DNA of 59,384 bases, the filler included, from Sphacelaria rigidula (taxonomy: Eukaryota), in assembly GCA_964200075.2 (NCBI GenBank). It is 10 parts of 10 records of this genome, joined end to end, with 100 filler letters (N's around TTAATTAATTAA, not from the genome) between each part and the next. Parts side by side here need not be neighbours in the genome. Positions count along the whole stretch, not along the records: positions 23,797 to 29,645 come from CAXNAA020023992.1; 9 more parts are not named here. One strand, written 5' to 3'. Within the stretch, counting starts at the first letter, position 1, and the number at the start of each line of letters is the position of its first letter. Under the pieces are notes generated by a model that was given only the letters and a program-made list of their open reading frames with translations, was not told the origin of the DNA and did not search any database. A program made the translations under genes and the position numbers. Below, piece by piece: positions 1 through 59,384 of the stretch.

Positions 1-222
1 GAAACCAGCTAAAAGTGTCACGAAAAAAATAACCATAAAGCGCCTGGTGTTCGGGTTCAGGCTGCATGAAGCGCCTCATATTGGTGACATTGGCTAGAAC
101 AAACCCAAGCGTGGGAATCCTCAGCTTCTCATTGCACTCGGCTTTTCCCATTTCGAATTACGTGGAGATTTTTCCTCCCAAAACCACGCAATTGTTTTGG
201 GGGGGCTATCGTAGAAAGTGTC
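1..222 (+). mobile_element. MITE family A, left-truncated copy (right TIR ...CTATCGTAGAAAGTGTC)
   Basis: Aligns by eye with full copies at 31611-31897 (reverse) and 37771-38039. Ends in the same TIR; the left part is cut by the contig start. Confidence 0.8.
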
Positions 223-304
223 GCCCCTACGGCTATCCACCATAGGGTACATGTTAGCCCAGACGTCCACAGGTCGTCGGGCCCCTTTGCACAGTGGTAA
301 TCCG

Positions 305-711
305 GGGGTTAGTGTCACGATTCCTACCACCACCCCCAAAATGAAGACGCGACGGAGTCTCAGAAGTGTACAGAAGGTTATATAGCAACTAAAGCGATAC
401 ACAGCTGAAGTATATATCTAAAGCTACCTTCTGATCGCAGTCTGGCTCAATTCCACCCAGTACCTCTAAAAAAAGTTGTAACTATTTGTACACGCAAAAA
501 CGTCTTTTTCCAACGTGCCCGTCTCCACGCGACAGAAGCAGTGTTACGCCCAGTTAAGTGTCACGTTTCTCATCACCACCCCCAAAACGCGACCTGGTCA
601 AGTGAAATAAGTCGACAGAGCAGAAAAAGGACAACTATGTGCTGATGCACAGCTGTATTACTGATTCTACACTACCCCTCCGTCGAAGTCCGGTTCGATT
701 CCATCCAGTAC
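305..711. repeat. Diverged direct duplication, period ~245 nt
   Basis: AGTGTCACG..CACCACCCCCAAAA occurs at ~311 and ~557; CACAGCTG...TTCCA(C/T)CCAGTAC occurs at ~399-461 and ~648-711. Confidence 0.6.
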
Positions 712-2467
712 AGCACACGAACGATCGACGGATAACCGGGAGAGGATTACTCACTATTGACGGACGTCACGAAGCCGAAACTCCACAGGCAGGTACTACT
801 AGACACTAGCCGTCGTTCAAGCCCTGGCAGACTTCAATGAGTGTCGAAACAGTGCAATATCTGCAGTAGATGATCTTCACTTTACCTCAACTTCCAATTT
901 TTAGACAAGAGTTTTGGCCGCCAAGAAGTAGAGGACTGGTAGGCACACGTTTTTTCTACAAAAAGCAATATGATTTGTGTCGATAGCTGCCGCGTGCGTC
1001 GAGATATTGCCATCTCGGTGACGGGTGTTGTAACATGTGAGGTGCGGCGTGAAAACCCATCGGGTCACATGTGATATCCACATTGAGCAGGTAGTAATTG
1101 CGCCGTGCCCACTTGGTTTGTAGCGTGGGAAATATCTTTCCCCGCAAGCATACATGCAGCAATTGACATTGCCCGGCAGTGGGAAAGACGTTCCAGACAT
1201 GTGCTTGTTATTGTCGCTGGGGCGGCGCATGAAGCATACTTACGGGATCGCCGCGCAAGGTGTAAACGCACACTCACGGTCTGCCGATTCCTTGTGCCGT
1301 CAGTCATACTGTAAGCTGTCGGAAACAAAAGAGAGATGCCACGGAAACGGCGTCAGGGTTTGCTTCGAAGCAAAGGTAGTCACATCGACTGTCCGGTGTG
1401 ATGGGGACCGAAGTTTGGTGGGCAATATGATCTAGGAACGGAGAACATCATATGATGTTCCTCCAGCGTGCAGCACTTGGAACTACTGTTCTGTAACGTG
1501 GAGGATGGATTTACGTCTTCCATTTTTATCCCGCGCCCCCCCCCATCACCACAAAACATATACATATAGTACCCCAGAAATTCGGTTATCGGATTTCAAT
1601 CTTGTATGGCATGCAGAAATCGGTGATAGCTATCGGTATGTGAAGGAATGCAGGCATATTTCGAAAAAAATGATCCACACATATGGAAATTGTAATAAAC
1701 CGACTTATTACATATCATCGTCAATGAAAACCATTGTCCTTAATTTTCACGATCGGTTCTTGTCAATCACACCAAATATTCATGGTGGTTCGCCCGCTGT
1801 GCAGAGCGCTATGAACGCCGCCTCACGACTGGAGTTTGCGCGCGTGCGGCGGTCGTGTTGCACAGTATTACATAAGGTTATCTGCAACACCACGGCTTGA
1901 TCATCATTTTCGCTCTATTTGTCGTTCGTTCCATTAGTATCACGCATCATTTTGAGATAGAACTGGCGATTCGTCCAAGGGTGAAGCCAGACAACCCGCC
2001 GTAGACGTCTGCACACAAGGGCGCACTGCATCAAAACTCTACAACTCCCGCATCAACCCTACGCACGGGTGCAGAAGATAACTTCCATGGTTACTTATAT
2101 ACCTACGCAACTCATCTGCAAGAAACATGTCTACGACTTTCGCTACAGGTGAAATCAAAACGGGAATCCGTCGTCGTCATCTTTGCCCGCTTCCGATGCC
2201 GAATCCTCTACCTCTGAGTCGCTACACTCGGAGTCTGAATCTTCAAGCCAGATCCCGGCTGAATGTTTTGATACGCCCTCTGTGGGACCATCTGGACCGC
2301 CGTCGCAACAACTGGGACTGGTAGGATCTGGTCCCGGATCCAATTCCCCTCCCGCTACCTTCGCCATCCTCGCCATCTCGTCGGAAGCACTCCTCACTAT
2401 ATTGCTATCAACACCTGCCCCCGGGGCCTTCCTCGCTCCATTCGCCTGCCCCCCGCCACGCAACGTC

Positions 2468-2568
2468 GCTGACCCGCCCCTTCCATGGTTTGCCGCAGAT
2501 CCACCCCTTCCATGGTTCGCCGCTGACCCGCCCCTCCCACGGTTCGCCGTGGATCCGCCCCTCCCCTT
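2468..2568. repeat. 27-nt minisatellite encoding about four GRGGSAANH-like units on the minus strand
   Basis: GA(C/T)CC(G/A)CCCC..CCA(T/C)GGTT(C/T)GCCG repeated at 27-nt spacing. Confidence 0.8.
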
Positions 2569-4306
2569 ACGACGTCGGCGGCATGTATCGACATATCCTC
2601 CGGCGGAATCACCTGTAGCAGTAGCGTCGGTCGCTGGGGCAGGGGGTGGGGGCAAATAGCAGCGGACCTGGCAACCGCGGTTCAGCGTACAATTCCCCAA
2701 ACATCTGCAATCTCGGCACCGGTGACCTCTTTGCGCCGCTCTTTCCGGCTTGCACGCGCCTCTCAGGGTTCGCACGTTCCCGGATGTATCGATATACGTG
2801 TGGCTTGACAAGTATACAACTATGTTGTCCCGTGTAAGCTCCACCGCCCTTCTGCTCGCCGCCTTCACCACACCCTTGTGGTGAGTCTTCTTTTCCGGTC
2901 CAACACCTCATCTGCGCCCGTTGAAGTTTACTGTGGTCATGCTCATCCCAAAGCCCTCCCCCCAGTACTCCAGTACTGCGTCGGCCTTATCCACATGCTT
3001 CTGGTAGGCGTCTCAGGTCCGGGCAGCATCAGGAAGGCATGTGCTCATGTACTGTGGTGATGCACAAACGAATCTTGTTCACGAAAGACTCCAGATTCTG
3101 CCTTGTCGTAGTGAAGAGATGTCCAGGATCCGCGGCGACTTGCGCAAATGAGTTTTTGTACCTGAAGAAAAACATCGTGGCCAGTAGCTTGACCCCCTCG
3201 TCCACCTCCACCCTCACCCTACCCTCGTCGATCACTACTATCGCTTTCTTGAACAGATTCGGCGTTCTCAGTGCCTTCAGAACGAATTCCCACATGTTGA
3301 GTAAGTGAATCCCGGATACACGCGGCAGGAAGTCGCAGCCAGCTCATAGATAGGTGAAAACAAACAGCGCCACCTTTACAGGATGCGTCAGCCAATCATA
3401 CCGTCCGTCGCGAGGCCACACGCTTTCGCTCCCGTCCCTCAGAGTCACGATGATGCTGTACACCCTGTTCACCAGTATGTACCGAGGGCCTCCGTTCACA
3501 ACGCGTTTGACAGTTACCTGCACCACGTTGGAGCCCTGTGGCTCGATATACCTGCAGGACATGGCCAACAGGACAAGTATTCACTGATCAGTATCAATGG
3601 AAGTCACGACCCATTTCTTCAAATGCTTCTGAAATAACGTCCCGGAGTGAGTGATGAAGTACACTGCGGAGATGCCCCCCTTACTTATGCCGGGTCCAAC
3701 TGCGCTATGGATGCTCCGGTCAGGCCTCTTGTCATCACGCCACAACAGATGGGTTGCAAGTCACCAATTGAACGGTGCCTCCCCCCCCCCGCACGTTGTA
3801 AATATGGTTCTGCTGCCGCCGCTGGGTCCACTCTCCCGCTCTCTGATGACGCCGCGAGAGACGAAGGTGGAGTCGCCCGGACCCCTCTGTCGGCGCCGAC
3901 ACCAGCGCGTGGCCCCCTCCTCGGCGCCGCCGCCGCCTCACCTTGTCCCCTGCCTGTCACCACCTCAAGATATGTCCACGGGGGCGCCCTTGCCAGATCG
4001 CTGCAATCGACACCTCCGCTGGCCACAGCTGCCGCCACCCGCGGCACCGCCGTCCCCCCCCACCCCGACCGATGCCGCCGCTGAATTGCACCCGCTGACC
4101 CCCATCGAAACATAATCGCCGTCACCACTCGCACTCGACGCCTCTACCGCCGTTTCCGTGTCCACCGCCCCTCCCGGCAGCTGCCATCATCACTGTCGCA
4201 TCCCACTGCCGGGCCTCACCCCCCCCTGTGCGCCCAAGAGCATGGGCACGTCCGACCGCATATGCCATAATCGCCGCCGGTGTCGCGCCCCTCCTTCGCC
4301 CGGTAC

Positions 4307-4308
<2 letters not shown>

Positions 4309-4340
<32 letters not shown>
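4309..4340. repeat. (GCC)n microsatellite
   Basis: About ten GCC units in a low-complexity insert of the Academ-like ORF. Confidence 0.9.
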
Positions 4341-4342
<2 letters not shown>

Positions 4343-5775
4343 TTGCTCCACCGCCACCGTCACCACCGCTTTTTCCACCACTGCCGCTAACGCCGTCAAC
4401 GCCACTGCCATTTCTTCCACCGGAAGCCTCGGCGTGGAGCCGCTTCGGGCGGGCGGTATTTTACTACCGTATGTCACTATCAAGGGTCCATATTGATTTT
4501 CGACTAATACTCGCTCGAAAACACTGCGGGCCAGGTAGTTTCTCGCCTGTTTGCTGTTTTCCCGCAGCCAGCTCTGGAAGCCTGACCCGCCAGGGCCTTG
4601 GTCGATGTGGGATGGAATTTCGTCTAACCCTTTCGTATCTTTTCTGTCCGCCCTCGTTGCTCATGGGCTTTATTGATTCTCACGGCATCGGAGTCGTCGT
4701 AAGCCACTATCGATAGCTCGGTCCTAGCGTCGGTCCATTCGGTATGCACCTTGTCGACATGGGAGCTTTCCACTGCTGGATAACTGCCCTCAGTCGCGGC
4801 CTGAGGAGGTTCGCGGTAGACCTCCGTCGCGTAGTCGACGGTATCACCCTGAACTACGTAGAACGGGTCGAGCTGCTCGGCATCGGAACACGCGGATCGT
4901 ATTCACTGCGTCGCGACGCTCTTGTTGGAATGCCCTAAACCTGTAGGCAACGTGGGGATGCGGTGAAAGGAGAAAAGGGGTGGTATGGCAGAAGATAAGT
5001 GTGCGTGAGTGTAGAAACAATATCGATCTGACGGCCGTTGGGAATGATCCTTACAAATATGTGCGGAAGCGTCCGGCACTAGTGTACTGACGGTAAAAAA
5101 CATCCCCAGGGTCAGACACAGACAAACTGCAAGTTGCCTACGGCCGAGGGTGCGTTGTGAATGTGCTTGTTTCCCGGCATTGTGTCCACTACAACTCTGG
5201 TCAGTATGAGGGATTCCTCTCACTTCCATTGGCATTGAGAATACTGAATAGGATGGACGCTCCGAGCTTGAGACGTACCCTCTCCTTCTCCTCCTGGGAA
5301 ATTTCGGGCGCCCCCACAATCCCTCTCAAAGCGGTCAGCAGCTCCTGCGTGTACATGGTGTTATTCTTGGTGTTGGACTTCAACGCCGACTTCCGGCCTT
5401 GAGTCGCCGTCGGTGTGGTTGTTGTCTTATTCGGCGGAATCTTCTAGACCTTCTGTTTCGTTGCCCTCTCCTCGGCCTTGTCGCCCAACACATAACACGC
5501 GATGTTGTCCTCCAGCTTCTTCTGCGACACGTCGGAGCAAGACAAATTGACCGCCGCCTGCGGACCGCTGACCCCTCGCCCGTCCAGCGCATCCAGGACC
5601 TCTTCGCCGGCCGGCGTAAAGGCAGGAGTGCTGTGTTGCTTCTGATACGCCTTCGTCACGTGGGGCTGACGCTTGAGGAACAACTCTCTTTCACGGTTCC
5701 GTCCGGCACCCCGTCTAGCCCCGAGTAGGACCCCGTCTTAAGTTGTATGGAGATACGGGCATCGGCACTTCCTCG

Positions 5776-5849
5776 GAGTCATCCTAAGACAGGGAGGGGG
5801 GGGTATTTGGTTGAACGAAAAAAAAGGCTCATAAGTGTGTCAGACATCC
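5776..5849 (+). mobile_element. Terminus of TIR family C (GAGTCATCCTA(A/C)GACAGGGAGGGGG...)
   Basis: Near-identical to the reverse complement of 53544-53616. The TIR resembles family B, and the contig breaks inside the repeat. Confidence 0.75.
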
Positions 5850-5949
5850 NNNNNNNNNNNNNNNNNNNNNNNNNNNNNNNNNNNNNNNNNNNNTTAATTA
5901 ATTAANNNNNNNNNNNNNNNNNNNNNNNNNNNNNNNNNNNNNNNNNNNN
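5850..5949. other. Artificial contig spacer N44-TTAATTAATTAA-N44 (also 11799-11898, 17748-17847, 23697-23796, 29646-29745, 35594-35693, 41542-41641, 47490-47589, 53438-53537)
   Basis: Identical 100-nt linker with stops in all six frames, between contigs of 5847-5849 nt sorted by length. Confidence 0.99.
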
Positions 5950-6262
5950 TTTCTCGTATTATTGTCCAGAGGCCGCTCTCAAAATCTCTGACCCAAGCGA
6001 ATCGGAAAAGTGGGCTAGGCTCCTCTCGGTGGGGTGATACAAAGTGTCCAAGACGTGTGGTGGCGATGTTCCCTGTTTGGGGGTCAAAAAACCTTGCCAA
6101 ATGTCCTAAAAGTGGAAAATGCGAGCCAAACAAAATACAAACCGGAAGAAACGACCTAACAGATGAATAATCAAGGAGAACCATCTGTTGCATAGCTCAT
6201 CAAGAGCGTAAGGAAATTCGATAGTACAAATTTACTCGAATGAAAGCGCAACACGCGCGCAA

Positions 6263-7905
6263 TGGTTTCCCCTGACACATCCAGGGATTTCGGATATAAT
6301 GAATGGAGGTATACGTCCCGCGGACATGTTTGATGATGTGGAGAACATTCAAGGTGCCGAATCACTTCCGGTTGCCCGACCCATGTCAAGATCAGCTCCG
6401 TCACACACCTGCTCCCAAGGAACCCCGCCGTCTTCATCTCAAGAGGCAGCCGAAACAAGTCATCCAGTTGAGGACCCGTCTGGCGGTGAAGTGGACTGTT
6501 CCCAAGAGGACACACATGTGAGAAATGCGGTGAACATATCTGAAGTTGAGAATTGGGATCGCTGCAACGAACAGTTGTTCGACATTCTATACTTGACAAC
6601 TACACACCCAGCGGGCAGTTTTCTTGTTCGCTTCGAGCCGAAGGATCGTGCAAGGCCTGACGGTAAAATTGCATGGGGTGTCCTGGTCGGTAAACACGAG
6701 AACTCTTTGAAGCAACTGCGGCGCATTTTCATGCGTCAGCTAGATAACATCAAAATGTCACCTGGGCAAGACCCTGACGTGTTTCTAACCAAGGTCTATG
6801 AACTTCGTGACCAGCTAGTTTACATGGGTGGACCCATTTCAGATGAAAGAGTCACGGACATCGTGGTGGAAGGTTTGACCGATGAATACGATAGGATCAA
6901 GTGTGATGCAGAAAGCGACCCTTGTAATGCGTGAGGTACTTAAAGGACCGCATCGGAATTCAAACACCCCTATGGTTAGGGTTAGGGTTAGTGTTAGTGT
7001 TGGGGTTGGGGTTGGGGGTTAGGGGCATGGTTCCTGCAGGGACTGGCCCGATTGATTTCGAAAAAGTTCGATCCTGAGTTGTTTTGGACGACGATGCGGT
7101 CCTCTAAGCACGCGGTCCTGTCACGCATAATACCCTGACTTCAGTATCTTCGACATCGAAGTCACAACGAGGAATATGCACTCAAATCGCGTTACACGCG
7201 GAATTCTGCCAAAGGGAGTACGCGGACGTGATTCCGCCATGATAGCAGCATCGCCGCTTGATTCATTTGCAAAACTTACAAGATTCGCTGGAAAATGTTA
7301 TTCTTGTGGTAAACCAGGTCACCATGTGCGGGACTGTCGTCCTCAAAGACAGTCTCACAGAAGGAGCGGGCCTGTGAAGTGGTGCAGCCTTCATCGTACC
7401 GATAAACACGACAATCCCGAATGCAAGAGTCAAATTACCAATGGTGGTGCGTCTACGAACAGCAGCAGGAACGACAACTACTACGACAAGAACAACCATC
7501 GCCGTCGTCCCAACACACGCAACAATAACAGTAACTCCGGCTTCAGCGCAAACAGCATCATCAACCATCCGAATCAAGCTAATACCGCCACCATGGGTCC
7601 TGCATCAACTACTGCATCAACTACTGCATCAACTACTGTTCCTTCCAACAACCAAGTCCAAGACACCAGCGGACCTTCATCTTCAACAATGCCTGACTTA
7701 TGCTCGCCACCAAGCGGCATTGGCGATGGCTTTTTTGCTGATCCTGCAGACAAGGACAACACTCGGTCACCGGTTTCTACATAATTCAAGATGGTATGTG
7801 ATTCCGGGGCCAGCCACTATTACATTGACGATCGGCTACAGACCAATATTGAAGAGGAGATGTTTAACCGTGTGAAACTCGATTATCCCATGAAGATTCT
7901 TATAT
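6263..7905 (+). mobile_element. Ty1/Copia gag-protease remnant, interrupted by a MITE and truncated by an RTE LINE
   Basis: Gag-like WGVLVGKHEN...DPDVFLTKVYELRDQL...GLTDEYD; zinc knuckles CYSCGKPGHHVRDC and WCSLHRTDKHDNPEC; protease motif VCDSGASHYYID near 7795-7830. Confidence 0.85.
6923..7132 (+). mobile_element. MITE with TGT-type TIRs, 4-bp TSD CCCT and an internal telomere-like (TTAGGG)n tract (Ginger-like)
   Basis: TGTAATGCGTGA...TCACGCATAATA flanked by CCCT at 6919-6922 and 7133-7136. Removing it restores the gag frame ESDP-DFSIFDIE. Confidence 0.85.
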
Positions 7906-7907
7906 GA

Positions 7908-10900
7908 ATTGATTTTTGATTGATTGTCGCACTTTCACTGACCCCCCAGGGGTCCAGCCGTGGTCTCATGATAGTCGTACCCAAGAAAACGAAAATGAAA
8001 CACGCTCTGAGATAAAAAGAAGGAACAGAAAAAAAAAAGAGGAACACACAACAATGAATAAGTGGTCGAACAGAACGACATAGCAGACTAAGTCGTGACA
8101 AAAAAAAGTAATAAAAAAGTCAACACAAGCGAAGCACAGAAAGAAATGGACGACCTGAAACAAAACAAAGGAAAGGAGAAGGAGAGTACAAAGCAAATGG
8201 AATAAAATACAATGAAATTATGGGAAAAAAAGAAAAAATGAAAAGGCTCAAGGGAATCAGGGCAGGAGAGTAGATACAGACACACACCAGTGGGTACCGC
8301 AGAGCCACCGACTAAAGACATAATCAACAACCGATATGAGCGGACAGGATTTTCCGATTGGCAGCTCTCGACGCAGCAGCCTCTCGCTTGTGACGGCGGT
8401 CTGGTTCTCCCTTGTCCGCGCGTCGCCACTTGTCCTCAAACTTTTCCGCTCCCTTTTCGACTCCAATATGCCATTTGCCTAGGTCCTTCGCCGCAGTGAC
8501 CCAATCGTATGGATCGTTAACCTCTACACCGTAGACGAACCACTCTCGTCGGGCTCCTTTGTGCGGGATAGCCCCGAGCGCACATAGTAGGTTCTCCTGT
8601 AGGGTATCCTCCCATTGCTTGGGGGGGCGGCCGACCTCCTTGGGTCCTCGTGTGGAAAGTCGACCGTTCATGACACGCTTGGGAAGGCGTGTCTCCTTCT
8701 GCCGGACAAGGCCTCCCGCGAACCAGAGTTGACGTTTGCGGATAGTCGTCTTGATACGTTCGCAGTTGGTCATCTCGAGCACCGCTTTGTACGAAGTCTT
8801 GCAACCATTGCGATCGTCCCTGCGGAATCCAACCACTCGTAGCAAGAGCTTGTGATGGGCAGAGCGCAGACTGTCGAAGTCCTCAGAAGTAGCGTCCATG
8901 TGGCACACCCATACAAGAGAGCTTCCACCACCTCTGCTTTAAGTAGTCGAACTTTCAGGGATTGCTGGGCGTTGGGTCGGTCGTAGAGTTGGGAGCAATA
9001 GTTTCGGATACGCGCCCACGCCGCGATGATACGGTGGTTGATTTCAATGGACATTTTCGCATCCGCTCTGATAGCTCCACCAAGGTAGATGAACTTCCCT
9101 GTCTGCTTATATTGTTGACCGGCAGCTCTGATATCCAGGGTGGCCTCCGTGGGACTGGGTACTGACCAAAGACGCATGGACTCTGTCTTGGTCTCGGAGA
9201 TCATCAGGCCGAATTCATGGCAGGTCATCACTAGCACGGCCATCATTCGAGCAAGGCCTTCTGAGGCCTTCGAAGCTATGCCGGCGTCGTCCGCGTAAAG
9301 CATTGCCCACACCGCGCGTCGCACCTTTTCCAGTGGTGTCTCTTCCACGGGTTCACTACCGACACCTTGTGGCGCATCATCTAGGAAGACCAAGTCTGAG
9401 ACGATGAGTGGGTCCGCCGCAAACCGCTGGACGATCACTTTCACCAAGCCTGCTCCGAAGATGTTGAACAGCAGCGGAGAGGAAACGCAACCTTGTCTGA
9501 GTCCCTGGCAAACATCGAACCACGCTGACTATCCAGCTGTACTCGAGCTCGCATGCCGTCGTGAAACATACGGATGAGCGTGATCATTCTTGACGGGACT
9601 CCGAACCGAGCAAGCACTTCCCACAGGAGCGTGCGGTCTACAGAATCGTAGTCTTTCTGCAGATCTATAAAGCACATATTTATTGGGATGTTGCTCGCCC
9701 GTCCCAACTCCTGGAGTCGGCGTACTACGAACATCATGTCTATGTATGGTTGATCTTTAGCGCCTAAATCCACAATGCTCTTCCGGGAAGATATCTGTTT
9801 CCTCACAAAAACCATCGAGCCTGTTGGCTAAGATTGTGAGGAGAACTTTAGCAGTATGTGCCACAAGTGAAATTGCCTCTGTAGTCACTACACTGGGTCC
9901 TATCTTGTTTTTTGTGTAGCACTTTGATGGTGACATCTTTCCATTCTTACGGCACCTCGGCAGATGTCCAAACCGCAGAGACGATGTCGTGGAAGTGGTA
10001 CAAAATGTCCGACGCCTCCCCGTTGAGTCCAAGTTTCAGGATTTCAGGAGGAATACCATCCGGACCGGTTACTTTGCCGTTCGACATAGCTCTCAGAGCC
10101 TCCACAGTTTCACTTGGGCTTGGTGGGTCTGCTAGCGACAACGCTATTGGTCGTTGATCAATCTTCTCGATGATGGTGCGGTCGATAGTTACCGATATGG
10201 CGTTCAGCAATGTAGGAAAGTACCGTTCCCATCTCCCACTGATCAAACCTCTGTCCCGGAGTAAATTTCCGTCCTCATCTCGTATATACTGTTCACTTTC
10301 GATTGGTCGTCCAGACAATCTCCACCCTCCGTTGAGATGTCTGTACCATCCTCTCATGTCCCCCGCTCGAATATGCTCCTCTAGTTCTGGAGCATACACA
10401 TCCATATATTTGTCAACCCGAATCTGAATCACTTTTTTGATTCTTTTGCATGCTGTTCGCAATATGCGCCATGCGAGTTTATCTCCATCGAGATGACCCC
10501 AGTCTCACCATTGATCTCGCGCCTTCTCTCTCCATCCAAGCGAGCTCGAATTCTGCTCTGATTTCAGCATCCTCGAACCACCACGGTATACGTGGTTTTC
10601 GGGTCAGACGAGGTACCACCTTTCAAGAGTACGTTGGCAAAGTTCGTAGCCAGTGAACTAACTGTATCCCCCGGTATACTCTGTTCGAGCTCGCTGCTGA
10701 TGAGCTGGGTGAGCTGCTCACGTCTGACGGGGTCATATACTATTGCCCGTCTGTCGATCGGTGTACGCCCAGTTGGGATTCGTCTAGGTCTGCTGTGTGC
10801 GAAGCGACCAAGGAGCCGCACTGAGGCGCACACGATGTTGTGGTCAGAGTCCAGCGAGTTGGGGGGTTGAAGGTGGACGGTGACATTGCGGACGAGCTTG

Positions 10901-11798
10901 CGGTGATCTTACCGTGTGATGATGTAGTCAATGCGTTTTCTGTCCGCGGGGCGATTTGCAACACCGTTGAACGTACGCGAGGTGTTTCCCTTGGGGGTGG
11001 AAAAGTCGTGTTGACCAGCGAAAGATTGTTGTCGCCTGCAAATTGTACTAGAGAATTGCCGTCACCGTCGTTGGATTGGGAATCTCGACCGTAAGCCCCT
11101 ACAAATTTACGTTCCTCCTCGCCTGTTCGTCGTCCAGTCCTCGCATTAGCTTCCATTGAAATAAGCAGGTGATGCTTGTGGGGGATGCAATTCACATTGC
11201 CATCTAACTCAGCCCAGAACACATCTCTTTCTTCTCTTGACTGTGGAGTGTCTGTCGGGGCGTAGGCAACGACAAATGTCGCAGCATTTGATTTACCCGC
11301 TAGGTTGAAAGTCATTGACATGAGGCGTTCGCTCATGAGTGCCTGAATCCACGCCGCCTTGCTGATGATCGACTGCTTGACTGCCAACCCAACCCCATGT
11401 TGACCAGCCCTTCCCTTGCCCCCCTCTGCCCCGCAACAAAAGACGCGGTATCCCGCCGCAGAAAATTCGGATCGACCTGTTCTCCTCGTTTCCTGTAGCC
11501 CGATGACATCACATCCGACTACCTGACATTTTTTCAGGACCACCTCAGCATGACCCGCTCCGTTCTTACCCGTGAGGGACAGTGAACGGACGTTATAGGT
11601 GGCCACTTCGAGCTCCCCACTACGTGTCCTAGCTTTAACCTTCTGTATGTTCACGCGTCTTTCTCTCTGTTCTGCTCCCCTTTTTGGTCTGTTGCGCCTT
11701 CTAATTTTACGAGCGAGCTGTTGTTTCTGTTCCGATTTTGCTTCGGTACATTTATCACGGTACTTGCCTTGCTTGTTGGTCTCGCGGGAAGGGTGCAG
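7908..11798 (-). mobile_element. RTE-clade LINE (APE + RT), frameshifted, with T-rich 3' UTR and (TCAA)n tail
   Basis: APE motifs ATYNVRSL, DVIGLQETRR, VVAYAPT; RT motifs GPDGIPPEILK, FIDLQKDYDSV, LYADD, LLYGCATW. The 3' end reads ACCACGGCTGGACCCCTGGGGGGTCAGTGAAAGTGCGACAATCAATCAA. Confidence 0.95.
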
Positions 11799-11898
11799 NN
11801 NNNNNNNNNNNNNNNNNNNNNNNNNNNNNNNNNNNNNNNNNNTTAATTAATTAANNNNNNNNNNNNNNNNNNNNNNNNNNNNNNNNNNNNNNNNNNNN

Positions 11899-12013
11899 TG
11901 GAGCGTCCTGCGCTACGCTGGAAACACTGTACAGTAAAATGCCCGCCAGCAACACTGCGCAGGGTACGTAAACCCTGTAGACCCCCTCCACAGGGTGCTA
12001 TCTGTCCACGTGT
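11899..12013. mobile_element. Right terminus of a CAC...GTG TIR element
   Basis: CCACAGGGTGCTATCTGTCCACGTGT is the exact reverse complement of 17554-17579. CAGGG/CCCTG subterminal repeats are present. Confidence 0.65.
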
Positions 12014-13367
12014 GGTACCAGACTGTCCGTGATGCTGTGGAGCATAAGACAATACACTATAGCGAACATAGTGAACATTAGATCGCAAAACGCAGTCTGG
12101 GGGAAGCAGGCACTATACTCCGTGACGGAGTAGGCTGGAACCGAACACCGGAAGAGGCAGGAACTATTTTATATCCACACGGGGGGGAATTTTCAGGGTA
12201 TTGACCGTACTATTGAACGGAGCAGACAGAACGCAGCTGGTCAGCTACAATAATACTCAAAATCTTTTACACCGTCTTCTATAGTCAACACGAGCCGACA
12301 ATTTTTGCGGCTAGTCTGAACAAAAACAGCAGGTCCTCTCATGCATCGACACATCAACACTCATTGCACGTCGAATATGGGGAGACACGAACGAGGCGCA
12401 CACATATGGCACATCAAACAAGATGAGCATACATCGAAGGTTCCAACTGATACACAAGCTGAACATGGAGGGGGAAACGCGATAATGCAAGTAATTACAA
12501 TCTTGCAAGACGTTGCGATTCAGCCGGTTTGAATCAACCCGTTTGAATTCGCGACACACAGAAGAAATCAAGTGTGTACAAGGAAGGACGAGGTAGTTGC
12601 GTAGCTGCAGCGTCCAATGATCACCACATTATGGTGCAGGATACTCTTGCATGGCAAAGTACATACACAGGCACAACGCACATTACTTGGGCGCATTGCT
12701 CTACAGACAGTTGAAGTTGTTGTAATCAGGAGGCATTTCAATCACTACACTATGAGGTTGCAATACAGTCAACTCAGTACAAAGATATAGCGTATCATCA
12801 CGGAAGGTAACACCCCTGAATAACATGTAACACATCCATGTACCTACATCTCGAAAACAAGGGGATAATAGCACGTTCACTACAAATGCAAGCCATCATT
12901 TTATAAGACGGAAAAATAAATTATCAAACCCTACATACCAGTCCAATGCGGTACACAGTAAATGTGAAAACCTGGATGGACAGGCTCATCTCATGAGATT
13001 CAACTCCGTGACGTTTCCGAATTTCATGACGGAATATAACACCCCCTAACAGAGTCAAAAGGGAAGTACATGCATCATTCCCGCAGGAAAGAAGAGGAAG
13101 CAGAAGCCTTGCACAAATCAAAATCAGGGTAAAACATACACAAATCAATCTGGTGTCAAACTTGTGCTCCGTCTCAGAAAAGGGCAATCAGAGCGTCGTG
13201 CAAAATGAAAACCAAAAACACGAAAATCGGACCGTTTCTTCAACACTGTTGCTTGCTCAATCAAGAATGGGAAAAATCATTCACGCCACAAAAATAAGTA
13301 CACACATGGTTACATCAAAACACTCCACAGCAATGGTGGGATCGTACAACACGTGCCTTTGGCCGGA

Positions 13368-14210
13368 TCAAAGGCCTGGATGTCCGGCATCTTTTAGCTT
13401 CGTCCGCTGCTGTACTCCACCATCCCGGAGAGGCTTCCCCCGATCGAACGGGTGGTCCAACCCCCGGGCTGCTCTCGCGCTTTTCCGGTCTTGTTCAGCG
13501 GAGAGATTTTGCGGCGTTCCAGGTGTGATCTGGTAGAACCCGTTGCCCTCGCCGCTTTGGCTGTGATCCGAGTCTTCGTCGTCTCCGCTGCGTTCGTCGT
13601 TGTTGTCGTCGTTGTTGTCGTCGTTGTTGTCGTGGTTTTCTTTGTCGTCGTCGTTGTTGTTCCCGTCTTGATCGTCGTCGTTGTTTTTGCTGTTGCTAGC
13701 TTCTATTTCTGCGGAAGTTTCTCGGAAGTATTCAAACTGTGGATCTCGGGCAGTGCTGGTTGAGAGGGGTACTCTCGGCCGAAGTGTCGTAGCCGACATT
13801 GCCTCTTGCGAAACCTGTCTTATCGGTTCAAGGGTTGCCGCTGATGTTGCCGCTTCAAGACGCCGATCGCTCGCCTGTTCTGTAGCACGTGCACGTGAGA
13901 CTACCCGGAATGTATTCCATAACTGCAGAACCTCCTGTCGTTGAGAAGCCACTTAAGATTGGTATGAAACCCAACGCCTACTTTCTGCCGGCCACGCGCC
14001 GTATAGGTACTCGAACCATCCTGACTTCCATACCCCATGATACCAATCCTCCAAGGTTTTGCACTCTGGACACGCTTCGATGATCGACCTTATGCTAGAA
14101 TAATTGAATGCACGTAAATCCAGGCACTCCGGGAGATCCTCCACGATGGCGCAGAGGGGGTCAATCGGGTAGAGGCCCGTAGGCAGAATCCTTGATGTAT
14201 ATTTATTCAT
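13368..14210 (-). pseudogene. Orphan ~280-codon intronless ORF split by one in-frame TAA; CxxC/Trp-rich N-terminus and Asn/Asp-rich tract
   Basis: ORFs 14210-13953 and 13952-13368 abut in the same frame. No family recognised. Confidence 0.45.
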
Positions 14211-17200
14211 TGATGCATATTATATATTGGCGAACTGGAACAGACTGGAACGGACTTGGACGAACACAACAACTACAACAACTGAGTACTGTGGGGAAAC
14301 CCAACCGCGCAAATCGGCAAAACTCACCTCCTTTCCCAGCTATCAATCACACGAGCGCAACATAACCACACATCCTATAATTGCGTCAAACACCATAATC
14401 TCATATGGACACACAAAGTACCATAATCGTGGTTGTTGCTACACACCACAAGCCACCGTGCCTACTTCAGGAATTATCATGTGTCACATGAGAGATATTC
14501 TCATTTTTTGCCCGATTTGACCGTCGCAAACAGTACCTGCACTTATTAACCGTTTATACCCGATCCTCAACCGAGGTGCATACCCCATCCTCAACCGAGA
14601 TACAAACATACTCCAGGCAAATCCAATCAACCATGTATATCATACTTGAGTGTGAGTGTATTCGATTAGCCCCCTTACTCTCGGCTCACGTAATAAAAAA
14701 TCATACTGGATATCAAGTGCCTCATTCTCGGAACGGATAATATTACTGTACGTTCGTCAAACATGAATCCAACAGTAAGAACTGAAAATAAAAATTCAAT
14801 CCCGTGAGAAAAATAATCTTCTTCAACTACACACATACATCGCAAACTTTTATACTTTAGCAATCAAAAAAATAATATCCTGAATATCTTCATTTCTTCG
14901 CCATTCTCAATTCCCATTATGACATTTGAAAACAGACTCGATTCTCCATCACATCTGTCAAATGTATGTCGTAGGCATGGCAATCAGATGCTCTTCTCTA
15001 CGTGAAATTCGATTTTACCAATCGCCTGCAACACGATCTATATTAGCCATGTCCCTACACTCATCATACACTTGCATGGTGATCCTGCATACATGCTCAA
15101 GCAAAAAATCATATCAGTGCTTTTTGTTCCACCTCACACAAAACAATTCATCAATAAAAAAACGCAAAACTAAAACCTGCAAATTGAAAACTCGCAGTAT
15201 CGGTAGTACTTGTAGCGCTCGTGAGGTACAGAAAGGAACTCAAATTCAAATCAAGTAAACTCGAACTAGAATATCAAAATACTAGAGGTACGCTCGAATG
15301 CAAAAATCCGTAGCATCTCTTACCTATTATAACACAAGAACACCAAAACTTGCTTCCGAAATCCTCTCGGCGTCCTCGAAAAAACCAAGACACGTCATCT
15401 CGAAACATCGTCAGCCCCCCTGATATCGACCGTCTATCAACCGCCTAGAATAGTTGAGATAGTCGACATCAGTGGACACCTGCAAGCTTGAATCTAATTA
15501 TGTCATAACGCAAAAAACATATTCTCGAAATTTCGTTCACTTCATATACCATAGAATAGTCAGAGAAGAACAAACTCCCAGCACATTTGCTCATTTCACA
15601 GCAATTTGCACCGCGTATAGACTATCATGGAGTTATTCCGGACATAGCACCAAACTCCGTAAGCATCCAAACTGTTGTACTCAAAACTAAGCGGTTGGCC
15701 AGTCCTATTCATCTCGAGTAACTACCGTTCAATGCAAAATTCGTTCGTCAATCTGCCGAATAAACTCCCAAAATATCGACACTCAGCGTCAAACTCTTCG
15801 GAATATTTCTCTTTTACACAAATCAACCCCAGTATACCAAAATTCAAGGGCATGTAGAGAAATCAAGTTCATGATTATTCTGCATGAATAGAACAGCTAC
15901 TACAAATCTACCAAAACAGATATTACTCTTTTTATCATTATCATACCCTGGGGAGAATAAAATATCATTAACTCCGCACAACACTGCGGCCCCCCTTTTC
16001 TGACGGCGGCCCCCCTGCTCTCATATCACGTGTTTCTTTCAGGGGGTATTCCTTCCGGGTCCATAAAATATCAATCGCGGACGGGTTATCAAATGTTTGG
16101 TTGCACCCTAGACGGACAACACTCGCGAGAGTATACTCATGGTGGAATTCACGCTATAGATATCTGACTCGAAATCCAAATCTGCAAGTCACAAACAAAA
16201 TAAAATGCTCGATGCAAAACGGTGTAGGTTACGAGATACGAAATGTTTCAACTAGTCAAAGAAAGGGAATAGTTGTATCAGCCCCCTTTTCGACAGCCGG
16301 ACGATAGAATCACTGCAATTGTGTGAAGGATCAAACTGGAAAATTACATCCAAGCTGCGGTACTCAGTTGTGGGAATAAAATCTAAACGACACACAAAAA
16401 TCGCAACTACAAAAATACGAAAAGGGATCATGACATCACCCCCCCCCATGATTTCTTTCCCAACTGCAGAATTACAAAAGCGGTACAGTCATGTGGAGGG
16501 TCGAACTGAAAAAAATCAAACCCAGATTACGGTACCAAGTTTGGGGGAAAAGAACCCAAAACACACAAAAAAAACGCAACTACAGGGGTACAGTATGTAC
16601 CACACGCGTACTTGCAATAAGGGCACGAGGATGCCTTGATACGGGTGTGGCACGGTGTAGAAAATTCCGAAACAAAAATATGCCGAGCTCAAATCAATCC
16701 TGCTATACTTATCACGCAAAAATCTAGATTCCAAAGCATTTCTGATCCATGCCCTGGCCTCTGCTAACCCCCCCAGACAGTGGCGGCATCGTCGCCCGGC
16801 CGCGGTCGCTTGTCTCTCTTTCCGTCTTGCGGTATCGCGACTCGGACTTCGCCGCTTGTGCACATCCGCCTCGGTTGAAAAGCAGTTGCCTCTCCACAAG
16901 ATTGGAGTCGAGCACCGATGGGCAGGTCATGCGTTCGGAAGGGAAAATCCCAGGAATAAGTCGTCTATTCAAGTTTTACAGTATTACCGCGATCTACTTT
17001 CCAAGTTTTATCGGACTATGTATATGTCTATCTACGTGGAACATGGCATGTTCAAATCTCAACGAAAAATGCATCGGGAAATTCAAATTCGCTCTCAAAT
17101 ATACGCACGTCCCTCGACAACAAATATTCAAGAAAATAACTACCAAAAACATATAGCCACTTGTGGAAAAAATAATCCTCAGTAAAATACTTTGCTTGGC

Positions 17201-17553
17201 TTACCCCAACAGTTCAAGTTTTCAAATTTTACTATGCCGTCAAAACATATCATCATATCAACACAATACTAAATTCCGTAGATGCATTAATTCTCGTTGC
17301 ATACAATTTTCGCCTACTTCAAACGAGAACGGGGTAAATAAAAAGGAAACCATGCACGCATACCAAACCGTACAGACAAGCTAGTCTAACTATACTGTGA
17401 ATCAATAATTGACCAACGGGGGGTAGTAGGACAAATATCGGCAACAGCCAATGCAAGTCAAGTACGTGAAACGAAAAATCAAGAATCAAAAACCGAAAAA
17501 CAACTCGCGATTGTCCCACATCAGAAATCGAAAATCAACTCGCGATTGTCCCG

Positions 17554-17747
17554 ACACGTGGACAGATAGCACCCTGTGGGGCGCACTGTTCAGGGTCCGT
17601 ACAGGGTCCTCCACAGTCTTTATGAAAAACCCTGACAGTGAAATGCAAAATCTGTACCCGTGGCAGCGTTTTGATAGGGTTTTCCCCAGGAACAGCCAAT
17701 CATCTATGTTGAGGATGGTGCTTTTGATTGAGGATGAGAACCCGGAG
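17554..17747. mobile_element. Left terminus of a CAC...GTG TIR element
   Basis: ACACGTGGACAGATAGCACCCTGTGG followed by CAGGG/CCCTG repeats; the contig breaks inside it. Confidence 0.65.
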
Positions 17748-18088
17748 NNNNNNNNNNNNNNNNNNNNNNNNNNNNNNNNNNNNNNNNNNNNTTAATTAAT
17801 TAANNNNNNNNNNNNNNNNNNNNNNNNNNNNNNNNNNNNNNNNNNNNCTAGTTGTCCCGCTAATTTGCTACAGAGTAAAAACTCACACAATGCAAGCAGC
17901 CAGGCTGTGCATATTTCTAACAACTAAAACATAATAAACGATGTATGGTTTTCAGAAAGTTCTTTCGCCTACCTGCTCCTGACCCGTGATCGGCAGAGCA
18001 GAGTTTGTATACAAAGCACCCCGCGACGAGGCACGTTTGTACATATTTTTCAATAAGGAGTAGGAGAAGGAACGTAGGGGTAGAGTAG

Positions 18089-18290
18089 TGCGATGCGTAG
18101 GAGGAGGCATGCTTTTTGGACCGCATCGGAATTTGAACACCCCAGGGTCCACGTTTTTAAACTCCGCTCGGGCCAGTCCCTGCACGAACCGCGCCCCTGA
18201 CCCTGACCCCAAGACTAACCCCAACCCTGTTCATGGAGGTGTTGAACTCGGGTGCGGTCCCAAAAGCGCGCGGCCCTCCGACGCATTACA
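18089..18290 (-). mobile_element. Second copy of the TGT..ACA telomere-repeat MITE
   Basis: Ends ...GACGCATTACA; its reverse complement aligns with 6923-7132 (shared GCAGGGACTGGCCCGA core). Flanks GTAG/GTGG give a 4-bp TSD with one mismatch. Confidence 0.8.
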
Positions 18291-18307
18291 GTGGAAATGG
18301 GAGTGGG

Positions 18308-18421
18308 TGTAATGCGGGAGGGGACCGCGTGCTGCGGGGACCGCACCGGCGTTTAAAGACCCCTATGGTTAGGGTTAGGAGAGTAGGAGTAGGAGTAGGA
18401 GTAGGAGTAGGGAGTAGGAGT
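18308..18421 (+). mobile_element. Truncated third copy of the same MITE, running into (TAGGAG)n
   Basis: TGTAATGCGGGAGGGGACCGCGTGC...CCCCTATGGTTAGGGTTAGG followed by about six GAGTAG units. Confidence 0.75.
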
Positions 18422-18575
18422 CTACCGATGCTTGGATGGCAATCACTGGAACTGGGTTGTTATTCATGAGAGATATTTTCAATCCCACGTCCGGCAATCT
18501 GCTGACCGTCACTTTATCACCGTACTCGATGTACTTGTGTTCCCGTGGTGTTCGCGTGACTTCCGGAACAAACAG

Positions 18576-18976
18576 CGACAAAACCAGCATCAGCTCCCGT
18601 CATGTGCAACTCCTACGGGTGCCCCAACGGGTGGATCCCGATTCGGGACGCAGCGCAAACCCCGTGCAGGAACGGGAAATGCACCACCAGGCAATGCTGC
18701 GAGTCCTTCTGCTGGAGCTTCCCTTGCCCCGGACCGTACATCCCCGACCCTGTCACTGTAAACCACAAGTGCCCTTCTAGCACTGGCTGCACCTTGAACA
18801 AGTGCTGCGCCGCCTTTTGCTGGGGCCACGCATGCCCTAACGGCCTCATCCCCAACCCCAAGACCGTGAACGACCAGTGCCCCGACTCTACTTGTACCGG
18901 AGATCACTGCCCCCCGTCCGGCTGCACCGACGAGCTGTGCTGCATCAAGCCGCACGAACAGACTACGATGTTCTAG
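18576..18976 (+). CDS. Terminal exon of a Cys-rich repeat protein, probably extracellular
   Basis: Three modules of the form C-x2-[YFH]-x-CP-x-[GP]-x-IP-xn-C-xn-CT-x3-CC. Candidate acceptor AAACAG ends at 18575; the frame is intact to TAG. Confidence 0.75.
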
Positions 18977-19560
18977 AATACACGTGAGTGTCAATTCGAG
19001 AAGTGCTTGGTGGACACAGTAGTGCTGGACTGCTTTCTGCGTTGACTTGTAGTTTCTAGGTTTCCAAGAGTATACTACAACGAGATTTAACAATACGTGC
19101 TCACATACGGTCGATGAAACAGCGTTTGAGCTACAACTCTATCGGACCTTTGCATAGAAATGGATGTGTCAGTGATCTTCGGTGGTGATGATTGTACGGT
19201 GCGCTGCCGTTTGTGTTACCTCTTTCATCCCATGCATGCACACAGTATGTACAGGGTTTTTGAGACGGGCTATCCCTTAGGATCCCTCGTGAACGTACCA
19301 CCGTGCGGATGCAGTATTCTTTTAGTAGCTGCAACCCTCATGGGGCTACAACGAGGGCAGAGCACGACGTTAGATGTCGTACCGAGTACATTTGTGGTGT
19401 TCCCACACAGTTGAAACCGGTGGTAAAGATCGAAGCGATCATTTAGGTCGAAACGATATGACAGATTTAGGAAACAGACGAAGACTATAAATACCAGGGG
19501 TCTGTCAAAAAAACAATCGGAAAACGTACGCCCCCAAATCAAAAGTTTGAGTTTTTGAAC

Positions 19561-19620
19561 GGAGGGGGGGGCGGGGGGGGTACTGATGATCTTGCGTGCT
19601 TCCGTCATATGACCGTTGAC
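19561..19620 (-). mobile_element. Short 3' end of poly(C)-tailed retroelement, subfamily P2
   Basis: Reverse complement reads GTCAACGGTCATATGAC...GCAAGATCATCAGTA followed by a C tract; homologous to 50170-50211. Confidence 0.65.
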
Positions 19621-19846
19621 TACTTCCAGAGACAGCCATGGCTTACACGTTGCCTCATGAGTGTGTTACCATTTCAAAACTACGCAGTACGGTCATCCAC
19701 TTTGCGGGAGTTGAGGTCCTCCAACCCGCACAATATTATTCAGCTCGACCAAGATCATGGTTACTGCGAAAAAAACGCTAGCGCGCAAAACAAATCGGGA
19801 ATCTGATTTCCTAGCTTACGCAGTGAGTGGCGTGTTTTACAGCGTC
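19621..19846 (+). repeat. Dispersed repeat R (~230 nt), second copy at 49268-49505
   Basis: Shared blocks GACAG.CA.GGCTTA, GGAGTTGAGGT, AGCGCGCAAAA and TGAGTGGCGTGTTTTACAGCG. Confidence 0.75.
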
Positions 19847-19860
19847 GACATATGGTGGTG

Positions 19861-20080
19861 TCGTGTGTATCGTAGGTATGACATCCGAAAATACCCGACT
19901 TGGCGAGTACGGTATATAGGTATTGGAATAACGAAGTACCGTGAGTATCGTAGGTATGAGTTACCCGATCGAGCGGGTACGGACACGGTGGGTATTGAAA
20001 TCTCGGAATACCGTGGTATCGTGGGTATCGTAGGTATGACGCTTGAATATACCCGATTGGACTGGTATCGGTAGGGTGTA
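19861..20080. repeat. Three ~79-nt-spaced copies of CGTG(T/A/G)GTATCGTAGGTATGA, probably subterminal repeats of a TE
   Basis: Motif at ~19862, ~19940 and ~20020. Confidence 0.7.
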
Positions 20081-20599
20081 AGAGACTGTCCACTTACCAC
20101 AATCGTTTCCTGTCACCATCTTGTCCGACCATTTACTGCCATACATCTGAAATGTCAACATCACGTGCATGCCCCGCCGCACCGTACCGCTAAATTTTGT
20201 GCAGATAAATGATCACGGTCGAAGGTGCCGCATGCAGGTAGCTGCCGGCGATTGAAGCGCGCACATGTGCGGCGCTTGGAAGCATATTGGATGGAACAAG
20301 GACCAGGATTGACATCGAGTTTGCAAAAGTCCTGAACCCTAGCCGAGCCTCCGGGTTAAAGGCACACGAACCCGTCCGCGGGGTACGTGTTTGGGTGAGG
20401 TTTCCTACTTTCTTGAAAAAGAGTACTGTTGTGCCCTCTGTCTTTGCTTGGTGGTATTATGACCCGATGCCCCCCCGTACAAGGTTTGTTTTTGCCCGAC
20501 GTTTGCGCGTGCGTGCTCGGGGATGACTGTTGTAAGCTTGTGAGACATGCTACGGTAGGGACGGGGGGGCGTTTGAGGGCCAGACGTGTGTGAGACGAC

Positions 20600-22350
20600 C
20601 TCACACACTCGTGGCGCACCTGTATTTATGTGAGAACGGCGGTATGTTACATGGTGCGAAGGACGATCCAGCTCCAACTGCAAGATTAACGGGCGATGTC
20701 AACGCGACTGTGATTTCGCTGAGTTCAGAAGATGCAGTATTGTCCGTGTTCGATGATCGTTGGGAGCTATTCCAGCAATGACAAGGTCGTACCGAGGGTA
20801 TAATATAAATAATAGAGATAATGGCGTGGCTCCACTTGCCCCGAGACTAGAGTAGAAGAGGTGGGTGTTTTTGTAGAAATTCAGCGGAAGCAACAGCTTT
20901 TCTGCAGGTTTGTTGGGTGAAGCTCGTTCTTGTTTCGATCGAAAATAGCAAGGCTTACACGGGTGCAGCGTGGACAGGAGAATCAATTGGGTTCATTCTA
21001 AATGTATGAAGGATGGAGAGATCCATGTTCTGGCGCGAATGAATTCCGTTGTTTGCGCATGAATGCTTGTTTCGCTTGAAAATGACAACTTGGTCGCACC
21101 ACCCCTCTTTGGTAGTTAAGAACTCGTTCTCAAACCAAACGAGTTCATGTTCGTGGGTGATATCACGTGTCTGGTTCAGGAAGTACGCTAAAAATGGCGT
21201 TTCTCTCCAACACGACACTCGTGGGTATTTTGCAAGGCAGATGATTCCGCCCGAACGCCTGAAGCCTCGCTTTCGCGAGTACGTGCGTGCAGTGGGGTCG
21301 CAGCTGTGCGTGCGTTCCTCAGTAGAAGTTAGAGTTATGATATCAGTGGATTGGGCTGAATACTTCGTGAAGGGATGTGGTGAGACGTCCTCCCACGTAG
21401 ATGCGGACGCACGGAATCATGGACGTTGGTGTGAGGTTTCCCACGAGAAATGGCCTCAGGCGTTTCTAACTGAAGCTCCTACCCGCAAATCACGCGGCGA
21501 AGCACAGAAATGCACGATTGCCAACCAAGCTGCACTTCCCCCAACATGGAGCCACTCAGGCGCATTTTGCGATCGTATGTTCTGCACTTCCGCTGTGCTG
21601 CGAAACAGAACGGCATAATCTGACCACGCAAGACAGTGGGTGTGATTTCTCCACTGCTCCAGTCCCCAGCCTCCAGGTCGGAATATTCATTGCATACAGT
21701 AATGTTTTGATAGTTTTGTATCCTTGAAGCAATCTAGCCGTCCCATAGCGCACGAGTTTCTCAATGTCCCGCGATGAGCTTGGGCCAAGAAATCGCCGAC
21801 TTGTTGCATCGGACTCACGAGGGGTTCATGCGTTCAGGGGTTGGTATCTCTGGAACTTGGAAGCTGTTGTGGCCGTCGTTGTGGTACAACGCACAACGTT
21901 GACCGCAGCCGGTGAATTCGAAAACTAATTTCTATCGTGATTGCGTTGCCGTCTTCCTTATAGGAACTAGCTGCGGTTTGTAGATAGTCTTCACCCCAGC
22001 CTCACCGGCCCTGTCGGACTGTATGATCTCTCCGGTGGAGGCGTCGACGTGGGACTTCATGATGAGTTCCCCAAACACCAGGCCCTCCTGGAGCTTCACG
22101 TTCACCCATATGTGCCCCTGATGCGTGACAGGTCTTGTGGAAACATACTACTTGACCTGTGCTTCCAGCTCTGCAAACGTCGATTGTACTACGGCAACGC
22201 CCCGACACGGAACGACGAGTAACACAAAACCTTGATTGACTCACGGATAATTGTACATGCGGTACATGTGGCAGTTACTGCGTCGGCGGGGCCAAGATGG
22301 TTTGCAGCCATTGTGTCCAAGATCACGCTGCTGCGTGCACCCCTTTTCTG
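20600..22350 (-). mobile_element. Highly degraded Copia-like pol (protease to integrase)
   Basis: Fragments in Copia order on the minus strand: VILDTMAANHL; RRFLGPSSSRDIEKLVRYG; STDII...ETPFLAY; HAAPV...RSKQERA; GASGATPLSL...RYDLVIAG...RTRTILHL. Confidence 0.5.
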
Positions 22351-23796
22351 CGCGGCATATCGAGCAACGAAGCGCATTAACACTCCCTTCTCGACCCCCC
22401 GATCGAAAACAAACATGATGATGAACGTTTTTATTGTTCGTGCACCGCAAACAAAACCGCACTGTTGATGTGTATCACGTCTATCACTCCGTTGAGCTCG
22501 ATAGGGGGGCTTTGCGGCGACGCGTACCGTACCTCCACGTGTACATGGAGATCACATAATATTATGTCGGCTGTGTTCCCCCGTTTCGATGTTGCAGTGC
22601 AGAAGGACCAATGTTAGAGTTATCCCGTAGTATTCTGGAAGCCGCTCTACACCTTTCGGTACATGTGGGCGCAACATGTCCAATAAGGTTTCACTTGGGA
22701 CTCTTGCCGAGATAACCCCCCCACAAACCGGCAACAAAGGTGTGCAGAGGGGGTGAAAATATAGACCGTTCGAGCTGGTTTCGCGAGGACGAACCGACCC
22801 TTTTGGGTGTTATAACTGAATTAGGGCTAGTACACTCTTCTCACGTGGGCGAATCTGCTGCAAAGGAACAACCCAATATTGGAACCGCAGCCTCGTTCCA
22901 ATCTCTCACACCTGGACGTTTTTGTGCGAGGTCCAAAACATCCGTCATCCGGCAAGGAGCATGCTACAGTCCTGATGCCGACATAGACCCTTCACAAGAA
23001 ATGGCTGGTTTTGGGACGCGAAAAGTACACGTAAATCGATACGAGAAAAGCCGGGTACAACGAGCAGCTTCGAACGTCAAGGATAGGGGGGGTTCGCCGC
23101 CGTAGTCGTCCCAACGACTCGCTTCATACATCCTGAAACCAAGTATCAGGCGCTGTACGACCACTTCCTTCGTGGGGGGTTCGGGCTGGTTCTTTGGAGG
23201 GGCTATCTCAGCCTGGCTATAAGGAAGATGAAACGTCGACGACAAACCACGCCACGAACCGGACGCCGACGCGAACAGCGCTGAAGTCGTCATGATCAAA
23301 CGAAACCGTTCATGGCCAAATTACATGGGCATGACGTGGACTTAGCATAGATGAGCTTCACTGACAGTACAGCACACTGCTTAAAGAGCGATACCCACGC
23401 CACTCACGCGACTCGATGAGCATATCCCTGGTACCCGTCGACAGATATCCAGAAACATGTAGAAAACGCATGACCTACAGGCTAAGGCATCAAGAACCGA
23501 GGCAGTCACCGTCTCCGTCCTGCTACAAAACAAATGAAGAACTTCTCGACGCGTAGGGGGAACGAAGCACTATTGCTTTCTTCGTCGGGGTCAACATGTG
23601 TTCGAGCACAATACAACGGAGGGAAATCCACTCGGCAAGTTAGGCGGTGTAAAATGGCGAGCGCTTGCTTGGGCGTAATGAAGCTTACCCCCCCCCNNNN
23701 NNNNNNNNNNNNNNNNNNNNNNNNNNNNNNNNNNNNNNNNTTAATTAATTAANNNNNNNNNNNNNNNNNNNNNNNNNNNNNNNNNNNNNNNNNNNN

Positions 23797-24063
23797 GAGA
23801 GAACGGGGGTTCGATTCCCGATGCGTTGGGTTTTCCCTTCGTGATGTATGATTTCCACCGTGGAAAGCGTGAAAACGTGAGCAAATAAAATAGTCGACTG
23901 GGTTTGTGTGACGTGAGTTGACGTGGTGCGGGAGTGCTGATCCAACCCGCGAGACCAAAATGAAAAGCACGTACCGGGAAAGAGAGTGGTCAATCCCTTG
24001 AGACCACGGACTCATCCCGAGGAAGGGCGGGGGAGGGGGGGTTCAAAGTGTGAGGAAAAAAAA
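23797..24063 (+). mobile_element. Candidate tRNA-headed SINE with an RTE-like 3' end
   Basis: B-box GGTTCGATTCCC at 23808-23819. The 3' part GAGACCACGG...GGGGGGTTCAAAGTGTGAGG(A)n resembles the RTE terminus; a similar end lies at ~41660-41719. Confidence 0.4.
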
Positions 24064-24141
24064 GAACAGCACAGCACAGTACAGCGCAGCAGCATCTGTG
24101 ACTGCAGTAAAACACGGTACGGGACCACGCAGTACGTCACG

Positions 24142-24179
24142 GCAAAGCAAAGCAAAGCAAAGCAAAGCAAAGCAAAGCA
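24142..24179. repeat. (GCAAA)n microsatellite
   Basis: Seven tandem GCAAA units. Confidence 0.95.
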
Positions 24180-24344
24180 CGGATAAAACTACAGTTCTTC
24201 ACAATACAACGGCACAGCACGGCTCAATCAAGCCTACCCCAGCAGCCTTGCACGAAGAAAAAAAAAACACATCAGCGCGGGGAGTACGACAGCGCAACAC
24301 AACACACACAGCCACCCTCCCTCACCCTACCGATACTCACGTAC

Positions 24345-24524
24345 CTGTGCCATTTTGCTCTCGTCCATGCGCAGCGTGTAGACTATAGTGCGGCCCAGGG
24401 GCGACGCACTTTGCGGCAGATACAGTGCTATTTCATCGCCTTGCTTTAGTGGGCGCGTGACCTTTTTCCCGAGCTTTATCCCGTTTATCGAAGTCCCGTT
24501 GCTGCCAGGGTCACGTAGTCGCAG
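24345..24524 (-). CDS. Exon or pseudo-exon encoding the C-terminal half of an FHA domain
   Basis: LRLRDPGSNGTSINGIKLGKKVTRPLKQGDEIALYLP matches the FHA S-NGT-vNG...L..GD-I pattern. Donor is CAG|GTACGT; no canonical acceptor was found. Confidence 0.7.
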
Positions 24525-25109
24525 TGTATCGGCAAGCGTGGGGCGAGGTGGAAGGAACGCGATTGGATGAAGCGATCACGTGTATCAACCACGGGATTCT
24601 CGCCCGAGCCACGCCGTGACTCCACCAACCCCTCCCCGCGAGACGACGCTCTGGACGGCGGCTCGTTTCAATACTCTGGCACTTACTCATCTTTTAGCAG
24701 GGGATGGAAAATAAAACGAAAACAAGGCATTCGCAGTATGTGTGCGGCGACAGCTTCAACAGCCCAACGCGACCTTCGGCCCTCATTCACTGAGGTTGCT
24801 TCGTTATGCGACATGACTCGCTCTGTTATTTACCAATAGCCTTGGCAGTTGCTTCTCGTGTATCTTCCGCGGATTGCGTGGAAAATGACCACATCTACCG
24901 CGTATGTAGATGGGTCGCACAGGAAACCCTTGAGGGGGGGGGGGGGGGGGGGGGGGATGCCGGTGTGGGAGACAGAAAAAAAAAAAAAAAAAGGAGGAGG
25001 GAGGGAGAGAGAGGAGGGAGCCCACCCCACAGCCNNNNNNNNNNGAGGCGATGCGGGTGGGGGGGGGGCGACGCGGGGGCGGGGGGGGGGGGTGGGGGGG
25101 GGGGGGGGG

Positions 25110-28100
25110 CTTTTGCAGAGTGCTACGTCGACACGAAGATAAATGGCAACGGCGGAATAGCAGTAGACATCAGCGTCCGACCACAGTGCCTGTGCCACGG
25201 CCGAGATAAAACAGGCGGATGAGATGACAAGGAATCATCAAGTGGTTGATATACAAATCACTGCTCCATGTGGAGACAAGAATAAGCGCGTAGTTCCGGG
25301 CCAAGGAATTGAGTACCTGGAGTCTACAAGAGTCTGCAAGAAAAAGCAAAGGACCGTTACTGCTGGCCAGTGAAAAGCGACTTGGAAACCGATAATCCAC
25401 CCCGCTTTGTCAAGGAACACCTGTGTGACAGAACAGAAGTGATCGACGACACGAAATTCGACGAGAGCATATCGATAAGGGTACCAGGAGAGGGGGGAAC
25501 AAGGGACTTCTTTGTTGGGAACATCTATATGCCCCCCCCAGGATCGTAGAGTAGGGTATACGATATACAGCGGAGGTTTGAAGAGATAGCAGCAGATGTA
25601 CACAAGTACAAAAGGCAAGGAGGGGTAATGTTCGTAGGACATTTTAATGCAAAGGTTGGAAATGCAGGTCAACCGGACAACATCATTAGGCGAGACGGGG
25701 AAGATAAGAGGAACACGAATGGAGTAGAAATGCTGAAGTTTTTTGAGGATAACGCTAGATGAAGACGCTGGACGATAGAGCACAAAAGCCAGAGGCGTAA
25801 TGGACATGGACTAGAAAATGCAAAAATGGGATGGAACGCTCCGTTTTTGACTATACAGTGCTAGAGCATGGAAGTAGTAAAGAAATGGAAGTACAGGTAT
25901 GCACGGAGGACGTGGGAACTGCAGAGCATTGCCTAATGCAGACAGAAGCCAACAGGCGAGAGCAAAAACAAATAGGCGGGGAAGGAAGTTGTACAAATGG
26001 AGAATCGATAACCTAGAAATGGAAGAAAAACAGCAAGAGTTTCAAGAAGAGATGGCCAAAAATAAAAAGCGACATTTTCCGAGCTGTTGGAACGCGTAAG
26101 TACAGCTGACACCGAAACGGCACGGGATCAGGCAGGAGCGAAGATTATAAGAGGATGAGAGCAGCTGATCAAGACCACAGCGATTAAAGTCATGGGGAAG
26201 AAACTGATCGTATGCAACAGAGCAGTAACATGGTGGCATGATGGAGTAAAACAGGATATAAAGGTAAGGAGAGAGGCCCACGCGTGATAGATATCGAGTA
26301 AAACTACTGCAGGATGGGAGAAATATACCAAAGCTCGAAAGGAAGTAAAAATGATGGAGAAGAAAAAGAAGGGAGTATGAGAAGATGTAGTGGATAAAAC
26401 AAGTGAAGATTTCGATGGCGGGATGAAGCGAATGTGGGTAGAGATACAAGGGATCACAGGAAACCAGGCAGGAAAAATAGACAAGGGGATGGCCACAATA
26501 CCGGCAGAGAATGGTAAAACGGTCAGTGAATTCAAAGGGGAAGAGAGAAGTGCTAGTAGAGCACTGCCGTAAATTAGGAACACCGAAAACAAACACGAAG
26601 TTCGACACGGAATTCGAAAAAAAAACGTGGGCAGAGGCAAATGTAGAGGCGTAAAAACGGGAGGGTAGTGGCTTGAAAAAATTGCAGAGAAAATATACCA
26701 GAGATAAAGTAAAGGAGTGTGTAGCTAAACTCAAGAATAGAAAGGTAGCAGGGGGCAGACGAAATAGTGAATGAATTCTCAAAGTACGGGGGGAAGGGAA
26801 TTATTGCTATAACGGTTATGCTGTATAACTGGATCTGGAAAAACGAGTACACACCCGAGAAGGTGGAGACAAGGAATAGTAGTCAACCATTTCAAAAAAG
26901 GAGACAAGGCTGACCCAGGAAATTTTAGTGGGATAACGCTACTGAGCGCGGTGGGGAAAACATTATGTAAGATTCTGAGCGATAGAGTAGGAACGATACG
27001 AGAAAAGGAAGACAAAAACAGCAAGGGGCAAGCGGGTTCTAGACCAAACCGTGGTTTCGTACACCATGTGTACACACTAGGTAAGATTATTCTAGGTAGG
27101 AAAGACCCCAGGCTCACGTACTGTTCCTGGACGTGCAAAAGGCTCATGACATAGTGTGGAGAAATGGGCTCTGAAAGAAGTTGTGTAAAACTGGGATCAG
27201 AGGAAAGATGTGGGGAAAGATGAAGAATATGACAGAATGTGTCAAAAGTGCGATGATCCTAGAGGGGGAGATATCGAAATACTTTGGTATTTTACAAGGA
27301 GTTACACAAGGATGTACGTTATCACACACTTTATTCAAGGTATTTTTCGATGACCTAATAATGACGACACACGCAGCAACGGCAGGAGTCAAGGTCGGTG
27401 GAGATATGGTATCATACCTGATGTTCGCGAATGATTTTGTGGGTGCATCAGGAACACAAAAACGATCGCAGAAACGACTAGAGAAAGCGCTAGAATACAC
27501 CAGGAAATGGAGAGTAGCAACGAACGCTAATAAATACGCGGTACTCGTATTTAACGAAGATAAGAAAAATCCGGTATAGAGTTCAAATGAGAGTGGGGAG
27601 AAGAGTAACTGCCAATTGTAGACCAGTACACATACCTTGGTCGGAGAGATCTCAATAAACTGTTCTTGGGATGCACACATGAATAAAGTGATAAAAAACG
27701 GTAAGGCAAAGATGGGCAAGATGGACGTGATCCTCAGAGCCTCGCACCTAGATACCAGGATTAAGATATGTGTTCTGATTAACGTGATTATACGAAAACT
27801 GGAATATGCAAGAGAAGTATGCGAGGTGCACGTGAAGTTGGTGAAGAAGTTGGAAACAGTACAGATGGCAGCAGCGGAGGACATACTTGGGTGCTCGAAA
27901 ACGACGAGTAATACAGTACTGAGAGCAGAGTTGGGAATGTACCAACTCAAATCAGAGACATGATAAAATTGAGAGGCAATATGACATGAAGAACATGCAG
28001 AGAAAAATATTGCTAGCCATGGTTGACAAGGCTGCATGGAAGAAAATTACGAAAGGGCGGGCCGGAATGAGGTGTGATAAAGAAGTCGAGAAAGTATGGA

Positions 28101-28766
28101 AGGGGACAGGAGGAAGCCAATACAAAATACTGTCCGTAGGTGAAGGCGCGGGGTACAAGACAAAAGTAAGGCACACGATAAAATAAGAGGATAAGAAGCG
28201 CTCAGACGCAAAGTAGACGAGGAAGAACACCTGGAGATATACGGGGGGTTGAGAGAGGGGATACGGATGAAAACATATCCGCATGGCCCAATAGACGCGG
28301 CGAAAAATCTAAAAGTGCGATATCGGGTGGGGGGCCTGGATCTGCCAGAGAGAAGAAATATATATACCAGTGGTCGAGAGGAGGAGATAGCAGATGCACA
28401 GAATTGCCTGTGTGGCGAAGCAACAAAGAGCAGAACTCATATGGTGGCAGAATGTGAACCATACAAGGAGGAACGGGACGTGCTAGAGGGGGAGATGCGG
28501 GACGTGAACAAAGGTGGCATGGCATCCTTTGATGCATAGGACAGTAGCGAGAAAACGATGGGTATACTAAGAGATAGATGGTGCCAACAGGCGGCGAAAC
28601 AAGACGGGGATAAGATATGTAAAAGGCTTTTGTGTAGTGAGTGGAAGAAACGTAATGAGCGCCGGAATGTTGGAGGTGTCTCAATTAGGAGTAGGGACGG
28701 TGCTCCGTCTCGAAATGAGTGCGTGACCAGCGGTCAAACGACTGAGTCAAGCAACAAATAAGTACG

Positions 28767-28804
<38 letters not shown>
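25110..28804 (+). mobile_element. Decayed APE-RT-Zn-finger LINE (RTEX-like) ending in a poly(C) tail
   Basis: APE: IYMPP, GHFNAKVGN, NTNGVEMLKF, FDY. RT: KVAGADEIVNEFSKYG, GQAGSRPNR, FLDVQKAHD, GVTQGCTLS, LMFANDF. C-terminal CLCGEATKSRTHMVAECEPY. Stop TAA at 28759-28761, then GTACG, then a C run at 28767-28804. The 5' limit is uncertain. Confidence 0.92.
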
Positions 28805-28806
<2 letters not shown>

Positions 28807-29058
28807 AAAAGGCCTTGGTTTCTTGGAGCACCCCCGCCCCCCGAGGGGGACAAAACTGGGGNNNNNNNNNNCCCCGTCCGGAAAACAGTGCGGAACCACC
28901 GGTCAAACACCTCAGTCCAACAACAAAAAAGCACGCCCCCCCCCCCCCCTCCCCCCCTGCCCACTCCCCAAAAAGAGTCGCTTGGTTGCTGAGAGCTCCC
29001 GTGCCCAACGAGGTTAAGATACTGGGTGTAGACGTTCCCGTGGTGCTTCGTGCTTTCA

Positions 29059-29307
29059 GAGTCATTCTACGATAGGGGGGGGGGGGGTCGACTCCACGAA
29101 AATGGGCTCATAGATGCTTCAGGCGACGTAGCACACGCGCGGTGCGCCTGTATTTCGGAAAAAGCGGTGTCGAGCGGAATGAATGAGCGTTATTTCTCGG
29201 GAGCAAGCACGTTTGAAAAACCATTGCTGCCATCAACGACGATTGAAAGTACAATATCGTGTATGAAAACGGCCCAAAATACCCCCCCTCCCATCGTAGC
29301 ATGACTC
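29059..29307 (+). mobile_element. MITE family B, TIR GAGTCAT(T/G)CTACGAT(A/G)GG..., 4-bp TSD TTCA (Sola-like termini)
   Basis: TTCA at 29055-29058 and 29308-29311; GAG...CTC ends; homologous to 32987-33339. Confidence 0.88.
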
Positions 29308-29559
29308 TTCACGGTACCTGGATGTGTCCAAGACGGCCGCTTCGATACCGTCCCCGCGCGCTCGTGGTCGGAGAAAAAAACAGCAGTGACTGCTACTGAT
29401 GTACGATAGCTCGATCGTCGTCTGCGCCTGACCTCCCGGTGCCTTCTTCACTCGCCCGATGTAGTTGGTCTGACACACAACGCCGAGACCATGACAAACA
29501 AGGAGAGCGACGAGGTCCGCAGTCGATTAGTTGACCCAGGGAAATACTCATTTTGTGGC

Positions 29560-29645
29560 ATTTACCCGACAACAGGCACATCGCCCTGGCCACCAAGATC
29601 AGCCTCCTGAAGACTGAAGTGATTGAGGTGATGTTGTACGGGTGC
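29560..29645 (+). mobile_element. RTE LINE RT fragment
   Basis: IALATKISLLKTEVIEVMLYGC parallels LKVRLLKAEVVEALLYGC of the contig-2 RTE. Confidence 0.75.
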
Positions 29646-29745
29646 NNNNNNNNNNNNNNNNNNNNNNNNNNNNNNNNNNNNNNNNNNNNTTAATTAATTA
29701 ANNNNNNNNNNNNNNNNNNNNNNNNNNNNNNNNNNNNNNNNNNNN

Positions 29746-29884
29746 TTGACCCTTCCCCACTCCTCCCTTGGGAGACGGAGCGCCCCGTTCCTCCTTCCTC
29801 ATAGACACCCCTCCAACGTTGGGGTTGGGGGGGGGGGAAGGGTGTACTTATGATCTTGCATGTCGTAGTCATTAGACCATTGGC
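29746..29884 (-). mobile_element. Two stacked poly(C)-LINE 3' ends: P1 at 29746-29818 (noisy) and P2 at 29843-29884, separated by a G tract
   Basis: GAGACGGAGC...AGACACCCCTCCAAC matches the reverse complement of 28669-28712. GTGTACTTATGATCTTGCATG...AGACCATTG matches P2. Confidence 0.65.
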
Positions 29885-30183
29885 GAGGGGGGGTAACGTT
29901 GCTTGAGGGTCATGAATACATCACCGGTATGCAGCAAAATGTAGGTTGATGCAAACATAACACTTCAAGTCCCGTATCGAGTAAGTAACACCTACGAGAG
30001 AAGCATGTGTACTCAGGGGAGGGACTTTGCCAGCTACAGGCCATGGCTCCCTCCCGCCCTCCTCCGCGCATTTACATGATGAAAGAAAAATCTTGCGAAA
30101 GTCCAGCACAACAACTCATGGTACAGTACTTGCCATCGTCATCATCTACAGTGCATAGCAGGTACTCCCATCCTCATAGGAGA

Positions 30184-30630
30184 CCATTTTTTATGGCAAC
30201 TAACCTGTCGTATTTGTACCAATATGAGAATTTCGGCCCGTCTACAGGCGATTTTCTCCAGTGGATTGATTTTTCGGATCCCAGTCCGTTGGGCAATGTT
30301 TTTCGGCCAGCTGCGAGGAAACCGGACCAATTCTCCGATTTCCTGGACGTTGACTTTTGTGCATCACCTTTCTGCTCGGATCGGGACACTCCCGCATCTC
30401 CCCCGATTTAAGCCCACGACTGGGCAGATGCGGGAGTGTCCCGATCCAAGCAGAAATTTGATGGACCGAAATTCAACATCCAAAGAATCGGAGGATTGAT
30501 CCGGTTTCCTCACAGCACATCGCCCAACTGGCTGGGGTCCGAAGAACCAATTCACGGGAGAAAACCGCCTGTAGGCGGGCTGAGATCCTCAGATTTGTAC
30601 AAATACGGATCGGTTGCCATGAAAAAATGG
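30184..30630. mobile_element. Foldback (long inverted repeat) MITE
   Basis: About 210-nt imperfect arms, CCATTTTTTATGGCAAC... / ...GTTGCCATGAAAAAATGG, with inner GGATCGGGACACTCCCGCATCT / AGATGCGGGAGTGTCCCGATCC. No clear TSD. Confidence 0.85.
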
Positions 30631-30717
30631 ATGAACTGGATCTACTCGCCCACGTCCAAAAGAGGTACAACCACAGTGTAGCCTGGCTCCACTTCCTGTA
30701 TGCAGTACTATACTCAC

Positions 30718-33700
30718 GATGTGAACGGGCAAGCCGGATTATCCCGATTATCCGCCACGTAGCACTCAGCGAATGAGGACACCAAGCGGTCTATCTTCTG
30801 GGACTCGCCGGGCAACCTGAACCCGCTGTCCGTGAGCAAATGCCTCAGAGCCTCCTCGAGCGTCATGCCATGGAAAGCGATGGCGCGAACATACTGCAGC
30901 CGAATAGCTTTCCAGTAGTCCCCCTGACCCGTGTTTATGTAGAACATGAGAAAAAAAAACAGAGGAGGGTTGCCAGGGTGCGGTATACATTTTTTAAAAG
31001 ACTACATACTTACAACACCAGATTTCCTCGACCTTTTTCCCTAGTTGACTAAAGCTGCACAAGGGGGAAAAAAAAATGCCGAGACGATTCGGCTTCGGCG
31101 AGTCTTCCCGTCTATTTACCCGAGGCACGTCCATCTCGTAATCCCGGGGTGGCGTCGTAGCGCATCAGCTAGTCGACGACGACGGATCAACTAATCAATC
31201 GATGAATCGATGCGCTCGCACTACCACTTGGTCTAATGACTCCTTCCAACCTTCTTCCCCATAAAAATTCACGATCTTTCAACAACCAGGACAATCATCA
31301 ACCTTTCAAATAATGAGGGAGGGAGGGGCGGGCTTCACACTTTACCATGTTCCTGTGTATGCTACGCAGGAAGAGCAGCTCCAATATGCATTGTTCAAAA
31401 GCTCGACTAAATCCAACAACAAACCCGGGACGATCCACTGTCCTGCAGCAACTTCCAGACCACAGGCGACAACATATGTAACCTTGGGAGCCACGGAATC
31501 CCGCTTGGGCAGGCGGGGAGTTTGCTGCGGTATCACGCCAACCCTCAGACAACGAAAATACGTCACGTGTTGAATCGGCATCAATTTCACTTGAAAAAAA
31601 GTATGCATGAGACACTTTCTACGATAGCTCCCCCCCCGCCCCCCTAAAAAAAAAAAGCGCCTGGTTTGGGGAGGCAAAATCTTCACGTAAATCGAAATGG
31701 GAAAAGCCGAGCACGACGAGCCGCTGGGAATTCCCACGCCTGGGTTCGTTGTCGACAACGTCGCCCATATGAGGCGCTTCATGCAGCCTGAACCCAAACA
31801 TCAGGCGCTGTGCGACCTTTTTTTTCGTGACACTTTTGGGCTATTTTTTTGGGGGGGGGAAAGGGGGGGGGTGAGGGGGTCTATCGTAAAAAATGTCATG
31901 ATCCAATTTTACTACCCCCACGGTGCAAGGGTCAAGTCTAGGTCCACAACTTTGCATTTCTGGGCGGGTAAATAACCCACGTCCTCTTACGTCATCAAGA
32001 TCCGGCTCGCCAAGGAATTCGCCGATGCTGAGAGGGTCCAAGTCGTCCTTGTAGATCCGCAAAAAGTTGGCGATGTCCCTATCATTATCCATCCAGACAA
32101 AACCATCGAGAGAAGAGAAAAAAAAATAGCGCTGACGTCAGACAGTGCTACGGTCAAATAGTGCGAAGGTCAGTGCTAAGGTCATACAAACCTCCGTGAG
32201 ATTCAAGTATCACATTTTTTTTTCCTAGTGAATACCCTAGTAAGCGGCCGTCACATCGAGATAGACACGTCGTTCTGGTATTTTCACTCTTTCGGGACCG
32301 AACCTCGACCAAGCAGGGGAGAGGACCCGGTCTGCACGCAAGATCCATTGGTGAATCCGACTCTTTACACGGTGGTCATTGTCGTGCTAGCCATCATAAT
32401 TTAGACATTTGCACACGTCGGACAGCCGACGAGCCACCTGAATATTACTTCTTATTCCAAGGACCGAAGCTGTTCAGAGTACGGCGGCACGTGCACTGCG
32501 CCAACCTGACAGCAGGCTTTAGTGGGTCGGACCCCCACACTGCCTAGAGCAAAGCTTGGGAACGCTCGAGGCGCCTACCCCGAATGACTGCCGTAACGCA
32601 GTCCCACCGAGCCTCCGAGCATTCGACACACGAGCCCGTTCGCGCGATAAGTTTTGGGTCAGGTTTCCCCCTTCCTTCAAAGAGAAGAAAAAAAAATACA
32701 CTCCTTCGTGATATACTGATCCGGATCATGAGCTACAATACCTGATTTGATCCCCTTTGTCCCCCATTTTCTCCCTACAGCGCTGGACGCCGAGCACTCG
32801 GAGTATCGCAAAGGTAGGGATATAACTTCTCCGACCCCGCTGTCACGTCTTGTGTGTTCTCGGACGGGGGATCTGAGAGTCCTCTTCGATTCGTTGTTTT
32901 TGGTATCTATAATAGATCATGAGCTGTCTTACGTGTGGACATTTGACTCATAAAAGTAAGAAGAAACCTATTGATGACAAGTATCCGAGTAATGCTACGA
33001 CAGGGAGGGGGGGGGCGTACTTATTTGTTGCTTGCCTTGGTCGTTTGACTATTGACCATGCATCCCTTTCAAGACGGAGCACCGATAGGGGGGAGTATTT
33101 TGAGCCCTTGTCTTCAACAACATTCCACTTCAATCGCCTTTGAAATCAGCCAACAGTTGTTCGAACGCGCTTGCTCCCGATAAACAACGCTCATTAACAC
33201 TGCTCTATACACCGCTTGTACCCAAATAAAAACGCATCGCGAGTGCTCCAGGTCGTTTGACGCATCTATCAACACATTTTTTCGAGGAACCGAACACCCC
33301 CCCCCTCCCCCTATCGTAGCCCTTATCGCAGCATGGCTCATCCAGAGTGATGCATGGCGTGACCACCTCACCGTGGAGTATCCGAAATGAAGTTGGAAGC
33401 CACCAGGAACTGTACAGCTTTCTTCAGGCCCTTGGTGCTGTACAGGTGTAGGGCTTGCGCGACGACCTCTTCTGCACGATTTCGCAGCTCTTTGCAGTAT
33501 CTAGCAGTCGAACAACGAAAAAATACGAACGCAGAGCCCGTGGGAAACGGACGGGCGGATGGACCGGAGGGGGGGAGGCATGGAGTAACGATTCAAATGA
33601 AATAAGAAAAGAAAAAAAAAGAAGACGGAAAGAAGATAAAACAAGAGAGAACAAAAAAGACAAGAAACATGGGAAAGAAGGAAAAAGAAAAAATAGAAAA

Positions 33701-34498
33701 TAAACAATAAACAATAAAAAAAGACGAGAACTACTTGACGAGTAACACAAGCAATAGATACAAGAATACTGAGAAAGAAAAAAATGAATAAAATAACGAT
33801 ATGGACAATATACCCTGGTGGAGGTATACAAATCAGAATAACACTTATTGGGGTTGGGGTTGGGGTTGCCGGGGTTGAATAATTATTTCTTGGAAAAAGG
33901 GAACACAACAAAAATATAGACACGAAGAAAACACATGAAGAACACATAAATGCACCGAGTGAAAAGCACACAAAAAAATCGCAACTACAGCGGGGGAGGG
34001 GGGGAGGGGATGAAAAAAGTATCTACAAAATGACGTACTTGAAGCTGCTCGGAGCCCTCCCCCCCCTCCTCCGAACTCGCTGCCCTTCAGCACCGATCCC
34101 CGATACCGCGACCCCAACAGACGTCACGCTTGCCGGGGGCGGCATCATCCCGCTCGTGGTTCCGGCTGGCAGTTGGCGACCGCTCCCTACCGCAGCCCCG
34201 ACAGCAGCACTCGCTTGCTCTAGGAGCAGGCGAGATTCGTCGACAGGAAGCACACCCCCAGGGGTCACGGTGGATGAGGAAGACGCTGGAGTCCCGCTGG
34301 TCGTTGCACCGCTGTTGATGACGGTGGTGCCGTCAGACGATGTTGAGGGGTGAATGCGCGACGTTCTGTCTCCCCCGGTGGACGATGGAGGAGCGCTGTT
34401 GCTCGCGCGCTGTGTTGAGCTGGAGCTGGAGGCGAAGGATTTCCGTCCGTTTAGTCCCACGAGGTTGGCGTTCCTGCCTCCCTTGGTGTTGTGGTTGC
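30718..34498 (-). CDS. Sec7-domain ARF guanine-nucleotide exchange factor, partial; exons 34498-34039, 33500-33372, 32078-31991, 30923-30718
   Basis: GT-AG introns with matching phases give ...KGLKKAVQFLVASNFISDTPRDIANFLRIYKDDLDPLSIGEFLGE...FRLPGESQKIDRLVSSFAECY, including the catalytic FRLPGE motif. Confidence 0.95.
31611..31897 (-). mobile_element. MITE family A, TIR GACA(C/T)TTT(C/T)TACGATAG, 4-bp TSD ATGA, intronic
   Basis: ATGA at 31607-31610 and 31898-31901; homologs at 1-222 and 37771-38039. Confidence 0.9.
32987..33339 (-). mobile_element. MITE family B copy (TSD ATCC) with a nested poly(C)-LINE 3' end in its TIR
   Basis: ATCC at 32983-32986 and 33340-33343. The body aligns with 29059-29307. 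The P1 insert at ~33016-33084 is flanked by CGACAGGG/CGATAGGG. Confidence 0.85.
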
Positions 34499-34764
34499 CT
34501 GAAAAAGTGCGTGCGAACAGAATGAGAGAAGTTTTCGTCAGACGTCGATCAGCCCGCAATGATACATACTGATTGATTGAGTTGGTTGATTGATTGGCTT
34601 GGCTGATTATTATTCCATATCCTAAACAAAAGAATACACAGTCAAAAAGTGTATCGTATACAGTATCGACTCTCGCGCCTATTGCAACAGACAAAATATT
34701 CAATATTGTACGCGGTACATTTTTTGACGATATGATGTAATGTCATTTTCCAGGGTGTGGATTA

Positions 34765-35040
34765 TGACATTGATGGTCGCACTTCAGCTTATCCCTCAGG
34801 GATCCAGCCGTGGTCATTGTCCATAAGATAGACGTGCCCGAGACAAAACAGAAAAGGTAGAACAGACCAATAAAGTAGACTAAGAAAAAAACAAAAAGCA
34901 GACAACAGGAAAAGGAAAAAAATAGAACTGGTCAGCCTCTACCAACCACATGGCTTCGATGTCACATCATAACTGATCTCCGCGGGATCCAGCCGTGGTC
35001 ATTGTTCACCAAGATAGGCGTACCCAAGAAAAAAAAAAAA
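34765..35040 (-). mobile_element. Two short RTE-type 3' ends (~34765-34860 and ~34962-35040); a third lies on the plus strand at ~35440-35475
   Basis: GGGATCCAGCCGTGGTC core shared with the RTE terminus at 7940-7970, followed by A-rich UTR sequence. Confidence 0.7.
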
Positions 35041-35897
35041 GTGGCTGCGGTAGGGTATGCAGGGTATTTGGAGTACGCAGTACCACAGGGTCCCCAGAGT
35101 GTCGAGTACCAACAATACGCAGTGCTCCATTTTTTCTTCTTTTTTTCTTTCACGGAAGGAAAAAGACCCAAGCCAACACTTACCTCGCAAAGCAGGTTCG
35201 TTTGCCGATTACGCGAAGGCTCGGCTAGACTGCCTCGCGGCAGTCATATGGGGAAGGTGCCTGATATGCAGGGTACGGCCTATCGAAAATAATCGGGATT
35301 TCAGGGTATCTACGGTATCGACAGCCTGGAGTACTCAGGATTCCATGGTACCCAGGCAGCGAACTATGGAAAATACTCTATATTCTGTAGAACAGGACTT
35401 TTTCTGTCCATTCTTTTTCTTTAGCAAGCGTTTCAGTGTTGTTTTTCTCGGGTACATCTATCATGAGACCACGGAGTGATGCTACGGTAGGGGTACACTA
35501 ATATTTTCTGAGGTTAGAACTGTAAAGAGCCCTTTATCTCATCCAAAACACGAGTAATGAAAATATGCGAGTGTACGCCAGGATTACTATTCCNNNNNNN
35601 NNNNNNNNNNNNNNNNNNNNNNNNNNNNNNNNNNNNNTTAATTAATTAANNNNNNNNNNNNNNNNNNNNNNNNNNNNNNNNNNNNNNNNNNNNCTTCCCT
35701 GCAAAAGAGAAATGCCACTTCAACCCCACATTTTGTATCAACCCCATTTTCGAGGATCCACTTTTAACAGGTACCCATGCCCCTGGCACATCGTTAGGAA
35801 TGATGTTTCTGGTCTTGGTTTTCCCAGTACAGGGGGTATGTGAGATGCCGATAGCAGTGTTCGAAACCGAGAAAGTACACAATCGACGGCGTTACTA

Positions 35898-36300
35898 ATG
35901 AGTGTGGATTATAGGACGTTGAAAGCGAGGGATATCACCAATTTCACGAGTAACAAAAGTCATAGATGGACGACTTTGAAGCGTGGTGTAGAGCAATATG
36001 CGTTTATGTGGGGTTTCGGAGATGGATTGTTTCGCGACCCACCGCTTTGTGATGATCCTCTAAATAAACCGCAGCTGCTAGAGTTGGGTGTCAGTCAGGA
36101 CGACATCGAGCGAGCTCGTTTTCCGTGTATTTTGCTTCTCAACACTGTCAAGGATCCGGTCGCGAGACATATCCTTGTAGATTTGCGATCACCATCCATA
36201 GCATGGCGTGCATTGGACGAACAGTTCTCTCCAAAACCCTCGAGAGCTAGGATGGATGTCTTAGACGAGTTCAACAATCTGTAGTACACAAAAGGGGAGG
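35898..36300 (+). mobile_element. Copia gag N-terminal remnant
   Basis: LLNTVKDPVARHILVDLRSPSIAWRALDEQFSPKPSRARMDVLDEFNNL fits the Copia gag pattern. Confidence 0.7.
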
Positions 36301-37770
36301 ATACAGATGTGTCAAGGCTAACCCTTACCTCTACTTTGACTTTGTGATTGGTGTGCTGTTCGCCTTGATACGTGGAGATGAATGCCCCCCTTTTTTTACA
36401 CGGAAGGTGCGTCATCGTTTCCGTAATACCCTCGTGAGATTATACACTCTTCTTTGGTAGCGGCTGCTGGCAACACCTGTGACGGAATAATATTGAATCA
36501 GGTGCCAAATATCAGGCTTCACGATTTTCGCCCTGGAAAGAAGATTGCCTGCCTAAATGCCCGGAAAATGTGCCGTCGGAGTGCTTCCATGGACGTATTT
36601 CTCGTCTGAAAATATTTTCCCAGAAAGTCGAACCCGTGAGCCTCAGCGCGAGAGTAGTCCATCTCGTTTGTGCGTACATTCAGATTGATGGTGGTTCAAC
36701 AACTCACACAGAACATTCCTCACCCGTCAACGGTACGAAGTCGTTCGAAACGACAGTGGCTTCCGACGTGGAACATTTTTACATGGGTCACATCTGCTAC
36801 TCTCCATTTCACGAAAGTTCCATGATGGTCAAACATTAACGTGTCGAACGTCCAACCTATCCTTTTCGTCCATCAATCGGAAAGGCACGTCTGATCCCTC
36901 TTTCAAATGGAATCCCTACTCTCAATCCCATCCGCTACTCTCAATCTCACGAAAACATTGTTCCTCGCGGTATAAGAGTCAACTAAGCTCGTATTTTATG
37001 CTACACGTCAAAATTTCGTGCAACAACTCGAAAGGTGCATGCGATCATCTTTCGAATAAAGTGTTGACCCTCAATCCGATCTGTTACTCGAAATCCCACG
37101 AAAGCATTGTTTACAGGACATTTAGTGCCAAGATGTTCGTCCGCGAAATCGGCACCATCTCTTGTCGAAAAGTTACCGCGTAATCCAGATTGCAAGCACC
37201 GCCGGCTGAAGAGTCAACCTACAATGAAATCAGCCGTCAGGTATATAATCCGAAAGCGAAAAGCCACCAACATACGAGTCTTTCAAATCGTGACAGGTTA
37301 CCACTCTACACTCGCATTCAACGAAGTATGAATCGGCGCAACGTTTTTCGAATGCATGCAAATGTGTGCGAAATGTAATCGCAACCTGATATTGTACAGC
37401 GGTGTATTCATGAGAGGAATGTTCCCGAAGTTGATGTCCTCATTTCCTCCATTTTAGCATAGTGAAGCCGCTGTTCAAGAGAGATATCATGTCTAAGAGA
37501 ATTACGGGTTGTTTGAGAGAGGTCAAAATGCTTGACACACCCTTCTCTAAAACCAGACCTATTTCTCTTGAACCGCACCTACCCGTCATTCCCCCGCTCT
37601 TCAAGTCCGCTGTTGACGACCGGTACTGCAGCGGTCTGTCGCCGTATGCTGCACAGCAGTACAGAAGCTGATAAACAGCTCACAGAATCACTGGCTGAAG
37701 CACGATGCCTTGCACAGCCGAACGGTGCAACATGGCCGAGGTGTCATATTCTCTTCGTAGGGCCAAGCTG

Positions 37771-38039
37771 GACATTTTTAACGGTAATAGCCCCCCCCCA
37801 AAAAAACTCAGCCCAAAGAGTGTTACAAAAGTCTGGACATACAGCGTCTGATGTTTGGGTTCAGGCTGCATGAAGCGCCTTATATGGGCGACAGGGGTGA
37901 GGACAAACCCAAGCGTGGGAGTTCCCAGCTGCTCGTTGTGCTCGGCCTTTTCCATTTCGATTTAGGTGACAATTCCGCCTCCCCAAACCAGGCACGTTTT
38001 GTTTTTGGGAGGGGGGCGGGGGGTATCGTAGAGAGTGTC
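37771..38039 (+). mobile_element. MITE family A copy (flanks GCTG/GATG)
   Basis: GACATTTTTAACG...TATCGTAGAGAGTGTC; the body is homologous to 31611-31897. Confidence 0.85.
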
Positions 38040-38419
38040 GATGGCCTGGATGAAGTAGCTTGAGTCAAGGAAAAGGAAACAAGCTTGCTTGGCAGGCATT
38101 GTGTTAAGTTGCGGGAGCTGCCGACAAGCGCAGTCTTCACGTCAGTTGCTGGGCACCTTGGGGGGGGGGTGTAGGTGAGGTTCGCATCCTTTTTGGTTCA
38201 AGCTGGTTTTTGTACTGCTGTAACGATCGTGTGCAGTTGGTTTTCCTCTTCTCGCGCTTTCTTTCCTCTTTTTTGCTTCCGGCATGTGACGTGTGACGCT
38301 GGTACAGTGTAGTACTGCTGTACGCCAGTAGCGCGGCAGTTAGCTGTGTTCATGTGAACGGTTACACTGAGTGAATATGCACATGTTAAATGTGTGATTT
38401 CACTCATGGTTAATGTAAG

Positions 38420-40475
38420 ATCCAGGATACTATCACGAGACTGTCGGACGACAATGTGGCGGATTAACCGATGGGAAACGGTACTGGTGATTTCCAGAAA
38501 TGGTACTGAGGACGACGCAAGACGGCGGGGGCGGCGGCGACGCTCCTCAACTTCCGAGGTCCTATCAACGCCGTCTTGCGTGGGCCGACCGGTTACCAAC
38601 ACCAAGGGCGGAGCGTACGAGGAGCCAAACGCGCGAGGCCATGGGGTCGGCACACAGACGAGGCGAGACGCTGGTGGCTAGCGGAGCGGAGGAGAGCAAA
38701 AAGGAAGCGGAGATGGCGCTGGCGGGAATGGCTGAGGACAAATGCTCAACCATGGAGAAGATCACCGCGGCAGCAGGACAGGTGGCCGGACAAGACGCAA
38801 TCGTCTCGACCCAAAACGAGTTAGCCGAAAACGACTTTGTTGTTTTGTTGCTGAGGAAAACAGAGTAGGGCAGCCTAAATTCGGTTTGCGTTCACCGGTT
38901 GGCCTACATGCAAGCGAAATAGAGGTAGCACCCACCAGTATAGATGACATGGCAAAATCAGAGTTTCGAGAGGCATGGTTAGGCGCGATGCAGGCCGAAC
39001 TAGGAGGTCATGAAAAGGCTGGAACATTTTCGACTGGCCCTGTACCGGAAGGAGTAAACATGATTTCATCGAAGTGGGGTTTCAGTTGAAAAACTGACGC
39101 AGATGGTACTGTAACGAAGGCAAAGGCAAGGTTGGTAGCGCGAGGATTCAGACAACGTTTTGCAGTCGACTATTTCGAGACTTTCGCGGCAACGCCCTCC
39201 ATGGCCTCCATCAAACTGGCCATGGCAGCGACAGTTCAGGAAGAGTGGTCGCTGTATGATTTTGACGTGACACAGGCTTTCGTTCAAGCAGAAATGGATA
39301 CCGACGTGTACCTGCGGTTGCCTGAAGATTGCTCCGTTTTGACAGACGTGACCGTGAAGCTGGAAAATCTATTCATGGGATCAAGCAAGCGGGCAGGCAG
39401 TAGTCTCGTCTTCTGTGCCAAACTTAACGGGAGGATGTGGGGATGGTGCAGTGTGAGGCTGGCCCATGTTTCAGGATGGAGGATGCAGGAGACGTGCATA
39501 TGATTTTAGTTGTCCATGTGGACGACATTCTTATCAGTGGTTCTGAGGAAAATGTGGGAAAAGAGGGCAAAATCCAGAACAAAAAAGTTCCTCACGAACA
39601 ACTCGGTGAGGCCACCTGGTACATAGGGTGCGCAGCGGATAGAGACTGGGATAGAGGCACGCTGTCCGTGACGCAAACCACGTTCACGGACACGCTCCTG
39701 AAGCGTTTTGAGGTGAGGGGGTACTCGGAAATCCCTGCCTCTGTTTCTGTAAAGTTGGGGCCGACAACGGGCGAAGACAAAACGGTGGTTCGCCCATACC
39801 GTAACGCACTGGGGGGGCTGATGTGCCTGGCAACAGTCACCAGACCTGACGTCGCAAATTCGGTACGAGCGCTCGCTCGCCAGTCGCATGATCCGTGCGA
39901 GAGGCACTGGGAAGCTGTGATGGAAGTGCTAAAGTATCTCAACGAGACGAAGGAGTTTGGACTTACGTTCAAGAAAGGACATGATAGGCTTTCAGTTTAC
40001 TGCGATGCAGACTACGCCAAAAAGGAAACGGATAGGCGTTCGGTATCAGGGGTAGCCGTAATGTACGATGGTGTGGTAGTGTCGGCAACGAGCCGCACGC
40101 AACACTGTGTGACTTTGTCAACTACGGAGGCAGAGTATGTCGCAATGGCCGAGGGGGCAAAGGAGGGACTGTTTGTAAAGGCGGTGTTGACGTTCCTGCG
40201 ACCTCAGACTGTGTCGGGATGCGGGGAGGACCAAGGTAGTGTTTTGTACGAGGATAACGAGGGAGCAAAAGCTCTGGCCAAAAATCCCCTCAGCTCCGAA
40301 AGGAGTAAGCTTATCGACGTAAGATATCACTTCATTCGAGAGCTGGTGGGGACGGGAAAGATCAGGGTTGTGCATGTAAGTTCAGGATGACAGCATGCTG
40401 ATATTTTGGCGAAGCCTCTCTCGATCAACCTGTTTATGAGGCACAGACGTTTTTTTATGAAGTTGGAAGGTAATA
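38420..40475 (+). mobile_element. Ty1/Copia pol 3' half (post-integrase linker, RT, RNase H), frameshifted
   Basis: VISRNG; AWLGAMQAEL; KARLVARGFRQ..VDYFETFA; FDVTQAFVQA; VHVDDILISG; TRPDVA; YCDADYA; STTEAEY; EDNEGA; IDVRYHFIRE. Confidence 0.95.
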
Positions 40476-40769
40476 AGTAGTAGGTACGTTTTTGTGTGTA
40501 CCATTGTGCTAGCGCCGGGTATTTTCAGGTGTTTAAGTGATGCATTCATGCGCATTTTGGGTTCAGCCACCCACACTACTTTGAGGGGCATGGGTTTTGT
40601 AAGGCGTTTCTTGACATGACGTGTATTTGCCTTGACCAACGCCCATGGATTATCTAGATGGAGCACAAGCTGTTCAGGGGAGGGTGTTTTTGCTCGGTTG
40701 GTCGGATTTCCCTCCTAAAATGTTTTGTTCTTTCTAGAGAGAAAGCCACGACGACTGATGAACCGGTTC

Positions 40770-41100
40770 AGAGGGGGTGTTCATGTGAATGGGTACACCT
40801 AGTGAACATGTACATGTGCGAATAGATTTATGCTGACGCACGGGTACGGGAAGTCAAGTGTGTGGGACTACAGTACTATGCTCAGGACGGCTGCTGCGCT
40901 GCCGCCTGAGCCCACTCCACATCTGATCCCTCTATCATAGGGTCGACTCCGTCAAGGCACTCTCCAATAATATGAAAGATAAAGCTATCTATCCTTCGCC
41001 ACGGACCACGGAATAGGCTGTACAGCAGTATGCCTGTACTCTCTCGCGCTCTTTTGGCCGCTGTGTTCACATGTTAGAGCAGCAGCATTTAGACCATGGA
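40770..41100 (+). repeat. Polypurine tract and probable 3' LTR of the Copia element (LTR starts TG at 40778; end uncertain)
   Basis: AGAGGGGG|TGTTCATGTGAATGGGTACAC. A related block, TGTTCATGTGAACGGTTACAC, lies at ~38347 upstream of pol. Confidence 0.65.
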
Positions 41101-41749
41101 ATACAGCAGTGGTTTTCTTCCACATCATAAAAAAGGGGCATCGTGCTAGGTGTTGGTCCTGTATCGCACCATTAATAATCGATTGCGCTGTATCCAGGGC
41201 GCTTCCAATTTCAATTTACTCCGGTGTTTGTGACGTTGCGGTCTCGGATTTCGGCGGTGAAACCGGAGTGGTCTCGGCTGGGCCCTTCTACTCTAAAATG
41301 AAGGTCCGCCGCACGGACCCGGGGTATGGTGATGTGTCGTTGAACGGAAGCGGAAAAACAGCCTGGATTCGTTTGTGAGGTTCAACATTCGGGTGAGGTT
41401 CAACGGACCATCGAAATTCCATTTGCTTTGTCCAAAAGGCTCGGGATTCGCAACTGCTTTCGACCATGTAACCCTAACGCAGAAGTTTCCGCACGGCAGC
41501 GAAAGCATGATGACGAGCAGTCCAACAGAAAAGCCACCGTCNNNNNNNNNNNNNNNNNNNNNNNNNNNNNNNNNNNNNNNNNNNNTTAATTAATTAANNN
41601 NNNNNNNNNNNNNNNNNNNNNNNNNNNNNNNNNNNNNNNNNCCACAAAGCCGCTGACGCGCGCGACCGCGGGGACGCGCGGGGCCGGGGGGGGGGGGGGG
41701 TTCAAAGTGCGACAAAAAAATAGAATAAAAGTCCAACCCCGATGAACTC

Positions 41750-44371
41750 TACTGGTCAGCAGTCCCGGATACTGGCTTGGGAAAGTCCAAGAAACATCGA
41801 CGCCTGAGTTGTCTACATCTACGATCATCCCATTCTTCATTGATAGGTTGCTATGTCTAGGTGATTTCTGCTGCTCCGACGTATTCCAGTCATCATTGAA
41901 GCGGGGCTTGACGCAGGCGGGAGAGTGTGTTCCCCAAACGTACTCCATGTGTGTCGTCATCCCATCTATTCCGGACGCCAGTCTACACCTTGAGGAAGTT
42001 ATATGTGGGCGCACCAGCCGGGAGCACGCAGGAGGAAGGCCAACAACACGTCAGTTTTTTATTTGTTTTTATATGTCTCCACCCTCCTTTTGTAGTGCTT
42101 CATTTTTCTTTTATCGAGAGGGGGGTCCAGCACTCACTTTTCCTCGTCGACCGTGAAGTCGAACTTCGTGTACCCACGATTTAGTCGCTCTCCACTGTTG
42201 GGCACTGTGTGCAAAAAAAAACAGATCGTGTGACTGCACCGATTCTCGAACCACGACCCAACCGTCAGAGGGTTCCGACGTTACCAACTGGGCCACCGGC
42301 GCAACCGGTTTTCTGGGACTTGCACTTCTTTTCTTGCAACGATCACCGTTCAACGAAGAGCACAAGCTGTGAACTCTCTGCCGCTCTCGTGTCGAGGGTT
42401 GTGGGCTGCGTGTGGGACGACACCGCTGTAGACCACTTTTCCTTCAAGGACGCGACAGTCATGCTTACGCCGCCGTTTCAATCGGGCAAGCACTTGGACC
42501 TGCTGAAGCCGGTTGCGGGCGACGACAGTGGGCAGCCCGCCAGCAGCAAAGCGACAGTTCCAACGCCGACGGGCGTTGTGTCTCGTAAGCGCGCGGACAC
42601 TTGGACAAAGATCCGCGCCCGGGCGATCAAGGCGGCAGGGCTATCGGAGATGAGCAGACGTGAGGATACCGATGAGGCGCGAGAGGCCAAGCGCCTGAAG
42701 ATGATTGTGACCTACCCGAGCAACGCTTCGAAAAGCATCAACGAGGACGAGTGGGGGATGTTCGCCAGCGAAGCTGCGGAGGAGAGGGCAGAGGATGAGC
42801 TATCTCCCGAAGAGAGAGTTGGGGAGCCTGTAGATAACGAGATCGCGCGGTTCCGGAATCTCAGCGTGAAGCCTTCTGGTATACCCCTGCGGGAGGCCCT
42901 CAGGTACTCAATGCGCCAGGGAAAGATTCACTTCAGACTCTTGCGCAGTGTAGCGCAGCAGACCTTCGGTAACCAAACTTCTGCAGCACAGATAAACCCT
43001 TTTGGGACCGGGCCTCCAGAACGACCATTGAGGCTGGTTAGTAAGGACGTGTCTGGCATCTGCACGAAACAGACAGTGACGTGTGAAAATCCGCGTAGGT
43101 AACCGCAGGGTTATGACGAAGACCGAACGTTTCATCCCATCTACTTTCAGGTGCAGGATGCACATCGAGTGGTGTACATCTGACGTGGCAAGCAGAATGG
43201 GTCGCGGTAGAGAGTTTCCGACAGGATACGGCGACCGGCGGGCCGCCCGCCACTTGTGGCTTTGGATGGTATTTTCGTCCCCATCACCTTCACCTTGCCA
43301 CACAGCCCTTTTGTGGTCGGGGTGGGCCGCCATTTCCGTCTTTTTTGCATGCGGAAAATTCTGTTCGAAGGGTCTATCAGCTTTGCGGCGCGCATACACA
43401 CGGTATAATACAAGTACAGTGCAGTACGCCTCCCCGACTGCAGCAGCAGCTACTGTTGCATACTCCCTGGCACGTTCTGGGCGATTTTTAGCCACCGAGA
43501 TCAACTGCCTATATACCGATTCTTCATCTCCGCCTACTACATGCGTATTCAATGTACACTGCAAGTCATCGGCATAGGGATAAGCAGAATTCATGACGGT
43601 AGCTCATTTTGTCTTTCGACAGCCCACCTAGGTTTAGTGCCTCGTGAAAATGACCACATGGCAGCATGAAAAATCCTTCCCGATTTTTTCCGGTCCACCC
43701 GGTGTTAGTATAAATTACTGCGTTTCAGTGTAGAATTGGGACCCAAAAAACACTCCGAAAAAACTCGGAAACGGTATACCAAGTGCAAGTAATACCATAA
43801 AAACAAGCTGCGACCACCCTGCATTTGGAAACCTGCGAAGGCTTATCTGGGCCAGGGATAGGGCCGCCACACGATATTTGCAATGGCATCACACTCGACA
43901 ACAATCCCCGCGCTGGTCGTCCGGGTCTGGTCAATACATTTCGCCTCACCGTGATTCGGCAGGTCGCTCGAAGGCTTATTATATATTATTCCACCAACAC
44001 AGGGTCAACCCTGGGTCAACCCTGTGTCAACCCTGTGTTAGTGGGGGTCCGGTCCAAAAAGGGTTAAGCGTGACTTCGGTGGCGCGGGACAACTTCTGGT
44101 GAGCCGGAGAAGCCGCCTCGATGGTTTCCACGTTGACATGTTGCTGTTCCTTCACTTCAACCTCGCCAAGATAACAGTAGCGGTGCCTGCGTTCACTACC
44201 GCATCAATACCATCATTCATTCTCAAGCGCTTCACTGGGGTAGATCCTGAGCTGTGCGAGGCAAACGACTTCACCGATCCCATTGGCGCAGCGACCCCAA
44301 TGGACATGAAGGACGACCCCGATCATCTTTATGAGGGGGAAAACAAGAGCCAGGGCGCGAATGGCAGCTGA
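41750..44371 (+). mobile_element. hAT transposase C-terminal remnant, split by a piggyBac-like insertion
   Basis: Removing 42997-44063 and one TSD copy gives HFRLLRSVAQQTFGNQTSAAQI-KRDFGGAGQLLVSRRSRLDGFHVDMLLFLHFN, the hAT dimerisation-domain pattern. The 5' boundary is approximate. Confidence 0.85.
42997..44063. mobile_element. Non-autonomous piggyBac-like element (CCC...GGG, TTAA-type TSD)
   Basis: TAAA|CCCTTTTGGGACCGGGCCTCCA ... TGGGGGTCCGGTCCAAAAAGGG|TTAA, with three 11-nt GTCAACCCTG(G/T) subterminal units at ~44003-44036. Confidence 0.88.
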
Positions 44372-45667
44372 TGCACCGTGCGACATGCCTGCGTCCACAT
44401 GCTCTTGGAGCGATGCGAGTAGCATGTTATTGGACTGAGCTTTGTTTCCATCATATACGTGAAATGCGTGGGACTCTTCCTCCTTGTTGCTGTCCGACAT
44501 TTGCATGATTTCTCCTTTTTTTAATACTCTCCGCCCTGACCACTAGCTGGATTTGTTGCAGTCAGCTGACAGGGTTAGACACTCAATCCACGGATCGATG
44601 ATGGAGACCGCGTGGCCATTTTCGTGGTTGTTGATGTGGGTGCAGAGACTGAAGCACTCTGAAAATAGAGCAGCACTATGTGTAAAGTTGAAATTGAATA
44701 CTTCGATTTTCATTTCGAGGGGGGTAGGGCCGTAATTCCTGGCCCCAACGTGTTGCAGCAGCAGTACGTAAGAGCAGGTGCAGTAGTACGCAAGCGTAGA
44801 GTTTGCCTATCAATGTACAGTACCGGGTACCTTACCTACGGTGCTTGTGGAACTCTGCTCGCGCACTGTTTGTTCTCTCTTCTCGCAATACCGGCTACTA
44901 CGACACGGCATTACCATGTACTGTACTGATGCAGTGCAGTGCACTGTATTACCCCAAAGTACCAAGTTACGGCACCGTACTCGGAGGATTGTTTACCGCC
45001 TGCCTGCTCTTCGGCTTCATGCACTATTAACAGTACGCAGTACCACACTAATGTAATGAATGAACGTCTGTGTACACAACCATTTCACAAATCTGGTATA
45101 CTGGTGTACTGTCTGTACCATCAAACGGTCACCCCGATTTTGAGTCCACGAATCAGAGTCCCCCTGATTTTTCAAAATCGGGGCCCCATAGAAATGGAGA
45201 TTCGTTCCCATAGCAGTGGGTCTTAGGCTGTGTCTTCTCAAATTGTTTTCGACTCGAAAGCATGCGGTCGAATCGAATCGGTCCTTACGAGACCGAATCT
45301 GATACGTCCACGGCATTCATGTTCCTGGATGGCTTCAAGTTCTTTCTATAATCAGTTACGCGCGACGGGCAGGGTCAGAAACAGAAACGCTTAGGGCGCG
45401 TATTATCGAGTCCAAAAATGTGGGAACGCGACATGATCGTGATGGTGATTATGACGGTTGAGGACATTTTTTTTTTCATTATTCCGATTGGTTGTGAGTT
45501 GATGCCACATTCTCACCTCCCCCAAAATCACCCTCACGAAATTTATCCTCTTGGAAACCAATTTTCGTGAGAGCGGAGGGAGATTCGCGTGAGAATGCGA
45601 AGAGGAACGTCACATGGTTGCAAGGCGTCGGCTGTTGGGCTCTTCATGGGACAGACAGTTGGGATTA

Positions 45668-45988
45668 CATCACAAGCAGTAGCCACGCTGGGTTCACGGC
45701 ATCGTCAGCAGTAGTCACGCGTGGGAGACACACTCCACGTGGACAGCTCCCACAGAGAGATGCGCACAGCTACATCTGCCAAAACCTCGCCGAGTAAGCA
45801 AGCATGGACCCATCGGCGGGTAGTACGTACCAGCGCTGTCTAGCACAGTGGCCATCACTCGCAACGTGCGTGGGTGTTGTTGCACGGTCGAAACGCGGAC
45901 CGTCTACGATGAAGAGCACCAGCACCAGCAGCATTGGCACCGGCTGATTCAGAACCACCCACAACCGTACACACTTGCTGGTAATAAA

Positions 45989-46019
<31 letters not shown>

Positions 46020-46560
46020 AATCTCGTGCGGGAGGCGGTCCGCGTTTCGACGTGCGACAACACCCATGAACCTGGCGCGTTATTTCCTTCTCCCCACTTG
46101 AAAACGATCATGTATGATCTGTTGGCGTGTTGTTACCCTCATATTGCATCAGTATACTGTAGCATTTCAGTACGAGTACGTACCACTTGTGTCCCCCTGT
46201 ATTGGACGCTGGCTTTATTCTTTCAACGCCATCACCAGCAGTAGCCACGCTTGCGAGACACACCCGATGTGCACAGCTCGCACAGAGACGTGCGCACAGC
46301 TGTATCTCCTAGCGCTTCCCGGCATGATGGCTGTCACGCGCAAGGTGCGTGGGCGTTGTAGCACGATTGAAACGCGGACCGTCTCTCCCATGAGGATAAA
46401 CGGCAGCAGCAGCGGCAGCAGCAGCAGTATCGGCACCGGCTGATTTAAACCCACCCCCAGCCATGTACATCTACTGGCAGTAACGATGCAGCTGATACTG
46501 CTGCTGTTGCCCCTTCTCGTGCGGAAGGCGGTCGGCGTTTCGACGTGCGACAATACCCAT
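45668..46560. repeat. Two diverged tandem copies (~45668-46067 and ~46230-46560) of a palindrome-containing repeat
   Basis: Each copy has GCAC..T(C/T)GAAACGCGGACCG...(CAG)n...(CTG)n...CGGTC(C/G)GCGTTTCGACGTGCGACAA. Confidence 0.85.
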
Positions 46561-47308
46561 ACCCCCTTGCGCGTGATTGCCGCCCTCCTCGAAGTCGCTG
46601 GTCTGTTCGCGTACTGTTTTACCGTCTTTGTATCACTTGTTTCCCACCCTAGCACACTCGACTAGAACGGCGCGTGATTGCTCGTGATAATAAAGTTGTG
46701 AACCGTCACTTCACAATCATTATCACGAAATAATTACCATTTCCCTTGTTTCGTTAAAACACGGCCTTAGCTTCTGCGAGCGAAACGAGCGGCGGAATGA
46801 ACGAAGCGGCACGTTACTCCCATGTCGCAGACAACCGTGCCAGATACTACCCTTTCACAGAGGTAAGCAAAACCCAAATGGTTCATTCGCAGCTACCCAC
46901 CCAACCCTGCGGCACAGATCACGAACTCAGCACAGGGATATATGGTGCAGCAGTGAGACGAAACCGACATCACCACACTTGTAGCATGATGTGGTCCTTC
47001 TTGTTGGCGAAAACTTGTGCATCTAATTTCGTGGCAGGGTCCACCAACGGAGTTGCGTGTCGGGGTGAGCGATGGAATTGCCAACGCGCTCATGGACAGT
47101 AGAGGCGGTGAAACACCGCACGTGGTTCAAATCTGCTTCGCATCCTCCTGCATGCAGACAGCCAGAAAGCTGTGCCGTCTGTCAAATCTGCTGTGTGTCG
47201 CGTTGCCCGCTTCTTTTCCACATCGCGCCCGCATGCTGTGCGAAACACACACCTTCTAGACAGTACAAGCCGCCACTGTTGTACAACAGTCTGTACTATT
47301 GTCTGTAC

Positions 47309-47489
47309 TTGATTGATTGATTGATAGCCGAACTTTAACTGACCACCCAGGGGTCCAGCCGTGGTCTCAATAAAAACGGAACTCAAACATGCTCTAAGGA
47401 AAAAAAAAAAAAAAGGAACAGAAAACAATAGGAACAGGAAAAAGAAAAAAAAAAAAAAAGAAAAAAAAAAAGAAAGAAAAGAGAAAAAA
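47309..47489 (-). mobile_element. RTE LINE 3' end with (TCAA)n tail
   Basis: TTGATTGATTGATTGA...CCAGGGGTCCAGCCGTGGTCTCA followed by A-rich UTR, as at 7908-8060. Confidence 0.8.
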
Positions 47490-48249
47490 NNNNNNNNNNN
47501 NNNNNNNNNNNNNNNNNNNNNNNNNNNNNNNNNTTAATTAATTAANNNNNNNNNNNNNNNNNNNNNNNNNNNNNNNNNNNNNNNNNNNNCATATAAGAAG
47601 CAAATGCCAGGCTACCACGAGACCTAGCAAAAAAGCGAGAGCAGAAACCAAACACACAAAAATAAATTCCCCCCCCCCCCCCTCCCCCCCCATTGAACTA
47701 AAACATCGCTACAGAAAAACTGACGCGTCAAACCCTCCTCCACGAAAGGTCCCACAAATGCATGAAAAAACCACTCGAGAACACAACACGCAAGCTCTGA
47801 CAGTAAACACTTTTACACCCCCATATTCATGCCCTTCTCTCTACCACGTCCACCATCCATACATGCACGCGCCTGCCTAGTAGAAGCCCGCGTCACCCGG
47901 ACACACAATGACTCTTCCATTCCAATTTGCCCAAAGACCTCACAACATCCACCACCACGATGATTTTGTTGGACTGCCGATCGCACGACATCAAGTGGAT
48001 ACGCCGTTTTGCCCCCGACCACCACATCCTCCGCCATTTACCAGTTCCCGCTCGGCACCTATACGTGCATTGCTGCAATATCGCGCAGATGTTGAAACCT
48101 CGCAGCTCTGCCCCCCCACCCCACCCGCCGCTGACGACCGTACTTCTTCCCCGGCGCTTGAACCGCCCCACTTCATCCCCGAGACATCCCGAGCAAAGTA
48201 CAGGATCGTACGGCAAAGGTTGATTGTAATCCCAACACTGGTGTAAACT

Positions 48250-51200
48250 TTAGGCGAGGTAGTTGTACGCACGTCTGGCGCACCAAAAAAAATAAGCACC
48301 AAAATGGTTGGAAAATACAACCGACGGAGGCACGAGATTGGCAAGGGGGGGGCGAGAGGGCGGACGGAGGGAAGTACCGTGCTTAGTTTCTTTGAGTTTG
48401 TAACATGAGGTGCCGAGAAAAGTAGAGCAGAAGCGATGAAATTCTGAGGCATTTTGCACCGAGTACAGATGAATAAATCCGCCTGTTGAGTCGAAACGAG
48501 CAGCAGACAAACAAAAAAGTGGTTCCGCAATATACCCAAAGAGAGAAAAGGCGGAGGTTGCGATATCCACTGAAACTTTACTGTCGAGAAGAACTTCCCT
48601 CGGCCCGCCCCCTCCCTCCCCGACGCGCATCGAGTAGGTATGAGCACATCCGCCGTTCAGGTCGACACGGACAGCAGACAAGCAGACAGGTGGGAAATAG
48701 TTCCGCAACATATGAAAAAAAAAGGAGTGAGATGATATCCACCAAAACTTCACCGTTGGGAAGAACGTTCCCTGGTCCGTACCACCCCCCTCTTCCGCAT
48801 TCCCTCCCCCTCACCTGTCGCCACGGTCCCGTTCCAGGTATTCTCGGTCAATAAGGCTCTCGATGCGCGATTTGATCACGTGTGGAGACGGCACGAATCG
48901 GCTCGAAAGCTGGCGTGTTACCTACGTGTTTTCACGTAAAATACGATACGAGAAATAGCAAAACAAAAAAGGAGATCGGGGCGTGGGGGATATAAAAAAA
49001 GGGGGCGCGGGGGGTGTACTCATGATCATGCATGCCGTGATCATGAGACCTTTGACCTCGCATACAAAGCCGGGACGGAGCACACCGGGTTTTTGACGGA
49101 CCAGGCTCGCACTCAATCACCAAGCGCGAAGCGCCGTGATGTGTTCGGCGAATCGCATGAAGGGTGAGCTGTATCCTGCTAGACATTGTTCGGCCCGAAG
49201 CCTACTGATTATCTTGCATTTGGATTACATACAGCCTGCAACGAGCTGCTTCATTATCCGGCATCACTACTTTCGGCGACAGTCACGGCTTATGCACTGC
49301 CTTGTAGGTGTTTAACCATTTACACACTACGTAGGGCGATCATTCCTATTGTGAGGAGTTGAGGTTCCTTCACGCTGCACAACATGATCTAGCCCGACTA
49401 CCATCATGATTACCGCAACAACAACAAAAAAAGCCAAGCGCGCAAAAACAAAAATCGATAACCTGGTTGCCTATCTCACGTAATGAGTGGCGTGTTTTAC
49501 AGCGCCATCGCCACCCGACGCCAACCCCCATCGGAGGTCCACCCCTACAAAGCCGGGACGGAGCACGCCGGGTTCTCGCCGGACCAGGCTGAGGGGGGTG
49601 GGGGGGCACGATCTGTGATCCGGGATCCAGAACGTAGGATCCAGGATTCCCGAAGAATAAGACATATCATCACTACAAGAACGCTGAAAACTGACTAGCG
49701 CCAGCACCCAGTACAGTAAGAAAAATAAACAAGCAAAGGAAACAGATTTATGACTCATCGATCGTGCAATATCGCAATCGAGTGTTCCTTCATGAAATAG
49801 ACCGCACGCTCGGCGGCATTAGCTAGAGGAATACAACGATAGAGCACAGGACAATGACGCGTGGGAGATGCCATTAAATTAACGCAAACATGCAACATGA
49901 CCCCACAACCCAGTACACGATAATTGTATCTCTTGGGAATATACACGACCTGCCTCACGCAATCTTGATACATCAACGAACCAATCCTCCGTATCACCAA
50001 AAAAAACTACTAGACCCCGCCCCGCCCCTCCGAATGATCTTAGCAGGGTGCAGCTCACCTTGCATGCGACTCGCCAAACACACCACGGCGCTTCGCGCTT
50101 GGTAATTGAGTGCGAGCCTGGTCCGGCGAAAACTCGGCGTGCTCCATATCGGCTTTGAAGGGTTGCGAGGTCAATGGTCTCATGACAATCACATGCATAA
50201 TCATGAGTACACCCCGCCCCTCCCAAAAAATAAACAAACGAATATCAAAGACTAGAAATGAACATGCGCCTTGTCCATCGCGCTTGACCCTCACCTCTGC
50301 TACTAGCTCATTGTGCCGGAGACTTTTCCGCGCCTTCATGATGCGCACCACCGCCGCTTCCGTCAGATGTCTGAGTACAAGTCCACATTTCATCAACCAG
50401 GGGCCGAAAAAAAAGGTTGGTTTTTCTCATCTTTATTCACGGCGTGACAAAGCAAGTTGGGGCAAACACACAAAAAGAAAAATAGTCCAGTATTCACCAA
50501 AAGCGAAGAGTTGTTCTTACAACATAACTCAATATATCGGAGCGCGCCCCAACACACGTTTCGCCTCGCGTATGGATCTCGCTCGAGGGTAACAAAAAAA
50601 CATGATTGTGACCAGACTCTAGACTCTAGTCTTGCCTTTCGGTCGTCACCCGAACACCAACCAACACGGGATTTCACAAATTGGGGATGGGTGTTTTTTT
50701 GAGAATAAAAAGCACGGAAAATTAAAATCTTCGTATCAACACCAAATCGTCGAAATATAGTTCCATTTATTCACTTGCTGGTAGCAATTGACAACTACTA
50801 CACGCGATACAAATTTGGATTTCGATAACCGAAATATTGGGGTATTAGGTGAAGAAACAATTTAGGGGAATTTCAGCCATCTGGTAAATTCCCCAAAAAT
50901 AGTCTTCACCTAGGACCACAAAAGGTCGGTCATCAGGATCCAAATTTGTATAGCTTGTAGTAGTTGTCAATAGTCACCAGTAGAAGAAGGAGTGGGACCA
51001 TATTTCGAAGATTTGGTGTGGACACGAATATTTTAATTCTACGGGTTCTCGTCCTTAATGAAACATCCATCCCCAATTTGTGAAATCCCGTGTTGACCAC
51101 TTTAAGAACACCAACAAAGTAATCCCACGACGAAGGGGAGGGGGAGGGGGGGGGAGCGTACTCATTTGTTGCTTGCCTTAGTCATTTGACCACTGACCAC

Positions 51201-52348
51201 GCATCCCTTTCGAGACGGACCCACGACGAAGGGGACAGATGTTCATCGAACCATCTTCTCCCTCGAAGGAAAGCCACTCTGGAGCGTCGATGATGACACT
51301 AAACTACACGTGAACGCTCTCGATAGCGTCAAGATCAACACACGTAGTCAACACCCGCCTGACAACGTTTTACTTCGTGCAACCAAGCATCCCCCTCCCC
51401 CCCAAACCTCCTTCATGGAATCTCCGCCGATCCACCGATATCAGCACCGGTATCACTGCCACTAATCACAACGAGACCATCATTACCGCTTCCACTTCAA
51501 AAATATCGTCCACTGCCGAACGATCGCCGCGGACTCACCGGCACCAGCACCAGCACTACTGCCACCAATCACAACGTCACCATCATCACCGCTTCTACTC
51601 TCAAAATACCCCCTTAGTTATAGGATATCTGCCAATCCACCGGCAGAAGCACCAGCACTACTGCCACCAATCAAAATATAATCATCACCACCGCCAACAC
51701 GCAGAAAGTCAGCAAGCACTACGGTAAGCGCAAAAATGCCCATGCTTTTTCTAGCTCATGTATGCTCTCCATCTCCGCTCAAAGGATAAGGAGTAGATAG
51801 GTCGGTACGAGAGCAGCGAAGCGAACAAGGACTCGAATCACCGTCTCGCGGAGCGGGGAGGAGAGGGGTTGTGCCGAACTCATGATACTGTAGAAAGCTT
51901 GTGGGAGAAGTATACGATTATTCAGTTCAGTTACACGAGTGGTAACGTAGCTGAAAGCCAAAACAAAATTCAGGTACTGTACCAACACTGTATTCTGAAC
52001 TAACCCCACCCCCCTCCCTTTCCTCCGTCTCGAAAGGGATGCGCAGTCAATGGTCAAACGACCAAGTCAAGCAACAAATGAGTACCCCCCCCCTCCCCCC
52101 CCCTCCCCCTCCCGGCACACCAAGCACCACTTCAACATCACCACCATCATAGCACGTACTCGACATACTGTACGTGGATAATTTAAAACGTACCTCCTGT
52201 CTTCCTCCACGGCAGGCGGGAGCGCCTGTGTCGCCGGCCCCGACGCGGAATCCTTCACGCTCACCAGCGGTATCCGCACACGCTTCAGCTTGGACGTGAA
52301 GTCGCGGTTGAACGAGAAAGTGTCATCCGGACCCGAGATCCCCTTGCC
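48250..52348 (-). CDS. CUL3: Cullin-3-like protein, C-terminal part; exons 52348-52194, 50370-50295, 48921-48815, 48274-48250
   Basis: Spliced product ...[17 protein letters not shown]...[74 protein letters not shown] contains the neddylation motif VRIMK. Phases are consistent. The CUL3 subtype is judged by resemblance. Confidence 0.93.
48480..48810. repeat. Diverged intronic tandem duplication, period ~175 nt
   Basis: CAGCAGACAA...GTTCCGCAA...GATATCCAC..AAACTT...GAAGAAC occurs twice. Confidence 0.7.
49001..49193 (-). mobile_element. Poly(C)-tailed element P2, ~180 nt
   Basis: Reverse complement aligns end to end with 50030-50211. A further P2 fragment lies at ~49546-49590. Confidence 0.85.
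49268..49505 (+). repeat. Dispersed repeat R, second copy
   Basis: Homologous to 19621-19846. Confidence 0.75.
50030..50211 (+). mobile_element. Poly(C)-type element P2 with 12-bp TSD CCCCGCCCCTCC
   Basis: TSD at 50020-50031 and 50212-50223; the element ends ATCATGAGTACA. Confidence 0.88.
50662..51095. mobile_element. Foldback MITE, CAACACGGGATTTCACAAATTGGGGATGG...CCATCCCCAATTTGTGAAATCCCGTGTTG
   Basis: Perfect 29-bp terminal IR, with imperfect arms continuing to a small central loop near 50877. Confidence 0.92.
51140..51219 (-). mobile_element. Poly(C)-LINE 3' end P1 with 16-bp TSD
   Basis: CCCACGACGAAGGGGA at 51124-51139 and 51220-51235; extra G tract at 51140-51154. Confidence 0.93.
51440..51700. 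repeat. Intronic minisatellite, about three units of 85-105 nt
   Basis: GCACC(A/G)G...CTGCCAC(C/T)AATCA...CATCA..ACCGC repeated three times. Confidence 0.75.
52023..52097 (+). mobile_element. Poly(C)-LINE 3' end P1 with degenerate ~15-bp TSD
   Basis: CTCCGTCTCGAAAGGGATGCG...GCAACAAATGAGTAC followed by a C tract; flanks CCCCCCTCCCTTTCC / CCCCCCTCCCCCTCC. Confidence 0.88.
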
Positions 52349-52580
52349 CTGCAGGCCCCGCCATGCACAGCAGAAACCAAGTTCGTGCGTGAGCGGGGAA
52401 GAGGGAAGAGAGAGGGAGGAAAAAATATCACACCGTAGATTCTACTGTCAAAAATGTACTGTGTAATGTATGAAATATTTTGTCTGATGCAATAGGCACA
52501 ATAGTTGATACTGTACGTAGTACACTTCTTGACTGTGTATTCCTTTGTCCAGGGAGTGAAAAATATACATAAAATATATA

Positions 52581-52994
52581 CTTCCTCTGTCCCATAAGTA
52601 AAGGTACCTCAATTTGTACGGGCCCTCAACGATGTCCGGTCGGGGTTTTTTTTTGTAATGAACTCCACGGTATTTTTGGGCCAGGAAAATGTGTCTAAAA
52701 TTTGCAGCTCGTGCTTGAACCGTGCCGCCGAACGGCTGCAAAAAAATTAGCCGGCCCAAAAATGGCCGTTTCTTGCTCCTTTTCTTCCCCTCGAAAAGTG
52801 GCAAAAAACGGCCATTTTTGGGCCGACTAATTTTTTTGCAACCGTTCGGCGGCACGGTTCAAGCACGAGCTGCAAAATTTAGACACATTTTCCTGACCGA
52901 AAAAACATCGTGAAGTCCATAAAAAAAAAAAACGATCGGACATCGTTGAGGGCTCGTACAAATTGAGGTACCTTTACTTATGGGACAGAGAAAG
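52581..52994. mobile_element. Stowaway-like (Tc1/mariner) foldback MITE, TA TSD
   Basis: TA|CTTCCTCTGTCCCATAAGTAAAGG...CCTTTACTTATGGGACAGAGAAAG|TA, with arms of ~200 nt. Confidence 0.93.
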
Positions 52995-53315
52995 TACATA
53001 TCTAGTCATACATGAATACTTTGAAGCCCCATCTTGTCTGCATGACACATACAACATAAATACTCTCCTGGGCTTTTCCCACAGCCACCCGGCTGTGACC
53101 TCATCAGCATCCTTCCTCATGAAATAGGCGGTGGTATGGCTTCGATTCTACTTTACTTCTCTCAGTGCTCTCGCAGCTACCTTCCATCCTTCAAGGGGGC
53201 GAGGGGGCGGGAGGATGCTTGCTTGCGTTGCGCAGAATAATGTAGCAAAAGCGTATATCCTGCGGTGTGCGTGTTTCGTCGTTCCAAGTAAGAAGGAAGA
53301 GTGAGCACGGGGGGG

Positions 53316-53382
53316 CGTACTCATTTGTTGATTGCCTTAGTCATTTGACCATTGACTACGCATCCCTTTCGAGACGGAGCAC
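53316..53382 (-). mobile_element. Poly(C)-LINE 3' end P1 with 13-bp TSD GAGCACGGGGGGG
   Basis: TSD at 53303-53315 and 53377-53389. GAGCAC is shared between element and target (5' microhomology). Confidence 0.9.
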
Positions 53383-53537
53383 GGGGGGGGGGGGGTGGAA
53401 GGGGCGCGCGTTTATACTCCGTGTATCATCTTCGCGTNNNNNNNNNNNNNNNNNNNNNNNNNNNNNNNNNNNNNNNNNNNNTTAATTAATTAANNNNNNN
53501 NNNNNNNNNNNNNNNNNNNNNNNNNNNNNNNNNNNNN

Positions 53538-53616
53538 GTGGAAGGATGTCTGACACACCTATGAGCCTCGTTTTTCGTGCAACCAAATACCCCCCCTCCC
53601 TGTCGTAGGATGACTC
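53538..53616 (-). mobile_element. Terminus of TIR family C
   Basis: Reverse complement of 5776-5849; ends ...CCCTGTCGTAGGATGACTC. Confidence 0.75.
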
Positions 53617-53719
53617 CCAAAAAATACGTTTTTTATCTAAAACCAAGTAGTTATAGTAGGAGTTTGCCTGTTTCAACTCACGCCCTCGTACAAACGCGCA
53701 AAACTTGACGCCGTCATTA

Positions 53720-54357
53720 GCAGTTAGATCCTATAACTTTGCACTAATGTGCTATGGGTCATTACGCAACTTTCGATGGACGATTTCTTTTCACGTTTTC
53801 ACTTTTTTACCGTTCTTCGGGAGTCCGACGGGATCCAAGACGTTTTTCGAAGAAGTCTCCACTCTGGGATCCCTGAAGAGGGGCCCTGCTATATTTTCTT
53901 CATTTTTCTAGCAAACGAGCTGTCGCCGCATAACCCAAAAAAGGGCCCCACAAAGTTTCGTGGCCGAGCTCGATTACTTCATGCTTCAATTTTCATGTTC
54001 GCGTCGAAGAAGGCTCAAAAACGCGATCTTCGCACTGAAATAAAGTAGTTTCCGGTTCCACCGTGGTGCGGAAAAGTTCATCGCACAAGCGCGCAAAAAG
54101 TATCGCTGTTTTGAGGAATTAGATCCTGAAATTTTGCTTGAATATGCTATGGATCATTACGCAAGTATGAATAAACGAGGTTTCTACTTTTTTTTTCTTC
54201 ATCGTTTTTCGAAGGTCTAACGGAATCCAAGTTTCCCCGAAAAAACTGATATCCCCGACAAACGGTTAAGGAAATCAAGAAGTGCAAAAAATATCCACCC
54301 TCGAAAGTTGCATAATGACCCATAGTACATTTGCGCAAACTTTCAGGGTCTAACTCC
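53720..54357. mobile_element. Old TIR element (~57-bp imperfect TIR) with an internal repeat of its left end at ~54115; possibly Kolobok-like
   Basis: GCAGTTAGATCC...CTATGGGTCATTACGCAACTTTCGA versus TCGAAAGTTGCATAATGACCCATAG...GGTCTAACTCC. Flanks ATTA/TTAC may be a decayed TTAA. Confidence 0.7.
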
Positions 54358-54853
54358 TTACAACGGCGTGAAGTTTTGCCGATAAGTGTTTTTAGTTGGA
54401 TAAACGTGAACCAGCCTGTAGGAGTGCTGTGCCAACAACGCTGCGCCACAAAGGCATCGTGATCGTGTTGATCGCATACATTTGCTGCCTACACTCAACG
54501 CTGCACAGTCCCAAAATCTACAGTAATGTCGTTTGAGCACGCACCCCATGCGATCACGTTGTTTTTAGGCAGCGGGGTTAATGATGCCGCTGTACTGTGA
54601 TCAGCAGAACACTCGGCAGCGCTGACGTTGGTGGCTGGTACATGTTGGGCTCTGGGGGCTGAATACAAGTCTTTCATAGATTGACGTTGACGCAAACGTC
54701 CCGGCCAGGACATTCGGTTACCTACGGGTTAGTGGGACTCAGGCATTTGATGGCATCTGTCGTTTTCATACAGAGAAAGTGTTTTCCAAAAACTAGAAAA
54801 CACCTCAACATTGTAAAACGGCTCGACTCTCGTCAACTTTGATATAACAGTAC

Positions 54854-57800
54854 CTGCTTGGAGTATGCCAACATCGCGCTGCGCTCAGTCGGCCGCCAGA
54901 TGATACATACGGCTGTTAGCATGCAGAAGTTGAGAATCTATGCGAGACGGTGGAGAATGAGGGACCGAGCACAACAAAGGGGACACGCGAAGGTATCACG
55001 TGACTATCGAGGACACCAAAATTCAGGCTGGCCGTGAAACGCACCTAACACAGCATAGCGGCACCGTCAGCTGCAAAGAGCGGGCCTAAATCATGGCGCG
55101 AGCAAAACGCGGGTAGAATACAGGGTTGGCTAACGCCTTCAAGCCTGCCATACCAACGTTTCTTCAGCGTCAACAAACGCACCGCACAGCTTTATAACCC
55201 CAGCCAAACATACCTCCCATGACACCACTTGTGTCCATTCCCATTTCCATTGCCAGCTCTGTTCATGTGAACCGTCGGCCGCTAGCATCATGATCGTCAA
55301 GGTGGTGAAGAGAGTCACGAACGTCCCCAGTGTCCAGGCAAGCGCCCTGTACATGTTAAGCTTGTATGTTTCGTTTGTTTCGTGCAGCTCCTGGCGAGAA
55401 CAAGGAAACCGACAGTCGTTTCAGTTGACAGCGAGGATGCAGCGTGTGCGTATGTATTCATCAATTGAGTAGACGGGAAGAAACAAACCGAAGTGGTTCA
55501 TGTCTGCGAAAGTCGGTACACGATCAACGTATGCCAAACCCCGAGCCTGCTCTGCAAGGGTAAGTATCCACCAGTCAAAAATGAAGCACTGATGCTTGGC
55601 AATCTGTGAAGGCCAAGACAATCGATAATCCACTAACCTTAATCATATTGGAGAGAGTCCCATCTGCCGAATGAACGAGCACGGTGAACAACGGACGAAT
55701 CGCGAGCATGAGGACCTACCTTTGCACCAAGCATGCAAATATGATCGGGTACCCCAGTTGTGGATGCGCTGTGCTAGTTTCTATGCGCACATGCTATCGT
55801 GATCGGTGCAGGAAGGCTGCAAAGTGGAAAATGATCAGCATAACACAGTTACAGCAACAAATCGCATCACTAGTGTACGGCCTACATATCCAGGTGAGGA
55901 AGATCATGTCCGTCAAGAGAGCTGGGACCGCCAGTAACGGGTCTGCTTCTCGGGAGCGACGGTCACCCACTTCCGTCGCCGAGGCAACCGAGGACGCCAG
56001 CTGCAGGACACCTGGTGCAACAACCAGGCGATGTGTTTGGCACGCGCTCGCCGTGTGAGGAACAACAGCATCCGCAGAGGTCACGGCATCATATCAAACA
56101 CCGGTTTGGATGGAGCATGCACACAAATCGCCTACTGTTTGCGCACTGACCTGATCCCAGGAAGGCGGCCGTCAGAGTGACGACGCAGACCTTTTCCCTC
56201 TTGTCCAGTCTGCGTACTCCAAGTTAAGTACAAGTGGTGCAAGGTGCAAGTGCATACGGTGGCGGAGGGGAAACTCAAGTTCTGTGCCGTGAAAATTGAA
56301 CAAGCACCGAAAAATACACACCTCTGCCTTGCAGCATGGTGGTTCGTGACAGCCATGATTTCGAGGGAGTCTGATCGATTCCCGAGGTGGCTCCAACCCA
56401 TACATGAATGACGTCAACTGGAACGACATCATGTGCATACGTAAAGAGTATTTAGTGGGTGAAAGTGGGCAACAGACTCCATTCGAACGGATGTTGCGAC
56501 ATTTCCCCCTTGTGCCAGAGACAACGGCCGACACATCATCACCATTGTAAATACTATGATACTACGATACGGACTGCTGCGACTCACTCGACACGTGTGA
56601 TGCCGTAACCGAGGCAGATCATCAAGAGCAGGAAGCGGCTTGTGGTTCTTCGCAGTACCTCCATGATCATCGCCAGAACAACTGAACCAGGGTAGGGGCA
56701 GCAATACGGTTCACCTGGAGGTTGCGGGGGGACGAGAGACAACCGGGACATCGGTCGCGACGAATACACTCACGTGACTTGAAGAACGAACAGAACGGAC
56801 ACGTTCGAATCTGTGGTCAAATTCATCCGTCGAAATCGCAGATAGTTCGAAGATGGGGCGGAAAATGCTCCCAGTACGATAAAAGGCAAACTATCAGGTA
56901 AATCTCGACTCTGCTCCTTTACAATACTCGTACAACAACACACAGGGTGAGATTATCGCCGTATCACCGCTCACCCGTGTTGTTCATGCGCAGATAGGCC
57001 GACAACCAAGATGCTGCTTCAAACGTGCCGAGAACAACCACCCCAAATATCATGTAGTGGACGGGGAGTACTGTGAGACGATGTCGCCGCATCACCAATC
57101 CGAAGAATGTTCCAAGAGCGAGGGACGCCAGAACCCGGAAAATCTCGAACGGAATGCAACCATAGTCCATTCCCTGCTCGCAGTGGGAGGACAGCAGCAG
57201 AACGCGTCAGTAGGCGTGAAAAAATACATGAGCACCGAACTCACGCGCAGCGCGGCCAAGCAGCGTCTCAAGTCTTGGAGGGGTGAACAGTGCCTGATGC
57301 GATTCGAGGACAAGGCACGCACATGCATAGCTGTTGACCATCACAATGACGGTGCCTCGAAAGACGTGTGAGGTCAAGGCAGATAAAACTCACCGGCATG
57401 TAACCGTAAGGGTTTCGGAATGTTAGCTCGCCCTCGGCCGTGATGCTATGCACTTCGATGCCGACGGGGCACAGCTGGAAGAACACGTTATGAAGGCCCG
57501 CCTCGTCAACGTCACGGTGAGCCAAGACATCGGCAACAAATTTCTTGTCGTCGCCCTCGCCAGTGGCGGAGGCGACGAAGGTATGAACTTCCACCTGTGT
57601 CAGCGGCCAGGCATATGGGACACTCACTTGTTACGTACGGAGAATGGCCTCCGGGGTGCACCATTCACTTTCAGCACCTTTTATGCTGATGTACGGAGAC
57701 CCCGCATTTACGAGGTAGATGGACACAATCGTAACCCACACCGAGTACAACCACTTACTGTCCTTCGTGTTTGCCAAGCACCACAACGTTTCAAACACAT

Positions 57801-58351
57801 GCCATCTGCGGCCACGTCCGTGGCCCTCGTTGTACATGAAGAGACCGCAACTCGACGGATTGCAATTGATGAGTGGGTCAACACTGCGAAGTAGCAAAGG
57901 TTGATCAACTCAGGCTTCTCTAGATGGCGTGAAGTATGTTTTCCCCCCCAATGTACGCGACAAACTGTTCAAACAGAGCTGTGCTTTCCCCCCGAGTCGC
58001 CAACACGCCATCGGGGACTATTGTCTTTATTCTGAACGAGAGATAAAAGCGGTCCGCTATTTTTTCTATTGGCCAAACAGGAAATCCTGAGCGCCTCACG
58101 TACAACCAGTGTACTACTTGTGAGGAGAAAATATGAGCTAGTTTCCCTGTGCTAAGGTCACTTCAAGGCAGGGGATTCCGTAGGCTCAACCTCCCAACTT
58201 TTCTCCGGAACAGGAACCTACATCCATGAAGTGATTTGGGACGGCTGGCCGTGACGGGCAGATGTTGAGGGACTCATCGATAAAGTCCCGCACGTCTGAG
58301 CGGTAGAACATGACGCTCACGTTGAAGCTTCTGGTGCTCGTGCTGACAGGG
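54854..58351 (-). CDS. GOST/Lung-7TM family protein (TMEM87/GPR107-like), partial; exons ~58351-58222, 57594-57394, 57173-56975, 56714-56588, 56209-56151, 56011-55886, 55663-55638, 55390-55214, 54937-54854
   Basis: Phase-consistent GT-AG splicing gives FRNPYGYMPG, LPVHYMIFGVVVLG, RRTTSRFLLLMICLGYGI, TYKLNMYR, WQWKW and IIWRPTERSAMLAYSKQ, all typical of this family. Confidence 0.92.
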
Positions 58352-59384
58352 CTGCGCGTCCGAAAATCCAATCACAACACCAGACAATGCGGGAAGTAGA
58401 GTTAAAATGCCGAATACCATGGCTTGTGTGTGAGGTGCGCTGGCAAAGCGGGCAGCGGCACTCGGTGATCCAAGCTGTCATTATCAGTGCGGGTGTGTGT
58501 TAGATCCGCTTTGGAGATTTCAAGCAGAACAGTTCTAAGACATTTGACACTGTGTTCGACCCCAAAACGAAAAAATATCGTAACCACGTGCCTTGGACAT
58601 GATGTAAGGTATACATCACTTCTCAGTGAGAGGAGTCTAACCCGCGTTTCGGAACGCTCGATTCCGAGGTGTCGGAAACCGTCTCTGAACAGAAATCCAA
58701 CCCGAAACACAAACATAGTGAAGACGCAGAATTTTTGCAACAATTGCTGCACATAACATTTCCTTGCTTCCGGTTGGATGATTTGTTCAGTGGCCGTTCT
58801 CGATACATCGGAGCCAAGCGCTTAAAAAAAGCGGGTTAGACTCTCCTCATTTAGGTGATGCACACAAGTAGTGTCCGACATACGAGGTGATGATAGTTCC
58901 TGTTCTCGGGTCAGAAACAGAGTCAAATGCTCCCCCACTATTTTCCGCATCCCCGTGACAAGCGGCCCCAATTTCCACCCTCACCGAACGTAGGTACAGT
59001 ATGCCAAATACTCTAATGGCGATGTTCATTCAGACTTTGATGGTGCACCTGCACCACTATCCTCCACGCTTCTGTCGCTCTTGATGACGTCATGACCTGC
59101 TCGTATGACTCGGGTTAAGTACGATTGAAGATTAAAGCCTCTGAGACCCCTGACTAGTAAACATGAATGCCAATCTCGCTCTAGCCGTACGCGTCATACG
59201 TCCCAGCGAGGACGAGTCTGATTTGAGAATCACACGAATCATTCGGAGGGTGACAGCTCGTACGACTCACTCTCAAGAGTCAGTCAGACGTGGACTCGTT
59301 CCCCGTGTGCCAACCTTGCATGGTTAGGACAAATCATCACGACTCAAAATCACCAAATTCACGATTTCTTCGGCCTGATTGCCC

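Follow-up and report, generated by a model that had tools for sequence, protein, structure and literature searches.

The locus analysed here raises the question of whether a LINE of Sphacelaria rigidula ends in a homopolymer of C and, if so, how such an end would serve the element. The whole stretch of DNA that we analysed (the window; 59,384 nucleotides) consists of ten pieces of ~5,849 bases joined by N44-TTAATTAATTAA-N44 linkers (at 5850-5949, at 11799-11898 and thereafter at intervals of ~5949 bases), so features that lie in different pieces are not genomic neighbours. The LINE locus is in piece 5 (23797-29645), which is interrupted in two places by an N10 scaffold gap (25035-25044 and 28862-28871). 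At its 3′ end the element at this locus (the long copy) reads agcaacaaa, a TAA stop codon (28759-28761), GTACG (28762-28766) and then an uninterrupted run of 38 C; its final frame segment is ...TTESSNK*. The letters at 28759-28804 thus bear out what the initial annotation had described, namely an ORF ending in SSNK*, followed by GTACG and a C run of ~38 nt. The figure of 38 is the length as assembled, and our contig comparison leaves out 28753-28861 as repeat.

The initial annotation took the coding region upstream of this end for an APE-RT-Zn-finger ORF. An RVT_1 match at 27175-27579, the sole Pfam match and found in one of eight broken ORF pieces, and a CCHC-like motif (CLCGEATKSRTHMVAEC) within the segment 28195-28539 agree with that description; the frame, by contrast, is not open. 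Comparison of the window with the intact 1360-aa protein P0003 by tblastn gave collinear pieces at 25352-28758 that match P0003 residues 217-1360 only; the pieces are spread over the three frames, which requires nine or more changes of frame. A TAG stop codon stands in frame at 28537-28539. Judged by its sequence, the locus is a dead, 5′-truncated member of a LINE family with APE and RT in a single ORF, probably of the type that the Ectocarpus curation calls RTE-X. We claim no target-site duplication (TSD) for it; only AAAAAG is common to both flanks. A candidate TSD at 25373-25386 was dropped, as it lies inside the protein-homologous region. Some 240 nt upstream of the truncated LINE there is a G-rich block (24934-25109, comprising G23, A17, a GA-rich stretch, the N10 gap, G10, G12 and G16). 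By contig depth the sequence around it is single-copy, and the strand opposite this block carries no tail module.

The best relatives of the window copy are P0001 (655 aa, 63% identity) and two full-length proteins, P0003 and P0004 (1328 aa). In each of these two, a single ORF contains Exo_endo_phos, RVT_1 and, after them, a C-terminal part of ~370 aa with a CCHC-like motif. A further protein, P0005, is assigned by its source to Ectocarpus sp. CCAP 1310/34; in the last 450 residues it has 95% identity to P0004 and 71% to both P0001 and P0003. All four proteins have the C-terminus ...NGAPSRKG.V.NGQMT.ASNK in common. By this kinship the host is very probably a brown alga or something closely related, and one of the runs in which the stretch is found bears the label 'algae metagenome'. 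The window copy shows 60-64% identity to the P0001/P0003 lineage and a lower 53% to the P0004/P0005 lineage, which carries the Ectocarpus label. Among solved structures, human L1 ORF2p (8uw3_A, E 6.6e-21) is the closest by sequence, matches in the ESM Atlas were to generic RT clusters with animal taxa only, and a scan of viral contigs with P0001 returned no relative. Contigs of four runs gave a very high summed word depth over the LINE when compared with 25050-29645. In one of these runs, X1, the summed word depth, which is not a copy number, rises from ~0.49 million at 25358-25511 to ~2.6 million at 28592-28745, and contigs specific to the window copy have a depth of 62-77. This profile shows a highly repeated family with a 3′ bias. 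Elsewhere in the window there is a second APE-RT LINE (8770-11798, minus strand), which has Exo_endo_phos and RVT_1 matches and is only 23-27% identical to P0003. The window also holds a mixed telomere-like run at 6974-7035, with (CCCCAA)3 and (CCCTAA)3 on the minus strand, which adjoins a Copia-type gag ORF at 6212-6934, and, at 34569-34608 on the minus strand, a tandem repeat of (TCAA)-like units, noted earlier as an RTE tail.

A search of the window with an nhmmer model of the tail identified nine significant copies of the 3′ module, five of family P1 (the long copy among them) and four of family P2 (Table 1). The eight short copies listed in the initial annotation (P1 at 33016, 51156, 52085 and 53316; P2 at 19581, 29843, 49015 and 50211) were all recovered, each with E ≤ 3.4e-6, and a further partial P2 module lies near P2b at 49590-49546. 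The copies had been said to adjoin C tracts and to lack poly(A), and the proposal would have been weakened had most of them run into A-rich or random sequence. A C-rich run directly follows the module in 9/9 of the window copies, and poly(A) follows it in none. The motif TRAGTAC occurs 21 times in the window, as compared to 8.9 ± 2.7 times in shuffled sequence; requiring a C content of at least 55% over the following 20 nt leaves nine of these, and they are precisely the nine tail copies. The window (59 kb, 50% G+C) contains 11 C runs and 13 G runs of at least nine bases, far above chance; several of them are LINE tails or their duplicated targets.

Table 1. Features of the LINE locus and copies of its 3′ module, in positions of the window
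Feature	Position	Strand	nhmmer span	Details
APE-RT LINE coding region	25352..28761	+		5′-truncated and frame-shifted; tblastn pieces of 43-70% identity
Conserved ~67-nt 3′ module of the long copy (last 20 codons, TAA, GTACG)	28698..28766	+		nhmmer E 6.6e-19; aligned with 9 other copies
(C)38 tail	28767..28804	+		TRF: 38 copies at 100%
N10 gap (28862-28871), then copy B	28862..29013	+		noisy second version of 28705-28861 (module, C run, flank)
P1 copy C	32995..33094	-	33083-33016	module 33083-33016, then C9TCCC; nhmmer E 7.2e-21
P1 copy D	51124..51234	-	51221-51157	65-nt module 51219-51155, tail C9TC5T 51154-51139; nhmmer E 5.9e-22
P1 copy E	52009..52113	+	52020-52085	module 52020-52085, then C9 T C9 T C5 T CCC; CCCCCCTCCC on each flank
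P1 copy F	53303..53389	-	53383-53316	module 53383-53316, then C7; CCCCCCCGTGCTC at 53389-53377 and 53315-53303
P2a	50041..50224	+	50138-50210	~175-185-nt non-coding unit; P2 module 50138-50211, then CCCCGCCCCTCCC; CCCCGCCCC on each flank
P2b	49001..49181	-	49084-49016	module 49084-49015, then C6GCGC5; 84.6% identity to P2a over 175 nt
P2c	29815..29901	-	29884-29844	5′-truncated module 29884-29843, then CCCTTC11AACCC; CAACGTT flanks 29901-29895 and 29821-29815
P2d	19560..19623	-	19623-19580	partial P2 module 19623-19579, then C6GC8TCC

The C run is the terminal part of the element, as is indicated by the TSD of copy D, the empty site of copy C, and the ends of relatives outside the window. Copy D has a perfect 15-bp TSD (51234-51220 and 51138-51124) that sits immediately outside the 65-nt module and its 16-nt C-rich tail; the duplication begins with CCCC, so that the whole run reads C9TC5TCCCC. 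Copy C is inserted in the terminal C run of another repeat, repeat X, of which an empty paralogous site is present at 29283-29310, and comparison of the filled site with the empty one indicates that the module and C9 were gained between two versions of CCC-T(A/G)TCG. Besides the perfect TSD of copy D, C-rich repeats flank copies C (TCCCCCCTATCG at 33094-33083 and TCCCTGTCGTAG at 33006-32995), E and F on each side. TSDs could not be defined for P2b, P2d or, as described above, the long copy. Sequence beyond the C run is unrelated from copy to copy.

Repeat X itself is ~230-250 bp long and occurs at 29059-29310 and at 33319-33089 (minus strand), with 74% identity between the copies. Its inverted ends (GAGTCAT.CTACGATAG plus a G run, and a C run plus T.CCATCGTAGCATGACTC) give it a MITE-like look. 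Sequences consisting of a C run plus T.TC.TCGTAG, resembling the end of repeat X, come after copy D and after L018, one of the relatives described below, and the motif CCCCTRTCGTAG (with at most two mismatches) occurs 20 times, as compared to 5.6 expected.

The same ending is found outside the window. We scanned metagenome contigs with an 18-mer from the tail that does not include any of the C run, and three of the 40 loci returned (L004, L018 and L033) carry the whole module (nhmmer E ≤ 2.5e-23). In all three the module is followed by G and a C-rich run whose longest uninterrupted stretch is 7-10 C, whereas none of the 37 chance matches to the 18-mer is followed by a C run of more than three. 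A fourth relative, L041, is 98% identical to the intact P0001 and ends in AAATGAGTACG plus C13, after which comes an unrelated G-rich flank. The contig concerned (CBRFFM010000043.1) is filed under a MAG titled 'uncultured bacterium'; this eukaryotic LINE, near-intact on that contig, is probably there as a binning contaminant. Thus GTACG plus a C-rich run (longest stretch 7-13 C) ends 4/4 of the outside relatives, and the poly(A) end typical of L1 was found in none of the 13 copies, nine in the window and four outside it.

These features are best accounted for, with a probability that we put at roughly 0.8, by TPRT carried out by an RTE-X-type LINE for which the ~67-nt module is the recognition element and in which a templated C tail pairs with a G run at a C-rich target. 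In intact relatives, an ORF of ~1330-1360 aa (an N-terminal part, APE, RT, and the C-terminal CCHC-like part) runs to a stop codon that is followed by only 5 nt of unique sequence (GTACG), and the element itself ends in a variable run of C. The module, on the RNA, would be what the reverse transcriptase recognises. On a C-rich target, the endonuclease would nick the bottom strand at a run of G, and this G run would pair with the C tail of the RNA and prime cDNA synthesis, the outcome being C-rich TSDs that start with C. The duplications of copies D, C, E and F do start with C, as such pairing of G run and C tail at the nick would predict. Human LINE-1, whose ORF2p likewise combines APE and RT, offers a parallel: its homopolymer tail pairs with a complementary run at the nicked target, T-rich primers pairing with poly(A), and its TSD starts with the base of the tail. 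The poly(A) tail of L1, however, arises from polyadenylation, and L1 differs further in its long 3′ UTR and its separate ORF1; the element described here has a C tail, a 5-nt 3′ UTR and one ORF. The suggestion in the initial annotation that this lineage uses a C homopolymer as its 3′ priming tail therefore stands as far as the ending goes, given the TSDs outside the C run, their C-rich starts, the 4/4 relatives, and the presence of the module on non-coding partners; the priming step we infer from the anatomy of the copies.

Alternatively, the element proper might stop at GTACG without any tail and insert specifically where C runs already exist, in which case the C residues that follow it would be duplicated target only. 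With C runs on each side of copies E, F, P2a and P2c, tail and duplicated target are inseparable in those four; the empty site of copy C already has C7TCCC; and the wording '(C)n termini/TSD' used for RTEX-2 in the TE table of PMC12477816 would suit this alternative too. Copy D, however, is difficult to explain in this way, as its upstream TSD is preceded by TGT rather than by a C run and GTACGCT is separated from the downstream TSD by sixteen additional C-rich bases. The C38 of the long copy gives way to an A-rich flank and the C13 of L041 to a G-rich one, and the same table gives '(C)n 3′' for RTEX-1a. We therefore consider an element without a tail unlikely.

Highly improbable, in our estimation, is polycytidylation, in which a nucleotidyl-transferase activity would add C residues to the RNA or cDNA without a template. 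The variation in tail length, from 7 to 38, is what such an activity might produce. Templated copying together with slippage, the course we favour, fits the interrupted tails (C9TC5T and C9TC9TC5T) equally well or better, and the C runs at presumed source-like intact copies such as L041 fit templated copying equally well or better.

More improbable still is that the C run is internal and that the element continues beyond it. Continuation of the consensus past the C tract had been listed at the outset among the findings that would speak against a C tail, and copy B on its face provides it: positions 28705-28846 align by blastn with 28874-29013 at 76% identity over 143 bp, the C run and downstream sequence included. 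The two versions are separated by the N10 gap, and transversions make up 20 of the 28 substitutions between them, whereas G>A and A>G predominate in the divergence of the long copy from its family. Moreover, contigs of two independent runs match the downstream side of copy B with 0 differences (28937-29086 and 28933-29086), and, with 28753-28861 left out of the comparison, the downstream version in copy B is the only one of the two to be matched exactly. The sequence that follows the C run in the long copy and copy B is present in none of the other eight window copies and in none of the four outside relatives. The adjoining gap, the transversion bias, the exact contig match and the unshared downstream sequence suggest that copy B is probably the same locus assembled twice across the gap. 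It is hardly credible that the C runs are sequencing or assembly artefacts, even with both N10 gaps of piece 5 adjoining C/G homopolymers and the length of C38 known from the assembly only, as the same ending recurs in contigs from four further assemblies and in an Ectocarpus library curated by hand (PMC12477816, TE table), and as C runs sit inside TSDs.

The terminal C tract is preceded by a module that the LINE shares with shorter elements. The P1 and P2 tails align over ~67 nt; in P1 this stretch codes for the last 20 residues, and in P2 the same module terminates a non-coding unit of ~175-185 nt. The earlier suggestion that the 3′ signal overlaps the coding end is upheld by this arrangement, the conserved module covering the last 20 codons and recurring on non-coding partners. 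Between P0003 and P0004, 20 of the last 21 residues are identical, as compared to 73.8% of the last 450, which fits a double constraint on the module as protein and as putative RNA signal. RNAalifold proposed a closing helix (GUGCUC/GAGUAC) and an inner hairpin; a compensatory change was found in 1/17 pairs of the consensus helix, and the single-sequence folding energy was no better than that of shuffled sequences (z = -0.44). Given these values, we claim no structure for the module.

The 5′ ends of the four short P1 copies are clustered in a 7-nt span, where the 5′ arm of the possible GUGCUC/GAGUAC helix lies, and in contigs of two runs a C run is joined directly to the same module start. The uniform 5′ ends and the junctions in the contigs raise the possibility that these ~65-nt, tail-only copies are a discrete minimal retroposon rather than random 5′ truncations, a reading we hold to be doubtful. 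If true, a module of ~65 nt plus (C)n would be sufficient for mobilisation, and would make a natural compact TPRT system with priming of a C tail by a G run. We found no Pol III-type head in the P2 or tail-only units (ARAGORN reported 0 genes, and Rfam, on the window, 0 matches at the gathering score); lacking a detectable tRNA, 5S or 7SL head, they are not SINEs in the strict sense.

An end of this kind has been catalogued before. The initial annotation knew of no described poly(C)-tailed APE LINE, and had listed an already curated family with this tail among the findings that would undo its proposal. Novelty fails on this point, because the TE table of a study of the Ectocarpus TE landscape (Genome Biol 2025; PMC12477816) describes the same kind of element: RTEX-1a_Ec32 (5867 bp) is entered as 'single EN-RT ORF; (C)n 3′' with a 'C-rich' TSD, and RTEX-2_Ec32 as '(C)n termini/TSD'. 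The element in the window is at most a further family, or a dead copy, of this known kind. In that study RTE-X makes up 3.41% of the genome, in 16,418 copies, and is recognised by best blastp to RTEX-4_NV or RTEX-1_BF. The table rows consulted in PMC12477816 contain no mention of a 5-nt 3′ UTR, of an overlap between module and ORF end, or of ~65-nt tail-only copies and their uniform 5′ ends, and its main-text passages on poly, tail or homopolymer contain no discussion of the C tail. A literature search on poly-C or C-rich tails gave no transposon paper among the matches listed, a search on poly C tail and retrotransposon found none, and the available part of a Chlorella RTE-X paper (PMC11005252) holds nothing on tails.

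Our assignment of the element to RTE-X is indirect, made by anatomy, by the description in the PMC12477816 table and by the Ectocarpus protein P0005, and is to be read as provisional. The anatomy comprises a single ORF with APE followed by RT (in P0003 and P0004, the window copy being collinear with P0003 217-1360), a (C)n 3′ end (9/9 window copies and 4/4 outside relatives), C-rich TSDs (copies D, C, E and F), and non-autonomous partners that have the 3′ 60-100 bp in common with the LINE (here the P2 units, with their ~67-nt module). Like RTEX-1/2_Ec32 as tabulated, the element has a single EN-RT ORF, a (C)n 3′ end, C-rich TSDs and a high copy number, and P0005 has the same C-terminal ...ASNK end; the window copy is nevertheless closer to the second lineage, that of P0001 and P0003, and is likened to RTEX by the table description. 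The short elements of that table, RTEX-N1 (607 bp; '60 bp 3′ end 83% RTEX-1_Ec32/RTEX-2_Ec32', 'can be present in tandem') and RTEX-N2 (188 bp; 'could be SINE'), have their 3′ 60-100 bp in common with the LINE and resemble the P2 units in being short and non-coding, in having only the 3′ end in common with the LINE, and in their C-rich TSDs. The tandem occurrence recorded for RTEX-N1 may be compared, by description only, with the junctions of C run to module in the window and in contigs. The P2 units are ~175-185 nt long, and are without a tRNA, 5S or 7SL head. The Ectocarpus RTE families RTE-1/2_Ec32, entered in the table as '(CAA)n 3′', are also similar: they have a single EN-RT ORF, very little 3′ UTR and an end made of a simple repeat, and their partners have only the extreme 3′ end in common with them. 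Unlike in these families, the repeat unit of the element described here is a single base, C, and its RT is followed by a long C-terminal region that includes a CCHC-like motif.

Where annotation relies on finding poly(A), the ends of these brown-algal elements, which are very abundant, will be misplaced, and the scattered C/G homopolymers that derive from such LINEs occur together with scaffold gaps and duplicated contig ends, 28862-28871 being an example. To date the C tail is on record only as a note in a table (PMC12477816), with no discussion of mechanism found in the parts of the literature that our searches covered. As a system in which a target G run would prime TPRT on a C tail, these LINEs are a candidate for experiment.

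Follow-up and report, generated by a model that had tools for sequence, protein, structure and literature searches.

A C-tailed LINE, its short copies and their target-site duplications in Sphacelaria rigidula

C-tailed LINEs in Ectocarpus and Sphacelaria

LINEs that end in a run of C have been tabulated for Ectocarpus. RTEX-1_Ec32 and RTEX-2_Ec32 (LINE/RTE-X), with a single EN-RT ORF, are entered with '(C)n 3'' or '(C)n termini/TSD' and with a target-site duplication (TSD) given as 'C-rich' (PMC12477816, Supplementary Material 3). Within the part of the table covered, RTE-X elements are the only curated LINEs of Ectocarpus with a (C)n tail; RTE-1_Ec32 and RTE-2_Ec32 have (CAA)n tails and CRE-1_Ec32 a (CA)n tail (PMC12477816). 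The abundant, non-autonomous RTEX-N1_Ec32 and RTEX-N2_Ec32, of ~600 and 188 bp, have their final 60-100 bp in common; they 'can be present in tandem' (PMC12477816). The portion of the main text covered is silent on the tail and on a priming mechanism, and 'C-rich' has 0 occurrences in it. A literature search for poly-C-tailed LINEs gave none besides this paper, a weak blank, the bracketed form 'poly(C)' being unsearchable.

The Sphacelaria DNA analysed here, hereafter the window, comprises 59,384 nt in ten pieces of ~5849 nt each, set end to end as a mosaic with N44-TTAATTAATTAA-N44 linkers between them, and therefore only positions 47590-53437 are contiguous with the finding. The original prediction was that direct repeats in this piece are TSDs left by a G/C mirror image of L1 insertion. 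With a probability of roughly 85%, we take these repeats to mark copies of a C-tailed LINE encoding APE and RT, and of a non-autonomous element sharing its 3' end, that were primed by a G run onto the C tail. The novelty implied by the prediction finds no support, since the entries covered list Ectocarpus RTE-X LINEs both with (C)n tails and with C-rich TSDs (PMC12477816); a poly(C)-tailed LINE is not new in kind. The Sphacelaria LINE shares both features with RTEX-1/2_Ec32, and its likeness to unnamed Ectocarpus proteins, together with the shared tail type, suggests that it may belong to RTE-X. It differs by its host genome and family (at most 59-74% protein identity); in addition, 65-nt stumps dominate here and the total copy number looks much higher. 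A second host, the base-level anatomy of the insertions and one paralogous empty site are what the present analysis adds to the Ectocarpus record.

The long copy and the shorter 3' ends

A long, frameshifted LINE copy (A5) lies at 25352-28766 on the plus strand. This 3.4-kb copy, whose 5' end is missing, matches by tblastn the APE- and RT-containing relatives P0035 (residues 102-962) and P0001 (residues 1-655), as well as P0005, and displays the order APE then RT, with a putative APE remnant at 25352-25977, the RT at 26752-27951 and a C-terminal CCHC region. The RT domain is of LINE type (Pfam RVT_1 at 27175-27576, E 7.7e-08); P0001, itself carrying RVT_1 (E 2.3e-32), covers 26800-28758 at 52-73% identity. 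The APE remnant was recognized only by tblastn of P0035 residues 102-313 (Exo_endo_phos, Exo_endo_phos_2) at 30-32% identity, while Pfam gave no match on three short frameshifted APE ORF pieces, and no ORF1 was seen in this window copy. According to the ORF list, the stop codon is TAA at 28759-28761, followed by GTACG and by a C38 tail at 28767-28804. Because of the ORF direction and of this stop codon 5 nt before C38, the sense strand is the one that ends in the C tail. The closest named proteins come from Ectocarpus (59-74% identity); the Ectocarpus protein P0005 carries a similar C-terminal peptide, and P0001 retrieved from the Protein Atlas only generic RVT_1 clusters, from animals.

The 65-nt elements correspond to the last 20 codons of this APE/RT LINE, its stop codon and 5 nt; in translation they match the C-terminal 17-19 residues of P0001 at 89-94% identity (tblastn). 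Three of them (A1, A2 and A3) are 90-100% alike, and two further copies are found in other window pieces, at about 33015-33078 and 28704-28767. The A1 element (minus strand, about 51156-51219), recognized as a family member by BLASTN, comprises the last ~64 nt of the LINE, i.e., C-terminal codons, a TGA stop and GTACGC, and P0001 residues 637-655 align to 51221-51165 at 89% (tblastn). It is flanked by two copies of CCCACGACGAAGGGGA, at 51124-51139 on the tail side and at 51220-51235 at its 5' end. Extra G had been predicted to lie outside this TSD, correctly: between the left repeat and the element, 51140-51155 hold 16 bases, G5 A G9 A, which on the sense strand read as a T C9 T C5 tail after ...GAGTACGC. 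A2 (53303-53396, minus strand, tblastn 94%) has its element at about 53316-53376, between copies of GAGCACGGGGGGG at 53303-53315 and 53377-53389; the latter runs into a 13-G run ending at 53395, and its GAGCAC overlaps sequence present at the same place in longer copies (microhomology). In A3 (52009-52112, plus strand), the element at about 52024-52084 is followed by a C9 T C3 tail (52085-52097), between 15-mers at 52009-52023 and 52098-52112. A4 (32999-33095, minus strand) sits within the G run of a MITE-like terminus; its element, at about 33016-33083, is bounded by the tail and one TSD copy (32999-33015) and by the other TSD copy (33084-33095). Lastly, A6 (28876-28957, plus strand), 70 nt downstream of A5, is a diverged 3' end with a C14 T C7 tail, the 5' side of which disappears into a gap of 10 N. 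All 10 A-type 3' ends (six in the window and four in the outside contigs L001-L004) are followed by at least 7 C; this count leaves out L005, the one match in the genome contigs scanned, which is a chance match. The viral contigs scanned gave 0 matches.

A related, but different, family (B) is also present. B1 (50020-50223, plus strand) is a 180-nt copy at 50032-50211 between CCCCGCCCCTCC at 50020-50031 and at 50212-50223, with no separate tail. B2 (49003-49606, minus strand) contains a ~575-nt copy (49017-49590) with a C-rich tract at each end; because it has no protein match, it is probably a non-autonomous element with the 3' end of the LINE. B3 (19564-19844, minus strand) has a C8 G C8 tail, and B4 (29827-29893, minus strand) consists of a 44-nt B 3' end plus CCCTT, between C11 on the tail side and C7 on the 5' side. 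Over the whole window, Rfam at the gathering threshold gave 0 matches, which leaves the element without a ribozyme or any other known RNA; when 11 of the 3' ends were folded with RNAalifold, just a 5-pair hairpin (-3.3 kcal/mol, one double-change pair) resulted, and no recognition structure is claimed. An ORF at 52070-52441 on the minus strand, suspected to be a cullin exon, gave no Pfam match and was set aside.

The ~65-nt units could, although we consider this unlikely, be a discrete and very short non-autonomous retroposon, or reflect a set position at which the RT stops or switches, the same machinery moving them in either case. All four short A copies start inside a 6-nt span, (GGTGC)TCCGTC, and joints from 51219 to 53309, present in 10, 15 and 6 contigs of three respective runs, suggest additional loci at which a 65-nt end would abut the G run of another copy; however, the intervening sequence of these joints is marked 'between: not known', and the mapping ends at 51219 by construction. 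Short RTE-X-dependent elements do exist in Ectocarpus, as the covered part of the source records (PMC12477816). Against a discrete unit, there are just four copies, their 65 nt are plain coding sequence for the C-terminus of the LINE, and longer copies pass through the point unchanged. The idea that the class ends where CC first occurs upstream of the tail was also considered and dropped, three copies holding a CC within their 65 nt.

Target sites and priming

A script check recovered the repeats as they had been predicted (16/16 identical bases for A1, 13/13 for A2, 12/12 for B1 and 13/15 for A3); the window contains each exact repeat word just twice, and its other strand contains none, and the G/C run of the repeats does adjoin the same end of the element in every case. 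The upstream TSD copy is independent of the tail, and CCCC lies within its first 6 nt in 6/6 two-ended insertions (A1-A4, B1 and B4), against a background of 0.0148 at oriented positions (p ~1e-11); this sample is small (the 6 bounded insertions and one other, whose C-rich repeat is degenerate), and for A4 and B4 the TSD limits were set by reading of the sequence. The tail abuts the target C run in every bounded insertion. TSDs range from 7 to 16 nt (16, 13, 15, ~12, 12 and at least 7), terminal inverted repeats are absent, 5' ends differ and copies measure from 44 to more than 3400 nt (65, 70, 180 and ~575 among them), so that variable TSDs, 5' truncation, lack of terminal repeats and a 3' tail, all features of LINEs, are found together. 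In addition, A4 has an empty counterpart at paralogous sites: where termini of the MITE-like D family are uninterrupted, CTACGA..GGGAGGGGGG stands a single time with GTATTTTG after it, and in the D-family copy holding A4 this segment is present on both sides of the insert.

Target-primed reverse transcription, with a G run as primer on a C tail, is well supported by these observations. The LINE is almost devoid of a 3' UTR, passing from its stop codon through GTACG into a (C)n tail that replaces poly(A), and its transcript would carry this C run. A nick in the bottom strand of the target would leave a 3' end made of a G run, which could pair with the C tail and prime the cDNA; another nick, staggered by 7-16 nt, would then give rise to the TSD, which would therefore start with C beside the tail. 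Most copies are shortened at their 5' end, many to about 65 nt. As to the proposed mirror image of L1, retroposed copies, variable TSDs, a C-tailed sense strand and a tail abutting the target C run all agree with it, and G-run priming fits. Cutting by the APE specifically 'after GGGG' is a different matter: because tail and target C merge, a G-run preference of the endonuclease is inseparable from selection of those nicks that can pair with the tail. Likewise, as tail C and target C are indistinguishable, a TSD is in each case taken to start at the run's edge. The lack of any tail beyond the TSD in B1 counts against the C-tail explanation, as do the T or G interruptions of the tails, which are not accounted for if an uninterrupted C run is simply copied.

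Mammalian L1 ends in poly(A) and nicks at TTTT/AA. The two LINEs are alike in target-primed reverse transcription, variable TSDs and frequent 5' truncation, as well as in a homopolymer tail pairing with a homopolymer primer and in a TSD beginning with the base of the tail. In contrast to L1, the Sphacelaria LINE has a tail of C rather than A, almost no 3' UTR, a distant RT and no ORF1 in the window copy. Poly(A) directly follows the element in 0/10 A-type ends, and the six A that come after C38 in the long copy are part of the flanking repeat. The tail being C and not A, it does not come from polyadenylation and must therefore be inherited from the donor locus. LINEs with simple-repeat tails, such as those targeting microsatellites, also have a templated repeat tail of variable length and targets that often hold the same repeat, so that tail and target can pair; here, however, the repeat unit is a single base. 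The window contains such a LINE too, at 7909-11798 on the minus strand, with a (TCAA)n tail and only 31% identity to P0001 over 80 RT residues.

Some LINE reverse transcriptases are known to add untemplated nucleotides, and the C tract might accordingly have no RNA template, the RT adding untemplated G to the nicked target before copying from ...GAGTACG. Tail length does range widely, from 0 to 38, and odd T or G bases interrupt the tails. This scenario nonetheless seems improbable: it does not account for the C-run start (6/6) of the upstream TSD copies, these being purely target sequence, and the C tract follows all 10 A-type ends in several assemblies, as expected of a heritable tail. Still less probable is a LINE specific for a MITE-like terminal motif, Cn-TCCC-TRTCGTAG-SATGACTC, with C runs merely part of the site. 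The motif or a diverged form of it follows the tail in 3/10 A-type copies (A1, A4 and L002), but unrelated sequence follows the C run in the other 7 and in all 4 B-type copies; since the MITE-like family has a C/G run near each terminus, a preference for such runs is enough to explain the overlap.

Chance matching in G/C-rich DNA of low complexity, or misassembly at homopolymers, can practically be dismissed as the origin of the repeats: homopolymers are error-prone, two 10-N gaps of the window adjoin C/G homopolymer runs and the 52009/52098 repeat is C-rich and imperfect, but the 16-nt and 13-nt repeats are complex, present exactly twice and abut element ends, read-derived contigs from two studies cover the junctions, and the same C-tailed element is found in four unrelated outside assemblies. 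Among the listed pieces, the read-derived contigs X1 and X3 both have 51191/2-52002+ and 52972/3-53337/8, and X3 alone has 49569-50092 and 50151-50748. The contigs of all four sequencing runs break at repeats, with no piece spanning the stretch and no contig bridging an empty site (loose ends at 49590), and are uninformative either way on polymorphism.

A LINE that may seed its own targets

Summed contig depth reaches ~1.5 million in element bins versus 25-40 in unique bins, and the copy number is thus very high. The family is a major repeat of this genome and likely one source of its C/G homopolymer runs, which cause assembly gaps. Each insertion would leave a new C run, and MITE-like elements carry C runs as well, so that targets would be plentiful and copies would cluster. 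We tentatively suggest, as a rather uncertain idea, that in this LINE tail and target are one and the same, each insertion planting a C/G run for the next copy in a self-seeding family. If true, this would explain the clustering of six copies within one 5.8-kb piece, the head-to-tail neighbours and some of the surplus of long C/G runs in this genome, which are roughly ten times as numerous as expected (for a length of at least 7, 55 observed versus an expectation of about 5.5). The sharp ~65-nt class would in that case represent the smallest 3' unit needed by the reverse transcriptase, and would be a natural and very short handle for cargo in G-run-primed reverse transcription. More generally, the C tail shows that polyadenylation is not required as the source of a LINE tail, and a C-tailed LINE offers a natural test of whether tail-primer pairing, beside endonuclease specificity, decides where such elements land.

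Identity and polarity of the C-tailed LINE

The sequence at 51155-51219 recurs at 53315-53378 (95%), 52024-52085 (90%, opposite strand), 33015-33078 (89%) and 28704-28767 (84%, opposite strand), and each of the five has GCGTACTC directly after a G run, the other strand reading ...GAGTACGC and then a C run. Upstream of the copy at 28704-28766 lies a Pfam match to RVT_1 (27175-27576, plus strand), and directly after it come 38 C (28767-28804). A translated search with the reverse transcriptase piece retrieved P0001, a related protein of 655 aa (63% identity), which shares its C terminus with the window ORF 28540-28761 and whose residues 1-655 map by tblastn to 26800-28758. Residues 102-962 of P0035, an APE-RT relative with Exo_endo_phos, Exo_endo_phos_2 and RVT_1 domains, map likewise to 25352-27951. 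Because of the RVT_1 match and the mapping of these two proteins, 25352-28766 is identified from its sequence as a LINE, frameshifted and incomplete at its 5' end, whose stop codon (28759-28761) stands 5 nt ahead of the C38 tail. Judged by translation, the 65-nt repeats correspond to the final 17-19 LINE codons, the stop and GTACG(C), with P0001 residues 637-655 matching 51221-51165 (89%) and residues 639-655 matching 53374-53324 (94%) by tblastn. This settles polarity: the original prediction had set the run against the 3' end of the element, and the coding direction of both the 65-nt repeats and the long copy bears out the C run as a sense-strand 3' tail. The four short copies (51156-51219, 52024-52084, 53316-53382, 33016-33083) all begin 65-71 nt from the tail, their starts falling inside the same 6 nt, (GGTGC)TCCGTC; they could represent a discrete unit, or their common start could be a place where the reverse transcriptase tends to stop or switch.

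At least seven C follow each of ten such 3' ends (A-type), namely C7 to C38 at six in the window and C8 (L001), C10 (L002), C10 T C9 (L003) and C13 (L004) in four outside contigs found by pattern scans; a further contig, L005, was rejected as a chance match. Single T or G residues often interrupt the tails. L003 and L004 are filed as bacterial MAG contigs (one Sulfitobacter sp., one uncultured bacterium) yet carry a eukaryotic LINE, most simply algal DNA that was mis-binned.

A second family, B, can be aligned with the LINE across the last ~70 nt and gave no protein match; it looks like a non-autonomous element borrowing the LINE's 3' end. Its copies are B1 (50032-50211, 180 nt, the third case of the original prediction), B2 (49017-49590, ~575 nt, C-rich tracts at both ends), B3 (19581 onward) and B4 (29838-29886), and all four ends are followed by a C-rich tract (CCCCGCCCC, C6GCGC5, C8GC8, CCCTTC11).

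Target sites and the proposed priming model

The predicted direct repeats were recovered by script at 51124/51220 (16/16), 53303/53377 (13/13), 50020/50212 (12/12) and 52009/52098 (13/15), each exact word occurring twice in the window and no more. The additional G proposed outside the duplication is also present, as 16 bases (G5 A G9 A, 51140-51155) between repeat and element. Both ends are available for six insertions (the short LINE copies A1 to A4, B1 and B4), and the upstream duplication copy is pure target, independent of the tail. In all six, CCCC lies inside its first 6 nt (TCCCCT, CCCCCC, CCCCCC, CTCCCC, CCCCGC, CCCCCC); the same test across all oriented window positions gives 0.0148, hence p ~1e-11 for 6/6, a count in which the duplication limits of A4 and B4 were set by eye. 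The base preceding the run is A in four and G in two, so the G run of the primer strand would have T or C after it. Degenerate C-rich tracts flank both sides of a seventh insertion, B2.

A4 (33016-33083) sits inside a terminus of the MITE-like family D (complete at 29058-29312, partial at 53538-53625 and 5770-5849, also at 32985-33345), whose long inverted ends, GAGTCATSCTACGAYAGGGA-Gn-TATTTGG.., hold a G/C homopolymer run in each terminus. Uninterrupted termini read CTACGA..GGGAGGGGGG once and then GTATTTTG; in the interrupted one the segment flanks the insert on both sides (GACAGGGAG9 ... GATAGGGGGGAG, then GTATTTTG), and by this alignment the former are a paralogous empty site for A4. The flank of A1, the main case predicted (AAGTAATCCCACGACGAAGGGGA), aligns with the same terminus, and a similar motif follows in L002. 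D-type termini thus account for 3/10 A-type copies; since the remaining seven and the four B-type copies lie elsewhere, the run is taken as what matters, and the terminal insertions are read as its consequence, rather than as a sign that the entire motif is recognised. The G/C runs of D termini serve as LINE landing sites.

The duplications are staggered by 7-16 nt, and copies are truncated at the 5' end. As polyadenylation cannot yield a run of C, the RNA would carry one passed on from the donor locus; the nicked bottom strand would end in G, and G-C pairing would prime reverse transcription. G-run priming onto the C tail, as originally predicted, is thus plausible, consistent with the sites and partly supported, while the nick specificity of the APE, proposed to cut after GGGG, stays hypothetical. 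Relaxed nicking with selection for primers capable of pairing would be expected to give the same picture as GGGG recognition by the APE itself, the nick position being unreadable because the tail is also C and any target C left of the nick counts as duplication.

Genomic surroundings

Ten pieces of ~5849 nt, joined by linkers N44-TTAATTAATTAA-N44 (5850-5949, 11799-11898 etc.), make up the window as a mosaic; distances across linkers are not genomic, and only the piece 47590-53437 is contiguous with the finding. Two pieces, one ending at 5849 and one starting at 53538, are broken within copies of one and the same repeat. Homopolymer runs of at least 7 number 47 for A (4.2 expected), 26 for C (2.9), 29 for G (2.6) and 12 for T (1.6), and on our own reading of the run list LINE tails or their duplications account for ~14/55 of the C/G runs. 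A ~250-nt repeat family has CTACGATAG-Cn-An at its edge (11-222, 22983-23202, 31611-31859, 37791-38040), and the sequence after the C38 of the long LINE copy resembles its A-run side. At 24035-24041 (-) and 41686-41700 (-), ...CACTTTGAA is followed by C7 and C15; these loci may represent a further C-tailed family.

An exon at 50289-50369 (-) encodes the first half of a Cullin_Nedd8 domain (Pfam, E 2.2e-09), so the flanking LINE copies probably lie in an intron of a cullin gene or immediately downstream of it; at 52200-52380, where a further exon was suspected upstream, Pfam had no match. A tandem repeat of ~100 nt (51420-51694; 51420-51592 against 51523-51694, 74%) lies inside an open frame rich in Thr/Ile/Pro codons. 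At 50640-51100 and 52560-53000 lie two long inverted repeats of hairpin-like, MITE-like form, both repeated according to run depth; the end of the latter recalls Stowaway-type ends. A second LINE (7909-11798, -; Exo_endo_phos and RVT_1, (TCAA)n tail), with other 3' ends at 47309-47428 (-), 35399-35474 (+) and 34769-34815 (-), appears to have landed within or adjoining a copia-like element whose gag and zinc knuckle lie at 6212-7784 on the plus strand.

Abundance and relation to known elements

The piece was compared with the contigs of two studies, four public runs in all. Among the contigs listed, some with 0 or 1 difference cover several junctions (51191/2-52002+ and 52972/3-53337/8 in runs X1 and X3; 49569-50092 and 50151-50748 in X3 alone); none in the four runs bridges an element, so empty alleles are beyond their reach. 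Summed depth in X1 is ~0.9 to 1.8 million in element bins versus 23-71 in unique bins, which indicates a very large family, summed depth not being copy number.

The nearest named proteins come from Ectocarpus sp. CCAP 1310/34, where they are entered as unnamed products (59-74% identity); the search scored 7999 candidates, of which 472 proteins had E up to 1e-10. The curated Ectocarpus TE library (PMC12477816, Supplementary Material 3) describes RTEX-1_Ec32 as 'single EN-RT ORF; (C)n 3'' with 'C-rich' TSD and RTEX-2_Ec32 as '(C)n termini/TSD'; RTEX-N1, which is ~600 bp long and 'can be present in tandem', has the last 60-100 bp in common with RTEX-N2, of 188 bp. The accessible main text names RTEX families as the most abundant, makes no mention of the tail and has 0 occurrences of 'C-rich' (PMC12477816); the Saccharina genome paper names an RTEX-1 there as recently active. 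Beyond the Ectocarpus annotation table, no publication discussing poly-C-tailed LINEs or priming by G runs was found in a search that could not take the bracketed form 'poly(C)' and did not extend to subscription journals or Repbase reports. RTE elements tailed with (CAA)n also appear in that table (PMC12477816), and the second LINE is likened to them; it shares only 31% identity with P0001 over 80 RT residues. In its tail, the type of its TSDs, its non-autonomous partners and its closest relatives, the C-tailed LINE matches the known Ectocarpus RTE-X kind, to which it probably belongs.
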